64,000 bases of DNA from Candidatus Enteromonas sp. (GCA_050872145.1 JBNMGG010000006.1:2898-66897); one strand, 5' to 3'. Positions 1 to 64,000 are shown, numbered from the stretch's first letter. Numbers and translations: made by a program. The notes: generated by a model not told the origin, from the letters alone.

Positions 1-855
1 TTCCATGTAATTTCGGAAAGAAGGCTGCAAATCCTCAAGGAAATTGACCGCTTTGGAAGCGATGATGTGCTCCAGCGGGCCGCCTTGAGTATAGGGGAAC
101 ACCGCAGACTTAATGGGTTTGACCAAATCCTCGCGGTTGGTCATGATGAGCCCTCCCCGCGGTCCGCGGAGGGTTTTGTGAGTCGTCGTGGTAACCAAGT
201 CCGCATAGTCGCAGGGGTTTTGGCAAAGCCCCGCGGCGACGATGCCGGCGATATGGGCCATATCCACCATGAAGAGGCATTTCGCCCCGGTTCTGCGGTT
301 ATGTTCATCGACGAGTTCCCGCATCCCTTTGAAATCGATCGAATAGGGATAGGCGGAATACCCCGCCAAAAGGAGATCCGGATTTTCTTCATCCAATTTC
401 TGGGCGATGATCGAAAGGTCCAGCCGTCCATCGTCCCCCAAAGGATAATGGGAAAAGTGATACGTTTGGGCGGAGAAGGAAACCGGGGACCCATGGGTCA
501 AATGCCCCCCATCGTTCAGGGTTAAGGAAAGAACCTTATCGCCAGGTTTGATTAAGGCGTGATAGGCCGCGAAATTGGCTTGGGATCCCGAATGCGGCTG
601 AACGTTCACATAACGGACGCGGAACAGCTTCTCGGCCCTTTCCTGAGCGATGGTTTCCACCGCATCCACATTCACGCATCCGCCGTAATAGCGGTGCCCG
701 GGGTACCCTTCCGCGTATTTGGCCATGAAGATGGAGGAGGAAGCCTCCCTCACGTCCGCGGAGGGATAGTTTTCGGAGGCAATCAGCTCGATTCCGGCGT
801 TTTGCCTTCTTTGTTCCGCGTCGAAGTAAAATTGGATTTCTGCATCTCGAATCAT
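1..855 (-). CDS. glyA: serine hydroxymethyltransferase (C-terminal part lies beyond the window edge)
   Basis: Not in the ORF track because it runs off the edge. My translation of the minus strand from ATG at complement 853-855 gives MIRDAEIQFYFDAEQRRQNAGIELIASENY...AKYAEGYPGHRYYGGC...TTTTHKTLRGPRGG, which includes the SHMT PLP-lysine region. Confidence 0.9.
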   Translation of the reverse strand, partial: MIRDAEIQFYFDAEQRRQNAGIELIASENYPSADVREASSSIFMAKYAEGYPGHRYYGGCVNVDAVETIAQERAEKLFRVRYVNVQPHSGSQANFAAYHALIKPGDKVLSLTLNDGGHLTHGSPVSFSAQTYHFSHYPLGDDGRLDLSIIAQKLDEENPDLLLAGYSAYPYSIDFKGMRELVDEHNRRTGAKCLFMVDMAHIAGIVAAGLCQNPCDYADLVTTTTHKTLRGPRGGLIMTNREDLVKPIKSAVFPYTQGGPLEHIIASKAVNFLEDLQPSFRNYME

Positions 856-861
856 GTGGCC

Positions 862-867
862 ATTATA
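862..867 (-). promoter_or_regulatory. -10 hexamer TATAAT placed 6 nt before the glyA ATG (candidate leaderless promoter)
   Basis: The minus strand reads TATAAT-ggccac-ATG. There is no Shine-Dalgarno, and the -35 is weak. Confidence 0.35.
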
Positions 868-903
868 AAAGCAAGGAAAGAAAGCGAAAGAAAAACAAAG
901 CGA

Positions 904-925
904 AAAGGCGGGTTGCCCCGCCTTT
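904..925 (-). terminator. Rho-independent terminator after the ABC exporter operon
   Basis: The minus strand reads AAAGGCGGG-GCAA-CCCGCCTTT followed by a T-rich tract (tcgctttgttttt). It lies immediately after the stop codon at 929. Confidence 0.7.
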
Positions 926-928
926 GGC

Positions 929-2899
929 TTATTCGTTGGAGGTGACTTGGCCTCCCGTATAAAGCTGATAGTACTTGCCCTTCTTCTCCAGCAACTGCTC
1001 ATGCGTGCCGCGTTCGATGATCGTTCCTTTCTCCAGAACCATGATGACATCGGAGTTCTGAATCGTGGACAAACGGTGGGCGATGACGAAGACGGTCCGG
1101 CCTTTCATGATGGCGTCCATCCCCTGCTGCACCAACTTCTCCGTGCGGGAGTCGATGGAAGAGGTGGCTTCATCCAAAATCAGCACCGGCGGATTGGCGC
1201 AGGCAGCGCGGGCGATGGAAAGAAGCTGACGCTGGCCTTGGGAGAGCCCCGCTCCGGCCCCGTGGAGAACCGTATCGTATCCCTGAGGGAGCATGCGGAT
1301 GAAGTTATCCGCGTTGGCGAGTTTAGCCGCGTTGATGACTTCTTCATCCGTCGCGTCCGGATTGCCGTAGCGGATGTTGTCCTTGACGGTCCCGGTGAAG
1401 AGGTTGGTTTCCTGCAAAACCATCCCCATGGCCCGGCGGAGGTCTTTCTTTTTGATCTTGTTGATGTTGATGTCGTCGAAGCGGATTTTCCCATCGGCGA
1501 TGTCGTAGAAGCGGTTGAGCAAGTTGGTGATCGTCGTCTTGCCTGCCCCGGTGGGGCCGACGAAGGCGAGTTTCTGCCCCGGCTTTGCGTAAAGGGTGAT
1601 GTTGTGGAGGACCGGCTTATCCGGAACGTAGGAGAAGTCGACGTCGTACATGTCGATTTTCCCTTTCAGCCACGTGTAGGAGACGCTGCCATCCGCGTTG
1701 TGGGGATGCTTCCAGGCCCACTTCCCGGTCCGCTGCTCGCTTTCCACGGGGTTCCCGTTCTCGTCTTCCGTCGCATTGACCAAAGTGACATAGCCTTCAT
1801 CGACTTCGCTGGGCTGATCGAGCAAAGCGAAGATTCTCTCCCCGCCGGCCATGGCCATGTTGATCATGTTGATTTGGTTGGCCAACTGGGCGATCGGCAT
1901 GGTGAATTGCTTCCCAAGGGTCAAGAAGGAAACGATGATGCCGATTTGGAATTCCAGCTCCGGGTTATAGACGTTGCTGAGCGTAATGCCGGAGGCAATG
2001 GCGATGGCGCCAAAGAGGGCCAAAACAACATATTGGAGATTTGCAAGGTTATTGGTGATTGGGCCAAGGATGTTGGAGAATTGGCTCGCTTTGGTGGTAT
2101 AGAGGCAAAGCGCGTCGTTAAGTTCATCAAAACCCTGTTTGGCTTGGGGCTCATGATTGAAGACTTTGATGACCTTCTGGCCGGAAATCATCTCTTCGAT
2201 GTAGCCGTCGGTTTTCCCCAATGCCCTTTGCTGAGCAACGAAGAAATGAGCGGATTGATGGGTGACAAGAAGGACGACGGTCAAAATGATGGCGAAGAAG
2301 GCCAAAACAACGAGGGTCATGATCCAAGAAGAGGCGATCATCGCGACGAAGGCGATGACCATGGTGACCAGGGATTGGACCACCATCGGCAGAACGCGGC
2401 TGGTGAATTCGCGAAGGGTGTCGATGTCGTTGGTGTAGATGGACATGATATCCCCGTGGGTGCGGGTATCGAAATAAGAAAGAGGAAGGGTTTCCATGTG
2501 GGCGAAGACCGAATCGCGGAAATTCTTCTGGAACCCCTGCCCGATGACGGAAACCATGATTTGGTAGAGATAGGCAGAGACGATGCCAACAAGGTAGACC
2601 CCCACCATCACCAAAATGGCTTGTTCAAAGGAAAGAGGGTCGAAAATCACGGCCCAAAGGCCCGTTAAGGCGCTTTCCTTCCCAACAAGGGAGGGGACAT
2701 AATGGCCGATGACGATCTGGCCGACGAACACGTTCCCAACAACGCCGGCTAACGAGGAAAGGATGATGACAAGCCCCGCCAAAGGCAATTGCCACGGGTA
2801 TTGGCGGAACATCATCTTCATCAAGCGGGACAAAATACGGGCTTCCTGCTTGAACGAAAGGCGATTGCCTTTCATGCCCATTTTCTTTTTATTGCTCAT
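929..2899 (-). CDS. ABC exporter half-transporter (TMD-NBD), consensus ATP site
   Basis: 656 aa with an N-terminal six-helix membrane domain. Walker A GPTGAGKTT, signature LSQGQRQ, Walker B LILDEATS. Overlaps the upstream partner gene by 11 nt. Confidence 0.9.
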   Translation of the reverse strand: MSNKKKMGMKGNRLSFKQEARILSRLMKMMFRQYPWQLPLAGLVIILSSLAGVVGNVFVGQIVIGHYVPSLVGKESALTGLWAVIFDPLSFEQAILVMVGVYLVGIVSAYLYQIMVSVIGQGFQKNFRDSVFAHMETLPLSYFDTRTHGDIMSIYTNDIDTLREFTSRVLPMVVQSLVTMVIAFVAMIASSWIMTLVVLAFFAIILTVVLLVTHQSAHFFVAQQRALGKTDGYIEEMISGQKVIKVFNHEPQAKQGFDELNDALCLYTTKASQFSNILGPITNNLANLQYVVLALFGAIAIASGITLSNVYNPELEFQIGIIVSFLTLGKQFTMPIAQLANQINMINMAMAGGERIFALLDQPSEVDEGYVTLVNATEDENGNPVESEQRTGKWAWKHPHNADGSVSYTWLKGKIDMYDVDFSYVPDKPVLHNITLYAKPGQKLAFVGPTGAGKTTITNLLNRFYDIADGKIRFDDININKIKKKDLRRAMGMVLQETNLFTGTVKDNIRYGNPDATDEEVINAAKLANADNFIRMLPQGYDTVLHGAGAGLSQGQRQLLSIARAACANPPVLILDEATSSIDSRTEKLVQQGMDAIMKGRTVFVIAHRLSTIQNSDVIMVLEKGTIIERGTHEQLLEKKGKYYQLYTGGQVTSNE

Positions 2900-4742
2900 C
2901 GAAATCGCCTCCTCCCAACTGGGTTTCGTAGATTTCCCGATACACGGGGGAAGTCTTCATCAATTCATCGTTGTTCCCTTGGGCGATGATCTTGCCATCA
3001 TCGAGCAAAAGGATCGTGTCGCAGTCTTTCAAGGAAAGGATGCGCTGGGCGATGATGAACTTCGTCACCTCCGGAATCTCGGTTTTGAAGCTGTTCCGGA
3101 TGATGGCATCGGTGCGGGTATCGACCGCGGAGGTGGAATCGTCGAGAATCAGGATCTTTGGGTTCTTCAGCAAAGCGCGGGCGATGCAAAGCCTTTGCTT
3201 CTGGCCGCCGGAAACGTTGGTTCCGCCTTCGTCGATGGGGGTGTCATACCCCTTGGGGAAGGTGGAGATGAACTCATCGGCGCAGGCTAGATGGGCGGCT
3301 TTTTGGATTTGCTCGTCGGTCGCGTTTTGGTTCCCCCACAGCAAATTGCTCTTGATGGTTCCGGAGAAGAGGACGTTTTTCTGCAAGACGACGGAAACGG
3401 CGTCGCGGAGGACGGTCAAATCGTAGTCCTTCACGTTCACCCCACCAACCTTGACTTCGCCTTCGCTGGCGTCGTAAAGGCGGGCGATGAGGGAAACCAA
3501 AGTGGATTTGGCGCTGCCGGTCACGCCCAAGATGCCGACCGTGGACCCGCTTTTGATGTGCAGGTTGATGTCGTGGAGGGTGTCTTTCTCCGCCGTGGCG
3601 GAATAACGGAAGCTGACGTGGTCGAAATCCACCGACCCGTCTTTGACTTCCTTGATCGCGTTTTCCGGGGAGACGATATCGGGTTTCTCAATCAAAACCT
3701 CGGTGATTCGCTCCGCGGAGTTCTTCGCGATGATGACCATGACGAAGGACATGGAAACCATCATCAAAGAGTTGAGGATCATCATGATGTAGGAAAGAAG
3801 CGAGGTCAAAGCGCCCGTGGTGAAGCCCGGATCCATATCCCCGGACTTTTGGATGGCCAAGGCCCCGAAATAGGAAATCAGAAGCATGGCCGCATAAACG
3901 GAAAGCTGCATCGCCGGGTTATTGAACGCGAGCAGACGTTCCGCGCGGATGAAGTTCTTATAGATGAAGTAAGAGACTTTGCCGAACTTCTGCGACTCGA
4001 AATCCTCGCGCCCGAAGGACTTCACGACGCGAATGCCGTTGAGGTTCTCTTGGACGGAGGCGTTTAAGTCGTCGTAAGCGTTGAACACGCGGACGAAGAC
4101 GGGGTGGGTGACGATGGAGATAGAGAAAAGCACCGCGGCCAAGAAGGGGATAATAGCCAAGATGATCAGGGACAGCTCCCAAGACTTGAAGCAGGCCATC
4201 ACGAAGGCCACCACCATCATCAAAGGAGCGCGGACGACCATGCGGAGGATCATCTGCACGGAGAACTGAACGTTGGTGACGTCGGTGGTGAGGCGGGTGA
4301 CCAAGGAGGCCGTGGAGAACTTATCGATGTTGGAGAAAGAATAGTCTTGAATGTGATAGTACATCGCCTGGCGGAGGTTCCTGCCGAATCCTGCGGAGGC
4401 CTTGGCGGCTACGAATCCGGCGAGGATTCCGAACAAGCAGCTTGCCACCGCCATGCCCATCATGAGGCCGGACCACATCCAAACCTCGCCCAAATCGATG
4501 GGGTTTCCTTTCAACGCGTCCACCAAATATTCGGAGAAGAAAGGAATCAGGACTTCGCAGACGACTTCAAGAGCCACGAAGACCCAAGCTAGAATCACAT
4601 CGGTCCAAAAGCCTTTGAGATAAGAGAAAAGAGAACGGAAAACGTGAAGCTTCTTGCTGGCCTTAATGGCCTCTTCATCCCGTTGATTCACCGCATTGAG
4701 GACTTGTTGGTCTTCTGCGGTAGCTTCGACTTTTTTGCTCAT
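2889..4742 (-). CDS. ABC exporter half-transporter (TMD-NBD), degenerate ATP site partner
   Basis: 617 aa. Walker A is GVTGSAKST (G to A), signature VSGGQKQ, and Walker B is ILILDDSTS, with Asp in place of the catalytic Glu. This is the pattern of the degenerate subunit in heterodimeric exporters of the LmrCD/BmrCD/TM287-288 type. Confidence 0.88.
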   Translation of the reverse strand: MSKKVEATAEDQQVLNAVNQRDEEAIKASKKLHVFRSLFSYLKGFWTDVILAWVFVALEVVCEVLIPFFSEYLVDALKGNPIDLGEVWMWSGLMMGMAVASCLFGILAGFVAAKASAGFGRNLRQAMYYHIQDYSFSNIDKFSTASLVTRLTTDVTNVQFSVQMILRMVVRAPLMMVVAFVMACFKSWELSLIILAIIPFLAAVLFSISIVTHPVFVRVFNAYDDLNASVQENLNGIRVVKSFGREDFESQKFGKVSYFIYKNFIRAERLLAFNNPAMQLSVYAAMLLISYFGALAIQKSGDMDPGFTTGALTSLLSYIMMILNSLMMVSMSFVMVIIAKNSAERITEVLIEKPDIVSPENAIKEVKDGSVDFDHVSFRYSATAEKDTLHDINLHIKSGSTVGILGVTGSAKSTLVSLIARLYDASEGEVKVGGVNVKDYDLTVLRDAVSVVLQKNVLFSGTIKSNLLWGNQNATDEQIQKAAHLACADEFISTFPKGYDTPIDEGGTNVSGGQKQRLCIARALLKNPKILILDDSTSAVDTRTDAIIRNSFKTEIPEVTKFIIAQRILSLKDCDTILLLDDGKIIAQGNNDELMKTSPVYREIYETQLGGGDFDEQ

Positions 4743-5185
4743 GCTTCCTCCTTTTCTTTTATTGCATTCATCAAGCGCGCATAAATGGCTTCGAACTGCG
4801 CCTGCTCTTCTTCGTTGAGCGCATTTTCCAAAATGGAATCGAACTCATCGATGACGGGGGCGACTTCTTTCTGATGGTCGATCCCTTTTTTGCCGAGGCG
4901 GATGGTCTTCTTCCTGCCGTCTTCTTCGCTTCGAGTGAATTCGATGAATCCCTTTTTCTCCAAAGAAGAGAGGGTTTCGGAAACGGTGGATTTCTTCAGT
5001 TGGAACGCACGGACCAAATCGCTGGAGATGACTCCCTCATCTTGATAATCGTAGATATATCCGAGGAAGCGTCCTTCCACGCGGCTGATTTCTTTGGGCA
5101 TCTTATCGCTGTAGCGTTTCCGGAACAAAACGCGGAGTTCACGGCCAAGGTTTTTGATCTTCGCAACATTCGTATCTTTGTTCAT
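4739..5185 (-). CDS. MarR family transcriptional regulator
   Basis: 148 aa with a winged-helix core (LGYIYDYQDEGVISSDLVRAFQLKKSTVSETLSSLEKKGFIEF). 4-nt overlap with the ABC genes. AGGAGG Shine-Dalgarno upstream. Confidence 0.85.
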   Translation of the reverse strand: MNKDTNVAKIKNLGRELRVLFRKRYSDKMPKEISRVEGRFLGYIYDYQDEGVISSDLVRAFQLKKSTVSETLSSLEKKGFIEFTRSEEDGRKKTIRLGKKGIDHQKEVAPVIDEFDSILENALNEEEQAQFEAIYARLMNAIKEKEEA

Positions 5186-5252
5186 GAAAAGCCTCCTTTG
5201 TTAGGTACCGAACTATTTTCTACAAAGAAGGTTCCCCGTCAAGAAGGAAGAT

Positions 5253-5747
5253 TCAAAAAATCGCTTCTTTGTAAAAAGCGATCAAACGCGGCAAAGAGAA
5301 AGAAGCGTTGGCCGGGGAAGTCGATGGCAGCACCATATGAGGGACGGAGTACTTCTTTTCTTGGTAAAGTTCGTAATAACGCCCGGCGGCCTTTCCGTTG
5401 CAAAGCACTTTTTCAATGGGGGCAGTTGCGAAAATGGGCGATAAATCGCTTGGCTGCGGAGAGCGGATGCTCACATCGCTAGAAGAAGAGATGAGACAGC
5501 TCTCCAAAGAATCGTAAAGAGCAATCTTGTGATGGAGGCAGAAAGCAATCCGCCCCGCTTTGTCCTTAGGGACAGGCTCGCCGAAAACGCCTCCTAGTAC
5601 ATCCCAAAAGCGGTTCCGGGGGTTCGCGTAGTAGAAATCCGCTCGGCGGGAAACGACCGAAGGAAAGGAGCCTAAAATCAAAATACGGGAATTCTCGTCG
5701 AAAACGGGGCCAAAGCCATGGGTTTGATGCGCTTCAACAGCCGCCAC
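5253..5747 (-). CDS. DNA-deoxyinosine (hypoxanthine) glycosylase, UDG superfamily
   Basis: 164 aa. The motif ILILGSFPS...FYYANPRNRFW is typical of the small UDG-family deoxyinosine glycosylases. GTG start overlaps the dusB stop. Confidence 0.6.
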   Translation of the reverse strand: MAAVEAHQTHGFGPVFDENSRILILGSFPSVVSRRADFYYANPRNRFWDVLGGVFGEPVPKDKAGRIAFCLHHKIALYDSLESCLISSSSDVSIRSPQPSDLSPIFATAPIEKVLCNGKAAGRYYELYQEKKYSVPHMVLPSTSPANASFSLPRLIAFYKEAIF

Positions 5748-6708
5748 GGAGAATCACCCCATTCAAAAGACGCTCCACGTCGTCTGCGGTTTTGATGTTC
5801 ATCGCAATCTCATTGCGGAGCTTTTTGTATCCCGGATAACCGGAGAAGAAATGCGGTAAAATCCCCCGCAATTCCTTCACGCCGACCTCTTCCCCTTTCA
5901 AAGAGATGAGTTTTGCGGCGAATTCCTTCGCATATCCCGCTTGGGTCACCGCATCAGGATCGGGTAGAAGGACCCCATTCTCTAAATAAGAATTGATTTG
6001 CTTCACCAAGAAAGGATGCCCCACTCCGCCCCGGGCCACCATGACCGCGTCAGCGTGGGTGATGTCCACCGCTTCCTTCGCCTTTTCGGCCGTGAAGATA
6101 TCCCCGGAGACGATCAAGGGAATCGAAAGTTTTTCCTTCAGCCCGGCGATCGCGCGGTAATCGGCCTGCCCCGAATAGCCCTGGGAACGCGTCCTGCAAT
6201 GCACGGTCAGCGCCTGCACGCCCGCTTTTTCTAGAAGCGCAGCCACCTCGAAAACATTGATGGAACTCTCATCCCATCCAAGGCGGATTTTCGCCGTAAC
6301 CGGCTTTTGGGAGGCCTTCACCACCCCCGACATGTATTCGTATAAGGCCTGAGGATGCTTCAGCCAAGCAGAACCCGCTCCCGTCTTGACGACCTTCGTC
6401 ACGGGGCAACCGAGGTTGATGTCCAAAACGTCGTACCCGCCGTGCTGCTGGCAGATCTCAATCGCGGGAACGGTATGCTCCAAACTGAATCCGAAAAGCT
6501 GAATCCCGACCGGGGAATCCTCCTTTGAAGTCGCCAAATATTCGTAGGTCCTTTTGTTTTTGTAGTCCAAGCCGCAGTCGGAGACCATTTCGGTATAGGA
6601 AAGCCCAACCCCGAACGGCTTCATGAATTCGCGGTACGCCAGGGTGGAGATTCCGGCCATCGGGCCAAGCACGACGCGGCCTTTGATTTCGAGGTTTCCG
6701 ATTTTCAT
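5734..6708 (-). CDS. dusB: tRNA-dihydrouridine synthase
   Basis: 324 aa. Dus TIM-barrel motifs LGPMAGIST, DINLGCP and TVHCRTR. Confidence 0.9.
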   Translation of the reverse strand: MKIGNLEIKGRVVLGPMAGISTLAYREFMKPFGVGLSYTEMVSDCGLDYKNKRTYEYLATSKEDSPVGIQLFGFSLEHTVPAIEICQQHGGYDVLDINLGCPVTKVVKTGAGSAWLKHPQALYEYMSGVVKASQKPVTAKIRLGWDESSINVFEVAALLEKAGVQALTVHCRTRSQGYSGQADYRAIAGLKEKLSIPLIVSGDIFTAEKAKEAVDITHADAVMVARGGVGHPFLVKQINSYLENGVLLPDPDAVTQAGYAKEFAAKLISLKGEEVGVKELRGILPHFFSGYPGYKKLRNEIAMNIKTADDVERLLNGVILRGGC

Positions 6709-6743
6709 ACGCCCTGTTTTACAGGAAAAAGGGATAAGAAGAA

Positions 6744-6767
6744 AGCGCCAAGCTTTCGCCTGGCGCT
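6744..6767 (-). terminator. Rho-independent terminator after ftsH
   Basis: The minus strand reads AGCGCCA-ggcgaaagct-TGGCGCT followed by ttcttcttatcccttttt. Confidence 0.6.
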
Positions 6768-6776
6768 GACATTCGC

Positions 6777-8888
6777 TTATTCGTCTTTCTTCGGCGCGGA
6801 TTCCTCCGCTTTCGGAGCCTCGTCTTTTTCGGCTTCCGGCTTCGGGGTTTCCTCTTTCACCGGGGCGGAAGGCTCATCGTCTTCCTCAACGGCGGGCGTC
6901 TTGCCTAGAAGCGAATCGATTTCTTCCGCGGTGATGGTTTCCTTTTCCAGAAGCGTCTCCGCGATCTTGATGACCTCGTCTTTGTGTTCGATCAGCAAGT
7001 CATGGGCCCGCTTATAGGCGGTCTCGATGATTTCGCGGACGGCTTTGTCGATTTCGTAAGCCACTTGCGTGGAGAAGTTCTTCTGGGTGGAAGCATAATC
7101 GCGGCCGAGGAACACCGACCCGGTATCCCTTTCGTATTGGATGGGGCCGAGTTCGGACATGCCGTATTCGGTGACCATCGAACGGGCCAAGCGAGTCGCT
7201 TCCTGGATATCGTTGCTAGCTCCCGTGGTGACGTCCCCAAAGAAGATTTCTTCGGAAGCGCGTCCCCCAAGGAGGCCGGTGATGCGGGCGATCATTTCGT
7301 TCTTCGTGAGGAGGAAGCGATCGTCTTCCGGAGTCATGAGGACATGGCCTCCGGTATTGCCGCGCGGGATGATGGTGATTTTTTGGACTTTGTCGGAGAA
7401 GGGGAGATTGATGCCGATGACGGCGTGGCCCGCTTCGTGGTAGGCCACTTCTTCCCTTTCGTGCTTGGACATGCCTTTGGAGTTTTTGGCCGGGCCGGCG
7501 ATGCGGCGGTCGATAGCCTCGTCGATGTCGGCCATGCCGACGTCGGGCTTGCCTTCGCGGACGGCGAGGATCGCCGCTTCGTTGAGGACGTTGTCCAAAT
7601 CGGCGCCGGAGAACCCAACGGTCCTCTTGGCGAGGGCGTGGAAGTCGACGGAAGGATCGATTTTCTTGTTCCTGGCGTGGACTTTGAGGATGGCCTCGCG
7701 CCCAGCGGCGTCGGGAAGGGAAACGGTGATCGTGCGGTCGAAGCGGCCCGCGCGGCGGAGAGCCGGGTCGAGGACGTCGTCGCGGTTGGTGGCGGCGATG
7801 ACGAGGATGCCGGAGTTGGCTTCAAACCCGTCCATCTCAACGAGGAGCTGGTTCAAGGTCTGCTCGCGTTCGTCGTTGCCTCCGCCTAAGCCGGCGCCAC
7901 GCTGGCGGCCGACGGCGTCGATTTCATCGATGAAGATGAGGCAAGGCGCGCTTTGCTTCGCTTTTTTGAACAAATCGCGGACGCGGCCCGCGCCGACGCC
8001 GACGTACATTTCGACGAAGTCGGAGCCGGAAATCGAATAGAAGGGAACTCCAGCCTCACCGGCGACGGCTTTGGCCAAGAGGGTTTTCCCGGTGCCCGGA
8101 GGGCCGATCAGGAGGACGCCCTTAGGCAGCCTGGCGCCGAATTGGGAATATTTCTTAGGATCTTTCAAGTAGGCGACAAGCTCGACCATTTCGGCTTTTT
8201 CGGCATCGCATCCCGCGACGTCGTCGAAGCGGACCTTCGTGTTATCCGCCCTCCTTGCGGGGGACTTGTTGAAGGACATGGCCTGGTTGTTGGCTCCGTT
8301 GACGGAGGCGTTGATGCGGGTGAAGAACAAGACGCCGATCAGAAGGATGATCCCGGTGGAGATGAGGGTCGGGCCCCAAGTGTCCCACCAGGAAACCTTA
8401 AAAGCATCGGTGTTGCTGAAAGAGGGGGAAACGTTTTGGTGGTTGTTGGCTTCGGCCCATTGCTTCGCGGACTGGATGGCGGTGGCGAAGACGTCGTGGT
8501 AGGAGGCGTGCTCAACCCCGGCGAGGGTAAAGCCCTCTTCCCATTCGCTTTGGCCGATGACGACGGAGAAGCGGACGAAGTTGTTGTTGGCGTTGATGTA
8601 GGTGCCGTTGACCGTCACGGCGCGGTAGTTCTGAGAGGCGTCGGCGGAGACGATCTTCTTCTTGGCTTTGGAGTAAGCCTCAACATCGTAAGTCGCATAG
8701 GCGTCTCCCGTTTCGTTGAGAACGTATCCAATGTTGGAATCGATGTCCGATTCGGCCCACGTTTCGCCGCTTCCGGTGAACTGGGAGACGATCAGCCAAA
8801 CGAAAACGCCGATTGTGGCGGCCATCAAAACATAAGGCAGGATGTAGGAGAGAACGCTTCTTTTGCGCGGTGCGTTTCCATCATTCAT
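6777..8888 (-). CDS. ftsH: ATP-dependent zinc metalloprotease FtsH
   Basis: 703 aa. Two TM segments flank an extracytoplasmic domain. AAA Walker [14 protein letters not shown] and zinc motif HEAGHA. Confidence 0.97.
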
Positions 8889-8999
8889 TTTCGGGTCTTC
8901 CTTTCTCTTCCTTATAAAGCCAGGAAGGCGGCCAAGGGGCCAGGCTTTGGGTAATGTATATCAAATTTCCGTTTATGCAAGGAGAATGAACTCCAAACG

Positions 9000-10259
9000 T
9001 CAACGAATCCCCGTTTTCACCTTCAAAACCGAGGTGTGGTACTCTTGGAAATTCCTCCGATAGCGAGGCACGTAAACGATCTTGCCTTCCTTGTTTAGGA
9101 AAATCGGCCAAATCTCGCGCAGATCGATGGGCATATCCCACAGGGAATAGAGCTTGCGGACGGGCTCCATATAACCATGGATTTTCACCCCATCGGATTG
9201 GACGGCATTGCGAATGGTGAGCGGATAATCCTCCGCTTTCAAGCCGCGGTCTTCAGCACCGGAAGAGAAGTCCAAACTGAATTCCGGGGGCTCCAACGTC
9301 CCGGGGCGATCCAGGACATAGGTGTAGCGAATGACGTTGATATCCTTTTCAAGCGTCAAAACATCGTAATCTTTGACCAAGGAATAGCCATCCTTCAGGG
9401 GGTAGACGCCATTGCTTTGATCGCTTAAGCAGAAAGCGCGGATTTTGTCGAAATCCTCCGGCTTCAGCAAAATGGAGGGCACCTTTTGGACGAAGCGAAC
9501 CAACGCGGAGGCGAAATCGTCTTTCGGCAAGGCGATAAGCGCCCGGATTTCGAGTTCATTGGACTCTTCTTCGTCGTTTTTGAAGGAAGAGACGGACTTG
9601 AGAAGCCCAAGGGTCTCGTTGGCTTCCTCTTTCAGCTGGTTGAGGAGATTCTCACGGTCGATTTCGTTGAGTTTCGAAATCTGGTCTTTGCGGATGGCGG
9701 AGCGGGTCGTTTTGTCGAGGGCGCTTTCCGTCCCGGGGTTGAAGGGGACGTTGTTCTCGATGTCGTATTCCAGCAAATCCTGCTTGGAGAAGTCCAAAAG
9801 CGGGCGGACCAAGAGCATTCCGTCATAGGTGGAGATTTTGCTAAGCCCCAAGCTGACGATCGTTTGTTTCTTCTCTTTGGCCTTCAGATAAGCTTCCAGC
9901 AAATCATCCTGCTCATGGGCGAGGAAGAGGGCGGATGCCTGATACTCGTCATAGAGCTTCTTATACCAAGAGTAGCGGAGTTTCTTCGCCCAATCGTGGA
10001 AGGATTCGCCCAAGTGCATTTGCTCGGCTTGGGAAAGGGTGGAGGAATCCAGCAAGCGGTAAATCAAGCCATTCTTTTGGCAGTATTCGCCCAGTTTTCT
10101 CATGTCCTCGGTGGAAGAGGCGAATTTATGGTAGTCGATCGCGGCCACCACCGGCTTAATACCCTGCTTCTGCAGCATATCGAGCATGGCCATGGAGTCC
10201 GAGCCAAAGCTTACCGAAGCGATGTAGGTGGCCTTGGGGTCAAATTTGAAATCAATCAT
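9000..10259 (-). CDS. tilS: tRNA(Ile)-lysidine synthetase
   Basis: 419 aa. N-terminal PP-loop-like SVSFGSDSMAM. The C-terminal TilS_C-like segment is VRKLYSLWDMPIDLREIWPIFLNKEGKIVYVPRYR. Conserved position between yabO/mfd and ftsH. Confidence 0.75.
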   Translation of the reverse strand: MIDFKFDPKATYIASVSFGSDSMAMLDMLQKQGIKPVVAAIDYHKFASSTEDMRKLGEYCQKNGLIYRLLDSSTLSQAEQMHLGESFHDWAKKLRYSWYKKLYDEYQASALFLAHEQDDLLEAYLKAKEKKQTIVSLGLSKISTYDGMLLVRPLLDFSKQDLLEYDIENNVPFNPGTESALDKTTRSAIRKDQISKLNEIDRENLLNQLKEEANETLGLLKSVSSFKNDEEESNELEIRALIALPKDDFASALVRFVQKVPSILLKPEDFDKIRAFCLSDQSNGVYPLKDGYSLVKDYDVLTLEKDINVIRYTYVLDRPGTLEPPEFSLDFSSGAEDRGLKAEDYPLTIRNAVQSDGVKIHGYMEPVRKLYSLWDMPIDLREIWPIFLNKEGKIVYVPRYRRNFQEYHTSVLKVKTGIR

Positions 10260-10528
10260 AGTTCTTCCTCCTGCGTTAAAGTCTCATCCCGGATAATCTC
10301 GTAAAGTTTCGATGCATCGGCTTTTGAGGCGAAGGGTCGGGTTTCTTTCACCGAAACGGTGATTTGTTTCCTTCCAAGCCTCAAAGTGAGAGTATCGCCG
10401 GGGCTGACCTCCGAAGAGGGCTTCGCGGGCTTGCCGTTGATGGAGACGTCCCCATCGTCGCAGAGCTGCTTTGCCACTTCCCTCCGCAGGATGAGCCTAG
10501 AAACTTTTAGGAATTTGTCGATTCTCAC
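10256..10528 (-). CDS. yabO: S4-domain RNA-binding protein (YabO/RqcP, Hsp15-like)
   Basis: VRIDKFLKVSRLILRREVAKQLCDDGDVSINGKPAKPSSEV closely parallels B. subtilis YabO. I place the start at an internal GTG (codon 37 of the track ORF 10256..10636). That start has an AGGA Shine-Dalgarno and avoids an 80-nt overlap with mfd. The start coordinate is uncertain by a few nt. Confidence 0.75.
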   Translation of the reverse strand: MRIDKFLKVSRLILRREVAKQLCDDGDVSINGKPAKPSSEVSPGDTLTLRLGRKQITVSVKETRPFASKADASKLYEIIRDETLTQEEEL

Positions 10529-10554
10529 GCGGACAATCCTACCACAAAAAATCC

Positions 10555-13500
10555 CTAAAGGGATTCTTTGCAGATACCGTGCTTCAAAGCGAGTTTGTGG
10601 ATCAAATCCAAGATCTTCTCCAAATCGTCCAGCCAAGTATCGCGTTTGGTCATAATCAACCGGAGCTTTCTATTTAAGAAAGACATCCGGAAAATCTCCA
10701 AATAGCCGCTGAGGGAATTAAACAGCTCATAGCCCATCCCGTCTTTGGAGGAAAAGGCATCGGACAAAAAGACGTCGACCGTATTGGGATTTTCGGAAAC
10801 CGAATCGAATTCCGGGGATTGGAGCATGATATCAATGCGTTTCTTGCGAATCAAAAGGGAGACTTCTTTCGGCAATTTCCCATACACGTCCTTCATCTTT
10901 TTGACGTATTCGCTCAAGTCTTTCTGAGTTTCCACATCGTCCAGCTCTTGATAAAGCTCGATTTTGTCGGCGTCGTTTGCGTATTGCTTGGGAATATAGG
11001 CGTCGATGTCGAAAAGCTTTTTCGGGGTCCTTTCCTTTGGAGGAACGCCTTTCGTTTTCTGTTCCACCGCCTCATTGAGCATCTTCAAATACAAATCCAG
11101 GCCCACCGAATCGATGAACCCAGCTTGCTCTGGGCCCAAAATGTCCCCGGCCCCGCGGATCATAAGGTCGCGTTGGGCGATTTTGTATCCGCTGCCGAGT
11201 TCGGTGAACTCTTGGATCGCTTTAAGGCGCTTTTGGGCGTCTTCGTTCATGTTTTTCTGGGGTTTGTACATCAAATAAGCGTAGGCAATGCGATTCCCGC
11301 GCCCGACGCGACCCTTGATTTGGTAAAGTTGGGCCAAACCAAATCGATCGGCGTCCTCCACGATAATCATGTTTGCGTTGGGCACATCGATTCCGTTTTC
11401 GACGATGGACGTGCACACCAAAACGTTCACGTCCCCATCGTAGAACTTCTCCATCACCGCTTCGGATTCTTCCCGGTCCATCTGCCCGTGCACGACGCCG
11501 ATACGCGCGCCCGGGATGCGCTTTTCCATTTTCGCCGCGACGTTGTAGATGGATTCGACGTTGTTGTGGACATAGAAAACCTGGCCGCCACGGGCGAGCT
11601 CTTTCTCAATCAGCTCATCGGCGACGCTTTGTTTGAATGGAGTGACGTAGGTCTGAATCGGCATTCGGGAGGGAGGAGCCGTGTTAATTTCCGAAATCGG
11701 TCGAATCCCCACCAAAGACATTTGCAGAGTGCGGGGGATCGGAGTGGCGGAAAGAGTGAGGACGTCGACGTCTTTTTTGAGCTCTTTGATTATTTCTTTT
11801 TGCTCCACGCCGAACCTTTGCTCTTCATCGATAATCAAAAGGCCGAGGTCTTTGTAGCAAATCGACTTCGAGAGAAGGCGGTGGGTGCCAATGACGAAAT
11901 CCACTTTCCCTTCCGCGATGTCCTCAATCGTTTTCCGCTGCATATCCGCTGGAACGAGTCGGGAAAGCAAGGCAATTCGCACGCCGAAAGAAGAGAAACG
12001 ACGCTGAGCGACTTCAAAATGCTGCCGAGCCAAAAGGGTGGTTGGAACCAGCATCGCAACCTGTTTTCCCGCATCGATTGCTTTGAAAGCGGCCCGGAAG
12101 GCGATTTCGGTTTTGCCAAAGCCGACGTCCCCGCAGATGAGGCGATCCATGATATCGGGGCTTTCCATGTCGGCTTTGGTATCATCAACGGCCTGCTGCT
12201 GATCGGGGGTCAATTCATAAGGGAACTCCCCTTCGAATTGCTTTTGGAGTTCATCATCCTGAGGGAAGGAGAACCCGCGGAGCTTGGCTCGCGCCCCGTA
12301 AAGAGCAATCAAGCGATCCGCCAGTTCATTGATTCGCTTTTGAATCTTTTCTTTTCGTTTGGTCCATTCCCCGCTGGAAAGGTGGCTGAGTTTAGGGGCC
12401 GCCCCTTCCCTTCCCGCGTATTTCCGCACCAAGCGGAACTGCTCCAAAGGAACATAAAGGAACTCGTTTCCCGCATAGGCAATATGGAGGAAATCGCGGT
12501 GAATCCCCTCCACTTCTATCGTCTTTACACCTAAAAACTGGCCGATTCCGTTGAATTCATGAACAACGAAATCCCCCGGCCTAAGGTCTTCGTAACTCCG
12601 CAAAACCTGCGCGTTTTTGAATCGAGAGGTAAATCTGGTCTTTACCGCTCGATGGCCGAAGAGCTCGTTGGAAGTCAAATAGGCAATCTTCAAAGACGGG
12701 ATTTCGAAGCCTTCGGAAAGAGGGGCCTCCGTAAGGCCGAGATTCCCCTCAGGGAGTTTCAGACCCTTTACGTCTTCGTACTCCAAGCCAGAGTCTTTCA
12801 AAAACGAAATCACGGTCTCCCTTTGGTGGGGATCATTCAAGGAGAGGACGACTTTATCGCCGGTCGAAAGGTAGGTTTGGATCAAAGGAACGATATTGGC
12901 GATGTTCCGAGAAGGCACATTGATGGAATGGACTTGGAACGAATGATCGTCACACCCGTTGGCGAAGGAGGTTCCGTAAACGACCTTTTTCTCCTCCTTC
13001 ACGGCCTGGGAGAAGGTCATGTATTGGCTTAGGTGAGAAATGCACTGCCCTTTTAGGAAGATTTCTTGAAGGTAATCGAACGCCTCGGCGGTCAATTGCT
13101 TAGTCGCGGAGGAGAAAGATTCTTTGTTCGTGATATAGACCAAATCAGGATGGAAGTAATCCAAAACGGAGTTAGCCTGCCCTAGAGCGAAACCGTAGTA
13201 ACGATAAAGATCGCTCCGATAGTCGTGCTCAACGAAGGCGCTTAGCATTAGCTCGGCGTTCGTAGAAAGCGATTCGGCCGCATCAGGAGCAATGAGTTTC
13301 TTGTCCTTTTCCAGGCGTTCTTTGGTTTTCTCTACAAAAGCGGCCAGTTCCTCGTCGCTGAGGAAGAGGTCGGTAGCCGGAAGAATGACGGCTTCTTCCA
13401 AATTCTTCTTCGACTCTTGGGAACGGGTGTTGAAAAGGCGAATCGATTCGATTTCATCGCCAAAAAATTCGATTCGCACCGGGTCGAGATAGGAAACCGA

Positions 13501-14055
13501 ATAAACATCGAGGATATCGCCGCGGGAGGCGAATTGAAGGCTCTTATCGACGTGGGACGCGGCTTGATACCCCATGTCCAACAGCCTCGACTTCAAAGAA
13601 GGAAGATCAAAAGAGTCGCCAACCTTAAAGCGAATCGTTTCCTCCTGAAACCGCACGGGATTCGGCAAATATCGAAGCAAAGCGGAAGGATGGGTGACAA
13701 GGATCTTTTTCTTCCCTTCTTGCAGCTGCCCCAAAGCATAGAGCCGCTGAGAAAGAAGCTCTCGCGAAGAGGATAGGGCCTCGGCGCGGAGGAGCTCATC
13801 ACTGGGGAAAAAGACTACGTCATCTTCGTCCAAAAAATTAAGCAAAAACTCGTAAAGCTTCTGCGCGGAATATTGATTGGGACTGATAAGGGCGTAATTC
13901 CCCGGCTTTTGCTTAAAAATAGAAGCGAAAAGAAGACCGGCCCCCAAAACTTCATCTACGACGAAGGACCCTTTTTTCTTCAGCAAAGGGGCGACGGTTT
14001 CCGAATTGAATATTTCTTGAAGAAGGTCTTTGGAATCCATTTTCCAATCAGCCAT
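10555..14055 (-). CDS. mfd: transcription-repair coupling factor
   Basis: 1166 aa. UvrB-homology N-terminus, SF2 motifs GDVGFGKTE and IIDEEQRFGV, and TRG/C-terminal domains. Confidence 0.97.
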   Translation of the reverse strand: MADWKMDSKDLLQEIFNSETVAPLLKKKGSFVVDEVLGAGLLFASIFKQKPGNYALISPNQYSAQKLYEFLLNFLDEDDVVFFPSDELLRAEALSSSRELLSQRLYALGQLQEGKKKILVTHPSALLRYLPNPVRFQEETIRFKVGDSFDLPSLKSRLLDMGYQAASHVDKSLQFASRGDILDVYSVSYLDPVRIEFFGDEIESIRLFNTRSQESKKNLEEAVILPATDLFLSDEELAAFVEKTKERLEKDKKLIAPDAAESLSTNAELMLSAFVEHDYRSDLYRYYGFALGQANSVLDYFHPDLVYITNKESFSSATKQLTAEAFDYLQEIFLKGQCISHLSQYMTFSQAVKEEKKVVYGTSFANGCDDHSFQVHSINVPSRNIANIVPLIQTYLSTGDKVVLSLNDPHQRETVISFLKDSGLEYEDVKGLKLPEGNLGLTEAPLSEGFEIPSLKIAYLTSNELFGHRAVKTRFTSRFKNAQVLRSYEDLRPGDFVVHEFNGIGQFLGVKTIEVEGIHRDFLHIAYAGNEFLYVPLEQFRLVRKYAGREGAAPKLSHLSSGEWTKRKEKIQKRINELADRLIALYGARAKLRGFSFPQDDELQKQFEGEFPYELTPDQQQAVDDTKADMESPDIMDRLICGDVGFGKTEIAFRAAFKAIDAGKQVAMLVPTTLLARQHFEVAQRRFSSFGVRIALLSRLVPADMQRKTIEDIAEGKVDFVIGTHRLLSKSICYKDLGLLIIDEEQRFGVEQKEIIKELKKDVDVLTLSATPIPRTLQMSLVGIRPISEINTAPPSRMPIQTYVTPFKQSVADELIEKELARGGQVFYVHNNVESIYNVAAKMEKRIPGARIGVVHGQMDREESEAVMEKFYDGDVNVLVCTSIVENGIDVPNANMIIVEDADRFGLAQLYQIKGRVGRGNRIAYAYLMYKPQKNMNEDAQKRLKAIQEFTELGSGYKIAQRDLMIRGAGDILGPEQAGFIDSVGLDLYLKMLNEAVEQKTKGVPPKERTPKKLFDIDAYIPKQYANDADKIELYQELDDVETQKDLSEYVKKMKDVYGKLPKEVSLLIRKKRIDIMLQSPEFDSVSENPNTVDVFLSDAFSSKDGMGYELFNSLSGYLEIFRMSFLNRKLRLIMTKRDTWLDDLEKILDLIHKLALKHGICKESL

Positions 14056-14608
14056 TATAGTGGTTCATGGAGTAGGAGAACCCTTTGAGCAAAGCGTCCC
14101 GAATCGCCTTCGCGGCTTTCGAGATGCCTTCTTCGATGGCTTCTTTCTCTTCCCCGTTTGGCTTGCCAAGCACCCAATCCGCGCCGGAATGGGGCGGCTC
14201 CCCGATGCCGATGCGAATCCGCGGGAAAGAATCGCTATGAAGATAGTTGATGATGGATTGCATCCCCTTATGGGAGCCACTGCTCCCCGCAGGGCGGAGG
14301 CGAAGCTTTCCGGGGGCCAAGGCCATATCGTCATAGACGACCATCAAATCGGCGACGTCGATTTTGAAATAATCCATCAAAGGGCGGACGAATTCTCCGG
14401 ACGCGTTCATGTAGGTCTCGGGTTTTGCAAGGATAAAAGGTTCGGGGAAGGAAGGGTCCTTCACCACGGCGAAGACACCGTGGAATTTTTCGTGATCGAA
14501 ATCAGCCCGGCACATTTCGGCGAATTCGTCCAAAGCGGCGAATCCCATGTTATGACGGGTCCCAACGTATTCTTTTCCGGGGTTTCCTAAGCCGACAATC
14601 AACTTCAT
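14048..14608 (-). CDS. pth: peptidyl-tRNA hydrolase
   Basis: 186 aa. Starts LIVGLGNPGKEYVGTRHNMGF. Conserved position upstream of mfd. Confidence 0.95.
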   Translation of the reverse strand: MKLIVGLGNPGKEYVGTRHNMGFAALDEFAEMCRADFDHEKFHGVFAVVKDPSFPEPFILAKPETYMNASGEFVRPLMDYFKIDVADLMVVYDDMALAPGKLRLRPAGSSGSHKGMQSIINYLHSDSFPRIRIGIGEPPHSGADWVLGKPNGEEKEAIEEGISKAAKAIRDALLKGFSYSMNHYNG

Positions 14609-15144
14609 TTTGTCGCCTCAACGGCAGAAAGACGGTGCAAAACCCCGATGATTTTGTCGATTCCCTGCTGATCGTAGAATTCCAAGGGATGCTTTTTCAG
14701 TTCTTCGATCACGCCAAGCTGCGCGGCCGTATCTGGATCGTTTTTCATGGCCTTCATGGAAGTGTTGATCAACAAGTTATACGGGAAATGAAGTTTGGAG
14801 TAGTCAAAGGATCCGCGGAGCTGGTAGAAGCGAACGTGGTAGATGTCCAAAACGTTGGTGGTAATCAAGTTGTCCCTGGCCTCCGGGGAAACGAATCCCA
14901 TGCCGCAAGAGAAAATCAAAACGTTCTTTTTTTCCATCTCTTCGTAGTGGGACAAAAAGTCGTCGATGCCTTGGATTTTGCTTCCCATAACCCAACCGCC
15001 ATAAACGACGGTGTCATAGGAAGAGATGTTCTTCCATTTAAACTTCTTCAGCGGGAAAACATCCCCGTTGACGCTGGAGGCAATGTCCTCCGCGTACTTT
15101 TTCGTGCTGCCAACGGCAGAGGTGTACAAAACAAGGGTTCGCAT
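14605..15144 (-). CDS. flavodoxin-like domain protein
   Basis: 179 aa. MRTLVLYTSAVGSTKKYAEDI, a flavodoxin-type N-terminus. 4-nt overlap with pth. Confidence 0.55.
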   Translation of the reverse strand: MRTLVLYTSAVGSTKKYAEDIASSVNGDVFPLKKFKWKNISSYDTVVYGGWVMGSKIQGIDDFLSHYEEMEKKNVLIFSCGMGFVSPEARDNLITTNVLDIYHVRFYQLRGSFDYSKLHFPYNLLINTSMKAMKNDPDTAAQLGVIEELKKHPLEFYDQQGIDKIIGVLHRLSAVEATK

Positions 15145-15216
15145 AGCGAAACGATATTAGCATAGCGGGGGAAAAGAGGCATTTCTTTTTCGGGGTTCCC
15201 GGGTTTTAATTTTCCG

Positions 15217-15244
15217 TTGACAAAAACAAAACCTTTTTTACCAT
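15217..15244 (+). promoter_or_regulatory. candidate sigma-70 promoter of the TetR gene
   Basis: TTGACA (15217-15222), 16-nt spacer, TACCAT (15239-15244). AGGGGGA Shine-Dalgarno before the ATG at 15270. Confidence 0.4.
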
Positions 15245-15269
15245 AACGCCACGATAGGGGGAATTTTTT

Positions 15270-15884
15270 ATGCCAAGAACAGCAGCCCAAAACCAAGCGA
15301 TCAAGGGCAAAAGGAAAAAGCGCCTGCTTGAGATCGCTTTGAAGATTTTCGCCTATCAAGGATATGCCAACGTCACCATCGACGACATTACCAAAGCCGG
15401 AAGGTGCTCGCACGGCCTTTTCTACCACTACTTCTCTTCGAAAGAAGACGTTTTTGAGGAAGTCGTGAAATACTTCATGCTGAATCAGACGAACACCCCC
15501 CTCCTCACCGCGGAGGAAATGGGGCAATTCCACGGGGAAGAAGGACTCGCGAAGTTCTTTGAGATCGTGGAAAAGCTCCAAGTTGGCCCTCAGCAAGATC
15601 TCTACACCGCGAAAATATTGCTCGACTTCGAACGCGTCTCCGACCGAAGCGGCATCCGCAAAGAGGCCGTGACCCTTTATGACATCCGCGGGACCTTCGA
15701 ACGTTTGATCAAAGAAGGCCAGGAAGAAGGAAACGTCATCGCGGGGAGCCCCAAAGACATCGCGACTGTTTTCTTTGATTTGCTCATTGGCATCTTCGAA
15801 TGCTGCCTCTCCGGGAACCAAATCCTGAAAAAGACCGTCTCAAAAGATCTTCTTCTTTCGATGACCTTAACGCATTCGCTTTAA
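15270..15884 (+). CDS. TetR/AcrR family transcriptional regulator
   Basis: 204 aa. N-terminal HTH LLEIALKIFAYQGYANVTIDDITKAGRCSHGLFYHYFSSKEDV. Confidence 0.88.
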   Translation: MPRTAAQNQAIKGKRKKRLLEIALKIFAYQGYANVTIDDITKAGRCSHGLFYHYFSSKEDVFEEVVKYFMLNQTNTPLLTAEEMGQFHGEEGLAKFFEIVEKLQVGPQQDLYTAKILLDFERVSDRSGIRKEAVTLYDIRGTFERLIKEGQEEGNVIAGSPKDIATVFFDLLIGIFECCLSGNQILKKTVSKDLLLSMTLTHSL

Positions 15885-15890
15885 GCTCAA

Positions 15891-17450
15891 TCAATCCCTT
15901 TTCGAGAAGTGGTAAAGGTACTTCAGCTCTTTCTTTAAATCCGGATAGAGCTTGGAATAGACGTTTTTGTAAAGGCGATCGTAGGTTTCTTTTGCTTTCG
16001 GGTCGGGAATAAACGTTTTGATCGGATGGACCATCTCTTTTACGGCTTCCTCGGTGTTTTTATAAACGCCCAAGGAGAGGAACCCGGAAATCGCGGCGCC
16101 TAAAGAAGAGGTTTCGTTGGTTTGGACCTTCGTGACCTTCTTGCCCAAAATATCCGCGGCGATTTGGCAGATTTCATCCGATTGGGAGCCACCGCCCGAA
16201 ATGCGGATTTCATCAAATTCGGTATGAAGAAGTTTGGCAAACCGTTCCATGCCAGACCGAAGCTCATAATCGATTCCTTCGATAACGGCTTTATAAACGT
16301 GGAAACGGGTCGTCATGTCCGAGAAGCCGATAATCGTCCCGCGGACTTCGGGCTTCTCGAGTTCCGAACCCCAATAAGGCTGGACCAAAAGCCCATCACA
16401 TCCAGGCGGGACGTCGTTCAGATGTTCGTTGAAGATGGAGGGGGAGAAGTCGTCCGACATCATTTCTTCGATTTGAGTGGCCCCAAACTCTTTCAAGAAC
16501 CAATTCAGCATCCAAAAGCCACGGTATACCTGAAGATCGAGGTTGAAATAATCAGGCAAAACAGAGGGATAGGCAGGGAGGAATGGGAAAGGAGAAACGT
16601 ATTTTTTCGTAACGGTTTCGAAGGTGCACGCGGTGCCAAGAGAAATGGAAGCAAGGCGGTTGCTAATGACCCCAGTCCCCAAGGTTTCGCAAGATTTATC
16701 ACTGCCAGCAGCATAAACGGGGAGGCCCGCAGGAAGGCCCAAAGTTTCAGCGGCTTCCTTCGTCAGGACGCCAATTTGCTCTTGGCTATCCACCAATTCG
16801 CAAAGCTGGTCTTTCCGAACGGAGAAAATCCGTCCCTGGAAATGTTTCATCGGATCCTTATACCAAGATTTCTTCGCGTAATTGATGGGATAGTGGCCGG
16901 TGAAGTCGGACGGGCAGTCTTTTAATTCACCGGTCAAGCGATAAAAGAAATAAGTGGAAACAGAAACGTATTTCGCCGTCTTCGCCCAATTCTCCGGCTC
17001 GTTTTCACGAATCCAGTTCGCGGCAGTCCGGATGCGGTTGAGATGAATCGTTTCGGTTTTGCCAACCAAGGCAAACAGGAATCGGGAGCTAAACGGAAGT
17101 TTCTCTTTGCAAGCGGCGGTTCTTTGGTCAAGCCACAGAATCATTGGTCTTACGACTTTGAAGTCCTTGTCCAGCAAAACGGCGGAATCGCGGAAGCAGG
17201 TCTGAGTGATTCCGGCGACCCTTTTGATCAATTCCGGTTGTTTTGAGGAAAGCCGACGAATGGCGTTTTGCAGACAAGAAAAATAGTAATCTGGATCCTG
17301 TTCCGCCCATCCTGGCTTCGGCGAGACGTAAGCGGGTTCGTACTGCTCTTTTTCATAGGCCAAAAGGTCGCCCTTTTTGTCGAAGAGGCAGGCCCGAACG
17401 GACTGCGTTCCAAAGTCCAGCGTCAAGATTAAAGGAGAAGTGTTTTCCAT
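15891..17450 (-). CDS. FGGY-family carbohydrate kinase
   Basis: Starts LTLDFGTQSVRACLFD, with FGGY N- and C-domain motifs (GGGSQSD). Start set at the internal MENTSPL; the track ORF extends to 17540 from a TTG. Confidence 0.8.
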   Translation of the reverse strand: MENTSPLILTLDFGTQSVRACLFDKKGDLLAYEKEQYEPAYVSPKPGWAEQDPDYYFSCLQNAIRRLSSKQPELIKRVAGITQTCFRDSAVLLDKDFKVVRPMILWLDQRTAACKEKLPFSSRFLFALVGKTETIHLNRIRTAANWIRENEPENWAKTAKYVSVSTYFFYRLTGELKDCPSDFTGHYPINYAKKSWYKDPMKHFQGRIFSVRKDQLCELVDSQEQIGVLTKEAAETLGLPAGLPVYAAGSDKSCETLGTGVISNRLASISLGTACTFETVTKKYVSPFPFLPAYPSVLPDYFNLDLQVYRGFWMLNWFLKEFGATQIEEMMSDDFSPSIFNEHLNDVPPGCDGLLVQPYWGSELEKPEVRGTIIGFSDMTTRFHVYKAVIEGIDYELRSGMERFAKLLHTEFDEIRISGGGSQSDEICQIAADILGKKVTKVQTNETSSLGAAISGFLSLGVYKNTEEAVKEMVHPIKTFIPDPKAKETYDRLYKNVYSKLYPDLKKELKYLYHFSKRD

Positions 17451-17666
17451 AACGATTTCCGCATAATCATACACCCCAAACCCAAGCCTTGCATTTTTCG
17501 GTTGCAATCGGTGGGTTATTTTACGTGTTATTTTTGTCAATAGACGAATACGTATATCTTTTTTTGCAATTTTAGGCCATTTTCTGGCATCCTCGGATGG
17601 AAAGCCTAAGAAACGCCGAAAAATCCACGTTCTTTTCTACGAAAAGGGGTGCTGAAGCCGCTTTTG

Positions 17667-17695
17667 TTGCCTTACCTGCCTCCCGACTTTAAAAT
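17667..17695 (+). promoter_or_regulatory. candidate sigma-70 promoter of the heptose operon
   Basis: TTGCCT (17667-17672), 17-nt spacer, TAAAAT (17690-17695), 22 nt upstream of the ATG at 17718. Confidence 0.45.
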
Positions 17696-17717
17696 AGTCC
17701 CGTTATTTAAAGCAATT

Positions 17718-18698
17718 ATGATCATTTCAAGAGCACCATTCCGCGTTTCCTTCTGCGGAGGCGGAAGCGACATCCCTTCCTTCTACGAAAAGTACACTGG
17801 ATGTGTCATTTCCACCACCATTCGCAAATACGTTTACCTCACGATTAATAAAGCCTTCAACAAAGACTCCATCACGCTGAAATATTCCCAAACGGAAGTC
17901 GTGAACGACTCCAGTCAGATTCAGCATCGGATATTCCGCCAAGTCCTGAGCGACTTCGAAACCAAGGGCGTTGAGATTACTTCTATGGCGGATATTCCAG
18001 CCGGAACAGGGCTTGGCTCATCCAGTTCTTTCACCGTTGCGTTGCTGAAAGCTCTTTACGGTTATAACAACCATTTCGTCTCCGCCTACAAAGTGGCGAA
18101 GGAAGCCTGCGACGTCGAAATCAATCAGCTTGGAAACCCCATCGGGAAGCAAGACCAATTCGCAGCAGCGTTCGGCGGACTCCGCTATTACGAGTTCGAG
18201 CCGGATGGTTTTGTGAAAGTTGAACCCATCCTGATGAGCAAAGCCTCGCGGAAGCACTTGGAGAATTCCATGATGCTTTTCTATACTGGAGCGCTTCATG
18301 ACGCGAACAAAATTCTAGGCGAAGAAACCAAGAACCTGGCTTCCGCTAACGAGAAAATCAATGCGACGATCGAGCTTTGTAGAATGACCAAAGAGTTGAA
18401 GACAAGCCTAGAGAACAACGACGTAGACGCCATCGGGCCTTGTCTGAAACAAGGATGGGAGATCAAAAAGAGCCTAGCCTCCGGAATCTCCAGCCCGCTC
18501 ATCGACGATGGGTACGAGCGCGGTATTAAGGCCGGAGCCAGTGGCGGGAAACTTCTCGGAGCAGGCGGAGGCGGTTTCCTCCTGTTCTACGTTCCGGATG
18601 AAGCGAAGAGGAAAAATGTCAGAGCCGCTTTGAGCGATTTGAAGGAGATGCCGTTTGAGCTCGATCAATCGGGCGCGAGCATTGTTTACACAGAATGA
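17718..18698 (+). CDS. hddA: D-glycero-alpha-D-manno-heptose-7-phosphate kinase (GHMP family)
   Basis: MIISRAPFRVSFCGGGSDIPSFY is the start typical of HddA-type kinases. GHMP motif PAGTGLGSSSSFTVALL. Start moved to the internal Met of track ORF 17649..18698. Confidence 0.75.
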   Translation: MIISRAPFRVSFCGGGSDIPSFYEKYTGCVISTTIRKYVYLTINKAFNKDSITLKYSQTEVVNDSSQIQHRIFRQVLSDFETKGVEITSMADIPAGTGLGSSSSFTVALLKALYGYNNHFVSAYKVAKEACDVEINQLGNPIGKQDQFAAAFGGLRYYEFEPDGFVKVEPILMSKASRKHLENSMMLFYTGALHDANKILGEETKNLASANEKINATIELCRMTKELKTSLENNDVDAIGPCLKQGWEIKKSLASGISSPLIDDGYERGIKAGASGGKLLGAGGGGFLLFYVPDEAKRKNVRAALSDLKEMPFELDQSGASIVYTE

Positions 18699-20002
18699 TT
18701 GCAGTGATTCAAGCCGGCGGGGCCGGGACGCGTTTGAAGTCCATCACAGGCGATTTGCCAAAGCCTATGGTTGACATTTTTGGCAAGCCAATTCTTCAGT
18801 GGCAAATCGAGTCGATGATGCGTTCCGGGATCAAAGAATTCTATTTCGTTGTTTCCGCTTCTTCCACCGCCGTCCAAGACTTCTTTGGAAGCGGAGAAAA
18901 ATTTGGTTGCTCCATCCATTATATCGTTGAGAAAATGCCCCTCGGATCAGGAGGCGCTTTGGCGTACTTGGCCAGAAAAATAAGGAGCGACTTCGTCCTT
19001 TGCTTTGGCGATTTGATGCTCGACATCGATTGGAAGAGGTTCATGGCTTTCCACAAAGAGAAGGGAGCCATCATCACCGCTTTCGCGCATCCCAATTCCC
19101 ATCCGTACGACTCGGACGTCTTACTAACGGGGCAGGAAGACAAAATTCTCGCGGTTCTATCCAAAAACCAAAAACGGGATTTCTTCTATGAGAACCTCAC
19201 TAACGCGGGACTCTATTGTGTTTCGCCCGTCTTGCTGGATACCTTCGACGAAGACGAGCCCTGCAAAATGGACTTTGAAAAAGACCTTCTTTTCCCGACC
19301 GTCGCCTGTGGAGGCGCTTTCGCTTATCGGAGTTCTGAATACGTCAAAGACGCTGGAACCCCCGATCGATATGAGCAAGTTACAAAAGACTGCAAAAACG
19401 GCATTATTTCAAAAAAATGCCTGAAAAATCCGCAAAAAGCCATCTTCTTGGATCGGGATGGAACCATAAATGTATTTGGCGATTATGTCACTGAACCCGC
19501 AAAACTAAAACTGATTCCAGGCGCCGCGAAGGCAATTGGGCGCATCAACGCTTCGCCGTATTTGGCCGTTTGCATTACCAACCAGCCTGTTGTCGCCCGG
19601 GGCGAAACGACCTTCGAACAGCTGCACGAGATCCATAACAAATTGGAAGACCTGCTCGGAAACGAAGGTTCCTATTTAGATGGCATTTACTTCTGCCCCC
19701 ACCACCCCGATAAAGGGTTCCCCGGCGAGGTTCCCGAACTAAAGATCGACTGCTCTTGCCGCAAACCGAAAATTGGAATGCTGCTAAAGGCAAAAGAAAG
19801 ATTCAACATCGATTTCTCGTCTTCTTGGTTCATCGGCGACACCTGCCAGGACGTCCAAACCGGGATCAACGCTGGCTGCAGAACCGTCCTTTTAACGGGC
19901 GGGGATCCGCACCCCTACGCGAAGTATCCAGACGCCAAGCCAAACTACATTTGCAAGACGCTAGACGAGGCCGTCGATTACATCATGAAATTGGAGGCAT
20001 AA
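18695..20002 (+). CDS. bifunctional heptose-1-phosphate nucleotidyltransferase (HddC-like) / heptose-1,7-bisphosphate phosphatase (GmhB-like)
   Basis: 435 aa. N-terminal NTP-transferase GGAGTRLKSITGDLPKPMV. C-terminal HAD-IIIA motifs FLDRDGTIN and CPHHPD...CSCRKP...GD. ATGA overlap with hddA. Confidence 0.75.
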   Translation: MIAVIQAGGAGTRLKSITGDLPKPMVDIFGKPILQWQIESMMRSGIKEFYFVVSASSTAVQDFFGSGEKFGCSIHYIVEKMPLGSGGALAYLARKIRSDFVLCFGDLMLDIDWKRFMAFHKEKGAIITAFAHPNSHPYDSDVLLTGQEDKILAVLSKNQKRDFFYENLTNAGLYCVSPVLLDTFDEDEPCKMDFEKDLLFPTVACGGAFAYRSSEYVKDAGTPDRYEQVTKDCKNGIISKKCLKNPQKAIFLDRDGTINVFGDYVTEPAKLKLIPGAAKAIGRINASPYLAVCITNQPVVARGETTFEQLHEIHNKLEDLLGNEGSYLDGIYFCPHHPDKGFPGEVPELKIDCSCRKPKIGMLLKAKERFNIDFSSSWFIGDTCQDVQTGINAGCRTVLLTGGDPHPYAKYPDAKPNYICKTLDEAVDYIMKLEA

Positions 20003-20004
20003 AC

Positions 20005-20610
20005 ATGGATTTTAAGTCACAGATTTCCGCATATATATCTTTGGAAGAAAAAGTTTTAAAATCGCTTAACGTTGACGAAATCAACGATGCGATGAACGCC
20101 CTTTTGGAATGCTATAACAGAGGTGGCACGGTATACACTTTTGGCAACGGGGGATCCGCCTCAACCGCGAGTCACATGGTATGCGATTTTGGCAAAGGGA
20201 CATGCTATGACTTGGAGAAAAAATTCCATTTCATTTGCCTGAGCGACAACACCCCCACCATCACGGCGATTGCAAACGACGACTCCTACGACAACATTTT
20301 TGTCTATCAGTTGAAAGACCGTCTCACCCCAAACGACCTTGTCTTGGCAATTTCAGGTTCTGGAAACAGCCACAACATCATTAAAGCAGTCGAATACGCG
20401 AAAGAAGTTGGCGCGAAAGTCATCGGAATGACCGGATACAACGGCGGAAAGCTGATGGGGTTATCCGACTATCACCTCCACGCAGCCATCGACGACATGC
20501 AGATCACCGAGGACATTCACATCGTCATGAATCACATGATGATGAAAATCTTCTGGCGTTATCTCTCGGAGATCAACGGCAAGGAAGCCGTCTACAAAAT
20601 CAATCAATAA
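20005..20610 (+). CDS. gmhA: sedoheptulose-7-phosphate isomerase (SIS domain)
   Basis: MDFKSQ...GGTVYTFGNGGSASTASHMVCDF. GGAGG Shine-Dalgarno 8 nt upstream. The first 83 codons of track ORF 19756..20610 overlap the previous gene and are discarded. Confidence 0.8.
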   Translation: MDFKSQISAYISLEEKVLKSLNVDEINDAMNALLECYNRGGTVYTFGNGGSASTASHMVCDFGKGTCYDLEKKFHFICLSDNTPTITAIANDDSYDNIFVYQLKDRLTPNDLVLAISGSGNSHNIIKAVEYAKEVGAKVIGMTGYNGGKLMGLSDYHLHAAIDDMQITEDIHIVMNHMMMKIFWRYLSEINGKEAVYKINQ

Positions 20611-20632
20611 GGTTATCTTTCTCGTCTTAAAA

Positions 20633-20660
20633 CGGGTCCATTTATGGACCTGTTTTTTTG
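20633..20660 (+). terminator. Rho-independent terminator of the heptose operon
   Basis: CGGGTCCA-ttta-TGGACCTG followed by TTTTTTT. Confidence 0.75.
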
Positions 20661-20778
20661 TTTTTCGACAGCTTGCCAGCGTTTTCTCTCCGTTGGAGGT
20701 TCCGCAAGAGGCTTGGAAGTGTTACTATTCCTCCGCTAGGGCTTTTATAAAGCCCTCAATTGTCTTTAGGAGGACAAC

Positions 20779-23433
20779 ATGGCAGAAAAGAAGTACGTCT
20801 ACTCCTTCAAGGAAGCCCACGAGCACCACTTGGGCAAAGATATCCTTGGCGGAAAAGGCTTCGGACTTGCTGAAATGACTGCCGCCGGGGTTAACATCCC
20901 CGCCGGTTTCACCATTTCCACCGAAGCTTGCACCCTTTACTACGAGTCCGGGAAGCAAATCCCCGATTTCGTGTGGGAAGACATCGTGAAGCACGTTCAC
21001 GAAATCGAGAAGATCGACAACAAAGCCTTCGGCGGCGGAGTCGGCATCCCTCTCTTGGTTTCCGTCCGTTCTGGTGCCCGTCAGTCCATGCCGGGCATGA
21101 TGGACACCATCCTCAACCTCGGTCTTAACGACAAGACCGTCGATGAGCTCGCGAAAGCCGCCAACAACGAGCGCTTCGCTTGGGACTCCTATCGCCGTTT
21201 CATCTTGATGTTCACCAACATCGCCAAAGGCCATCCGCGCACCAAGATGGACGCGATGCTCGACAAGATTAAAGCCGACAACGGCTACAAGCTCGACACC
21301 GAAGTCACCACCGAGCAGCTCAAAGATTTGGTCAAAGCCTACAAGGCCTACTACAAAGACGTCTTCCACGAAGACTTCCCGACCGATCCCTATGTCCAAC
21401 TCAAAGAAGCGGTTGCCGCCGTTTTCCGCAGCTGGGACAACCCCCGCGCCAACGTCTATCGTCAGATGAACGGTATCCCCTATGAATGGGGCACCGCCGT
21501 CAACGTTCAGACCATGGTCTTCGGGAACATGGGCGAAGACTCCGGCACCGGCGTCGCTTTCTCCCGTGACCCGGGCACCGGCGAAAAGAAGATCTACGCC
21601 GAATTCCTTCCGAACGCCCAGGGCGAAGACGTCGTCGCTGGCGTCCGCACCCCGCTCCACATCGAAGAGCTTCAAAAGAGGATGCCGGAAGTCTACGAAG
21701 AGTTCCTTGCGACCATCAAGCGCATGGAAAACTACTTCCACGATATGCAGGATATGGAGTACACCGTCGAAAAAGGCAAACTCTACTTCCTCCAGGCCCG
21801 CAACGGCAAACGCACCGCTCGCGCCGCTTTGAAGATCGCCTGCGACCTCGTTGACGAAGGCTTGATCGACGAGAAGGAAGCTGTCCTCCGCGTCGAGCCG
21901 AAGCAGCTCAACGACTTGCTCCACCCGACCTTCGACACCGCTGACCTCAAGGCCCATGACCCCGTCATCAAAGGCCTCCCCGCTTCCCCGGGTGCCGGCA
22001 CTGGCGCCATCGTCTTTGACGCTGATGAGTGCAAAGAATGGCACGACGCTGGCAAGAAAGTCATCCTCGTCCGCGCCGAAACCTCCCCTGAGGACATCAT
22101 CGGCATGGTCAACTCCGAGGCCATCCTCACCGCTCGTGGCGGCATGACCTCCCACGCCGCGGTCGTCGCCCGCTCCATGGGCAAGTGCTGCGTCGCCGGC
22201 GCCACCGAAATCGTCGTCAACGAAGAAGCCAAGACCCTCACCGTCGGTGACAAGGTCTACCACGAAGGCGACATCCTCTCCGTCAACGGATCCACTGGTC
22301 TCGTTTACGAAGGCGCCATCAAGATGGTTCCCGCCGACCTCGGCGGAGACTTCGGCCGCCTCATGGGCTGGGCCGACAAATATCGCCGCCTCAAAGTTCG
22401 CGTCAACGCCAACACCGTCGCCGACGCCAACAACGGCAACCGCTTCGGCGCCGAGGGCATTGGCCTTTGCCGCACCGAGCGTATGTTCTTCGCTCCGGAG
22501 CGCATCCTCCACATGCGTGAGATGATCCTCTCCGACACGACCGAACAACGCGAAGCCGCCTTGGAAAAGATCCGTCCTTTCCTTGCCGATGACTTCCGTC
22601 AGATGTACGAGGCCAACCCTGACACCAACGTCAACATCCGCCTCCTCGACCCCCCGCTACACGAATTCCTCCCCGAAATCCACGATACCAAGACCATCGC
22701 GGAAATCGCTGAGCAACTCGGCGTCAGCGAGCAAAAGGTTCGCGATCGCATCAACCAGCTCCACCAGGCCAACCCGATGATGGGCTTCCGTGGCGTCCGT
22801 CTCTGCGTCGCCTATCCGGAAATCTACGCCGTTTTGGCTCGCGCCATCATCCAGGCTGCCATCGCCGCTTCCGAGAAAGTCGGCAAAGCGATCGAGCCCG
22901 AGATCATGATCCCGCTCTGCGGCGAACTCAAAGAGTATCGCTGGGCCAAAGAAGTCGTCGTCAAGACCGTTGAAGACGAAATGGCCAAAGAAGGGAAGAA
23001 GCTCGTCTACCACGTCGGTATGATGATCGAAATCCCGCGGGCCTGCATCCGCGCCGGCGAACTCGCCAAAGAAGCGGAGTTCTTCTCCTTCGGGACCAAC
23101 GACCTCACCCAGCTCACCATGGGCTTCTCCCGTGATGACTCCGGCCAGTTCCTCCCCTACTACTACGATCGCAAGATTTACGAATTCGATCCGTTCCAGA
23201 CCGTCGATATCGATGGCGTCGGCGAACTCGTGAAGATGGCCGTTGAGCGTGGACGCGCCAACAATAAGAACCTTCTTATCGGCGTCTGCGGTGAGACCGG
23301 TGGCGATCCAGCTTCCATCATGTTCTACAACGAAGTCGGGCTTGACTATGTCTCCTGCTCTCCGTTCCGCGTGCCTCTGGCCCGCTTGGCTGCTGCCCAA
23401 GCCGCGATCCTCCACGACCGCAAAGCGAAGTAA
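20779..23433 (+). CDS. ppdK: pyruvate, phosphate dikinase
   Basis: 884 aa. Phosphohistidine motif TARGGMTSHAAVVAR and a PEP-utilising C-terminal barrel. AGGAGG Shine-Dalgarno. Confidence 0.97.
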   Translation: MAEKKYVYSFKEAHEHHLGKDILGGKGFGLAEMTAAGVNIPAGFTISTEACTLYYESGKQIPDFVWEDIVKHVHEIEKIDNKAFGGGVGIPLLVSVRSGARQSMPGMMDTILNLGLNDKTVDELAKAANNERFAWDSYRRFILMFTNIAKGHPRTKMDAMLDKIKADNGYKLDTEVTTEQLKDLVKAYKAYYKDVFHEDFPTDPYVQLKEAVAAVFRSWDNPRANVYRQMNGIPYEWGTAVNVQTMVFGNMGEDSGTGVAFSRDPGTGEKKIYAEFLPNAQGEDVVAGVRTPLHIEELQKRMPEVYEEFLATIKRMENYFHDMQDMEYTVEKGKLYFLQARNGKRTARAALKIACDLVDEGLIDEKEAVLRVEPKQLNDLLHPTFDTADLKAHDPVIKGLPASPGAGTGAIVFDADECKEWHDAGKKVILVRAETSPEDIIGMVNSEAILTARGGMTSHAAVVARSMGKCCVAGATEIVVNEEAKTLTVGDKVYHEGDILSVNGSTGLVYEGAIKMVPADLGGDFGRLMGWADKYRRLKVRVNANTVADANNGNRFGAEGIGLCRTERMFFAPERILHMREMILSDTTEQREAALEKIRPFLADDFRQMYEANPDTNVNIRLLDPPLHEFLPEIHDTKTIAEIAEQLGVSEQKVRDRINQLHQANPMMGFRGVRLCVAYPEIYAVLARAIIQAAIAASEKVGKAIEPEIMIPLCGELKEYRWAKEVVVKTVEDEMAKEGKKLVYHVGMMIEIPRACIRAGELAKEAEFFSFGTNDLTQLTMGFSRDDSGQFLPYYYDRKIYEFDPFQTVDIDGVGELVKMAVERGRANNKNLLIGVCGETGGDPASIMFYNEVGLDYVSCSPFRVPLARLAAAQAAILHDRKAK

Positions 23434-23452
23434 TTCGCCAAAAAAGCAACAA

Positions 23453-23490
23453 AGCACGTTTCTTCCGAAAGGGAGAAAACGTGCTTTTTT
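23453..23490 (+). terminator. Rho-independent terminator of ppdK
   Basis: AGCACGTTTCTTCC-gaaa-GGGAGAAAACGTGCT followed by TTTTTT. Confidence 0.8.
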
Positions 23491-23575
23491 ATAATTTTCG
23501 AAATTTTTAAGAGGAAAATTTCAAAAATCTAAGATTTTCTAAAGCACAGAAAAGAGCCTAAATCGAAAAAAGGGC

Positions 23576-24346
23576 TTATTTGCCCTTTCTATCTTTGGCT
23601 TTTTGCATCAGCAAATCGCCGTACCCCGCTTTGTTGGTTTGCCTCTCCCGAGCGATGGCCATCGCGTGAGCCGGAACGTTTTGGGAAATTGTTGATCCGG
23701 CAGCGATGAAGGCGTTGTCCCCAATTTCCACCGGGCTGACGATGGTCGTTCCCGATCCGATGAAGGCTCGATTCCCAATGGAAGAATGATGCTTTGAGAA
23801 ACCATCGTAATTCGCCGTGATGGTCCCGGCCCCAATGTTGACGTCTTCGCCTAAATCGGCATCGCCCAGATAGGATAAGTGAGCCATTCGGCTCTCTTTT
23901 CCCATTTTCGCGTTTTTGATCTCGTTGAAGTTTCCGATTTTGACCCCATCTTCGATTTTCGCCCCGCCGCGGCCCCGGAAATAGGGGCCCAAATGGGTTT
24001 CGTTGCCAATCTCGGTATCCACGATGTGGGAAAATTGAATCTCGTTCCCATTTCCGATGCGGACGTTTTCCAAATAACAGTTCGGGCCAATGAGGTTGTC
24101 TTTCCCAATGAAGGTTTTCCCATAAATATGGGTATTCGGATAAACAACCGTCCCTTCGCCGATTTTGACTTCGGGACCGATGTAGGTGGCCTCTGGATCC
24201 AAAAGAAAGACGCCTTGCTTCAAGAAAGCCGCGTTGATTTTCTTTTGCTGCTTTTTCCAAAAAGAAGCGATTTTTGCCGGCGAAAACTCCTCAATCCCGT
24301 AATACGAGAGAGGTTCGCCCAATATTTTGATGGAATCTTCCTTCAT
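23576..24346 (-). CDS. GlmU-like left-handed beta-helix acetyltransferase domain only (no uridyltransferase domain)
   Basis: 256 aa. Aligns by eye to the linker helix plus hexapeptide-repeat C-terminal half of GlmU (LLDPEATYIGPEVKIGEGTVVYPNT...NIGAGTITANYDG...AIARERQ). The ATG directly abuts the ispE stop (TGA then ATG). Confidence 0.7.
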   Translation of the reverse strand: MKEDSIKILGEPLSYYGIEEFSPAKIASFWKKQQKKINAAFLKQGVFLLDPEATYIGPEVKIGEGTVVYPNTHIYGKTFIGKDNLIGPNCYLENVRIGNGNEIQFSHIVDTEIGNETHLGPYFRGRGGAKIEDGVKIGNFNEIKNAKMGKESRMAHLSYLGDADLGEDVNIGAGTITANYDGFSKHHSSIGNRAFIGSGTTIVSPVEIGDNAFIAAGSTISQNVPAHAMAIARERQTNKAGYGDLLMQKAKDRKGK

Positions 24347-25195
24347 TCAACGAAGCACCTTGGTTAAGCGCACGACGTATCCCATTTTATCGAATTTGTG
24401 GAAAGCTTCTTTGCAAAGGGAGACCGAAGAAGAAATCGCAAAGCAGCTGGAACCGGATCCCGACATCGAAACGACGGGGAATCCCTCTTTTTTCAGCATC
24501 GCATAGACTTCCCCAATTTCCGGGAGCAAGGATTCGGCGGGGGCCATCAAATCGTTCCCGATGCCCCTTTCGATTTTATTGAGGTCGCGTTCTTCTAACC
24601 CTTGCAGGACCAAATCCGTATCCGCGTTCGTGCGGGGGAATTTGTCGCAGACGGAATAGACGTCTTTCGTAGAAAGGCCCGCTTTCGGCTTCACGATGAG
24701 AACGGGCCAGCTTTCCTTCGCCTCGATGGGCGACATGATTTCCCCAATCCCGGAAACGCGCATCGGGCGGTTGAGCATGAAGAAAGGAACGTCCGCGCCG
24801 ATCTGCAGCCCCAAAGAAGCAAGTTCTTCTTCGCTTGCTCCGAGGCGGAGAAGCTTATTGAGAGCCAGCATGACGGTCGCCGCATTGCTGCTTCCGCCCC
24901 CAAGGCCCGCGGCGAAGGGGATTTCCTTATGGATTTTGATCATGAAGTTTTGGCGGAACCTATAATGCTCCTTCATGATGTTGAAAGCCTTTTGGCAAAG
25001 GTTGTGCTTAAGCCCGGAAAGCCCAGGATCATCGCAGACGATGTAGGTTTCCTGATAATCCGGAAGTGGGGAAAACTCCAAAATATCGTGCAGGGCCAAG
25101 GGGAGGTTCACCATATCCAAAAGATGGTAGCCATCCTCCCGAACGCCGGTGATTTTCAAACTCAAATTGATTTTTGCGTAGGATTTGCAAATCAT
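24347..25195 (-). CDS. ispE: 4-diphosphocytidyl-2-C-methyl-D-erythritol kinase
   Basis: 282 aa. KINLSLKI start and GHMP motif PFAAGLGGGSSNAA. Confidence 0.9.
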   Translation of the reverse strand: MICKSYAKINLSLKITGVREDGYHLLDMVNLPLALHDILEFSPLPDYQETYIVCDDPGLSGLKHNLCQKAFNIMKEHYRFRQNFMIKIHKEIPFAAGLGGGSSNAATVMLALNKLLRLGASEEELASLGLQIGADVPFFMLNRPMRVSGIGEIMSPIEAKESWPVLIVKPKAGLSTKDVYSVCDKFPRTNADTDLVLQGLEERDLNKIERGIGNDLMAPAESLLPEIGEVYAMLKKEGFPVVSMSGSGSSCFAISSSVSLCKEAFHKFDKMGYVVRLTKVLR

Positions 25196-25995
25196 AAGCT
25201 CGCTTTCGCTAAAGCAGCGTACTCCTCAGGGGTTAATTGTTCTGGGCGCTTATTTCCGTCCACGCCGCAGCCAAGGAAAATCTTAACGGCTTTCTCTTGG
25301 TCTTTCACCACCGACTTCAAATTATTCGCGACCGTCTTCCTTCTCTGCAAAAACATCGCGGAGCAAAAACGGTAGATTTTAGCGAGCTCTTGAAGGTCGC
25401 GGTTGGGAAAGAAAGAAAAGGAAAGAACAGTGGAATCCACATGGGGCGCGGGCGCGAAGCTCGTCCGGAGGACCTTGAATTCGCGCTTCAAAGTCCCAGA
25501 AAGACCCAGCAAGACATTCAAGGGGCCATATTCCTTGCTTCCAACCGGCCCCAGCAGGCGATCCGCGGCTTCTTTCTGGACCATGATCACCAATTTCTGG
25601 GCATTTTCCGCACCCAAGAGGATTTTCTCCAAAATCCCGGAGGTGATGTAATAAGGAAGATTGCCCACGATTTTGGTATAGGGGGAATAATCCCATTTCA
25701 TCGCATTCCCGTGAACAATGGACAAAGGGCCTTCCGGGAAATCACCCTGGAGTTTGGCAAGCAGCCCTTCATCAATGTCGATGGCCTCGCCCTTCGCGCC
25801 GCTTTTCTCCAAAAAGTACGTCAAAGAACCCGCTCCGCATCCGATTTCCAGGACGCGATCGCTTCCTTGCAGCTCAAGGACATTGACGATCCGCTCCGCG
25901 ACGGAGGAATCGATGAGGAAGTTCTGCCCCACTTCCTTTTTGGCGAGCAGCTTATAGGATTTGATTTCCGAGAAATACGCTTCTTCCGTCTTCAT
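25192..25995 (-). CDS. rsmA: 16S rRNA (adenine1518/1519-N6)-dimethyltransferase
   Basis: GQNFLID, VLEIGCGAGSLT and GNLPYYITS. Start set at the internal MKTEEAYF, which makes an ATGA overlap with rnmV. Confidence 0.92.
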   Translation of the reverse strand: MKTEEAYFSEIKSYKLLAKKEVGQNFLIDSSVAERIVNVLELQGSDRVLEIGCGAGSLTYFLEKSGAKGEAIDIDEGLLAKLQGDFPEGPLSIVHGNAMKWDYSPYTKIVGNLPYYITSGILEKILLGAENAQKLVIMVQKEAADRLLGPVGSKEYGPLNVLLGLSGTLKREFKVLRTSFAPAPHVDSTVLSFSFFPNRDLQELAKIYRFCSAMFLQRRKTVANNLKSVVKDQEKAVKIFLGCGVDGNKRPEQLTPEEYAALAKASL

Positions 25996-26528
25996 GATAG
26001 AACCCTTTCGATGTCTTCTTTGCTCAAATTCAGCGCGTTGGCCCGCTTGAGGAACGTTTTCGCATTCCCATGGCCCAAATGCAGTTCCTCCTCCGCTCTT
26101 TTTCGTTTTTCCTCCGCTCCCGGGCATCCCGACAAGCCAAGCTCAATCAAATCGAGATTGGTGAGATTTCCCCGCATCGGAGATGCGGCGGGCACAAGGT
26201 GGGACAGAGCCAGAAGCACCTCGTCTTTGCTCGACTCGGCGACCCCGACCTTGTGATGCTTGATGGATTTCTCCTTGCGGACGAAGGCGTGCTGCACATT
26301 AGGGACTTCTTGGGCGATGAGGTCCCGAATCCGCTTCCCCGGGGAGTCAGGATCGGTCAAAACGACAATGGATCGGGTTTTGGAGGCCTGCTTCAAAAAA
26401 TCAATTGTTTCACGTGAAACCTCTGAACCATTCGTCGTTACGATGTCCGCATCCAAGAAGGAACGCAATAAAGCCTCATCCGAGGCCCCTTCGACCACCA
26501 ATATGGAAGGATAAGGGATCTTGCTCAT
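25992..26528 (-). CDS. rnmV: ribonuclease M5 (Toprim)
   Basis: ILVVEGASDEALL...VLTDPDSPGKRIR. Start set at the internal MSKIPYP, which makes an ATGA overlap with tatD. Confidence 0.88.
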   Translation of the reverse strand: MSKIPYPSILVVEGASDEALLRSFLDADIVTTNGSEVSRETIDFLKQASKTRSIVVLTDPDSPGKRIRDLIAQEVPNVQHAFVRKEKSIKHHKVGVAESSKDEVLLALSHLVPAASPMRGNLTNLDLIELGLSGCPGAEEKRKRAEEELHLGHGNAKTFLKRANALNLSKEDIERVLS

Positions 26529-27304
26529 AGTTTCACGCGGAACAGCGTTTCGAAATTCGCCCTGAGTTTTTCCGCGACTTCCTCCATTTCTTCGCCTCTG
26601 AGCTCCGCCATCTGCTTCACGATGAGGGGTATGTTTTTCGGGGAGTTTTCCTTTCCCCTGAAGGGGACGGGGGACAAATAAGGGGAATCCGTCTCCACCA
26701 AAAGGCGGTCGCTCCGGCATTCCTGCACGCAACGCTTCGGCTCAATCGCGTTTTTGAAGGTGATTGGGCCATCGAAGCCGAAATAATAACCGAGTTTTTC
26801 TAGCTCCCTCATGCTTTCCACCGAGCCGGAATAGCAATGAAGAACGCCTTTCCTCTTCACTGGGTGCTCTTTTAAGATCGCCAAGGTATCCCCGATGGCT
26901 TCCCGCGCATGAATCGAGACGGGCAAATCCAGCCGGTTCGCCAATTCGATTTGCTTGATGAACCACTCTTTTTGCTTTGCTCGGTGAGCTTCTTCTTTGT
27001 ACCAATGGTAGTCCAGTCCGATTTCGCCGATCGCGAGGACTTTCTCGTCTTGGGCCAATGCCTCAAAACGGGCAAGATCCTCTTCCTTCGCGTTTTCCAG
27101 ATTTTCGGGCTGATAGCCAATCGCGGCGTAGCATTCGGGGAACTCGTGGGCGATCTCCACCGCTTTTTCGCTGGAAGGGAGGTCATATCCGATGACCAAA
27201 AGGGTCTTCACCCCGCTTTCGATCGCCTCTTGGACAATCTCCGCCCTTCTCGGGTAAAGGAGATCGTCGTTTAAATGGCAATGAGAATCGTAAAAAATGG
27301 CCAT
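26525..27304 (-). CDS. tatD: TatD family deoxyribonuclease
   Basis: 259 aa. YDSHCHLND start, plus SIHAREA and ETDSPYL motifs. Confidence 0.92.
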   Translation of the reverse strand: MAIFYDSHCHLNDDLLYPRRAEIVQEAIESGVKTLLVIGYDLPSSEKAVEIAHEFPECYAAIGYQPENLENAKEEDLARFEALAQDEKVLAIGEIGLDYHWYKEEAHRAKQKEWFIKQIELANRLDLPVSIHAREAIGDTLAILKEHPVKRKGVLHCYSGSVESMRELEKLGYYFGFDGPITFKNAIEPKRCVQECRSDRLLVETDSPYLSPVPFRGKENSPKNIPLIVKQMAELRGEEMEEVAEKLRANFETLFRVKL

Positions 27305-27305
27305 G

Positions 27306-28634
27306 TTATTTCCCCACGCAGAAGCGGGAGAAGATCTCCTCGCTCAAATCCTGAGTCGGCTCCTCGCCCAAAAGGCGGCGGGAGAGGTTATAGGCTTCTT
27401 GAAGGGGGACGGAAAGCAAGTCGCTCATCAGCCCCTGCTTGGCCCCTTCTTGAACTTCCTGAAGCTTCGCGTCGATTTGGCGGAGCAACCCCAATTCCCT
27501 CGCGTTGCTGAAAGAGGGGCTGACGAAGGAAGAGGGAGACAAAGACAGGGAAGCGAAAATCGCTTCTTTCAAGGGTTCGATTTCCTTCTTCGCGGCGCAG
27601 ACATAAAGCCGATCCTTATCCTTATTATTAATAAGATCGGATTTGTTGTAGCAAACGATGGTCCTCTTCCCTTTCGCCTCGTTCAGGATTTCCCTTTCGC
27701 TTTCGCCGATCCCCTTTGAGGCGTCCACGATCAAAACAACGAGGTCGGCCTCTTCGATCGCTTTCTTGGAACGTTCCACGCCGAGGCCTTCGATTTGATC
27801 CTTCGTCTGACGGATTCCGGCCGTGTCCAAAATGCGGACGGGAACCCCGTGGAGGGAGATTTCCCCTTCCACCACGTCCCGGGTCGTCCCAGGGATTGGG
27901 GAAACAATCGCCTTTTCCTGTTCCAGCAAAGCATTGAGGATGCTGGATTTTCCCGCGTTGGGGGCTCCGACCAAGGCGATGGAGATCCCTTCGCGGATGA
28001 TTTTTCCTTCTTCCCCGCGCTCAATCAGCGAGGAAAGTTCTTCCCGGAGTTCGGTGGCTTTCTCTTCGATTGTTTTGTCGTTGGCTTCTTCTAGATCCGT
28101 GTATTCGGGATAATCAATATTTACTTCCAGCAAAGCGAGCAAAGAAGCGATTTTCTCTTTCAGGGGGGCGACCATCTTGCTCGTGCTCCCGCTTAGGGAA
28201 AGCAAAGCCAGGTTTTTTCCTTCTTGGGTAGTCGCGTTGATCAAATCATTCACCGCCTCGGCTTCGATCAAATCCATTTTCCCATTGTAGAAAGCCCGGG
28301 CGGTGAATTCCCCGCGGGTCGCGTAGGTCGCTCCGCGGGAAAGGAAGGCCCGGACGATTTCGTCCACGATCAGCATCGACCCGTGGCAGCAGATTTCCAG
28401 CATGTCCTCCCCCGTGACCGAACGGGGGTTGGGATAAACCAAAAGAACGACTTGATCGATTTTCTTCCCTTCGTCGCTTAAATAACCCACGAGGATTTGC
28501 CTTTCTTTGATCCCGCTGACGTGCTTGGAGAAGAGCTCATCCGCGATTGAAAAGACGCCATCCCCGGAGACCCGGAGCAAGGCTAAGGCGGAATTTAGAG
28601 GCGGAGTCGCCAAGGCGATGATGGGCTTGTTCAT
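27306..28634 (-). CDS. mnmE: tRNA modification GTPase
   Basis: 442 aa. G domain GAPNAGKSS / DTAGIR / NKSD. C-terminal FCVGK. Confidence 0.95.
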   Translation of the reverse strand: MNKPIIALATPPLNSALALLRVSGDGVFSIADELFSKHVSGIKERQILVGYLSDEGKKIDQVVLLVYPNPRSVTGEDMLEICCHGSMLIVDEIVRAFLSRGATYATRGEFTARAFYNGKMDLIEAEAVNDLINATTQEGKNLALLSLSGSTSKMVAPLKEKIASLLALLEVNIDYPEYTDLEEANDKTIEEKATELREELSSLIERGEEGKIIREGISIALVGAPNAGKSSILNALLEQEKAIVSPIPGTTRDVVEGEISLHGVPVRILDTAGIRQTKDQIEGLGVERSKKAIEEADLVVLIVDASKGIGESEREILNEAKGKRTIVCYNKSDLINNKDKDRLYVCAAKKEIEPLKEAIFASLSLSPSSFVSPSFSNARELGLLRQIDAKLQEVQEGAKQGLMSDLLSVPLQEAYNLSRRLLGEEPTQDLSEEIFSRFCVGK

Positions 28635-28670
28635 GTCAAAAACATTATACCTGCTTTCTTCTTATAGAAG

Positions 28671-28692
28671 AAAAGGCGCCGCGAGGCGCCTT
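28671..28692 (-). terminator. Rho-independent terminator after jag
   Basis: The minus strand reads AAGGCGCC-tcgc-GGCGCCTT followed by TT. A TATAAT (complement 28644-28649) for mnmE follows. Confidence 0.65.
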
Positions 28693-28697
28693 AGCGA

Positions 28698-29297
28698 TTA
28701 ATCGACGTAGCGGATCCAGATGGCGCGGTCGTCGCCTTCGCCGGTGGATTCGGTTTTGATGTGTTCCATCGTGGAGAGGGCGTTGTGGACGACCCTTCTC
28801 TCATCCGGGGTCATCGGATCGAGCTGCACGTCCTGGTGGGAGGCAAGCACGTCTTTGGCGGCGCGCTTGGCGATGCGGGTGACGCGGTCGTATTTGTCTT
28901 CTTTATATCCCCCGACGTCCAGAAGGACGCGATAGCGATGGCGGAATTTGTTGCTGACGGCGAGCTTGGTGAGCTCGTTCAGGCATTGAAGGGTTCTGCC
29001 GCCCCTGCCAATGAGGATCGAATTCCTTTCGGAGTTGATGGTGATCTTGATGATCTCGTCCTCGATCTTCCCTTCGGTGGTGATCTCAACGCCCAAGGCC
29101 TTCAAAGCATTTTGGAGGTATTCCTGAGCATAGGCGACGGCGTCTTCTTCCAAGTAAACCGCGATGGTCGCGCTCTTCTTGAAGAGGCCTTTCTTCTCCT
29201 CGGTGACCTTGTAAATCAATTTGGCGGGTTCAACGTGGAGCTCCTCGGAGGCTTGCTGAAGGGCGTCCTCCACGGTTTTAGCGGTGAATTCTTTCAT
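28698..29297 (-). CDS. jag: Jag/KhpB RNA-binding protein (Jag_N, KH, R3H)
   Basis: 199 aa. KH-like IGRGGRTLQCL and R3H LDPMTPDERRVVHNAL. Conserved position after yidC. Confidence 0.9.
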   Translation of the reverse strand: MKEFTAKTVEDALQQASEELHVEPAKLIYKVTEEKKGLFKKSATIAVYLEEDAVAYAQEYLQNALKALGVEITTEGKIEDEIIKITINSERNSILIGRGGRTLQCLNELTKLAVSNKFRHRYRVLLDVGGYKEDKYDRVTRIAKRAAKDVLASHQDVQLDPMTPDERRVVHNALSTMEHIKTESTGEGDDRAIWIRYVD

Positions 29298-31078
29298 ATC
29301 ATCTTTCCTTTTTTCTTAGCAGAACGAGACATAACGGCTTGGGTGATGATCGTCTGAAGCATCGAGATGATGCCGCCGATCAACCAATAGATTCCCATGG
29401 CGGCCGGAAGCATGAAGCCCATGAAGATCGTGAAGACCAACATGACGATCATCATGATACGACCTTGCTTGTTCGCTTCGTTGGCGGCCGGGTTTTTGCC
29501 CATTTTGGAGATTTTCTTGGTCTTCGAATTGGCGAGCATCTTCGGAAGCATCATGGCCAAAACCTGAACGCCGGCCATGAGGAGGAAGAGGACGAGGGCC
29601 GTCCACCAGCCCGTGGAGTTGAGGTACCACGTGCCGGAAACATTGAACAACGTCTCGCGGATGGTGTCCGACAAACGGAGATTCAGCATAGACCCAGAAG
29701 AGAGGGCGGCGCTGCCGTCAAGGCCCGACCAAACGCAGATGAAGACCGGGAACTGGATGATGAGGGTGAGGATCTGACCCATCGGGTTGATCTTATTCCT
29801 CTTATAAAGGGCCATCTGCTCTTGGCTGAGGCGTGCTTTTTCGGCCTGGTTGGTGTTGGAATTCGGATATTTTTCCTGCAGTTTCGCGATCTGCGGCTGC
29901 AGGTTCTGCATCTTCTGCTGGTCCAACGTGTTCTTGAAGGTGGCCGCAAGGAGCAATCCGCGGACGATCAAAGTGACGAAGACGAGGGCGAGAAGCTGGC
30001 TCCACCCGGTGAGGGAGGCATCCATTCCGAAGGCGAAGGTATCGACCATCCAGGAAATCGGATAGACGAGCAAACCTTCCAAGAAGCCTTTGCTCCAAGC
30101 ATATCCCCAATCCTTGGCGGTGATGTCGACTTGCCAGTCCCTGCCGGGGCCGTAGTGGCCATAAGTTCCGGTGCGGGTGGCGATGCAGGTGCGGATCGTG
30201 TTGACCTTGGTGAGGGCGTTGTTCTTGTAAAGAAGGGCAAAATCCTCATTGGGGCAACCGTCCATCCCAAGGCCGGCGTCAGTGGTGTTCTTGAACAAAT
30301 CGGCTGTCCAAGCGTTGAAATGGCCGAAAAGCTCGTCTTCCAAGCCGGTGAATTTCACGTATCCATACCGGCGGAGCAAGGAATGATCGTAGTCAATCGC
30401 GTGGGCATCGTTCCCATCGGTGTCTTCTTCCAAATAGGGGTTGATGTACCAAACCCCAGTTTCGGAGGCGATGGAATCGACAGTGGCCTGATCGATGGTC
30501 GCATCCCCGGTCGCCCCGGCGATTTTGATCCCGGAAACGAAGCTGGAGGGGACGTTAACGAAGTCGCCGATGCCCGAGTAGGAGCTCGAAACCGTGGTGA
30601 TCGTGCTGTCTTCGTAGGCGGCTTGGGTGATCGCGGCTTTCAAAGCGTAGTCGTCGATCGCGGCCCAATATTGGATGGAAGGGAGGGCGCACCCCTTCGA
30701 CGCGGCGGTGGAAAGAATGGTCCCCTGAAGCAGGGAAGCGGCTTTCTTGGCCGTGTAGGTATAAACGGTGTCCGCCTCCGTGAAGGGGACGTACTTATAG
30801 ATTTCTTCGTTATCGGCGAGGGCTTTCCCAGCGACGGAGGTCCCGCCAAACGTCATGGACTCTTCCAGGGCGATGAGTTCCTTGGTGGACTCGCCCTCCT
30901 TCAACTGCTGATATTTATCCTTGCTGACGTAAACCGTGACGCCCTGCTCATAGGGATAAAGCATCCTGGCTTTGTCCGAATCCGAGCAGAAGTTCTGCGT
31001 GCAGGATGAAAGCAAAGCAACGCCAAGTCCGAGCGTTGCGATCCCCAGCAGTTTCTTTTTCAAGTTGTGCTTATTCAA
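29294..31078 (-). CDS. yidC: membrane protein insertase YidC, lipoprotein form with a long extracytoplasmic N-domain
   Basis: 594 aa. Lipobox LLSSC near residue 25, roughly 330 aa of soluble domain, then the YidC core (PISWMVD...LLALVFVTLIVRGLL...QPQIAKLQEKY...NPMG). Confidence 0.9.
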   Translation of the reverse strand: MNKHNLKKKLLGIATLGLGVALLSSCTQNFCSDSDKARMLYPYEQGVTVYVSKDKYQQLKEGESTKELIALEESMTFGGTSVAGKALADNEEIYKYVPFTEADTVYTYTAKKAASLLQGTILSTAASKGCALPSIQYWAAIDDYALKAAITQAAYEDSTITTVSSSYSGIGDFVNVPSSFVSGIKIAGATGDATIDQATVDSIASETGVWYINPYLEEDTDGNDAHAIDYDHSLLRRYGYVKFTGLEDELFGHFNAWTADLFKNTTDAGLGMDGCPNEDFALLYKNNALTKVNTIRTCIATRTGTYGHYGPGRDWQVDITAKDWGYAWSKGFLEGLLVYPISWMVDTFAFGMDASLTGWSQLLALVFVTLIVRGLLLAATFKNTLDQQKMQNLQPQIAKLQEKYPNSNTNQAEKARLSQEQMALYKRNKINPMGQILTLIIQFPVFICVWSGLDGSAALSSGSMLNLRLSDTIRETLFNVSGTWYLNSTGWWTALVLFLLMAGVQVLAMMLPKMLANSKTKKISKMGKNPAANEANKQGRIMMIVMLVFTIFMGFMLPAAMGIYWLIGGIISMLQTIITQAVMSRSAKKKGKMI

Positions 31079-31412
31079 TTGCGGTGTCCTTTATTTGAGC
31101 GAGAGCTTTTGCGAGCTCTTCTTCGTTCCCTTGCTTCTGTAAAGGCGAGAAGCTCGGGCGGATGACGATGATTAAGTTCAAGCGGGGTTTCCCGTCGAAA
31201 TGGCGAGAGACCATCGCCCGGACCTGCCTTTTGATGCGGACCCGTGTGACGGCGTTTCCGTTTTTCTTGGAAACGGCCAGCCCGATTCGAGCGTGGGGCT
31301 GGTCCTCTGCCTTTTCGACATAGATGGTGTAATGCGGGGTTTTCACCTTCGCTCCAGCATGAATGATGCGATCGAATTCGCGGTGTTTCCTAACCCGATA
31401 TTCTTTCTTCAT
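31071..31412 (-). CDS. rnpA: ribonuclease P protein component
   Basis: 113 aa, basic protein (RVRKHREFDRI...GNAVTRVRIKRQVR). Located between rpmH and yidC. Confidence 0.9.
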   Translation of the reverse strand: MKKEYRVRKHREFDRIIHAGAKVKTPHYTIYVEKAEDQPHARIGLAVSKKNGNAVTRVRIKRQVRAMVSRHFDGKPRLNLIIVIRPSFSPLQKQGNEEELAKALAQIKDTAIE

Positions 31413-31429
31413 GCCAAAGGTGCCAAAAC

Positions 31430-31567
31430 TTAAGCGGAAAGACGAGCGCGGCCCTTCGCGCGGCGACGAGCCAAAACGCGGCGTCCGCCAGGGGTGGCCA
31501 TGCGGGCGCGGAACCCGTTGACGTTGATGTGCTTCCTCTTGGAAGGCTGATAAGTTTTCTTACCCAT
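31430..31567 (-). CDS. rpmH: 50S ribosomal protein L34
   Basis: Too short for the ORF track. My translation is [50 protein letters not shown] Shine-Dalgarno. Confidence 0.95.
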
Positions 31568-31596
31568 GATTTTTCTCCTTTGCTGTAGCGGTGAAT

Positions 31597-31625
31597 ATTA
31601 TACGGAGGGCCTTCGATGAGCACAA
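31597..31625 (-). promoter_or_regulatory. candidate sigma-70 promoter of rpmH-rnpA-yidC-jag
   Basis: The minus strand reads TTGTGC, 17-nt spacer, TATAAT. Confidence 0.55.
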
Positions 31626-31771
31626 CGAAATTTCGCACGCGCATTTGCACGCGTACGTAAGGCTCAAAAGGCGAAAAGAAAATTCCACAAACAAGGGGAA
31701 AGACGGTTGGGGAAAGCGGGGATAAATCGAAATTCGCCCGTCCGCATCGTTTGTTTTCCCGCCATTCTTTT

Positions 31772-31956
31772 TGTGGGAAAACCCAAAAATACGGAGTTTT
31801 CCACAATCATAAAAATCACGGTTTCTTTATCCACAAGTTTTCCACAATTTAATTTTGTGAATAACTCAAAAAAGCCTCGTCGCCGTCGATATTTCTCTTT
31901 CCGATTGTGGAAAAACTAAAAAGGAGATGGTTTTTAATGAATTCCCTTGTGGAAAA
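31772..31956. other. oriC module 1: DnaA-box cluster between rpmH and dnaA
   Basis: Boxes: TTTTCCACA 31797-31805; perfect TTATCCACA 31827-31835; TTTTCCACA 31838-31846; inverted TGTGAATAA 31856-31864; TGTGGAAAA 31906-31914; TGTGGAAAA 31948-31956; weaker TGTGGGAAA 31772-31780. AT-rich spacers lie between them. Confidence 0.85.
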
Positions 31957-31985
31957 TGCTTTAATCTTGGTCAGGAAATCTACCT

Positions 31986-33353
31986 ATGTCCGAATCTATC
32001 TCCCAACTTACGGCGATCTGGAACCGCTCGCTGGCCCGCATCAAAACCAAACTCGACGACGATCACGTCTACGACTCTTTCTTCGACAAGAGCTACGTTG
32101 ATTCCCTCCAAGGGAACACCCTCATCGTCGCCGTGAACTCCGGCCTGGCGGTTCAAATCCTAAAAAGCACCTACACCGACTTGGTCCAGGCCTGCGTCCA
32201 AGAGGAAACCTCGTCGAATTACAAGGTCGAATTCGTCAAGCAGGATAGCCTTGGCGGAGCCCAATCCCTCGAAAAAGAGCCGAAGAAACCAGCGTTTTTC
32301 ACCGAAGCTCGCCTCGACCCGAAGTACACCTTCGACAACTTCGTCGTCGGGGAAAGCAACCGCGAGGCCTATCAAGCTTCCTTGATGATCTCCCGCAACC
32401 CAGGCGGCCTTTATAACCCCCTCCTCATCCACTCTCAGTCCGGGTTGGGGAAAACCCATCTCCTACAGGCGATTGGGAACGAGATCAAGGCCAGCAAGCC
32501 TTCCGCGAAGGTTCTTTACATCTCCGCCGCGGACTTCGTGGACGAATACATCAAATTCGCGACCGGGTCGAAGCAGGACCAGACGCTCACCCAGTATTTC
32601 AAAACGGACGTCGACACCTTGCTGATCGATGACATCCAATTCCTAATTGGCAAGTCCAAGACGATGGAGATGTTCTTTGTCGTCTTCCAGACCCTCTATA
32701 CCCAAGGCAAACAAATCGTCATCACCTCCGATCAAGACCCCAGCCGGCTGGACGGGATCGACGAGCGCCTCAAAACGCGGTTCTCCAGCGGCCTCGTCCT
32801 GCCGATTCAGAAGCCGGACTTATCCACATCCGAGGCGATTCTGCGGATGAAAATCGAAGCAAACGGGCTCAAAGCGGAGGATTTCGATGAGGACGTGATT
32901 GAGTTTTTGGCTTCCCGCTTCTCCTCCTCCGTCCGTGACCTAGAAGGATCTCTGAACCGTTTGCTGTTCTACGCGATCAACCTCGAGCCGACCAAGCACA
33001 TCACGATGGATGTGACCCGAAAGGCCATTTCCTCTCTGATTTCCGCCCAAGAAAGCGTGGGCAAGCTCAGCGAGGAGAAAATCATCTCGACCGTCGCCGA
33101 TTACTATTCCCTCACCCCCGCCCAAATCACCGGGAAGATTCGCACGAGCCGAATCGCCTTGGCCCGTCACATTGCGATGTACCTCATCCGCACCCTGCTC
33201 GACACCCCCTTCATCAAAATTGGGCAAGCCTTTGGCGGAAAGGACCACGCCACGGTGATGAATGGGGTAAACAAAGTGGAAAAGTCCCTGAAGGATGATG
33301 AAAACATGAGGGAAGCCGTAAAGGAGCTGAAATCCCGCCTAAAAGCCGAGTAG
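31986..33353 (+). CDS. dnaA: chromosomal replication initiator protein DnaA
   Basis: 455 aa. Walker A GLGKTHLLQAIG, DDIQFL, and C-terminal DNA-binding helix IALARHIAMYL. Confidence 0.98.
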   Translation: MSESISQLTAIWNRSLARIKTKLDDDHVYDSFFDKSYVDSLQGNTLIVAVNSGLAVQILKSTYTDLVQACVQEETSSNYKVEFVKQDSLGGAQSLEKEPKKPAFFTEARLDPKYTFDNFVVGESNREAYQASLMISRNPGGLYNPLLIHSQSGLGKTHLLQAIGNEIKASKPSAKVLYISAADFVDEYIKFATGSKQDQTLTQYFKTDVDTLLIDDIQFLIGKSKTMEMFFVVFQTLYTQGKQIVITSDQDPSRLDGIDERLKTRFSSGLVLPIQKPDLSTSEAILRMKIEANGLKAEDFDEDVIEFLASRFSSSVRDLEGSLNRLLFYAINLEPTKHITMDVTRKAISSLISAQESVGKLSEEKIISTVADYYSLTPAQITGKIRTSRIALARHIAMYLIRTLLDTPFIKIGQAFGGKDHATVMNGVNKVEKSLKDDENMREAVKELKSRLKAE

Positions 33354-33443
33354 TTATTTATAAATAAATAAAACCGGTTCAAAAGGATGCCGCAGCATGG
33401 TAAACTTCCGGAGGCAAAAAAGAAGTTTTCCACCAAATCCACA
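33351..33443. other. possible oriC module 2 (AT-rich tract plus two tandem degenerate DnaA boxes) in the dnaA-dnaN spacer
   Basis: tagttatttataaataaataaaa (33351-33373), then TTTTCCACC (33426-33434) directly followed by AAATCCACA (33435-43). Each box has 2 mismatches to TTATCCACA. Confidence 0.45.
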
Positions 33444-33503
33444 GACCTTATTACAATGAAGATCCGTTAAGAAAAAAATAGAAAGAAAATAAGGAGTCAA
33501 AAT

Positions 33504-34628
33504 ATGCGCTTCACCGTTTCCAAAGATCAATTCCTCAAAGCCTTGAACGCCGCTAACCACGCGGTCGCTTCCAAGAACCCCGTCCCGGCCCTCTCCAACT
33601 TCAAACTGGAGCTGAGCGAAAAGGGATTGGAGGTCACCGGATCCAATTCCGAAATCACCATCCGCTGCATCGTCCCCTACCGCCATGGGGAAGAAGAGAT
33701 TATCCGCAACGCGGGCATGGGCTCGACCCTGGTCAACGCACGTTCGCTTTTGGAGGGCGTCCGCCGCATGGAAGGCAGCCAGATCTCCATCGACGTGATC
33801 GACGAATCGATCGCCAAGGTCGGGGACGGGAAGACTTCTTATAAACTCCCGTGCGTGAAAGCCGAGGAATACCCCGACATCGATTTGGAGCCTAGCGGCA
33901 CCAGCCTCGATCTGAAATGCGCGGACCTGACGTCCCTGGTGGAGGCCACCGCTTTCGCTGCTTCCAGCAAAGAGCAGGCCCGCCCGGTCTTGACCGCCTT
34001 GAACCTCGAAGCCGAAAACGGCGAGCTGAGCGCCGTCGCCACCGACTCCGCCCGCTTGGCCAAGAAGACGATTGCCATCGATTCCGACGCCCGCTTCAAA
34101 GCCAACATCCCTTCCCGAGTCCTCGTCGACATCACTCACCTTTTCGAAGGGGCCTCGACCGTTTCCGTCTCCGTTTCCTCTTCCAAAGCCCTCTTCCGCT
34201 TCGACAACACCACCGTCTCCACCCGCCTCATCGCCGGGGACTACCCTGTCACCAAGGCGATCATCCCCCAGAATTTCAACTATTACCTCGAAGTCAACGC
34301 CAACGAGCTCCTCTCCGCGATGGGTCGCGTCTCCGTCCTTTCCATTGACCGCGAGCCCGTGGTCACTTTGACGATGAGGGAGGAATCGGTTGAAGTCTCC
34401 TCCAAGAACGACGTGGCCGGATCGGCCGAAGAAACTTTGAGCACCTGCCGCTTCACCGGCGAAAGGCTCCAAGTCAGCTTCAACTCGCTCTTCGTCAACG
34501 ACGCCATCCGCGCCCTGAAGAGCGACGACGTCACCCTTTGCTTCCAAGGCGAGATGAAGCCCTTCGTCGTCCGCGACAGCAACAATCCATCGATTGTTGA
34601 GCTGATTACCCCAATGAGGACGTATTGA
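33504..34628 (+). CDS. dnaN: DNA polymerase III beta sliding clamp
   Basis: 374 aa. MRFTVSKDQFLKALN start, three-domain length, AAGGAG Shine-Dalgarno. Confidence 0.97.
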   Translation: MRFTVSKDQFLKALNAANHAVASKNPVPALSNFKLELSEKGLEVTGSNSEITIRCIVPYRHGEEEIIRNAGMGSTLVNARSLLEGVRRMEGSQISIDVIDESIAKVGDGKTSYKLPCVKAEEYPDIDLEPSGTSLDLKCADLTSLVEATAFAASSKEQARPVLTALNLEAENGELSAVATDSARLAKKTIAIDSDARFKANIPSRVLVDITHLFEGASTVSVSVSSSKALFRFDNTTVSTRLIAGDYPVTKAIIPQNFNYYLEVNANELLSAMGRVSVLSIDREPVVTLTMREESVEVSSKNDVAGSAEETLSTCRFTGERLQVSFNSLFVNDAIRALKSDDVTLCFQGEMKPFVVRDSNNPSIVELITPMRTY

Positions 34629-34655
34629 GCCTCCAAAGGGCGAAAAAATGGTTCG

Positions 34656-34685
34656 AAAAGCGGTAGAAACGTCTACCGCTTTTTA
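34656..34685 (+). terminator. Rho-independent terminator after dnaN
   Basis: AAAAGCGGTAGA-aacg-TCTACCGCTTTT. Confidence 0.8.
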
Positions 34686-34731
34686 TTACATAGTAATAAA
34701 ATGTTCTCAAGGTCATCAGACCCATATTTTT

Positions 34732-34949
34732 ATGGAAAAGGAAAAGCGCACCGCAACGATCAGCACCGAGTACATCACCCTCGGGCAGTTATTGAAATTC
34801 GCCCACGTCATTCAGGAGGGCGGGGAGGCCAAGCATTATTTGGCCGAGCACAAAGTCCTGGTCAACGGCGAGGAAGATTCCCGCCGCGGGCGGAAGCTTC
34901 GCCCCGGGGACGTCGTGGAGGCGGAATCCCTCCGGATCGAAATCGCCTC

Positions 34950-34953
<4 letters not shown>
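34732..34953 (+). CDS. yaaA: S4-domain protein YaaA
   Basis: 73 aa. ITLGQLLKFAHVIQEGGEAKHYLAEHKVLVNGEEDSRRGRKLRPGDVV. Conserved position between dnaN and recF. Confidence 0.85.
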
Positions 34954-38070
<3,117 letters not shown>

Positions 38071-38085
38071 TAGGAGGGCATCACC

Positions 38086-40824
38086 ATGGATAACGACGAA
38101 AACAAGAAAAGAAAAGAAGACGAAGAAACGGAAGAGAAAGCCACCGACGAGGAGCTTTCCGAAGAAGCCGCTTCCTTCCTCGGCACCGGATCCAAAGAGG
38201 GTCGGCAGAGCGAGGACGCCATGTTCGGGCACGAGGCCGCCGTTTCGGGGATCATCCCCGGCATGACTGACCGCGACGTCGCCAATGAAGTCAAAACGGC
38301 CTTTCTGGACTACTCCATGTCCGTCATCATCGCCCGCGCCATCCCCGATGTGCGCGATGGCTTCAAACCGGTTCAGCGCCGCATCATCTTCGGCATGAAC
38401 GAAGCGGGCATGCAGCCGAGCAAACCCTATAAGAAATGCGCCCGCATCGTCGGCGACGTCATGGGCAAATACCACCCCCACGGCGATAGCGCCCTTTACG
38501 GCGCCTTGGTCCGCTTGGCGCAGGATTTCTCCCTCCGCTATCCCCTCGTGGATGGGCATGGGAACTTCGGCGACATCGACGGCGACGAAGCCGCCGCCAT
38601 GCGTTATACCGAGGCGAGGATGAACAAACTGTCCCTGGAGCTTGTCCGGGACATCGACTGCGACACGGTCAACTTCGTGGACAACTACGACGGGACCGAG
38701 CTTGAGCCGGAAGTCCTCCCCTGCCGCTTCCCCAACCTTTTGGTCAACGGGAGCGAAGGCATCGCGGTCGGCATGGCCACCAACATGCCGCCCCACAACC
38801 TCTCCGAGACCATCGACGCGGTCGTGGCCGTGGCCAAAAACCCGGACCTGACCCCCGAGGAAATCCTCCAAAACTATATGTTCGGGCCTGATTTTCCGAG
38901 CGGCGGCACCGTTTTGGGCCGCAAAGGCATTTTGGATTACTACCGCACCGGCGTCGGCACCGTCACCATCCGCTCCAAATACCACATCGAGGACATGGGC
39001 AATGGCAAGGAGAGGATCGTCGTCACCGAAATCCCCTACCAAGTCAACAAAGCCAACATGATCGGCACGATCGCCGACATGGTTCGTTCCAAGCAGATCG
39101 ATGGCATCACCGATGTGCGCGACGAGTCCAACAAAGAGGGCATCCGCGTCGTCATCGAGCTTCGCAAGGACGTGATTCCCGAAGTCGTCGCCAACAACCT
39201 TCTCAAGCACACGCAGCTGCAAAGCAATTTCGGCGTCATCAACCTCTGCTTGGTCGAAGGAGCCCCGAAGGTGCTCGGCATCGTTCCGCTCCTCAACAAC
39301 TACGTCAACTTCCAAGTCGACGTCCTCACCCGCAGGACCCGCTTCCTTTTGAAGCGCGACTCCGACAGGCTGCATTTGGTCGAAGGCTTGATCCTCGCCC
39401 ACGACAACATCGACGAAGTCATCCACATCATCCGCAGTTCCAAAGACGACGCGGAATCCACCGCCCGCCTCGGCGAAGCCTTCGGGCTCGACGAGAAGCA
39501 ATGCGCCGCGATTCTGGCCATGACCCTCCGCCGCCTCCAAGGCATGGAGCAAGACAAGCTCAACGCCGAGAAGGCCGAATTGGTCGCCAACATCGCCGAA
39601 TACAACCGCCTCCTCTCCTCCCGCGACAACATCGTCGACCTGCTCATCTCCGAAATCGAAGAGGTCAAGCGCCGCTTCGGCGACAAGAGGAGAACCGACA
39701 TCACCGATGAGGCCGCCGACATTGAAAACGAGGATCTCATCCCGCAAAAGAACATCCTCATCACCCTCACCCGCAACAACTACATCAAGCGGGTCGACGA
39801 CGATACCTTCGAAGCCCAGCACCGCGGCGGAAGGGGCATCACCGGCATGAAGACCACCGCCGGGGACGTCGTGCGGTTGATGTACCACACCAAGACGCAC
39901 ACCGACATCCTCTTCTTCACAAGCTTCGGCAAGGTCTACCGCCTCCGCGGCTATCAGATCCCCGATTCCGGCAGGACCGGCAAAGGGACCCCCGCGCAGA
40001 ATATCCTCAACCTCGACCGCGACGAAAAAGTCGTTTCCATCGTCCCCTGCGACGACTACCCGGAGAACAACTACCTGATCTTCGTCACCCGCAACGGGCT
40101 CATCAAGCGCACCTCCCTCCAGGAATACGCCTCCATCCACCAGAACGGCAAAATCGCCGTCGGGCTCCGCGATGGCGACGGGCTCTTCGACGTGAAGCGC
40201 ACCGACGGGAATGCCGTCATTTCCCTTGCTTCCAGCAACGGGAAGCTCGTTTCCTTCCAGGAAGAGGAAGTCCGCCCGATGGGTCGTACCGCCACGGGCA
40301 ATAAGGGCATGGATCTCTCCGATGGCTCGTCCATCGTCGGGGTCACCACTTCCCTCGAAGGCGACAAGATCTTGGTTTTGACCCGCCTTGGGTATGGCAA
40401 GATCAGCTACGCCAAAGACACGGACATCGTTTCCGAAGACGGATCCACCCGCCACTACGACGGATATCGCTTGACCCACCGCGGCGCCAAGGGCGTCACC
40501 ACGCTTAACATGACCGCCAAAAACGGGGCCTTGGTCGCGGTCCGCGCCGTCAACGGCGATGAAGACCTGCTCGTCATCACCTCGACCGGCATCGTCATCC
40601 GCACCCCACTTTCCGAAGTGAAGATCGCTGGGCGCAACACCCAAGGCGTGAAGATCATCGCCCTGGATGAGAAGGCCCAAGTCGCCTCCATTTCCATTTT
40701 GCCTCACGAAGACCCCGCCCCCGAGGGCGAAGGGGAAGAAGAGGAACCCGCGGAAGAATCCCAGGCTCCCTCTGAAGACCCCGTGACCCCCGATGAGCTG
40801 GACGCCTCCTTGGAGAACAAATAA
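38086..40824 (+). CDS. gyrA: DNA gyrase subunit A
   Basis: 912 aa. Active-site region [10 protein letters not shown], beta-pinwheel C-terminal domain, acidic tail. AGGAGG Shine-Dalgarno. Confidence 0.98.
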
Positions 40825-40830
40825 CCTTCC

Positions 40831-41832
40831 ATGAAGGTTTGCATCCACTACCCCAAGAAAAGACAAGAGACCTCCTTCGAGGGAGCCCGGCTCCGCAAGA
40901 CCCTGAAAGGGGCCTGCGAGGCCATGGGCCTCCCTTGGGAGGAGGAACTCTCCCCCACCACCGACATCGCCCATTTCCTCTCCCCTTTGGATGAGCCCAC
41001 CTTGCATAAGGCCCGCCAAAAAGGGATCAAAACCGTTTTGTCCTGCTTTTACTGCGAGAACGACCCCGACGCCGCTTTCCTCACCGGGAAGAAGGAGAAG
41101 GCCATCTCCCAGAAAAGCGTCCGGATGATGAACGAGGCCGACGTCGTCTTGGTGCCGACGGAGCAACTGGCCAAAAAAGCCCGGGATTGCGGAGCCAGCG
41201 GGAAGATCGTCGTCATGCCCCCTGGGGTGAACCTCGATCGCTTCTGCTCCAAATCGGTGGAATCGGATATCTTCCCCCGCTACTTCCGCATCCGCCCCGA
41301 GGAGAGGTTCGCCGTTTGCCTCGGCGCCTATGAGGACAAGAAAACCTTGGCTTCTCTTTGCAAGCTCGCTTCCTTGTCCCCCCAATTCACCTTTTACTTC
41401 TTCGGCTCGAAGAAAAGCCTCACCAAACGGCTTCTCACCGGGCCCATCCGCTCCCGCGCCCCGAAGAACATCGTCTTCCAGCCCATCGTGGAGGACGATC
41501 TCTACCGCAGCGCCTTGATGCACTGCCGCTGCTATCTGCTCCTTGACGATGAGCACCCCGACCAAATGGGGTTGCTGGATGCCTTCGCCTCCGGAGCCGA
41601 AGTGGTCGGCATCGGGAGCCAAGAGGTGAATCCGATTCTGAAAAACGGCGAAAATTCGCTGCTTTTCCCGACGGAGGAAGGGGCCGCCAAAGCCCTTGCT
41701 CGCCTCTACCTTGAGGAAGACAAGGCGATTATAATGGCCGGGTACGGCATCGCGGAAAGCTGCGCGCTGCCCCTGTTTGCCAAACAGCTGATCGGCGTTT
41801 ATGAAGAAACGCTGCAAAAGGAGATTGCATGA
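40831..41832 (+). CDS. GT-B glycosyltransferase (family 4-like)
   Basis: 333 aa. C-terminal nucleotide-sugar-binding region LLDAFASGAEVVGIGSQEVNPILKNGENSLLF. Starts 6 nt after gyrA and overlaps serS by 4 nt. Confidence 0.6.
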   Translation: MKVCIHYPKKRQETSFEGARLRKTLKGACEAMGLPWEEELSPTTDIAHFLSPLDEPTLHKARQKGIKTVLSCFYCENDPDAAFLTGKKEKAISQKSVRMMNEADVVLVPTEQLAKKARDCGASGKIVVMPPGVNLDRFCSKSVESDIFPRYFRIRPEERFAVCLGAYEDKKTLASLCKLASLSPQFTFYFFGSKKSLTKRLLTGPIRSRAPKNIVFQPIVEDDLYRSALMHCRCYLLLDDEHPDQMGLLDAFASGAEVVGIGSQEVNPILKNGENSLLFPTEEGAAKALARLYLEEDKAIIMAGYGIAESCALPLFAKQLIGVYEETLQKEIA

Positions 41833-43112
41833 TCGACATCAAATTGATCCTCGAGAAGCCTGATTACGTCGTGGCCGCCCTCAAAAAGAAGAACTGGGAC
41901 TTCGACCCGAAGCCCATCGCGGAGCTTTCCGCCAAACGCCTTGAACTGCTGAAACAGGTCGAAGCGTCCAAATCCGAACAGAACAAACTCTCCAAATCCG
42001 TTCCCCAGGTGAAGAAAGAAGGCGGGGACGTTCAGGCGATCTTCGCCAAAGTCAAAGCCCTCGCCGCCTCCAGCAAAGAAGCCGAGGCTGAGCTTGCTAA
42101 AGTCGAAGAGGGGATCAAAGCCCTCATCGAAGTCCTGCCCAACCTCCCCGACGACGACCTCGTGGGCGGAGGGAAAGAGAACAACCACCCGATTTACCAT
42201 TTCGGCGAAGAGCCCAAATTCGAAGGCTTCACCCCGAAGGACCACGTCGAGCTCGCCGAATCCCTGGGTCTGATCGATTACAAGAGGGCCGCGAAGATTT
42301 CCGGGACCGGGACTTGGATTTACACCAACCTCGGAGCCAGGATGGAATGGGCCCTGCTCAACTACTTCATCGAGAACCACGTCGCCGACGGCTATGAGAT
42401 GATCCTCCCACCCCACATCCTCAACTACGAATCCGGATACACCGCCGGGCAATTCCCGAAATTCAAAGAGGACGTCTTCTGGTTGGAAGGGACCGAGCCG
42501 AAGAAGTTCATCCTCCCCACCGCCGAAACCGCTTTGGTGAACCTTCACCGTTCCGAAATCCTCGATTTGAACGATCTTCCCCGGAAATACTTCGCCTATA
42601 CCCCCTGCTACCGCAAGGAAGCCGGCTCCTACCGCACCGAGGAGAGGGGCATGATCCGCGGCTATCAGTTCGACAAAGTCGAGATGGTCCAATACACCAC
42701 CAAAGAAGGCAGCGACGCCGCCTTCGAGGAAATGGTCAACAAAGCCAAGCGCCTCGTGGAAGGACTCGGGCTCTGCTATCAGGTCGACAAATTGGCGGCT
42801 GGGGATTGCTCCCACTCCATGGCCAGGACCTACGACATCGAAGTCTGGATCCCCTCCATGCACATCTACAAGGAAGTCTCTTCCGTCTCCAACGCCCGCG
42901 ACTACCAAGCCCGCCGCGGCATGATCCGTTACCGCGACGAAGAAGGCAAAGTCCAGTTCTGCCACACCCTCAACGGTTCTGGCCTTGCGACTTCCCGCGT
43001 CTTCCCCGCGATCCTCGAACAGTTCCAGCAAGCCGATGGCTCGGTCATCGTTCCGGAGCCTCTCCGGAAGTACATGGGCGGCATCTCCGTCCTTAAGCCG
43101 ATCAAGAAGTAA
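41829..43112 (+). CDS. serS: serine--tRNA ligase
   Basis: 427 aa. N-terminal coiled coil and class II motifs (TAETALVNLH, FRKEAGS, GSGLATSR). Confidence 0.97.
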   Translation: MIDIKLILEKPDYVVAALKKKNWDFDPKPIAELSAKRLELLKQVEASKSEQNKLSKSVPQVKKEGGDVQAIFAKVKALAASSKEAEAELAKVEEGIKALIEVLPNLPDDDLVGGGKENNHPIYHFGEEPKFEGFTPKDHVELAESLGLIDYKRAAKISGTGTWIYTNLGARMEWALLNYFIENHVADGYEMILPPHILNYESGYTAGQFPKFKEDVFWLEGTEPKKFILPTAETALVNLHRSEILDLNDLPRKYFAYTPCYRKEAGSYRTEERGMIRGYQFDKVEMVQYTTKEGSDAAFEEMVNKAKRLVEGLGLCYQVDKLAAGDCSHSMARTYDIEVWIPSMHIYKEVSSVSNARDYQARRGMIRYRDEEGKVQFCHTLNGSGLATSRVFPAILEQFQQADGSVIVPEPLRKYMGGISVLKPIKK

Positions 43113-43126
43113 GCTCTTGAACGTTC

Positions 43127-43153
43127 GCCCCCTCCTTCGTGAGAGGGCTTTTT
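43127..43153 (+). terminator. Rho-independent terminator of serS
   Basis: GCCCCCTC-cttcgt-GAGAGGGC followed by TTTTT. Confidence 0.7.
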
Positions 43154-43180
43154 CTTGCCCGTGCCCTCAAGACCGCTTTT

Positions 43181-43189
43181 TGATATAAT
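43181..43189 (+). promoter_or_regulatory. extended -10 promoter (TGATATAAT) of the SRP RNA
   Basis: Exact TGnTATAAT, ending 6-7 nt before the predicted 5' end of the RNA. Confidence 0.5.
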
Positions 43190-43195
43190 CAATAC

Positions 43196-43278
43196 GCCAT
43201 CGCGAGGGAAAGACGACGAACCAGGTCAGGTGGGGAACCAAGCAGCCTTAAATCGTTTGCCCCTGTGCGGTGGTTTTT
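43196..43278 (+). ncRNA. ffs: small (4.5S-type) signal recognition particle RNA
   Basis: CCAGGTCAGGTGGGGAACCAAGCAGCC matches the conserved SRP RNA helix 8 with its GGAA tetraloop. The flanking arms GCCATCGCGAGGG and CCCCTGTGCGGTGG pair to close a single ~80-nt hairpin, and a T5 run follows. Confidence 0.75.
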
Positions 43279-43279
43279 C

Positions 43280-43285
43280 TATCAT
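43280..43285 (+). promoter_or_regulatory. -10-like TATCAT placed 6 nt before the tadA ATG (candidate leaderless promoter)
   Basis: TATCAT-tggtcc-ATG with no Shine-Dalgarno. Confidence 0.3.
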
Positions 43286-43291
43286 TGGTCC

Positions 43292-43759
43292 ATGAGGCAG
43301 CAAGACGACATCTTTTATATGAAGGAAGCCTTGAAAGAGGCGGAAGAAGCTCTCCGGCAGGGGGAGGTCCCCGTGGGAGCGGTGGTGGTCCGCAACGGGG
43401 AAATCATCGGCAGGGGGAGAAACGGCAGGGAGAAAGGCCTTGATATTTCAAGCCACGCGGAAATTAACGCCCTGAAAGACGCTGCAAAGCACTTAGGACG
43501 TTGGGATCTTCCCGATTGCTCTTTATACGTGACCTTGGAGCCATGTTTGATGTGCTCCGGGGCGATTTTGCAGGCACGGGTGCGTTATTTATGCTTTGGA
43601 GCCTTAGACGAAAAGGCGGGGGCCGTGGTATCGAATTTTTATGTCTTCGATAGCAAAAACGCGTATACGCCCCCGTTAATTGACAAAAACGTGCTCAAAA
43701 ACGAGTGCGAAGAGATCCTGAAAACTTTCTTCGCGAATAAACGGAAAGGCACCAACTGA
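43292..43759 (+). CDS. tadA: tRNA-specific adenosine deaminase
   Basis: CDA zinc motifs HAEINAL and PCLMCSGA. Start chosen at MRQQDDIFYMKEAL, the internal Met of track ORF 43265..43759. Confidence 0.9.
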   Translation: MRQQDDIFYMKEALKEAEEALRQGEVPVGAVVVRNGEIIGRGRNGREKGLDISSHAEINALKDAAKHLGRWDLPDCSLYVTLEPCLMCSGAILQARVRYLCFGALDEKAGAVVSNFYVFDSKNAYTPPLIDKNVLKNECEEILKTFFANKRKGTN

Positions 43760-43838
43760 TTGGCCTTTCAAATCGGTTCAATACACAGTCTTTACTCTGT
43801 ATAGAAAAAGATAATTACATCCGCGGTAGTCGGAATAA

Positions 43839-43847
43839 TGGTATGCT
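43839..43847 (+). promoter_or_regulatory. extended -10 (TGgTATGCT) placed 6 nt before the ABC transporter ATG (candidate leaderless promoter)
   Basis: TGGTATGCT-ttcatc-ATG with no Shine-Dalgarno. Confidence 0.4.
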
Positions 43848-43853
43848 TTCATC

Positions 43854-46751
43854 ATGGAAAACAACCCTGGGAGCAACGTTCAAAGAATCGATTCCTTGGA
43901 GCTGGTCGGCATTCAAAAGAGTTTTCAATCAGGCGGCCAAATTTTCAATGCGTTAAAAGGGGTTGGCCTGAAACTCGAGGGGACAGGGATTGTCTCCCTA
44001 ATCGGCCCTTCCGGGTGCGGGAAAACGACCTTATTGAATATCATCGGCGGCCTTGATCACCAAACTTCCGGCGATGTGCTGATCAATGGGGTGTCCACGA
44101 AGTCATACAAAGGAAAAGACTGGGATTTGTACCGAAACAAATACATCGGATTCGTGTTTCAAAATTACAACCTCGTTTGGTACAAAAGCGTTTTGGAGAA
44201 CGTATGCCTCCCTTTGGAAATCGCTGGAGTCAAAAGGGCGGAGAGAAAAAGAAGGGCTTTGGCCGCTCTAGAAAAAGTTGGTCTCAAAGGCTTGGAAAAA
44301 AAGAAACCAAGTCAGCTTTCCGGCGGGCAAATGCAGCGCGTTGCGATTGCACGTGCAATCGTCAATGAACCTTCTTTAATCTTGGCGGATGAGCCCACCG
44401 GCGCGCTCGATTCGGAAGCCTCCATCCTCGTCTTGGATTTACTGAAAGAAATTTCTAAGGATCGTCTGGTCCTCCTCGTTACCCATAACGAAACATTGGC
44501 CAAGAAGTATTCCGATCGGATTGTCACAATGAAAGACGGTCTCATCGTGTCGGATGAAGGGGAATGCAAAAAGCTCGCAAAAACCCAATTAAATAATGGC
44601 TTTGCGGCAAAAAACAAATACATGTCCCCCTTATCTGCCTTATCCTCCGCTGGGCGAACCATTCTTTTAAAAAGGGCCAGAATCTCTCTGACGGCTCTTT
44701 CTTGTTCCTTTGGAATTTTGGGCGTGGCTTTGATTTTGGCGATCAACAACGGCTTTTCCACTTATGTGTCCAACGTTGAAAAATCGGTCGCCAGCTCGGT
44801 GCCAATTGCCTTATCTCCTCTGACGACTCGGTACCATTACGAAAAGGAAGAAAGCCTGACGGAATATCCTGACGGGAATAACGTCAATATATCCGATTAT
44901 CGGAAGTCTTATTCTGAGGTTATCTACAATAATTTCTCGGATGAATATTTCTCTTATCTAAACGCGATTACCGAAGATCCAAATTGTTCCGCCTATGGGT
45001 CCGCCATGTCCGTTATGTTTTATCGGAGAAACCTTACTTATCACTTTATGAAAGAGGATCCCTCCGGGAATATTCGCCTCATTAACCAATATCAGAATGC
45101 CTCTTCTTCCGGATATACCCTTGCTTCCATGACTTCCCTTCCCGGGACGATTCTCCATGAAATGTATGGCGACGAAGACAATATGTCTTCTCTTTACGAC
45201 ACGATAGCCGGAAAGTTTCCAACCCGGGCTGACGAATTGGCTTTGGTTTTGGACTCCTACAATCGAATCGACTTTTCTACGATGAAGGCGTTGGGCTTTT
45301 ATGCTTCTGATGCGACGATGAAGGGGAGTTTGGATACGTTGACCTTCGATCAAATCCTCGGGAACGAACTCAAGTGCTATACGAATTCCGAATACTACGG
45401 TATCCACAGCATTTCGGAATTGGAGGAAAAAACGAAAACCCCTTCCTTTCCGGCATATGGTTCCTTGTCTTTGAGCATTTCTGATTCCAATGGCGATGGA
45501 GCCTACGAGGCCGAAGTGAAGGATGAGGATCCGGAAAAGAAAACGAAAACTTGCCGGACGATTGAAGCGCCTACGGGGGCGGAGGTTTATTCCGACGAAA
45601 CGAACCACAAACCGATCCGTTGCAAAATCGTGGGCATTCTTCGGCCTTCGAAAGGCTCCTATATTCAGCTGATGCCGTCCTCGCTGGCGTACACGCCTGC
45701 TTTGACCAAGCAGATCGTTGCCGATTTCGAGAATCCTGTAACTCAAAAAATGGCTGAATATCAAAAGGATAATTGGCTGATTCCGCGGGGTGGGGAGGGA
45801 TCTAATTGGAACTTTGACGGAAAGCAGAAACTCCAAGAGGCCTTTTCAACCCTTGCTTCCGCGCTTACGACGATTAAGAAAACCGGCCGCGTCGATGACG
45901 CATCCAACGATTTGGCTCTCTTTAAGAATCAATTGAATTCCTGCTTTTGCTTCATCAACGCGAACGGCGCGCTGAAAAATGGGAGCTATTCCTATTATTC
46001 GAGCCCTTCTGGGTATCTTGGGCTTTGCAAAACCTTTGGTGCCAACTTTCCTCAAGCCGATTTGCAAGAGCTCATTGCCGAGATGGCGCTTGGCAATTCT
46101 TTGGTTTTGGGCCCGGACTTCTTTGACGGGGGAGTGGAGCCCGGCCTCATGGATTACGTGGCATCTATGAACGCCTATTCTTTGGTAGATTCCATTCTCA
46201 TCTTCCCTTCTGGACTGTCCTCAAAAGACCGCCTCACTTCTTATTTGGACGCTTGGAACGAAAAGCATCCGGACCAAAAAAATCAGTACATTGACGCGAT
46301 GGCGGATTTCACTTCTTCCCTAGGGACTTTGATTCAGGTTCTTTCTATCGTTTTGGTTGTTTTCGCTTCGATTTCCTTGGTTGTTTCTTCCATTATGACC
46401 GCAATCATCACCTATCTTTCCGTTGTTGAAAGAACGAAAGAAATTGGAGTTTTGCGGGCTTGTGGGGCTAGAAAACGAGATGTTGGCAGGCTTTTTGAAT
46501 TCGAATGCTTGTTCGTCGGACTCTTCGCCGGAGCGCTTGGGGTTGGCCTATCTGCGCTGGCTTGTATTCCCCTGGATTCCTTCCTTAATCAGCGTTTTCC
46601 CTCTAACCATCTCGGCGCCATTGCAAAACTGAATCCAACGACGGCCCTGATTCTTATTCTGGTTTCCATGCTTCTTTCTTTTTTAAGCGGATATATTCCG
46701 TCCCGCCTTGCCGCGAAGAAAGATCCCGTGGTTTGTTTAAGGAGCGAATGA
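43854..46751 (+). CDS. fused ABC ATPase / FtsX-type permease (MacB-like) with a very large extracytoplasmic domain
   Basis: 965 aa. [34 protein letters not shown]. One TM near residue 280, roughly 540 aa of extracytoplasmic sequence, then C-terminal FtsX helices. Confidence 0.88.
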
Positions 46752-46752
46752 A

Positions 46753-47310
46753 ATGATTACGGAAGCCAAATTCAAGTACGCTTTGAAGAGCATGATGGAA
46801 ACGATGCCCCTTGAGGAAATCAACGTCACCGCCCTATGCGAGAAGTGCAAATGCCATCGGCAGACGTTCTATTACCATTACCAAGACATTTACGATCTCA
46901 TCGCGGCCATTTTCCTCAACGAAGATTTGACGGCCCTTAACAATGCGAAGGATACCAAAAAATCCCTCACGGCCTTCCTGACTTATGCGAAGAACAACTT
47001 TTCCTTCCTTCGCTCTACCTACAACTCCGCAGGGCGCGATCTGACCGATGATTTCGTCTTTGGAAAAATCAATGCGAAACTATTTTCCCTGTGGACCGGA
47101 GACGAGACTTTGGGTCTCAAAAAAGAAGGGGTGCGAACCATGGCGAGGAGGTTCTCCCGCGTCATCGCCGACGAAATCGCCTTCTGCATGAAGGATCAAA
47201 AGCTAACCCCCGAGCGGTTCTACCATTACATGAATCGGTTTTCGGATAATGCGATTCGACTGCTATTGCCCGCTTTCGCCGCTCTTTCCAAAAAGGAGGA
47301 AATGAAATGA
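46753..47310 (+). CDS. TetR-like regulator (DhaS-type)
   Basis: 185 aa. MPLEEINVTALCEKCKCHRQTFYYHYQDIYDL, a TetR-type HTH. Starts 1 nt after the ABC gene. Confidence 0.55.
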   Translation: MITEAKFKYALKSMMETMPLEEINVTALCEKCKCHRQTFYYHYQDIYDLIAAIFLNEDLTALNNAKDTKKSLTAFLTYAKNNFSFLRSTYNSAGRDLTDDFVFGKINAKLFSLWTGDETLGLKKEGVRTMARRFSRVIADEIAFCMKDQKLTPERFYHYMNRFSDNAIRLLLPAFAALSKKEEMK

Positions 47311-48482
47311 TCGATTTCGATTTCGTGGCCCCGACCAAATTGTTCTTTGGGGAAAATGCCGAGCTTCGTTTGGGAGAGATTTTGGAGCACTACCGCGTCA
47401 AGTCGCTTCTTTTGGCTTATGGCGGCGGATCTATCAAAAGAAGCGGTCTTTATCAAACGGTTGTTTCCCAACTTCTGCAAAAAGGAATTTATTTTGAAGA
47501 ACTTGGTGGAATCCGCGCAAATCCAACGCGAGAGTCCGTTTTGCAAGGCGTAGAAAAAACCCGCAAAACCCATTTTGATTTGATTCTTGCCGTTGGCGGT
47601 GGATCGGTTATCGATGCTAGCAAAGCCATCGGCGTCGGCGCTTTTTATCCCGGCGATCCCTTTGATTTCAATCTAAAGAAAGTAGCCCCAACCCAAACGA
47701 TTCCGGTTGGCGTGGTTTTGACGATTGCCAGCGCCGGAAGCGAGATGTCAAATTCTTGCGTGATCTCAAATGATGCGACGGGCATTAAACAAGGGTTCAA
47801 TTCCGATGTTGTCCGTCCTTTGTTCGCTGTTGAAGACCCCAAATTGACCTACACCGTTCCGCCTTGTCAAACCGCCGCGGGATTTTGCGATACGATGATG
47901 CATTCTTTGGAACGCTATTTCGGTGCGTCTGATTCGATGCAGCTTGCCGATGATTGGGCTTTGGATCTCATTAAAAACACAATGAAAGCCGGCGTGGCGG
48001 CGCTAAGGAACCCAACCGATTACCAAGCCCGCGCTTCCTTGATGCTCGATTCTTCCCTTTCCCACAACGGCTATACGGGGATTGGAAAGAAATACTCTTT
48101 CGTGGTTCACCCCCTGGAGCATGCCTTGAGCGGATATCGGCCGGACATCACCCATGGGGCGGGGGTCGCTTTGCTCTTCCCCGCTTGGGCTCGGTATGTT
48201 TATAAGCTTGCCCCTACGAAATTCGCCCGCATGGGAAAGGCTTTGTTTAACTTAGAAGGCGACAGCGAAGAAGAAACGGCTATAATGGGTATCGCGGCGA
48301 TGAAAGATTTCTTTCATTCCGTTGGCATGCCGGTTTCCTTCCAAGAAATCGGAATCGGCGAAGATGACATAAAGCCTCTGTGCGATTTGGCTAGCGGTAA
48401 CGGAACACGTGTGATTGGCTGTTACCCCCAATCACTGAATCGGCAGGACATTGAAGCAATTTACCGGAGCCTGCTCGATTAA
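47307..48482 (+). CDS. iron-containing (group III) alcohol dehydrogenase
   Basis: 391 aa. GGGSVIDASKAIG and the metal-binding His cluster HPLEHALSGYRPDITHGAG. Confidence 0.9.
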   Translation: MIDFDFVAPTKLFFGENAELRLGEILEHYRVKSLLLAYGGGSIKRSGLYQTVVSQLLQKGIYFEELGGIRANPTRESVLQGVEKTRKTHFDLILAVGGGSVIDASKAIGVGAFYPGDPFDFNLKKVAPTQTIPVGVVLTIASAGSEMSNSCVISNDATGIKQGFNSDVVRPLFAVEDPKLTYTVPPCQTAAGFCDTMMHSLERYFGASDSMQLADDWALDLIKNTMKAGVAALRNPTDYQARASLMLDSSLSHNGYTGIGKKYSFVVHPLEHALSGYRPDITHGAGVALLFPAWARYVYKLAPTKFARMGKALFNLEGDSEEETAIMGIAAMKDFFHSVGMPVSFQEIGIGEDDIKPLCDLASGNGTRVIGCYPQSLNRQDIEAIYRSLLD

Positions 48483-48499
48483 GGAGGCTTTTCTTATTT

Positions 48500-49657
48500 A
48501 TGAACAATCTTTTGAAGAAAAACGACTTCGCGACTTTCTTGGCTTACATCGCCATGTTCGCCATCGCGCTTTTGGTGGGCTTGCTCGTCGTTTCGCCCAC
48601 GATCAAAGCCAGCAACGTGACCACGCCGGAAGCGGTGGTCATCGTCGTCATCTCGGTTTTGGTTGGCGTTATTTTCAATTCCGCCTGTCTTGAACTCTTC
48701 CATCTTCTCGGCGCCGCTTCCGGCGGCTATAAGGTCTTGAGCGTCTGCATCCTCAGCATGACCTTCAAGAAAAGGAAAACCAAAAAGGACCGCTTCTTCA
48801 CCTTTGCTTCCTTCGACGGTTTGACCGGTGAGACCAAAGTCGATCCCAAGGATGTCCAAAAATCTTCGCCCACGGGGATGATCCTCTTCCCGATGCTGGG
48901 GTATTTGGCCGAGGTTATTATCCTTTTGGTCTTGGCTTCCGTCTTCCACAGCATCACCTGGATTCCCATCTCCGCTTACGTCATTCTTGCCATCGGCGGC
49001 ATGATCTTCGTTTATAACTCCATCCCCGCCCATTTGGATTCGATCACCGACGGCTATCTCCTCGTCCTTTTGACCAAACCCGTCAACCGCGTGGCCTACA
49101 ACCAAATCCTTCTGGCGGAGCACAGCGATAACAAAGAAGAAGCTTTGGCCAGCCTCCCCGTTTACGAAGACTTGACCGATTTTACCGCGACCCTCAACGT
49201 CATCGCCGCTTACCGCAAGGTGATCCAAGGCGACTTAGATGGGGCTCTAGCCATCTTCTCCGCGATCGCCTCGGCGGAGAAAGGCGTCTCCAAGAGCCTT
49301 GTTCAGGAAGCCTCTTGCCAGAAGCTCGCTTTATTGCTTTTGATGGAAAAAGAAAAAGAAGCCAAGGACTATTACGAAGGCATGCCTGACTCTGAAAGAA
49401 GGTACATCGCTTCTCTTGCTAGCTTGCCCGCCCTCCGCTGCTATGCTTTGGTTTCTGGAATCTTCGAAGGAAGCGATACGGAGACCAGTTGGGCCTTCGA
49501 TAAGGTGGAGCGTCTGCAAAAGAAAGTCTCCGGGGTCGCGTTAGAAGGGGAGAACGTCTTGCTGAACTCCTCTTATTCCCTTTTGAAGAAAATGCACCCG
49601 GACTGGGATATCCAAGCTGACTTCATCGAGCATCAAGAAAAAGCCGACAAGCAATAG
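48500..49657 (+). CDS. polytopic membrane protein with S2P/M50-like motifs and a helical-repeat tail
   Basis: 385 aa. About 5 TM segments. LELFH where M50 proteases have HExxH, and NSIPAHLDSITDG resembling the NxxPxxxxDG motif. AAGGAGG Shine-Dalgarno. Confidence 0.4.
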   Translation: MNNLLKKNDFATFLAYIAMFAIALLVGLLVVSPTIKASNVTTPEAVVIVVISVLVGVIFNSACLELFHLLGAASGGYKVLSVCILSMTFKKRKTKKDRFFTFASFDGLTGETKVDPKDVQKSSPTGMILFPMLGYLAEVIILLVLASVFHSITWIPISAYVILAIGGMIFVYNSIPAHLDSITDGYLLVLLTKPVNRVAYNQILLAEHSDNKEEALASLPVYEDLTDFTATLNVIAAYRKVIQGDLDGALAIFSAIASAEKGVSKSLVQEASCQKLALLLLMEKEKEAKDYYEGMPDSERRYIASLASLPALRCYALVSGIFEGSDTETSWAFDKVERLQKKVSGVALEGENVLLNSSYSLLKKMHPDWDIQADFIEHQEKADKQ

Positions 49658-49670
49658 CCCGTCGGCTTGC

Positions 49671-49692
49671 AAAGGCGCTTCGGCGCCTTTTT
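49671..49692 (+). terminator. bidirectional hairpin terminator between convergent genes
   Basis: AAAGGCGC-ttcg-GCGCCTTT followed by TT. Overlaps the pmbA stop codon. Confidence 0.65.
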
Positions 49693-51013
49693 ATTTGCCG
49701 CCGATCGACATCGATTTGATGCGCATCGAGGCAATGGAAATCGAGTTCCCCGTCAGTAGGACGTCCGAGGCGAATCCTTGGCAATCCAAGAACATCTTCA
49801 GCAGGTTCCCGGACAAGGTGATGAGGTTCAACGGCTTGTCGAGTTTCCCGTCTTTGATTAAGAAACCCTCCGCTTGGCAGGAGAAGTCTCCGGAATTGCC
49901 GTTCATCCCGGTCCCGAGCCCGGCGACGTCGGTGATGTAGACGCCTTCTTTGATGTCGGAGATGAGCTCATCGAAGCTCTTCTTGCCCGGCTTGACGAAG
50001 ATGTTCCCGAACGCCGTGCCGATCTTTCCGCCTCCCCAAGAGGCGTTCCCGGTGGTTTCGACCCCGTCTTTCTTCGCGGTTTCGCGGTTGTAGAAGTAGG
50101 TCATCAACTTCCCGTTTTTGATCACGTCTTTGTTCGTGCAGGCGACCCCTTCCCCGTCGAAGTAAGTGAAGTAGATGTTGCGGGCCAAAGGCTTCTCCTG
50201 GATGCTGACTTTGGAAGAAGCGATCTTCTGCCCCAATTTCCCTTCCAAGAAGGAGGAGTGGCGTTGGACGCTGTCGGCGATGCAGGCGCCTAGGAAGTAA
50301 TCCGTCAGATCCGAGGCGACGTCCGGGCAGAGGACGGTCGTGTATTTCCCGGATGGGCACTGAGTCCCGCCGAATTTCCTGCTGGCCCCGGAGATGATCT
50401 TGTTCACGAATTTTTGCTCATCGAATTTGGAAAGATCCTGATCAATGAAGAATTCGTAGTTGGTTTTGGTCTCTTCCCCTTGCCGGAGCACTGCTCCTCC
50501 GGTGATGGAGAAGTAGTTGCTCTTCTCCTTGAGCTTGAGCCCATAGGAATTGAGAAAGGTGGTTTCGTTGGAAGATTCCCCATACCTCACCCCGTCGGCT
50601 TCGGTAACGCGCGGGTCGGCCGCGTAGATGTCGTTTTCGACTTTCTTCAGCAACGCGAGCTTCTCGCTGATGGGGGTTTCGTCCAAAGCTTTGGAATAAA
50701 CTGATCCCTTCTTGTATTTCTCCGAACCCGGGAAGATGCCAACGGAGTCACTCTTCTCGGAATAGGTCGCATTCTCGATGATCTTGTCGATCAAATATTC
50801 GAAGGTCCCTTTGCCGATCTTCTCCGTGGAGGCGGAGCCGTACTTCCCTTTGTAGATGCCGCAAGCGCTGATGCTTTGGCTGGAAGTGACTTTGTAGGTG
50901 TCAATCTCGCGGTGGAACAGGGAAATCGAAATGGAAGAGGATTTCCCGATTTGGATTTGGCTTTCGGTGATTCCTTTTTCCTTGGCTAATTCAAAGAAGC
51001 GATTGAAGTTCAT
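49691..51013 (-). CDS. pmbA: TldE/PmbA family metalloprotease subunit
   Basis: 440 aa, TldD/PmbA fold family. 4-nt overlap with tldD. Confidence 0.85.
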   Translation of the reverse strand: MNFNRFFELAKEKGITESQIQIGKSSSISISLFHREIDTYKVTSSQSISACGIYKGKYGSASTEKIGKGTFEYLIDKIIENATYSEKSDSVGIFPGSEKYKKGSVYSKALDETPISEKLALLKKVENDIYAADPRVTEADGVRYGESSNETTFLNSYGLKLKEKSNYFSITGGAVLRQGEETKTNYEFFIDQDLSKFDEQKFVNKIISGASRKFGGTQCPSGKYTTVLCPDVASDLTDYFLGACIADSVQRHSSFLEGKLGQKIASSKVSIQEKPLARNIYFTYFDGEGVACTNKDVIKNGKLMTYFYNRETAKKDGVETTGNASWGGGKIGTAFGNIFVKPGKKSFDELISDIKEGVYITDVAGLGTGMNGNSGDFSCQAEGFLIKDGKLDKPLNLITLSGNLLKMFLDCQGFASDVLLTGNSISIASMRIKSMSIGGK

Positions 51014-52419
51014 TCCAGTTTTCCTCCTCTTCCCCCAACGGTGATTTCCTTGATGCGGATCGTGGGCTGGCCGACGTTGACGGGGACCATGCCCGATTGC
51101 GAGCCGCAGTTGCCTTGGCCCAAATCGAGGTCGTCGGCCACGCGGTCGATGTTCTCAAGGACTTCCTTTCCCGAGCCGATCAGCGTGCATCCCTTCACGG
51201 GTTCGCAGATCTTGCCGTCGCGGATGATGTAGGCCTCGGAAGCGGAGAAGTTGAATTCCCCCGTCGTCGGCTCCACCGAGCCTCCGCCGAAGTTGGCCAC
51301 GTAGATGCCGAGCTTCGTGTCTTTGATGATGTCTTCTTTCTTATCCTTGCCCGCGGCGATGTAGGTATTGGACATGCGGGAAGTGGGGGCGAAGCGGTAA
51401 TTCTGCCTTCTGGAGCACCCATTGGCATCCATTCCGAGCCTTCTCCCATTGGCCTTGTCGACCAAGAATCCCATGCAGATCCCGTTTTTGATGAGGAGAT
51501 TCTTCTGGGTTTTGTGCCCTTCGGAGTCGATACTGTTGGATCCCCATTCATTGGGCATGGTCCCATCGTCATAGGCGGTGACGAGGGGCGAGGCGATTTG
51601 CTTGCCGATCGAATCGGAGAAGACGGAAAGGTGCTTTGCCGTGGCGGTGGCTTCCAAAGAGTGCCCACAGGCCTCGTGGAAGATGACCCCGCCCCAGCCG
51701 TTGGCGATGACGACGGAGTAACGCCCGCTTGGGCATTCTTTGGCGCTCAGCATCATGATGGCCTTTTCGCCGACTTCCTTGGCTTTTTGCTTGTAGGGTA
51801 GGACGTCTTTAAACCATTCCCAGCCCGCGAAGCGCCCCGGGCCGGCGAAGGTGGATTCGATTTGGTTGTCTTCCCCGGCGGCGATGGCCACCATGGCCAA
51901 ACGCCCCCGTTCCTCGACGTTTTCGTATTGATAGCCAATTTCCCCTTCGGCGTTGAAGATCTCAATCTTCTTTTGATTGGACGACAAAGCGTCCTGAATG
52001 CGGACCAGGCGTTTGTCGACGGAGGCAGTCTCCGCGTAGCATTCCTTGAGATAATCGATCTTCTCGCCCATCGGCACGTCTTTGATGTGCGTTTTGATGG
52101 GGTTGATGTTCTTGACTCTCTGCTTTTTGATTTCCTTGACCGTGAGGACCCTTTCCCCTTGGTAGCAAGAGGCTAAGGACGAGGCGAGGTGCAGCATCGA
52201 TTTCCTACTGAGGTCGCTGGTATACCCATAAACCGAGCGCAGGCCCTTCAGAATGCGGATGCCGGCCCCATAGGATTGCCCGCTTCCGCAGACTTCGACT
52301 TTGCCGTTTTCCAATACGATGGATTCGCTGTCGTTTTGCTCTAGGTAAATCTCCGCGTAGTCCCCGCCAGTGGCGAGGGAGGCGTTCAAGACTTCTAGAG
52401 CGAGCTTTTTCGATATCAT
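51010..52419 (-). CDS. tldD: TldD family metalloprotease subunit
   Basis: HEACGHSLE metal motif. Start set at MISKKLALEVL with an AGGAG Shine-Dalgarno; the track ORF extends to 52515. Confidence 0.88.
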   Translation of the reverse strand: MISKKLALEVLNASLATGGDYAEIYLEQNDSESIVLENGKVEVCGSGQSYGAGIRILKGLRSVYGYTSDLSRKSMLHLASSLASCYQGERVLTVKEIKKQRVKNINPIKTHIKDVPMGEKIDYLKECYAETASVDKRLVRIQDALSSNQKKIEIFNAEGEIGYQYENVEERGRLAMVAIAAGEDNQIESTFAGPGRFAGWEWFKDVLPYKQKAKEVGEKAIMMLSAKECPSGRYSVVIANGWGGVIFHEACGHSLEATATAKHLSVFSDSIGKQIASPLVTAYDDGTMPNEWGSNSIDSEGHKTQKNLLIKNGICMGFLVDKANGRRLGMDANGCSRRQNYRFAPTSRMSNTYIAAGKDKKEDIIKDTKLGIYVANFGGGSVEPTTGEFNFSASEAYIIRDGKICEPVKGCTLIGSGKEVLENIDRVADDLDLGQGNCGSQSGMVPVNVGQPTIRIKEITVGGRGGKLE

Positions 52420-52496
52420 GCGTTTCTCCTTTTCTAGCGGATAGAAGGGTACCACCAAAGGGGAAACCATCAAGGGTTTTCCGTAAGGAAAGAAGT

Positions 52497-52502
52497 TATA
52501 AT
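52497..52502 (+). promoter_or_regulatory. -10 hexamer TATAAT placed 6 nt before the MBL hydrolase ATG (candidate leaderless promoter)
   Basis: TATAAT-ctcgcc-ATG with no Shine-Dalgarno. Confidence 0.4.
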
Positions 52503-52508
52503 CTCGCC

Positions 52509-53099
52509 ATGGCAAAACTTCTTTACCAAGGGCACGCGTCCCTGCGCATCCAAACCGGACGCGGCAAAGTGCTTTACGTCGATCCCTATGCGGGGGAGGG
52601 CTACGACCTTCCCGCGGATTTGGTGCTCATCACCCACGAGCATTACGACCACAACGCGATTCATTTGGTCCCTTGCGCCGAAAGGACGATCGTGATCCGG
52701 GCGAAAGACGCTTTGGAGGGTGGCGTTTATCATTCTTTTTCTTATTTCGGCGTGGAAATCCAAGCCGTTCCGGCGGGCAACGCGAACCACGATCCCAAGG
52801 AATGCGTCGGATATTTGCTTTCCGTGGATGGGAAAACCATCTATATCGCTGGGGATACCGACTATGTTCCGACGATGAAGGAAATTGGGGAGAAAGGCGT
52901 GGATTATTGCTTCCTTCCGATCGACGGGGTCTTCAACATGGGCCCGGAAGAGGCGACCCGTTGCGCGGAAATCATCAAGCCAAAGCATTTGATCCCTTAT
53001 CATATGCACCCCGGGATGCTCTTCGACATCAAGCAGGACATGAAGGTTTCCTATCCGAACTCCTTGTTGGTCCGTCCGGGACAGGAAATCGAACTTTGA
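52509..53099 (+). CDS. MBL-fold metallo-hydrolase
   Basis: 196 aa with the HxHxDH motif LITHEHYDHN. Confidence 0.85.
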   Translation: MAKLLYQGHASLRIQTGRGKVLYVDPYAGEGYDLPADLVLITHEHYDHNAIHLVPCAERTIVIRAKDALEGGVYHSFSYFGVEIQAVPAGNANHDPKECVGYLLSVDGKTIYIAGDTDYVPTMKEIGEKGVDYCFLPIDGVFNMGPEEATRCAEIIKPKHLIPYHMHPGMLFDIKQDMKVSYPNSLLVRPGQEIEL

Positions 53100-53247
53100 A
53101 AAACCCGTTGGGCCGAATTTGCTCTGATTCTTCCCCTAAGGGAAAACTCCGTCTTGCCCATGGGGGCGAACCCGTGTATTCTTGCTAATGCGCAACGCGC
53201 GAACTCTCTGTGCGCCAATAAGGCGTACGGCGAAAGGAGTAAAGGAC

Positions 53248-53466
53248 ATGAAGAAAGACATCCATCCGGACTATCATCGCTGCAAGGTCACCTGCACCAC
53301 CTGCGGAGCCACCTTCGAAACTGGTTCCACCGCCGAGGAAATCAAGGTCGATACCTGCTCGAACTGCCACCCCTTCTACACGGGCAAGCAGAGGTTCGTC
53401 CAAGCCGATGGCCGCATCGATCGCTTCAACAAGAAGCTCGCCAAAGCCCAGAACAACGGCAAGTAA
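53248..53466 (+). CDS. rpmE: 50S ribosomal protein L31 (zinc-binding type A)
   Basis: [10 protein letters not shown]...CTTCG...[17 protein letters not shown] Shine-Dalgarno. Internal start of track ORF 53182..53466. Confidence 0.95.
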
Positions 53467-53484
53467 GCTTACATTCGCAATCTT

Positions 53485-53510
53485 GGCCATCCTTCGGGGT
53501 GGCCTTTTGC
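53485..53510 (+). terminator. Rho-independent terminator of rpmE
   Basis: GGCCATCC-ttcg-GGGTGGCC followed by TTTT. Confidence 0.8.
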
Positions 53511-53548
53511 TTTCGAAGCGGGGGAGTCCTGCCTTTGATCCGTTTCAA

Positions 53549-53557
53549 TGGTAGAAT
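53549..53557 (+). promoter_or_regulatory. extended -10 promoter (TGgTAGAAT) of metG
   Basis: TGGTAGAAT about 42 nt upstream of the metG ATG. The short leader contains the hairpin TTGCCC-tta-GGGCAA and an AAAGGAG Shine-Dalgarno. Confidence 0.4.
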
Positions 53558-53598
53558 AGCCCCGTCTTAAGTTGCCCTTAGGGCAAAAAGGAGATCCC

Positions 53599-55209
53599 AT
53601 GAGCAAAAAGTTCTACATCACGACCCCCATTTATTACCCGAGCGCTTCCCCCCATTTGGGACACGCTTACTGCACGACGATGTGCGACATCATCGCCCGC
53701 GGAAAAAGGATGCGCGGCTATGACGTTTTCTTTTTGACCGGGACGGATGAGCACGGCGAGAAAATCGAGGACAACGCGAAAGCCAAAGGGGTCACTCCCC
53801 AGGAATTCGTCGACGACATCGTCAACAACAAGTTCCTGCCGCTTTGGAAAGCCATGGAAATCTCCAACGATGACTTCATCCGCACAACCTCGCCCCGGCA
53901 CGTGGAGACGGTGCAAAAAATCTTCTCCCGCATGTTGGCCCAGGACGACATCTATCTTTCCACCTACACGGGCTGGTATTGCGTCCATGAGGAGACCTAC
54001 TGGACCGAAACCCAAGTCGGCCCGGAGCATCTTTGCCCGGAATGCCACCGTCCGGTGGAGAGAAAAGACGAAGCGGCCTATTTCTTCCGCTGCTCCAAAT
54101 ACGTGGACAAGCTTCTTTCTTTCTACGACTCCAATCCTCAATTCATCACTCCGTCTTCGAAAAAGAATGAGATGGTGAACACCTTCATTAAGCCGGGGCT
54201 TCAGGATCTCTGCGCATCCCGCGCTTCCTTCGATTGGGGGATTCCCGTGAAGGAAAACCCCGAGCACGTCGTCTATGTTTGGCTCGATGCTTTGACGAAC
54301 TACATCACCGCGCTGGGGTATTTGCAGAAAGACGATTCGAAGTTCCAAGAATTCTGGAATGATCCTTCCACCGAAATCGTCCACGTCATCGGGGCGGACA
54401 TCACCCGCTTCCACACGATTTATTGGCCGATGTTCCTTCAATCCTTGGGGCTCCGGCAGCCCAACCGCATCTTCGTGCACGGCCTTTTGATGATGAAGGA
54501 CGGGAAGATGTCCAAGTCCAAGGGGAACGCCATTTCGGCCTATCCCCTCATCGACCGTTACGGGGTCGACGCCGTCCGCTACTACCTGCTTTCAGAGGTC
54601 CCTTTCGGGCAGGATGGGACCTTCACCCCGGAACAATTCGTGATGAGGGTGAACCAGGATTTGGCCAACAACCTCGGCAATTTGCTCAACCGCACCGTGT
54701 CGATGATCCTCAAATACTTCGACGGGATGATCCCTGCTTGGCAGGGGGATTTGACCGACCTCGACAAAGAGCTTTCCTCTTTGGTTGGGAAAACCAAAAT
54801 CGCCTATGAATCCTATAACGACGATTTGAAGGTTTCGGAAGCCTACGTGGAGGTCATGAACCTTGTTTCCCGGGCCAACAAATACATTGAAGAGACCGCT
54901 CCCTGGGCCTTGGCGAAAGACCCCGATAAAAAGAAAGAACTCGAATCGGTCATGGCCCATTTGGCCCACGTCCTCTATAGCGCCGGCATGATGATGAAGC
55001 CGGTTTTGGTCCACAAATCGGACGCCATCTTCGCTTCTTTGGGATGCAGCGAAGAAGACAAGCAATACGAGAACATCTCCAAGCTCGGCTTCTTGGGCGG
55101 AAGGAAAGTCGTCAAAGGCGAGCAGCTCTTCCCGCGCCTTGACGCGGAGAAGGAAATCCAGGCCATCGCCGATATGATGGCTGCCCCCAAAGAAAAGGCG
55201 GCCGCTTGA
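53599..55209 (+). CDS. metG: methionine--tRNA ligase (short form)
   Basis: Class I motifs PHLGHAY and KMSKSKGN. Start set at MSKKFYITTPIYY. Confidence 0.96.
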   Translation: MSKKFYITTPIYYPSASPHLGHAYCTTMCDIIARGKRMRGYDVFFLTGTDEHGEKIEDNAKAKGVTPQEFVDDIVNNKFLPLWKAMEISNDDFIRTTSPRHVETVQKIFSRMLAQDDIYLSTYTGWYCVHEETYWTETQVGPEHLCPECHRPVERKDEAAYFFRCSKYVDKLLSFYDSNPQFITPSSKKNEMVNTFIKPGLQDLCASRASFDWGIPVKENPEHVVYVWLDALTNYITALGYLQKDDSKFQEFWNDPSTEIVHVIGADITRFHTIYWPMFLQSLGLRQPNRIFVHGLLMMKDGKMSKSKGNAISAYPLIDRYGVDAVRYYLLSEVPFGQDGTFTPEQFVMRVNQDLANNLGNLLNRTVSMILKYFDGMIPAWQGDLTDLDKELSSLVGKTKIAYESYNDDLKVSEAYVEVMNLVSRANKYIEETAPWALAKDPDKKKELESVMAHLAHVLYSAGMMMKPVLVHKSDAIFASLGCSEEDKQYENISKLGFLGGRKVVKGEQLFPRLDAEKEIQAIADMMAAPKEKAAA

Positions 55210-56579
55210 TGGAACGGAAACACCCCGACGTCCTGAAAGGAACCTGCGTTGACCTTTCTTACGAAGGGAAAGGCGTTTTCAAATCGGACAAGCAAGTCGT
55301 GTTCGTGGATGGGATGTTCCCCGGGGAAGAAGGGGAGGTCCGGGTTCTTTACAAAAGAGCGGGGGCGTTGTTCGGGGAAGTGAAATCCTTGAGCAAAATC
55401 TCCCCGGACCGCGTTTCCCCTCGATGCAAAATCTGCCATTCCTGCGGTGGCTGCTCCTTGCAGCAGCTTTCCTATAAGGCCCAATTGGAATTCAAATCCA
55501 AAAAGGTTGAGGAACAGTTCCGGAAAGTCGGCCACATGGACGTGAAGGTCAGCCCGTGCATCGGCATGGATGATCCCTGTTATTACCGCAACAAGATTCA
55601 AATGCCTTTCGGCAAGGATCGGCGCGGCAATGTCTACTGCGGGTTTTATAAGCAAAATACGCACGTTTTGGTCCCTGTTGAAGAATGCTTCATCGAGGAT
55701 AAGCGCGCGGTGCACATCCTATCCGTCATCAAAAAGCTTTGCAAAGCGATGCGGGTTGAGCCTTATCAAGAGGACATGGGGCGGGGGATCCTCCGTCACG
55801 TGCTGATCCGCACTTCGCATTACAAAGAGCAGATCATGGTCGTTTTGGTGACCACGGTGGACGTCTTCCCCGGCCGGGGGAACTTCGTCTCCGCCTTGAC
55901 TAGAGAGTGCCCGGAAATCACCACGGTCGTGCAGAACGTCAATTCGCGGGCGACGAACGTGATCCTCGGTGAGAAGGAACGCGTTTTGTTTGGGAAAGGG
56001 TTCATTGAGGATTCGCTCTGCGGCCTTTCCTTCCGCATTTCGGCGAAATCCTTTTACCAAACTAACCCCGTCATCACCGAAAAGCTTTATTCCTATGCGA
56101 TGCAATCGGCCAAACTCAGAAAAGAGGACATCGTCTTCGATGCTTATTCCGGGATCGGGACGATTGGCTTAATCGCGGCGAAAAGCTGCAAACAGGTCCT
56201 TTCGGTGGAATTAGTCCCCGCGGCGGTGAGGGATGGGATCCGCAACGCGAAATTCAACAAAATCGACAACTTCTCCATGTATTGCGATGACGCCAGCTCG
56301 TTTATGGTACGCATGGCCAAAAACAAAGAGAGGGTGGACGTTTTATTTATGGATCCTCCTCGCAAAGGGGCGGATGAGCGTTTCTTGAAGGCTTTGGTTG
56401 CCCTTAAGCCGAATCGCGTCGTTTATGTTTCCTGCGACCCAAGCACGTTGGCCCGGGACGTCGCTTACCTTCAAAAGAGCTACGAAGTCCAAGACGTGCA
56501 GCCCTTTGACATGTTCCCCCAAACCACGCATGTGGAGTGCATCACGTTGCTCTGTCGAAAAGACGTCAAAAATAGCTAA
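55209..56579 (+). CDS. rlmD: 23S rRNA (uracil-C5)-methyltransferase, RlmD/RumA family
   Basis: TRAM N-domain, Fe-S cysteines CKICHSCGGC, SAM motif DAYSGIGTIG, catalytic VYVSCDP. Start is ATG 55209 or TTG 55206, overlapping the metG stop. Confidence 0.88.
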   Translation: MERKHPDVLKGTCVDLSYEGKGVFKSDKQVVFVDGMFPGEEGEVRVLYKRAGALFGEVKSLSKISPDRVSPRCKICHSCGGCSLQQLSYKAQLEFKSKKVEEQFRKVGHMDVKVSPCIGMDDPCYYRNKIQMPFGKDRRGNVYCGFYKQNTHVLVPVEECFIEDKRAVHILSVIKKLCKAMRVEPYQEDMGRGILRHVLIRTSHYKEQIMVVLVTTVDVFPGRGNFVSALTRECPEITTVVQNVNSRATNVILGEKERVLFGKGFIEDSLCGLSFRISAKSFYQTNPVITEKLYSYAMQSAKLRKEDIVFDAYSGIGTIGLIAAKSCKQVLSVELVPAAVRDGIRNAKFNKIDNFSMYCDDASSFMVRMAKNKERVDVLFMDPPRKGADERFLKALVALKPNRVVYVSCDPSTLARDVAYLQKSYEVQDVQPFDMFPQTTHVECITLLCRKDVKNS

Positions 56580-56594
56580 AAAAGGCTGAAAATC

Positions 56595-56634
56595 GAGAGT
56601 TTTGACCGATTCAAAAAGGTTGAGACTCTTTTTT
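56595..56634 (+). terminator. possible terminator of rlmD (imperfect long hairpin plus a T run)
   Basis: GAGAGTTTTGACC...GGTTGAGACTCT pairs with several G-U pairs and is followed by TTTTT. Confidence 0.4.
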
Positions 56635-56839
56635 CTTTGCTGAAAATCGGCTCGGATTCTTCCAAAAATCAAGAAAAATGCCTTTTACTAGTATGGGGAA
56701 ACATATCTACACCCCCAATGTCTTGTACAGGTAACTCGTATGCACACTCGGCTTTGCGGGAACATATCAACTGGATCAAAAACAAGCTTATAAAAGTTTA
56801 AGATTGCAAAGTAAATATTTAAATCTGTGGTATCAAAAG

Positions 56840-56869
56840 TTGACAAAACGAAAACATTTCTGATACAAT
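56840..56869 (+). promoter_or_regulatory. strong sigma-70 promoter of the island operon
   Basis: TTGACA (56840-56845), 18-nt spacer ending in TG-a, then TACAAT (56864-56869). Confidence 0.6.
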
Positions 56870-56894
56870 GGAATCGCTTTGTGGGGTGATACAT

Positions 56895-57098
56895 ATGCGT
56901 ATTTCATATAACAAGCTTTGGAAGCTTTTGATAGATAAGGGAATGAAGAAGAAGGATTTGAAAGAAAAGGCTTCTTTGAGTTCCGCATCAGTTGCCAAAC
57001 TCGGTAAAAACGAACCGGTCGCAATGGATGTTTTGCTTCGCATTTGTACTGTCCTTGACTGTGATATCAGCGACGTCATGCAGTTCATAAAAGAATAG
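56895..57098 (+). CDS. XRE/Cro-C1-type HTH regulator (controller-like, precedes the methylases)
   Basis: 67 aa. MRISYNKLWKLLIDKGMKKKDLKEKASLSSASVAKLGKNEPVAMDVLLRICTVLDCDISDV. GGGGTGA Shine-Dalgarno. Internal start of track ORF 56868..57098. Confidence 0.8.
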   Translation: MRISYNKLWKLLIDKGMKKKDLKEKASLSSASVAKLGKNEPVAMDVLLRICTVLDCDISDVMQFIKE

Positions 57099-57109
57099 GT
57101 GCTAAAAGA

Positions 57110-58210
57110 ATGAAAAGATTAAACATAGGCACGGTTTTTAGTGGAATAGGCGCTCCCGAGCAGGCTCTTATCAAATTAGGATATAAATTGAATATTCTTT
57201 TTGCCTGCGATAATGGTGAGATTGAAATTAAAACCCCCGTAGAAGATATAAAGACTAAAACAAAGGGGATGAGCCCTGAAAAGGTAAACGAGTATGTCAA
57301 ACAAATCTATAGGGACACAAAGAAAACCAATTACGTTAAGCAAAGTTATTTTGCAAATTACAAAATCAAAGAAAAAGATTGGTATGACGACATACGTTTT
57401 TTAGATGGAACCATATACAAGGATAAACTTGATGTGCTTGTTGGCGGCAGTCCTTGCCAAAGCTTCTCGATTATCGGGAAGCGTGCAGGACTGGAAGATG
57501 TCAGAGGCACTCTTTTTTATGATTATGCACGATTGATCAAGCAAACTTCTCCGAAGGTATTTGTTTATGAAAATGTTCCTGGAATGCTTGTTCATGACCA
57601 TGGCAACACGTGGAAAGTGATCCAGTCCGTGTTCGAATCTTTGGGCTACAGCGTTTTCTATTCCGTATTAAATGCCAAAGATTACGGAATCCCACAAGAT
57701 AGAAAAAGACTCTTTGTCGTTGGCTTTAAAGACAAAAATGTCAATTTTTCTTTCCCTGAGCCTATGCCTTTGAAAACCGAGTTGAAGGATTTTCTCGATA
57801 AAGAGATTGATGCTCGTCATTATCTAGGGAAAAAGGGATTCGAATTTGTTACGAATCCAAAATATAAAAACAGAGCCAGGGTAAATGCCAAAATCATCCA
57901 AACGGAAAAGGCCAATCAACAATTCAATTGGAATGGTGACTTTGTTTTCGAGGAATTAAGTTCCGTTGAGCAAAGAAAGAACAAAGATGAAGTCCTTAAA
58001 AGGGCATATGTGTCTCAATGGAATGGAAAAACTGGAGTTATCCGCCAGCTTACTTATAGGGAATGCCTGAGGCTGATGGGATTTTCGGAAGATTTCAAGA
58101 TTGTCGTTCCAAATGTTCCGGCATATAGGCAGGCAGGAAATTCTATTGTCGTCAATGTTTTGGAAGCCCTGTTCAGGCAAATATTTAAGGCGGTGAACAT
58201 CCATGATTAG
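57110..58210 (+). CDS. DNA (cytosine-5)-methyltransferase 1
   Basis: 366 aa. Motif I FSGIGAPE, IV GGSPCQSFS, VI ENVPGM, VIII QDRKRLFVVG, X AGNSIVVNV. Confidence 0.95.
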   Translation: MKRLNIGTVFSGIGAPEQALIKLGYKLNILFACDNGEIEIKTPVEDIKTKTKGMSPEKVNEYVKQIYRDTKKTNYVKQSYFANYKIKEKDWYDDIRFLDGTIYKDKLDVLVGGSPCQSFSIIGKRAGLEDVRGTLFYDYARLIKQTSPKVFVYENVPGMLVHDHGNTWKVIQSVFESLGYSVFYSVLNAKDYGIPQDRKRLFVVGFKDKNVNFSFPEPMPLKTELKDFLDKEIDARHYLGKKGFEFVTNPKYKNRARVNAKIIQTEKANQQFNWNGDFVFEELSSVEQRKNKDEVLKRAYVSQWNGKTGVIRQLTYRECLRLMGFSEDFKIVVPNVPAYRQAGNSIVVNVLEALFRQIFKAVNIHD

Positions 58211-59342
58211 GTTAGCTACGATTTTCAGCGGAATTGGTGCCGTGGAGTTTGCCATGAGAAGGCTAAATCTCAAGCATGAAATTGTCTTTGCTTGTGATAA
58301 CGGCGAACGAGAAGTCGAATATGATATAGAAAAGGAAAGAAAAGCTGTTTTCTCTTTGAACACAAAGAAAGAGAAGAAGGAATATGTGGATCGACTTTAT
58401 TCTTCTCTTACAAGAAAAACAAACTATGTGGAGAAAAGCTATCTCGCCAATTACAAATCTCTAAAAGAAGAAAATTACTATCAAGACGTTATTTTACTAG
58501 ATGGGAAAGATTACAAAGGGGAGGTTGACCTCTTTGTTGGCGGTAGCCCTTGTCAAAGTTTCTCTTCTGTCGGCTTTCAAGGAGGCCTCGAGGATGCGAG
58601 AGGAACGCTTTTCTATGAATATGCGAGACTTGTGAAAGAAATCAGGCCAAAGGTCTTTATTTACGAGAACGTCAGAAATTTATTGAATCATGATCGTGGA
58701 AATACATGGAAAGTGATTAAGGGAATCTTTGACTCTCTTGGGTATTCCTATAAGTTTGAAGTTCTGAATGCCTCTGATTATGGCATTCCACAAACAAGAA
58801 GAAGGCTGTTTGTCGTTGGATTCCGAAAAGATCTTAAGATTGATGTCGAACACGATTTTGTTTTTCCTCCAAAGACAAAAGCAAGACATTTCGTAATGAA
58901 GGATTTTTCTATCAACAACTGTGCCGAAGGCAATATGGTCTTTGACAAAAAGGGTGAGATTAAACTCAAAAAGGGTGGAGGAGTTCCTGATAGCAAATAC
59001 ACTTTGAGTCCTAAGCTTTATGCCTATGTTATGAAGACGGGCACGAAAACTTGGAGCCAAAAAGTCGAAATAAATCTTGATGTCGGGAGAACGCTTCTCA
59101 AGACAATGGGAAACAGGCATAGGGCTGGAGTGGACAATTACATTTCTTTCGATGGAACGGAAGATATGGGGTCTGTAAGAATGCTTACGGAAAGAGAAGC
59201 CCATAGATTGATGGGATTTACGGATGATTATCAAATCGTCGTTTCGAGATGCCAGGCATATAAGCAAGCTGGCAATTCTATTGTCGTCGATGTCATGATG
59301 GCTATTTTGAAATCGATAATGAAGACGGGCGTCTTCGATTAG
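58203..59342 (+). CDS. DNA (cytosine-5)-methyltransferase 2
   Basis: 379 aa. Motif I FSGIGAVE, IV GGSPCQSFS, VI ENVRNL, VIII QTRRRLFVVG, X AGNSIVVDV. 8-nt overlap with methylase 1. Confidence 0.95.
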   Translation: MIRLATIFSGIGAVEFAMRRLNLKHEIVFACDNGEREVEYDIEKERKAVFSLNTKKEKKEYVDRLYSSLTRKTNYVEKSYLANYKSLKEENYYQDVILLDGKDYKGEVDLFVGGSPCQSFSSVGFQGGLEDARGTLFYEYARLVKEIRPKVFIYENVRNLLNHDRGNTWKVIKGIFDSLGYSYKFEVLNASDYGIPQTRRRLFVVGFRKDLKIDVEHDFVFPPKTKARHFVMKDFSINNCAEGNMVFDKKGEIKLKKGGGVPDSKYTLSPKLYAYVMKTGTKTWSQKVEINLDVGRTLLKTMGNRHRAGVDNYISFDGTEDMGSVRMLTEREAHRLMGFTDDYQIVVSRCQAYKQAGNSIVVDVMMAILKSIMKTGVFD

Positions 59343-59361
59343 AACTAAAGGGGAATAAATT

Positions 59362-60816
59362 ATGGAAAAAGAACTTGTGCCATTTTCAATAAATCCAGGA
59401 ACCGGAATGATGGATGTTCTAGGCCATTCTGGATATACATTCAACTTCGCAATTGCGGATTTGCTCGATAATTGCATATCCGCACATGCCAAAAATATAA
59501 AGCTGTTTTTTGACCTGAATTCACCAAAGCCATATTTATATATTTTGGATGATGGAAATGGCATGAGCCTGAATGAGCTGCAAAACTCAGCGGTCATAGG
59601 TTTCAAGGATATCAGTTCTGAAAGGGAATCGGATGATTTGGGAAGATATAGCACCGGCTTAAAATCTGCTACCAGATCATTTTGCGACGATGTCATCATT
59701 TCTTCTAAGAAAGACGGTCAAACGTGCAACTCCATTGAAATCGACTATTCACATATAAAAGAATCCAAAAAATGGGAAGCTTTTGTCCTTAAAGGTTTTT
59801 CACTAGAAGATAAGATAGGTAACCACGGCACATTGGTTTGCTGCAAAAAGCTTCATTTTTCAAATGATATTTCCTTGAATAAGAACGTTTTTGGAAAATT
59901 GAACGATTTAGAAAAATCCATCAGTCATATTTTTGGAAAATATCTTCTTTCGGGTGACATCAAAATTTCTATCCAGGTAAGTGGTTCTACAGAGAATCTG
60001 GTTATTGGGTGGAACCCTTTTGCGTTGCCTGAAAACAAGTCTACAAAACTTGTATATAAAGGAACGAGAAAATATAAAAGCGAAACGATTTCCTTTAAGG
60101 CCTACGTTCTACCCACCTATGGAAATCTTTCCAAAACGGATCAGTCCTATATGGAAGGCAACGGTTTAATTGACCAAGAAGGCTTCTATGTTTATCGAAA
60201 TAAAAGATTGATCAAAGAAGGTGGGTGGCTGTCACTAGATAAAATGGGTTTAGATGACAAGTGCAAATATGCCAGAATCGATGTGGAGATTCCTTCTGCT
60301 CTGGATAAGGAATTTCAAATCAATTTCAGCAAGAACTCCTTGAGCATTCCCGAGGATTTAAAGGACACATTTACGGATGTTGCGAATAAGGCAAGAAGAG
60401 AATCCCGCTCTAATTTCAATTATGTCAAACACCCGGAGATGAAGCGGACGACCAAGAAGGAAGAAGAAAGAATTTGGAAAACTGCCAAAAGTGATGGTGC
60501 GTTGGTTTTGTCAATCAATATGCAGCACCCTTTAATCCAGGAAATATCTTCTAAGTTACCAGCAGCTGATTTGAAAAAGCTGTGTACCCTTTTATCGAAG
60601 ACATTGCCTCTTTCTATGATTCAGGAGCAAAACACAACGGTCGTTTCTTACACGGATAACGAGCTTGAGGATTTGATGGATGGAATGTATCAGAAACTGT
60701 TGAGCGATGGTTTGGGTGAGAAGACGGCGAGGAAGAAAATGGCTAGTATGGAACCTTTCAAGGATCATTTGAATCTTTTGATTGAGTTCTTCGATAAGAT
60801 GGAGGAAAAGAAATGA
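59362..60816 (+). CDS. GHKL-superfamily ATPase (HATPase_c_3, MORC/MutL-like)
   Basis: 484 aa. N box DLLDNCISAHA, G1 LDDGNGMS, G2 GRYSTGLKSA. No TM segment and no histidine-kinase dimerisation or His box. Confidence 0.8.
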   Translation: MEKELVPFSINPGTGMMDVLGHSGYTFNFAIADLLDNCISAHAKNIKLFFDLNSPKPYLYILDDGNGMSLNELQNSAVIGFKDISSERESDDLGRYSTGLKSATRSFCDDVIISSKKDGQTCNSIEIDYSHIKESKKWEAFVLKGFSLEDKIGNHGTLVCCKKLHFSNDISLNKNVFGKLNDLEKSISHIFGKYLLSGDIKISIQVSGSTENLVIGWNPFALPENKSTKLVYKGTRKYKSETISFKAYVLPTYGNLSKTDQSYMEGNGLIDQEGFYVYRNKRLIKEGGWLSLDKMGLDDKCKYARIDVEIPSALDKEFQINFSKNSLSIPEDLKDTFTDVANKARRESRSNFNYVKHPEMKRTTKKEEERIWKTAKSDGALVLSINMQHPLIQEISSKLPAADLKKLCTLLSKTLPLSMIQEQNTTVVSYTDNELEDLMDGMYQKLLSDGLGEKTARKKMASMEPFKDHLNLLIEFFDKMEEKK

Positions 60817-63578
60817 CAAACGATACAAAGAATAAGATTACCGATTTGCTTTTCGGAATCATGCAAAAGGCGGAAAAGCTTCCCTCTATTGAAGAGAAGA
60901 AGAATTTTTATCTTGGCTACTTGGAAAGAAATGTAGATTATATCGATTCCGATGAAGTCATTGATCCGCATTCTGAAGAAGTAGAAGAGCTAATCACCGA
61001 TAAGTTTTTGACGATTGAAGTTGATAAGCCAAAAATCTTTGAAGATGAAGGGTACGTTCCTTGGCTTCAAGATGCCAGAAAAGACATCAACTGGCAGTTT
61101 TATGATAGATATGAAAGATATCTTTTGGATTATAAAAGATGGAAGCCAAAGGCGATTGCCGATTTGAAGAAGACTTCGGACATCATCTTGGATCATATGG
61201 CTAATCCGAAAAGCGATAAGCTTTTCAATAAAAAAGGTCTTGTAATCGGTGATATTCAATCAGGAAAAACTGCAAATTACACTGCTGTCATAAATAAAGC
61301 AATCGATGCCGGATACAAAATTGTCATCGTCTTTGCCGGCCTTACAAGAGATTTGAGAAATCAAACACAGAATCGTCTGGATTCGGAAGTTTTAGGTTAT
61401 GAAACAAAGACCCATGGCAAGGGCAGCAATATTGGTGTCGGACTTGTCCGTCCTCTCAATATTGAAGGTTTGACTTACGCCGATGAAAAGAAGGATTTCG
61501 GCGATATGAAGAAATTCTTCTCCGTCCATACTTTGGATAAAGACGTCAAGCCTATTGTTGCCATTGTGAAGAAGAATAAGAGCGTTCTTGGCCATCTTGA
61601 CCGCTTTTTGACACAGTCTCAATCGAGTTGCTATACCGATGGGAAATTGGATATTCCTGTTTTGATTATCGATGATGAGGTTGATCAGGCCAGTGTCGAT
61701 ACTAAGGATGCGGAAGAAGCGGAAAACGCCTCGGCTATCAATAAGATGATCAGAACCATCCTAAGCCATCTCAATAGGTATTCTTATGTCGGATATACGG
61801 CAACTCCTTTTGCAAACGTTTTTGTCAATCCTGACAGGGATGATATCTATCCAAAGGACTTCATTTTGTGTTTACCAACAAATGAGGACTATTGTGGTAT
61901 CAAAGAGTATTTCGGCGTTGATGCTCTGGATGAAAAGGATGACTCAAGCGACCATGTTCATGACTTGTTTGTCAATATATCCGATTACAAGGATTTGTTT
62001 GCCACCAATGATAGGATCAATGCTCAAACCAGCACGGATTCTTTGAATAGGTCCCTTAAGGATGCGATTATGTCTTTCATAATTGCCGCATCCATTAAAA
62101 AATCCCGTGGCATTGAAGGCTTCAACTCGATGCTGATTCATATCGCGAGATTCAAAAATCCATCTACGACATTGAAGCCGTTGGTTTCTGACTATATCGA
62201 TGGACTTTATAACAACCTGAAGTATTCCTACGAAAAGACGATCAAGGAATATGAGGAGTTTTGGGAAGATAATTTTGCTCCCGTCAGTGAAAGAAGGCTC
62301 GGAGCCGATTTCAAAGATAATTGGGATTCTATCAAGAACTTCTTGATGCCGACCATTGAGTCGATTCAAATGAATATAAAGGTCGTGAACGGGGATTCGG
62401 AAGATTTGTTGGATTATTCAAGCACGAAATCTGGCGACTATATCGTCATTGGCGGGGATAAGCTGTCACGTGGTTTGACCCTTGAAGGATTGGTTGTCTC
62501 TTATTATTACCGTAGATCAAGAACCTATGATTCCCTTCTTCAAATGGGCCGTTGGTTTGGATATCGCCGCGGTTGGATAGACGTCTGCAGGGTTTTCACT
62601 ACGGTGAATTTTATGAATGATTTCATCACGGTCGGGAAGGTTCTCCAACGATTCAAGGCTGATGTGCAAGAGATGTATGACATGCATTTGAATCCAAGAG
62701 AAGTGGGTCAAAGGATTATGTATTCTCCTAATTTGATTCCTACCGCAAGGAACAAGATGAAGACAACCACGAAGATTAAGATTTCTTTCTCTGGCGGAAT
62801 TCAGCAAATCATCACCTTTGATAGGAATTTCAGGGAAGACAACCTGGAATTGACAAGAAATTTCATTGCTTCCTTAGGAAAAGGCGAGGTTCGTCCTAAT
62901 AGAAAAGTCGTGTTCAAAGGAGTTTCGTCTAATACGATCTTGAATTATCTCAAGAAATATAAAGATTGCAGCAACTACTATGATTACGGCCATATCAGCA
63001 TTGGGAACTGGATAAAGTACATAGAGAATCTGAATGCACGTGGGGAATTGAAGGAATGGACCATCGTGTTAAATTCTCTACAAACCGAGAAAGCCGACAA
63101 TAAAATCAATATCGGCGGCTATGAAATATATAAAGCTTCAAGAACTCTGAGAGACGATGGTGATTCATCAGCTTTCAAGTTTTATACGATTAAAACAAAC
63201 AATGACCCGACTGATTTTAGGGAAGTGTTTGATCCTTCTTCCAAAGAATATGCAGAGACAGACCATTATGATCCTGAAAAAGACTATCCTGGATTCGATT
63301 CAACAAAGGGCGTGATGGCTATCTATGTAGTCGATTTATACGAGAAAATACTGACAAATGAATTCGATCCGAAAACCAATAAGCAAAAGACCATCCGTGG
63401 AAAACTGATCGAAGATGGAAAATCAATGTGTGCACCAGCTATTTGGTTCTCCAAGACGAAGGATTATGAAAGCTCTGCAACCACTTACTATGTGAGCAAA
63501 GATTATCTCGAAAGAGAAAAGAGGGAAGAAGCGGATGAAGAAGACGAAGAAATGGTAGGAGGAGAAACAAATGCTTAA
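60813..63578 (+). CDS. Z1-domain SF2 helicase-like NTPase
   Basis: 921 aa. Walker A GDIQSGKTANYT, Walker B / DExD-like LIIDDEVDQAS, GYTATPFAN, Z1 region GGDKLSRGLTLEGL and QMGRWFGYRRGW, acidic tail. ATGA overlap with the GHKL gene. Confidence 0.8.
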   Translation: MTNDTKNKITDLLFGIMQKAEKLPSIEEKKNFYLGYLERNVDYIDSDEVIDPHSEEVEELITDKFLTIEVDKPKIFEDEGYVPWLQDARKDINWQFYDRYERYLLDYKRWKPKAIADLKKTSDIILDHMANPKSDKLFNKKGLVIGDIQSGKTANYTAVINKAIDAGYKIVIVFAGLTRDLRNQTQNRLDSEVLGYETKTHGKGSNIGVGLVRPLNIEGLTYADEKKDFGDMKKFFSVHTLDKDVKPIVAIVKKNKSVLGHLDRFLTQSQSSCYTDGKLDIPVLIIDDEVDQASVDTKDAEEAENASAINKMIRTILSHLNRYSYVGYTATPFANVFVNPDRDDIYPKDFILCLPTNEDYCGIKEYFGVDALDEKDDSSDHVHDLFVNISDYKDLFATNDRINAQTSTDSLNRSLKDAIMSFIIAASIKKSRGIEGFNSMLIHIARFKNPSTTLKPLVSDYIDGLYNNLKYSYEKTIKEYEEFWEDNFAPVSERRLGADFKDNWDSIKNFLMPTIESIQMNIKVVNGDSEDLLDYSSTKSGDYIVIGGDKLSRGLTLEGLVVSYYYRRSRTYDSLLQMGRWFGYRRGWIDVCRVFTTVNFMNDFITVGKVLQRFKADVQEMYDMHLNPREVGQRIMYSPNLIPTARNKMKTTTKIKISFSGGIQQIITFDRNFREDNLELTRNFIASLGKGEVRPNRKVVFKGVSSNTILNYLKKYKDCSNYYDYGHISIGNWIKYIENLNARGELKEWTIVLNSLQTEKADNKINIGGYEIYKASRTLRDDGDSSAFKFYTIKTNNDPTDFREVFDPSSKEYAETDHYDPEKDYPGFDSTKGVMAIYVVDLYEKILTNEFDPKTNKQKTIRGKLIEDGKSMCAPAIWFSKTKDYESSATTYYVSKDYLEREKREEADEEDEEMVGGETNA

Positions 63579-64000
63579 AACGGTATATGAAAAATGGGAA
63601 GAATTAAAAGCCAAGCCAAAAGATGCCGGCAAAAACATCATTGCTAAATACTTCTTGGGTGGAAAATCAAAAGCGAATGTCTTCTTTGGCTTAATTGATG
63701 AGAAGATGTGTGTCTATGTTGAGTTCACTAAAGAGGTTTTAGCTGATTTGGATGTTCCTACATTAAAGGGTATGTACATCGAAGTGGTGGATGAACCATT
63801 GATCAACCCCGAAAAGAAATATTTATTGGTCCGAAATGACAGCAACAACGAAGAAATCTTTGAGGCTTTCACAAGTTCCTTAACGGACGGACTAGCGAAT
63901 TCGACATCGTATTTTGATACCTATCAGGTATTTAAAAATGTTGTTAAAGAATATAAAGATTATTTTGCGAATCCCAATCCTTCCTTGTCAAAGCAGGAGG
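63571..64000 (+). CDS. hypothetical protein, probable PD-(D/E)XK-motif partner of Z1 (3' end beyond the window)
   Basis: Open frame from ATG 63571 (GGAGG Shine-Dalgarno, 8-nt overlap with the Z1 gene) to the window end: MLKTVYEKWEELKAKPKDAG...NPNPSLSKQE. Function is inferred from gene context only, because the catalytic motif would lie downstream of 64000. Confidence 0.5.
   Translation, partial: MLKTVYEKWEELKAKPKDAGKNIIAKYFLGGKSKANVFFGLIDEKMCVYVEFTKEVLADLDVPTLKGMYIEVVDEPLINPEKKYLLVRNDSNNEEIFEAFTSSLTDGLANSTSYFDTYQVFKNVVKEYKDYFANPNPSLSKQE

What the first reader, a model, noticed from the sequence alone, without database searches (positions are those of the whole stretch)
56580..64000. Abrupt low-GC accessory island inserted directly after the rlmD terminator
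Base composition changes sharply at about 56580. My hand counts of single 60-nt lines give 37/60 G+C in gyrA (line 38401), against 22/60 and 25/60 in the island (lines 60001 and 62401).

The long antisense shadow ORFs that pervade the high-GC core mostly disappear in the island. All six island genes point the same way and are tightly packed: 11-nt gap, 8-nt overlap, 19-nt gap, 4-nt overlap, 8-nt overlap.

No integrase, transposase, tRNA or phage gene is visible. The acquisition mechanism and the right boundary are therefore unknown.
Basis: seen in the sequence. Interest (0 to 1): 0.65.

Follow-up and report, generated by a model that had tools for sequence, protein, structure and literature searches.

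The report
Defence island inserted in rlmD tail
The low-GC stretch is a real, horizontally acquired island inserted into the last codons of the rRNA methyltransferase gene rlmD/rumA. It carries a multi-gene restriction-modification-like phage-defence cassette of a kind already predicted from genomes, so it is a good example rather than a new type of system.

Summary
GC falls from 0.533 (core) to 0.391, with a maximum-likelihood change point at 56558. GC3 drops from 0.69-0.75 to 0.40-0.48. The gene spacings are as stated.

The genes form one cassette: HTH regulator, two C5-cytosine methyltransferases (LlaJI-type pair), a MORC-like GHKL ATPase, a Z1 SF2 motor and a DUF4420 PD-(D/E)XK nuclease. 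An identical public contig continues the cassette with an AIPR protein and two conserved unknown proteins. After these come a Hachiman helicase remnant and an IS1634 element, all still low-GC (at least 14.2 kb).

The cassette is a distant relative of Mza. It matches operons predicted by Iyer et al. 2008 and Miller et al. 2022.

The true left junction lies inside rlmD (about 56535-56545). The last 14 codons, the terminator and a roughly 190-nt arm travel with the island into unrelated hosts.

Sister genomes carry other restriction systems at this site. One has the same methylase pair joined to LlaJI-type nucleases and a conjugative backbone. This fits the known rumA-targeting integrative elements.

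The right end, the recombinase and any conjugation genes were not found for this genome.

Verdict: a new member of a known kind, of moderate interest.

The parts
55206..56579 (+). rlmD/rumA, a 23S rRNA (uracil-5)-methyltransferase and the target gene. The body up to about 56535 is host sequence. The last ~14 codons (ECITLLCRKDVKNS*) are supplied by the island.
   Evidence: Pfam tRNA_U5-meth_tr, E 3e-26. Only L037 shares this C-terminal tail. L038 is an equally close relative (90% protein identity), yet it and the others end ...HVETVVLLSRK....
56528..56561 (.). Junction (attL-like) zone inside the rlmD 3' end.
   Evidence: Nucleotide homology to L003, L004, L005 and L007 stops at 56537. L099 (host GC 0.30) and L038 (host GC 0.54) jump from about 50% to about 92% identity exactly at the CATGTTGAG (HVE) codons. 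Logan assembly graphs branch at 56528/56529, and a foreign contig shares only 56528-56561.
56595..56636 (+). Intrinsic terminator of rlmD: a 13-bp stem, a 10-nt loop and a U6 tract. It is carried on the island's arm.
   Evidence: RNA fold gives -20.1 kcal/mol with z -3.1. The consensus scanner missed it because the loop exceeds 8 nt.
56580..56770 (.). Conserved left arm of the element. It contains two copies of a GGGRAACATATC-type motif (56694-56710 and 56755-56771) and an 11-nt repeat GCTGAAAATCG (56585 and 56639). Probably a recombination or regulatory arm rather than an RNA.
   Evidence: About 92% identical to L037, against about 86% for the flanking core genes; homology collapses at 56771. 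The same arm, with an rlmD-tail fragment, precedes the cassette in L102 and L105, where no rlmD body is adjacent. Repeats. No Rfam hit, and folding is not unusual.
56840..56869 (+). Sigma-70-type promoter of the cassette: TTGACA, 18-nt spacer, TACAAT, with a TG extension.
   Evidence: 11 of 12 consensus matches. This is a consensus match only; function is inferred.
56895..57098 (+). Small Cro/C1-type HTH protein of 67 aa (the ORF can be read from 56868). Probably the controller protein of the cassette.
   Evidence: Pfam HTH_26, E 4e-18. The NCBIfam VanU-like alignment starts at residue 10 of the long ORF. An RBS, GGGGTG, lies before ATG 56895 (sequence). 97% identical in L102 and L105.
57110..58210 (+). 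M1, a C5-cytosine DNA methyltransferase.
   Evidence: Pfam DNA_methylase, E 3e-71; TIGR00675 dcm 245.6 bits. All catalytic motifs are intact: FSGIG, GGSPCQSFS, YENV, QDRKRLF, QAGNSIVV. The best plasmid homologue (47%) sits beside an AAA ATPase and a LlaJI-family endonuclease.
58203..59342 (+). M2, a second C5-cytosine DNA methyltransferase. It is 44% identical to M1 and has a different target-recognition region.
   Evidence: Pfam DNA_methylase, E 7e-69. M1/M2 identity. The M1 and M2 target-recognition regions differ from each other, but each is conserved across the window, L037 and L104.
59362..60816 (+). GHKL (MORC/MutL-like) ATPase, a distant MzaB homologue. Asp33 occupies the position of the catalytic Glu.
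   Evidence: Pfam HATPase_c_3, E 1e-25. PADLOC MzaB, E 2.5e-44. NCBIfam MzaB 188 bits against a cut-off of 850. The nearest solved relatives are MORC2/3/4 and SMCHD1; the motif reads AIADLLDN where MORC2 has ALAELVDN.
60813..63578 (+). DEAD-Z1 SF2 helicase-like motor, a distant MzaC homologue.
   Evidence: Pfam Z1, E 3e-61. PADLOC MzaC, E 4e-108. NCBIfam MzaC 457 bits against a cut-off of 1500. Invariant Walker A (GDIQSGKT), DDEVDQ, TATP and DSLLQMGRWFG motifs. The AlphaFold model (pLDDT 77.8) matches Chd1, Mfd, Pol-theta helicase and HsdR.
63571..64000 (+). N-terminal 143 residues of the DUF4420 PD-(D/E)XK protein (MzaD-like). The gene runs off the window.
   Evidence: Pfam DUF4420, E 2.8e-4 for the fragment and 1.2e-47 for the full 326 aa in L001. 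The E...D...EIK motif lies beyond the window end (sequence).

Best explanation
**What it is**

Window 56536-64000 is the left part of a horizontally acquired island of at least 14.2 kb. It sits at the 3' end of rlmD (rumA).

The element brings its own copy of:
- the last ~14 rlmD codons;
- the rlmD terminator;
- a roughly 190-nt arm with repeated GGGRAACATATC motifs.

Its cargo starts at 56771.

I infer that it is an integrative element, or the decayed remnant of one. Known members of that class insert site-specifically into rumA and exchange the gene's 3' end. In sister genomes the same arm family is followed by a relaxase-T4CP-VirB4 conjugative backbone. Between the arm and that backbone lies a variable slot filled with defence genes.

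**The cargo**

The cargo is one co-directional, translationally coupled cassette behind a strong promoter:
1. a controller-type HTH protein;
2. two C5-cytosine methyltransferases with different target-recognition regions, which I infer each methylate one strand of an asymmetric site, as in LlaJI;
3. a restriction module, made of a MORC-like GHKL ATPase, a DEAD-Z1 SF2 translocase, a DUF4420 PD-(D/E)XK nuclease, an AIPR protein and two conserved unknown proteins (182 and 241 aa).

**Proposed mechanism (inferred)**

- The methylases mark host DNA as self.
- On unmethylated incoming DNA, the Z1 motor translocates double-stranded DNA using ATP.
- The GHKL ATPase acts as a clamp or looping switch.
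- DUF4420 cuts the DNA.

This would make it an ATP-dependent, multi-subunit restriction-modification system related to Mza.

**Shown versus inferred**

- Shown: composition, gene content, conservation of the cassette as a unit, junction position, and variability of the site.
- Inferred: site-specific integration in this genome, the methylation target, and the division of labour among the proteins.
For: **Composition.**

**Gene identities.**

**Extension beyond the window.**
- Contig L001 is 100% identical to 56702-64000.
- It adds DUF4420, AIPR, p182, p241, a HamB C-terminal remnant and IS1634.
- All of it has GC 0.30-0.40.

**The cassette is a unit.**
- L102 and L105 carry it at 70-97% protein identity; L102's contig ends inside the AIPR gene.
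- L104 carries eight of the nine genes (no HTH was called) at 64-78%, in a host of GC about 0.25.
- The flanks differ in each case.

**The site is variable.**

| Locus | rlmD identity | Downstream of rlmD |
|---|---|---|
| L037 | 91% | HTH-M1-M2, then McrB-like and LlaJI nucleases, then sigma-like protein and MobL relaxase |
| L038 | 90% | Eco57I-type methylase |
| L003 | 81% | CoiA-like protein, HTH-RNase III, type I restriction system, RES protein |
| L011, L039 | 70-73% | Host-GC housekeeping genes |

- No downstream homology exists among these loci except window-L037 and one 65-residue L003-L038 match.

**The junction is inside rlmD.**
- The tail differs between equally close relatives.
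- L099 and L038 become about 92% identical exactly at the HVE codons, for about 325 nt.
- L102 and L105 keep the arm and an rlmD-tail fragment without an rlmD body.
- L106, from a host of GC 0.30, has rlmD and the start of the arm fused to codon ~35 of p241. That stretch is 91% identical to L001 at the nucleotide level, so L106 is a deletion derivative of the same island type.

**Conjugative backbone next to rlmD.** L099, L100 and L101.

**Literature.**
- Streptococcal ICEs with a single serine integrase insert in rumA and swap the 3' ends. CTn5 of C. difficile also uses rumA (PMC4701971).
- MORC + Z1-helicase + restriction-endonuclease-fold + Dcm + AIPR operons were predicted to be restriction-modification systems (PMC2292703).
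- A Z1 + DUF4420 + Dcm + AIPR + MORC + regulator 'Type II' system was described as related to the validated mzaABCDE (PMC9523054).
- DEAD-Z1 is an ATP-driven double-stranded-DNA translocation motor in CglI (PMC5861437).
- LlaJI uses two 5mC methylases for an asymmetric site (PMC1459862).
- The M1 and M2 target-recognition regions are conserved between the window and the LlaJI-type L037.
Against: **Mobility**
- No recombinase, relaxase or second att copy was found for this genome. The only extension available ends in an IS after 14.2 kb.
- In the samples that hold this strain, an L037-like sigma-MobL backbone is present only at depth 4-5, against 21-28 for the strain. A closely related conjugative module is therefore probably not attached here.
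- L106 shows 10.6 kb of defence genes after rlmD with no conjugation genes.

**Family membership**
- All four Mza-like proteins score far below the NCBIfam equivalog cut-offs.

**Mechanism**
- The GHKL general-base Glu is replaced by Asp in all four cassettes, so ATP turnover may be atypical.
- No subunit could be assigned to sequence recognition. No cassette protein resembles LlaJI R1 or R2.
- No methylation or restriction data exist.
Confidence: 0.62

Rival explanations
1. The block is a non-conjugative defence island at a recombination hot spot. It is swapped between strains by homologous recombination through flanking core genes, or by cassette exchange at the arm. It has no dedicated site-specific integrase and is not part of an ICE.
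For: - There is no integrase or relaxase in 14.2 kb.
- L106 has over 10 kb of defence genes after rlmD with no conjugation module.
- The L037-type backbone is present only at low depth in the strain's own samples.
- Many MAG contigs of relatives break at rlmD.
- Cargo differs completely between species while the arm is retained.
Against: - The rlmD tail and arm move with the cargo into hosts whose rlmD body is only about 50-65% identical (L099/L038; L106). They also move into places with no rlmD body at all (L102 and L105). Flank-mediated homologous recombination cannot do this.
- The same arm family is directly followed by a complete conjugative backbone in L099 and by a relaxase in L037.
Confidence: 0.25
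2. The restriction-like genes form a methylation-independent defence system (Mza-like, abortive infection or Type IV). The two methylases would then be a separate, merely adjacent module, either orphan or the remnant of a LlaJI system that lost R1 and R2.
For: - Canonical mzaABCDE has a sigma-factor-like MzaA and no methylase (PMC9523054).
- AIPR is named for abortive infection.
- The same methylase pair is used with LlaJI R1 and R2 in L037 and near L098.
Against: - M1 and M2 co-occur with GHKL and Z1 in all four independent cassettes, with matching divergence: 64-91% for M1-M2 against 67-88% for GHKL-Z1.
- Their ORFs overlap or nearly abut those of their neighbours.
- Iyer et al. and Miller et al. 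both found cytosine methylases to be a regular partner of this gene set.
Confidence: 0.12
3. The low-GC block is an assembly or binning artefact, or a native region with unusual composition, rather than acquired DNA linked to rlmD.
For: - The public contigs break at 56572-56711.
- Island depth (28.1 and 19.9) exceeds core depth (21.4 and 14.7).
Against: - In X1 and X2, 169-nt unitigs bridge the core and the island at both ends.
- An independent assembly (L037) shows rlmD, the arm, HTH, M1 and M2 contiguous within a 133-kb contig.
- The depth excess follows the library's GC bias: GC 0.60 contigs are at 17.8-18.8, GC 0.52 contigs at 21.4-22, and GC 0.39 at 28.1.
- Relatives lack the genes.
Confidence: 0.02

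Closest known systems
MORC/paraMORC restriction-modification operons, type 3 (Iyer, Abhiman and Aravind 2008, PMC2292703), and the 'Type II' Z1-DUF4420-Dcm-AIPR-MORC system of Miller et al. 2022 (PMC9523054)
   Same: The gene set matches:
- a GHKL ATPase;
- an SF2 helicase carrying the DThhQXuRhFG motif (here DSLLQMGRWFG);
- a restriction-endonuclease-fold E-D-ExK protein;
- a cytosine methylase;
- an AIPR protein;
- a small transcriptional regulator.
   Different: - This cassette has two methylases of the LlaJI M1/M2 type rather than one.
- Two further conserved proteins (182 and 241 aa) follow AIPR.
- I could not check whether those two proteins are among the uncharacterised genes in the published figures.
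- Neither paper gives experimental data for this variant.
mzaABCDE (Mza) anti-phage system. PADLOC and NCBIfam hold models for it; Miller et al. 2022 cite Gao et al. 2020 for it.
   Same: MzaB, MzaC, MzaD and MzaE are each the best or only defence-model hit for the GHKL, Z1, DUF4420 and AIPR proteins. The four genes are in the same order.
   Different: - Scores are 4 to 5 times below the equivalog cut-offs: 188/850, 457/1500, 87.5/420 and 263/1050.
- There is no MzaA-like sigma factor.
- Methylases and an HTH protein are present instead.
LlaJI restriction-modification system of Lactococcus lactis pNP40 (PMC1459862)
   Same: - Two tandem 5mC methylases with different target-recognition regions lie upstream of the restriction genes, all in one orientation.
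- The nearest plasmid homologue of M1 sits beside an AAA ATPase and a LlaJI-family endonuclease.
- The sister locus L037 has the full LlaJI architecture with orthologous M1 and M2.
   Different: The McrB-like R1 and the LlaJI R2 are absent from the window and are replaced by GHKL-Z1-DUF4420-AIPR-p182-p241. No sequence similarity links the two restriction modules.
CglI/NgoAVII ATP-dependent restriction enzymes (PMC4267653, PMC5861437)
   Same: A C5-methylase plus a DEAD-Z1 helicase-like subunit, whose ATP-driven translocation of double-stranded DNA activates a separate nuclease subunit.
   Different: - The CglI R-subunit (B3-like reader plus PLD nuclease) is absent here.
- The nuclease candidate here is a PD-(D/E)XK protein.
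- A GHKL ATPase, AIPR and two other proteins are added.
rumA-targeting integrative conjugative elements of Firmicutes: Tn1549, Tn5252 and vanG-type ICEs with a single serine integrase, and CTn5 (Ambroset et al. 2016, PMC4701971)
   Same: - Insertion is in the 3' part of rumA/rlmD, and the C-terminus of the protein is replaced.
- Related loci carry relaxase, T4CP, VirB4 and pilin genes directly after rlmD.
   Different: - The host is an uncultured gut Bacilli lineage. Its nearest named relatives are 'Bacillales bacterium UBA1624' and Candidatus Alloenteromonas.
- The relaxase in related loci is MobL-type.
- For this genome, no integrase, att repeat or conjugation gene has been seen.

Membership tests
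Horizontally acquired genomic island | Compositional discontinuity against the host core (GC, GC3, oligonucleotide usage) | tested here: met
   GC is 0.391 against 0.533, with non-overlapping 1-kb window ranges. GC3 is 0.40-0.48 against 0.69-0.75. Tetranucleotide r is 0.85 against 0.96-0.97.
Horizontally acquired genomic island | Absent from, or replaced at, the same locus in close relatives | tested here: met
   L038, L003, L011 and L039 have unrelated genes after rlmD. Only L037 shares HTH-M1-M2, and at lower identity than the core.
Horizontally acquired genomic island | Defined right boundary | not testable with these tools
   The window ends at 64000.
rumA/rlmD-targeting integrative (conjugative) element | Insertion within the 3' part of rumA, with an element-supplied replacement C-terminus | tested here: met
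rumA/rlmD-targeting integrative (conjugative) element | Site-specific (serine) recombinase at the far end, with attR in or next to it, and short direct repeats | not testable with these tools
   The right end was not available. A low-depth contig that shares only 56528-56561 is a candidate att copy but remains unresolved.
rumA/rlmD-targeting integrative (conjugative) element | Conjugation module (relaxase, coupling protein, VirB4) | tested here: inconclusive
   The module is present behind the same arm family in L037, L099, L100 and L101. It was not found in the 14.2 kb known for this genome. An L037-like backbone occurs only at depth 4-5 in the strain's samples.
Mza (mzaABCDE) | MzaB, MzaC, MzaD and MzaE at equivalog level | tested here: not met
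   NCBIfam scores against cut-offs are 188/850, 457/1500, 87.5/420 and 263/1050. Homology is nonetheless clear: PADLOC E-values are 2.5e-44, 3.9e-108, 1.4e-13 and 9.3e-59.
Mza (mzaABCDE) | MzaA (sigma-factor-like, according to Miller et al. 2022) | tested here: not met
   The cassette has no such gene. An HTH_26 protein and two Dcm-type methylases precede MzaB-like.
MORC/paraMORC-Z1 restriction-modification operon (Iyer 2008 type 3; Miller 2022 Type II) | GHKL ATPase, SF2 helicase with the DThhQXuRhFG motif, E-D-ExK restriction-endonuclease-fold protein, cytosine methylase and AIPR, all in one operon | tested here: met
   Pfam hits. The DSLLQMGRWFG motif, with D573, Q577, R580, F582 and G583 invariant. 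The RDFVFDKVAIEIK motif in DUF4420. Gene order.
LlaJI-type restriction-modification system | Two tandem 5mC methylases with distinct target-recognition regions | tested here: met
   M1 and M2 are 44% identical. Their target-recognition regions are unrelated to each other but conserved among orthologues.
LlaJI-type restriction-modification system | McrB-like GTPase R1 plus LlaJI-family R2 nuclease | tested here: not met
   Both are absent from the window and from L001. Both are present in sister locus L037.
LlaJI-type restriction-modification system | Methylation of each strand of an asymmetric site | not testable with these tools
   This needs methylome or biochemical data.
CglI/NgoAVII | DEAD-Z1 H-subunit together with an R-subunit (B3-like reader plus PLD nuclease) | tested here: not met
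   A Z1 motor is present, but no protein in the cassette has a PLD or B3 domain.

The most novel reading that the evidence does not exclude
The same LlaJI-type pair of strand-specific C5 methylases, with conserved target-recognition regions, is wired at the same chromosomal slot to two unrelated restriction machines in sister species. One is a McrBC-like LlaJI R1/R2 pair. The other is the six-protein GHKL-Z1-DUF4420-AIPR-p182-p241 machine.

If both machines read the same unmethylated asymmetric site, this would be a natural effector swap. It would show that Mza-like machines are true methylation-gated restriction enzymes.

It would also point to one of the two unknown proteins as a new kind of site reader. 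The candidate is p241. Its model is very confident, it has no structural match in the PDB or BFVD, and it has an invariant NCNH-x3-H-x-CW motif.
Probability: 0.2. Interest if true: 0.6.

Novelty: new member of a known kind. Interest (0 to 1): 0.35.

Why it matters
The locus gives a clean, well-delimited natural example of three things.

1. **A defence-gene slot in an uncultured gut Bacilli lineage.** It lies at the rlmD/rumA-proximal end of integrative elements. Four different restriction systems occupy the same site in four close relatives.

2. **An experimentally uncharacterised Mza-like system in its methylase-linked form.** This helps decide whether Mza-type GHKL/Z1/AIPR machines are restriction-modification systems. 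The sister locus, with the same methylases but LlaJI nucleases, is a ready-made comparison.

3. **Two conserved accessory proteins of unknown fold that belong to the system.**

None of this overturns current ideas. The kind of island, the integration site and the gene set are all described in the literature.

Tried and rejected
- **Extra copies of the island.** Island depth exceeds core depth in four runs. This follows the GC bias of the libraries, so it is rejected as evidence of copy number or excision.
- **An RNA gene in the conserved arm.** There is no Rfam hit, no tRNA or tmRNA, and no unusual folding of 56640-56780.
- **Direct repeats of the left junction.** None occurs within L001 or the window beyond chance 11-13-mers.
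- **A shared DNA-reader domain.** No similarity exists between LlaJI R1/R2 and any cassette protein.
- **Extending the window's own island.**
  - The exact rlmD protein is not on record.
  - The MetG look-up gave only the same samples.
- **Finding the L037 contig's right end.** The exact relaxase was not a cluster representative, so only related ICEs were retrieved.
- **Solved structures by sequence.** None was found for Z1, AIPR or DUF4420.
- **Fold of p241.** No match in the PDB or BFVD.
- **Near-identical DNA on known plasmids or phages.** None was found; only methylase-level similarity appeared.
- **The 345-codon antisense ORF as a gene.** Rejected, because it is absent from 88%-identical cassettes.
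- **The original Mza description.** The PADLOC paper does not mention Mza, and Gao et al. 2020 is not held in the library.

Full report
**1. The observation**

- The three 60-nt lines count 37, 22 and 25 G+C.
- At 1-kb resolution the window runs at 0.46-0.61 GC up to 56 kb, then at 0.38-0.41 to the end.
- The core (1-56535) is 0.533 and the remainder is 0.391.
- The lowest 1-kb core window (0.446) is above the highest island window (0.418).
- The maximum-likelihood change point is 56558, with plausible splits at 56445-56665.
- GC3 falls from 0.75 and 0.69 (metG, rlmD) to 0.40-0.48.
- Tetranucleotide usage correlates with the core at 0.85, against 0.96-0.97 for core chunks.
- Stop-free stretches of at least 100 codons drop from 3.0 to 1.3 per kb.
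- The six ORFs and their 11-nt, -8-nt, 19-nt, -4-nt and -8-nt spacings are as stated.
- The window holds no tRNA, and none of the six island genes has an integrase, transposase or phage-protein match.

**2. What the genes are**

| Position | Product | Evidence |
|---|---|---|
| 56895-57098 (ORF from 56868) | Cro/C1-type HTH protein | |
| 57110-58210 | C5-cytosine methyltransferase M1 | |
| 58203-59342 | C5-cytosine methyltransferase M2 | |
| 59362-60816 | GHKL ATPase | |
| 60813-63578 | DEAD-Z1 SF2 protein | |
| 63571 onward | DUF4420 PD-(D/E)XK protein (start only) | |

- The HTH gene sits behind a near-consensus extended -10 promoter.
- Both methylases have every catalytic motif intact. They are 44% identical to each other and have different target-recognition regions.
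- The nearest solved relatives of the GHKL ATPase are MORC2/3/4 and SMCHD1.
- The Z1 protein has intact Walker A, DExD, TATP and DSLLQMGRWFG motifs.
- Its predicted structure matches double-stranded-DNA translocases such as Mfd, Chd1 and HsdR.

A public contig, L001, is 100% identical to 56702-64000 and continues for 6.9 kb. It adds, in order:
- the rest of DUF4420;
- an AIPR protein;
- two proteins of 182 and 241 aa with no family match;
- on the other strand, the last 166 residues of a Hachiman HamB helicase;
- an IS1634-family transposase;
- a 90-aa ORF.

All of this has GC 0.30-0.40.

The PADLOC and NCBIfam models MzaB, MzaC, MzaD and MzaE are the best hits for the four middle proteins. 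Their scores are 4 to 5 times below the curated equivalog cut-offs.

**3. The cassette is a unit**

Close homologues of the Z1 protein are numerous in gut metagenomes.

In three other contigs the same genes recur in the same order, from HTH through M1, M2, GHKL, Z1, DUF4420, AIPR and p182 to p241.
- L102 and L105 share 70-97% protein identity with the window's cassette; L102's contig ends inside the AIPR gene.
- L104 shares 64-78%, lacks a called HTH gene, and sits in a host of GC about 0.25.
- The neighbours differ each time: Schlafen/AlbA, Fic, ThsB-TIR, caspase or Cap4 nuclease genes.

The two unknown proteins therefore belong to the system.

A homologue of p241 folds with very high confidence (pLDDT 96, pTM 0.87). 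It matches nothing in the PDB or BFVD. Its family has an invariant NCNH-x3-H-x-CW-x2-QD segment.

**4. Where the island starts**

The homology break is not at the terminator.
- Against L037 (rlmD protein 91% identical; core DNA about 86% identical), the window is about 92% identical from the rlmD 3' end through 56770. It then falls to 62-75% across HTH, M1 and M2.
- L038 is an equally close relative (90%). It and all other relatives diverge from the window already at about 56538, inside rlmD.
- The window and L037 end ...HVECITLLCRKDVKNS*. The others end ...HVETVVLLSRK...*.
- L099 (host GC 0.30) and L038 (host GC 0.54) have rlmD bodies only about 50% identical. They become about 92% identical exactly at the HVE codons and stay so for about 325 nt.
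- L102 and L105 carry the arm and an rlmD-tail fragment in front of the cassette, although no rlmD body is adjacent.
- L106 and L107 (host GC about 0.30) have rlmD, the tail and the first ~35 nt of the window-type arm. These are fused directly to codon ~35 of a p241 homologue that is 91% identical to L001 at the nucleotide level. This is a deletion derivative of the same island type at rlmD in an unrelated host.

The tail, the terminator and the arm to 56770 are therefore element sequence.
- The terminator is a 13-bp stem plus U6, at -20.1 kcal/mol.
- The arm contains two GGGRAACATATC-type repeats.
- The arm is not a known or evidently structured RNA.

**5. How it probably got there**

The site downstream of rlmD is hypervariable in this lineage.

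| Locus | Content after rlmD |
|---|---|
| L037 | The orthologous HTH-M1-M2, then a McrB-like AAA protein and a LlaJI-family nuclease, then a sigma-r4 protein, a small ORF and a MobL relaxase |
| L038 | An Eco57I-type methylase |
| L003 | CoiA-like, HTH-RNase III, type I HsdM/HsdS and RES genes |
| L011, L039 | Host-GC housekeeping genes |

Apart from window-L037 and one 65-residue L003-L038 match, no downstream homology exists among these loci.

Relatives of the L037 relaxase sit in a full conjugative backbone: relaxase, coupling protein, large surface protein, pilin and VirB4.
- In L099 this backbone starts directly after rlmD.
- In L100 and L101 it is preceded by other defence genes.

Ambroset et al. 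2016 describe exactly this behaviour for streptococcal ICEs. Single serine integrases insert them into rumA and exchange the 3' ends of rumA and the integrase gene. CTn5 of C. difficile behaves the same way.

I therefore read the island as the rlmD-proximal cargo region of such an element, or of its decayed remnant.

This is an inference for the present genome, for three reasons.
- No recombinase, att repeat or conjugation gene was seen in the 14.2 kb available.
- In the two samples richest in this strain, an L037-like backbone is present only at depth 4-5, against 21-28.
- L106 shows that long defence-only islands exist at this site.

The higher depth of the island is library GC bias, not extra copies.

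**6. How the cassette probably works**

The gene set is the one Iyer, Abhiman and Aravind (2008) predicted to be a restriction-modification system. It comprises:
- a MORC-like GHKL ATPase;
- an SF2 helicase with the DThhQXuRhFG motif;
- a new restriction-endonuclease-fold protein;
- a cytosine methylase;
- an AIPR protein.

Miller et al. (2022) re-found it as a 'Type II' putative defence system. They reported about 20% identity to the validated mzaBCDE.

In CglI, a DEAD-Z1 subunit is an ATP-driven double-stranded-DNA translocase that activates a separate nuclease.

The methylase pair is of the LlaJI type. In LlaJI, M1 and M2 each modify one strand of an asymmetric site.
- The best plasmid homologue of M1 lies beside LlaJI-type restriction genes.
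- The target-recognition regions of M1 and M2 are conserved between the window and the LlaJI-type L037.

My best mechanism has four steps.
1. M1 and M2 mark self DNA.
2. On unmethylated DNA the Z1 motor translocates.
3. The GHKL ATPase acts as a clamp or looping switch.
4. DUF4420 cuts.

The roles of AIPR, p182 and p241 are open; site reading or regulation are possibilities.

Several points remain unsettled.
- Which subunit reads the sequence. No cassette protein resembles LlaJI R1 or R2.
- The meaning of Asp in place of the GHKL catalytic Glu. It is conserved in four cassettes.
- Whether the system acts by restriction or by abortive infection.

**7. Comparison and novelty**

The island type, the integration site and the gene set all have precedents.

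It is not a bona fide Mza: the equivalog cut-offs are not met and there is no MzaA. It is not a LlaJI or CglI system: their nuclease subunits are absent. It fits the Iyer type-3 and Miller Type II description.

Three points are modestly new.
- The two-methylase form.
- The two extra conserved proteins, one with an unmatched fold.
- The natural swap of restriction modules behind one methylase pair at the same chromosomal slot in sister species.

I rate it a new member of a known kind, with interest 0.35.

**8. Population heterogeneity**

In two other runs of the same study (X3, X4) the cassette is present with rearrangements.
- One contig joins window 57673 (inside M1) to sequence 26 nt outside the IS1634 inverted repeat.
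- One junction skips 59567-60178, which is 612 nt, in frame, inside the GHKL gene.
- One junction skips 57944-58277.

A 169-nt bubble with 12 SNPs in the arm (56573-56681) occurs in X1 and X2. These variants suggest ongoing decay or variation of the cassette. They were not followed further.

Noticed in passing
window 58680-59699 (- strand): An antisense ORF of 339 aa (345 stop-free codons) overlaps the M2 3' end and the GHKL 5' end. None of 1000 synonymous-codon shuffles reaches this length (mean 146, maximum 317). The equivalent stretch is only 114, 113 and 77 codons in the homologous cassettes L102, L105 and L104, so it is probably not a gene.
   Followed up: yes
window 57673; L001 11775-11803: In run X3 a contig covers 56529-57673 and then continues into 29 nt identical to L001 11775-11803. 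That sequence lies 26 nt outside the 13-bp perfect inverted repeat of the IS1634 element (AAAGGCGTAATAT at L001 11801-11813 and 13710-13722). Either an IS copy has inserted in M1, or a deletion of about 10.8 kb has removed most of the cassette in part of the population.
   Followed up: partly
window 59566-60179 and 57943-58278: Contigs in runs X3 and X4 skip 612 nt (in frame) inside the GHKL gene. One X3 contig skips 334 nt across the M1/M2 boundary. These are deletion variants of the cassette in other samples.
   Followed up: no
window 56543-56711: In runs X1 and X2 the assembly graph has a 169-nt bubble with two alleles that differ at 12 positions (56573-56681), at depths 24.2/9.3 and 8.3/8.0. 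Two arm variants are linked to the same core and island contigs.
   Followed up: no
window 56528-56561: A low-depth contig (5.9 in X1, 2.8 in X2) shares only these 34 nt, with one mismatch, and has unrelated sequence on both sides. In X3 and X4 the island contig continues leftward into unrelated sequence before 56529. This may be another att copy or a related element in a rarer organism; it is unresolved.
   Followed up: partly
window 59458-59460 (GHKL residue 33): In motif I of the GHKL fold, the position of the catalytic Glu (ALAELVDN in MORC2) is Asp (AIADLLDN). The Asp is conserved in all four cassettes examined. The Mg-binding Asn and the DxGxG and GxxGxG motifs are intact.
   Followed up: partly
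L001 9832-11111 (equivalent to window 66533-67812): Two conserved proteins of 182 and 241 aa follow AIPR in every full cassette. Neither matches Pfam, PADLOC or NCBIfam. The model of a p241 homologue has pLDDT 96 but no fold match in the PDB or BFVD. Its family has an invariant NCNH-x3-H-x-CW-x2-QD segment, a possible metal-binding or active site.
   Followed up: partly
L001 11156-11716 (- strand): Only the C-terminal ~166 residues of a Hachiman HamB helicase are present (PADLOC HamB positions 708-864 of 866, E 4e-47). They abut the IS1634 element, so this is a broken second defence system. The 90-aa ORF beyond the IS is not HamB.
   Followed up: partly
L106/L107 9900-10624: A deletion derivative of the window-type island in a host of GC 0.30. 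The rlmD tail and about 35 nt of arm are fused to codon ~35 of the p241 homologue. A Cap4 nuclease and a 564-aa gene follow, as in L105.
   Followed up: yes
L002, L005, L006, L007, L012 (relatives' contigs): Many MAG contigs of related species end within or just after rlmD. This is consistent with strain-variable or repeated sequence at this site breaking the assemblies.
   Followed up: no
window 30000-64000 in runs X1 and X2: Contig depth falls as GC rises: 17.8-18.8 at GC about 0.60, 21.4-22 at about 0.52, and 28.1 at 0.39. This GC bias in the libraries mimics a copy-number difference.
   Followed up: yes
window 34000-43000 versus 44000-48000: The core itself is compositionally uneven. The gyrA-containing block runs at GC 0.57-0.61, and the following 4 kb at 0.46-0.49. 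The contrast is much weaker than at the island and was not examined.
   Followed up: no
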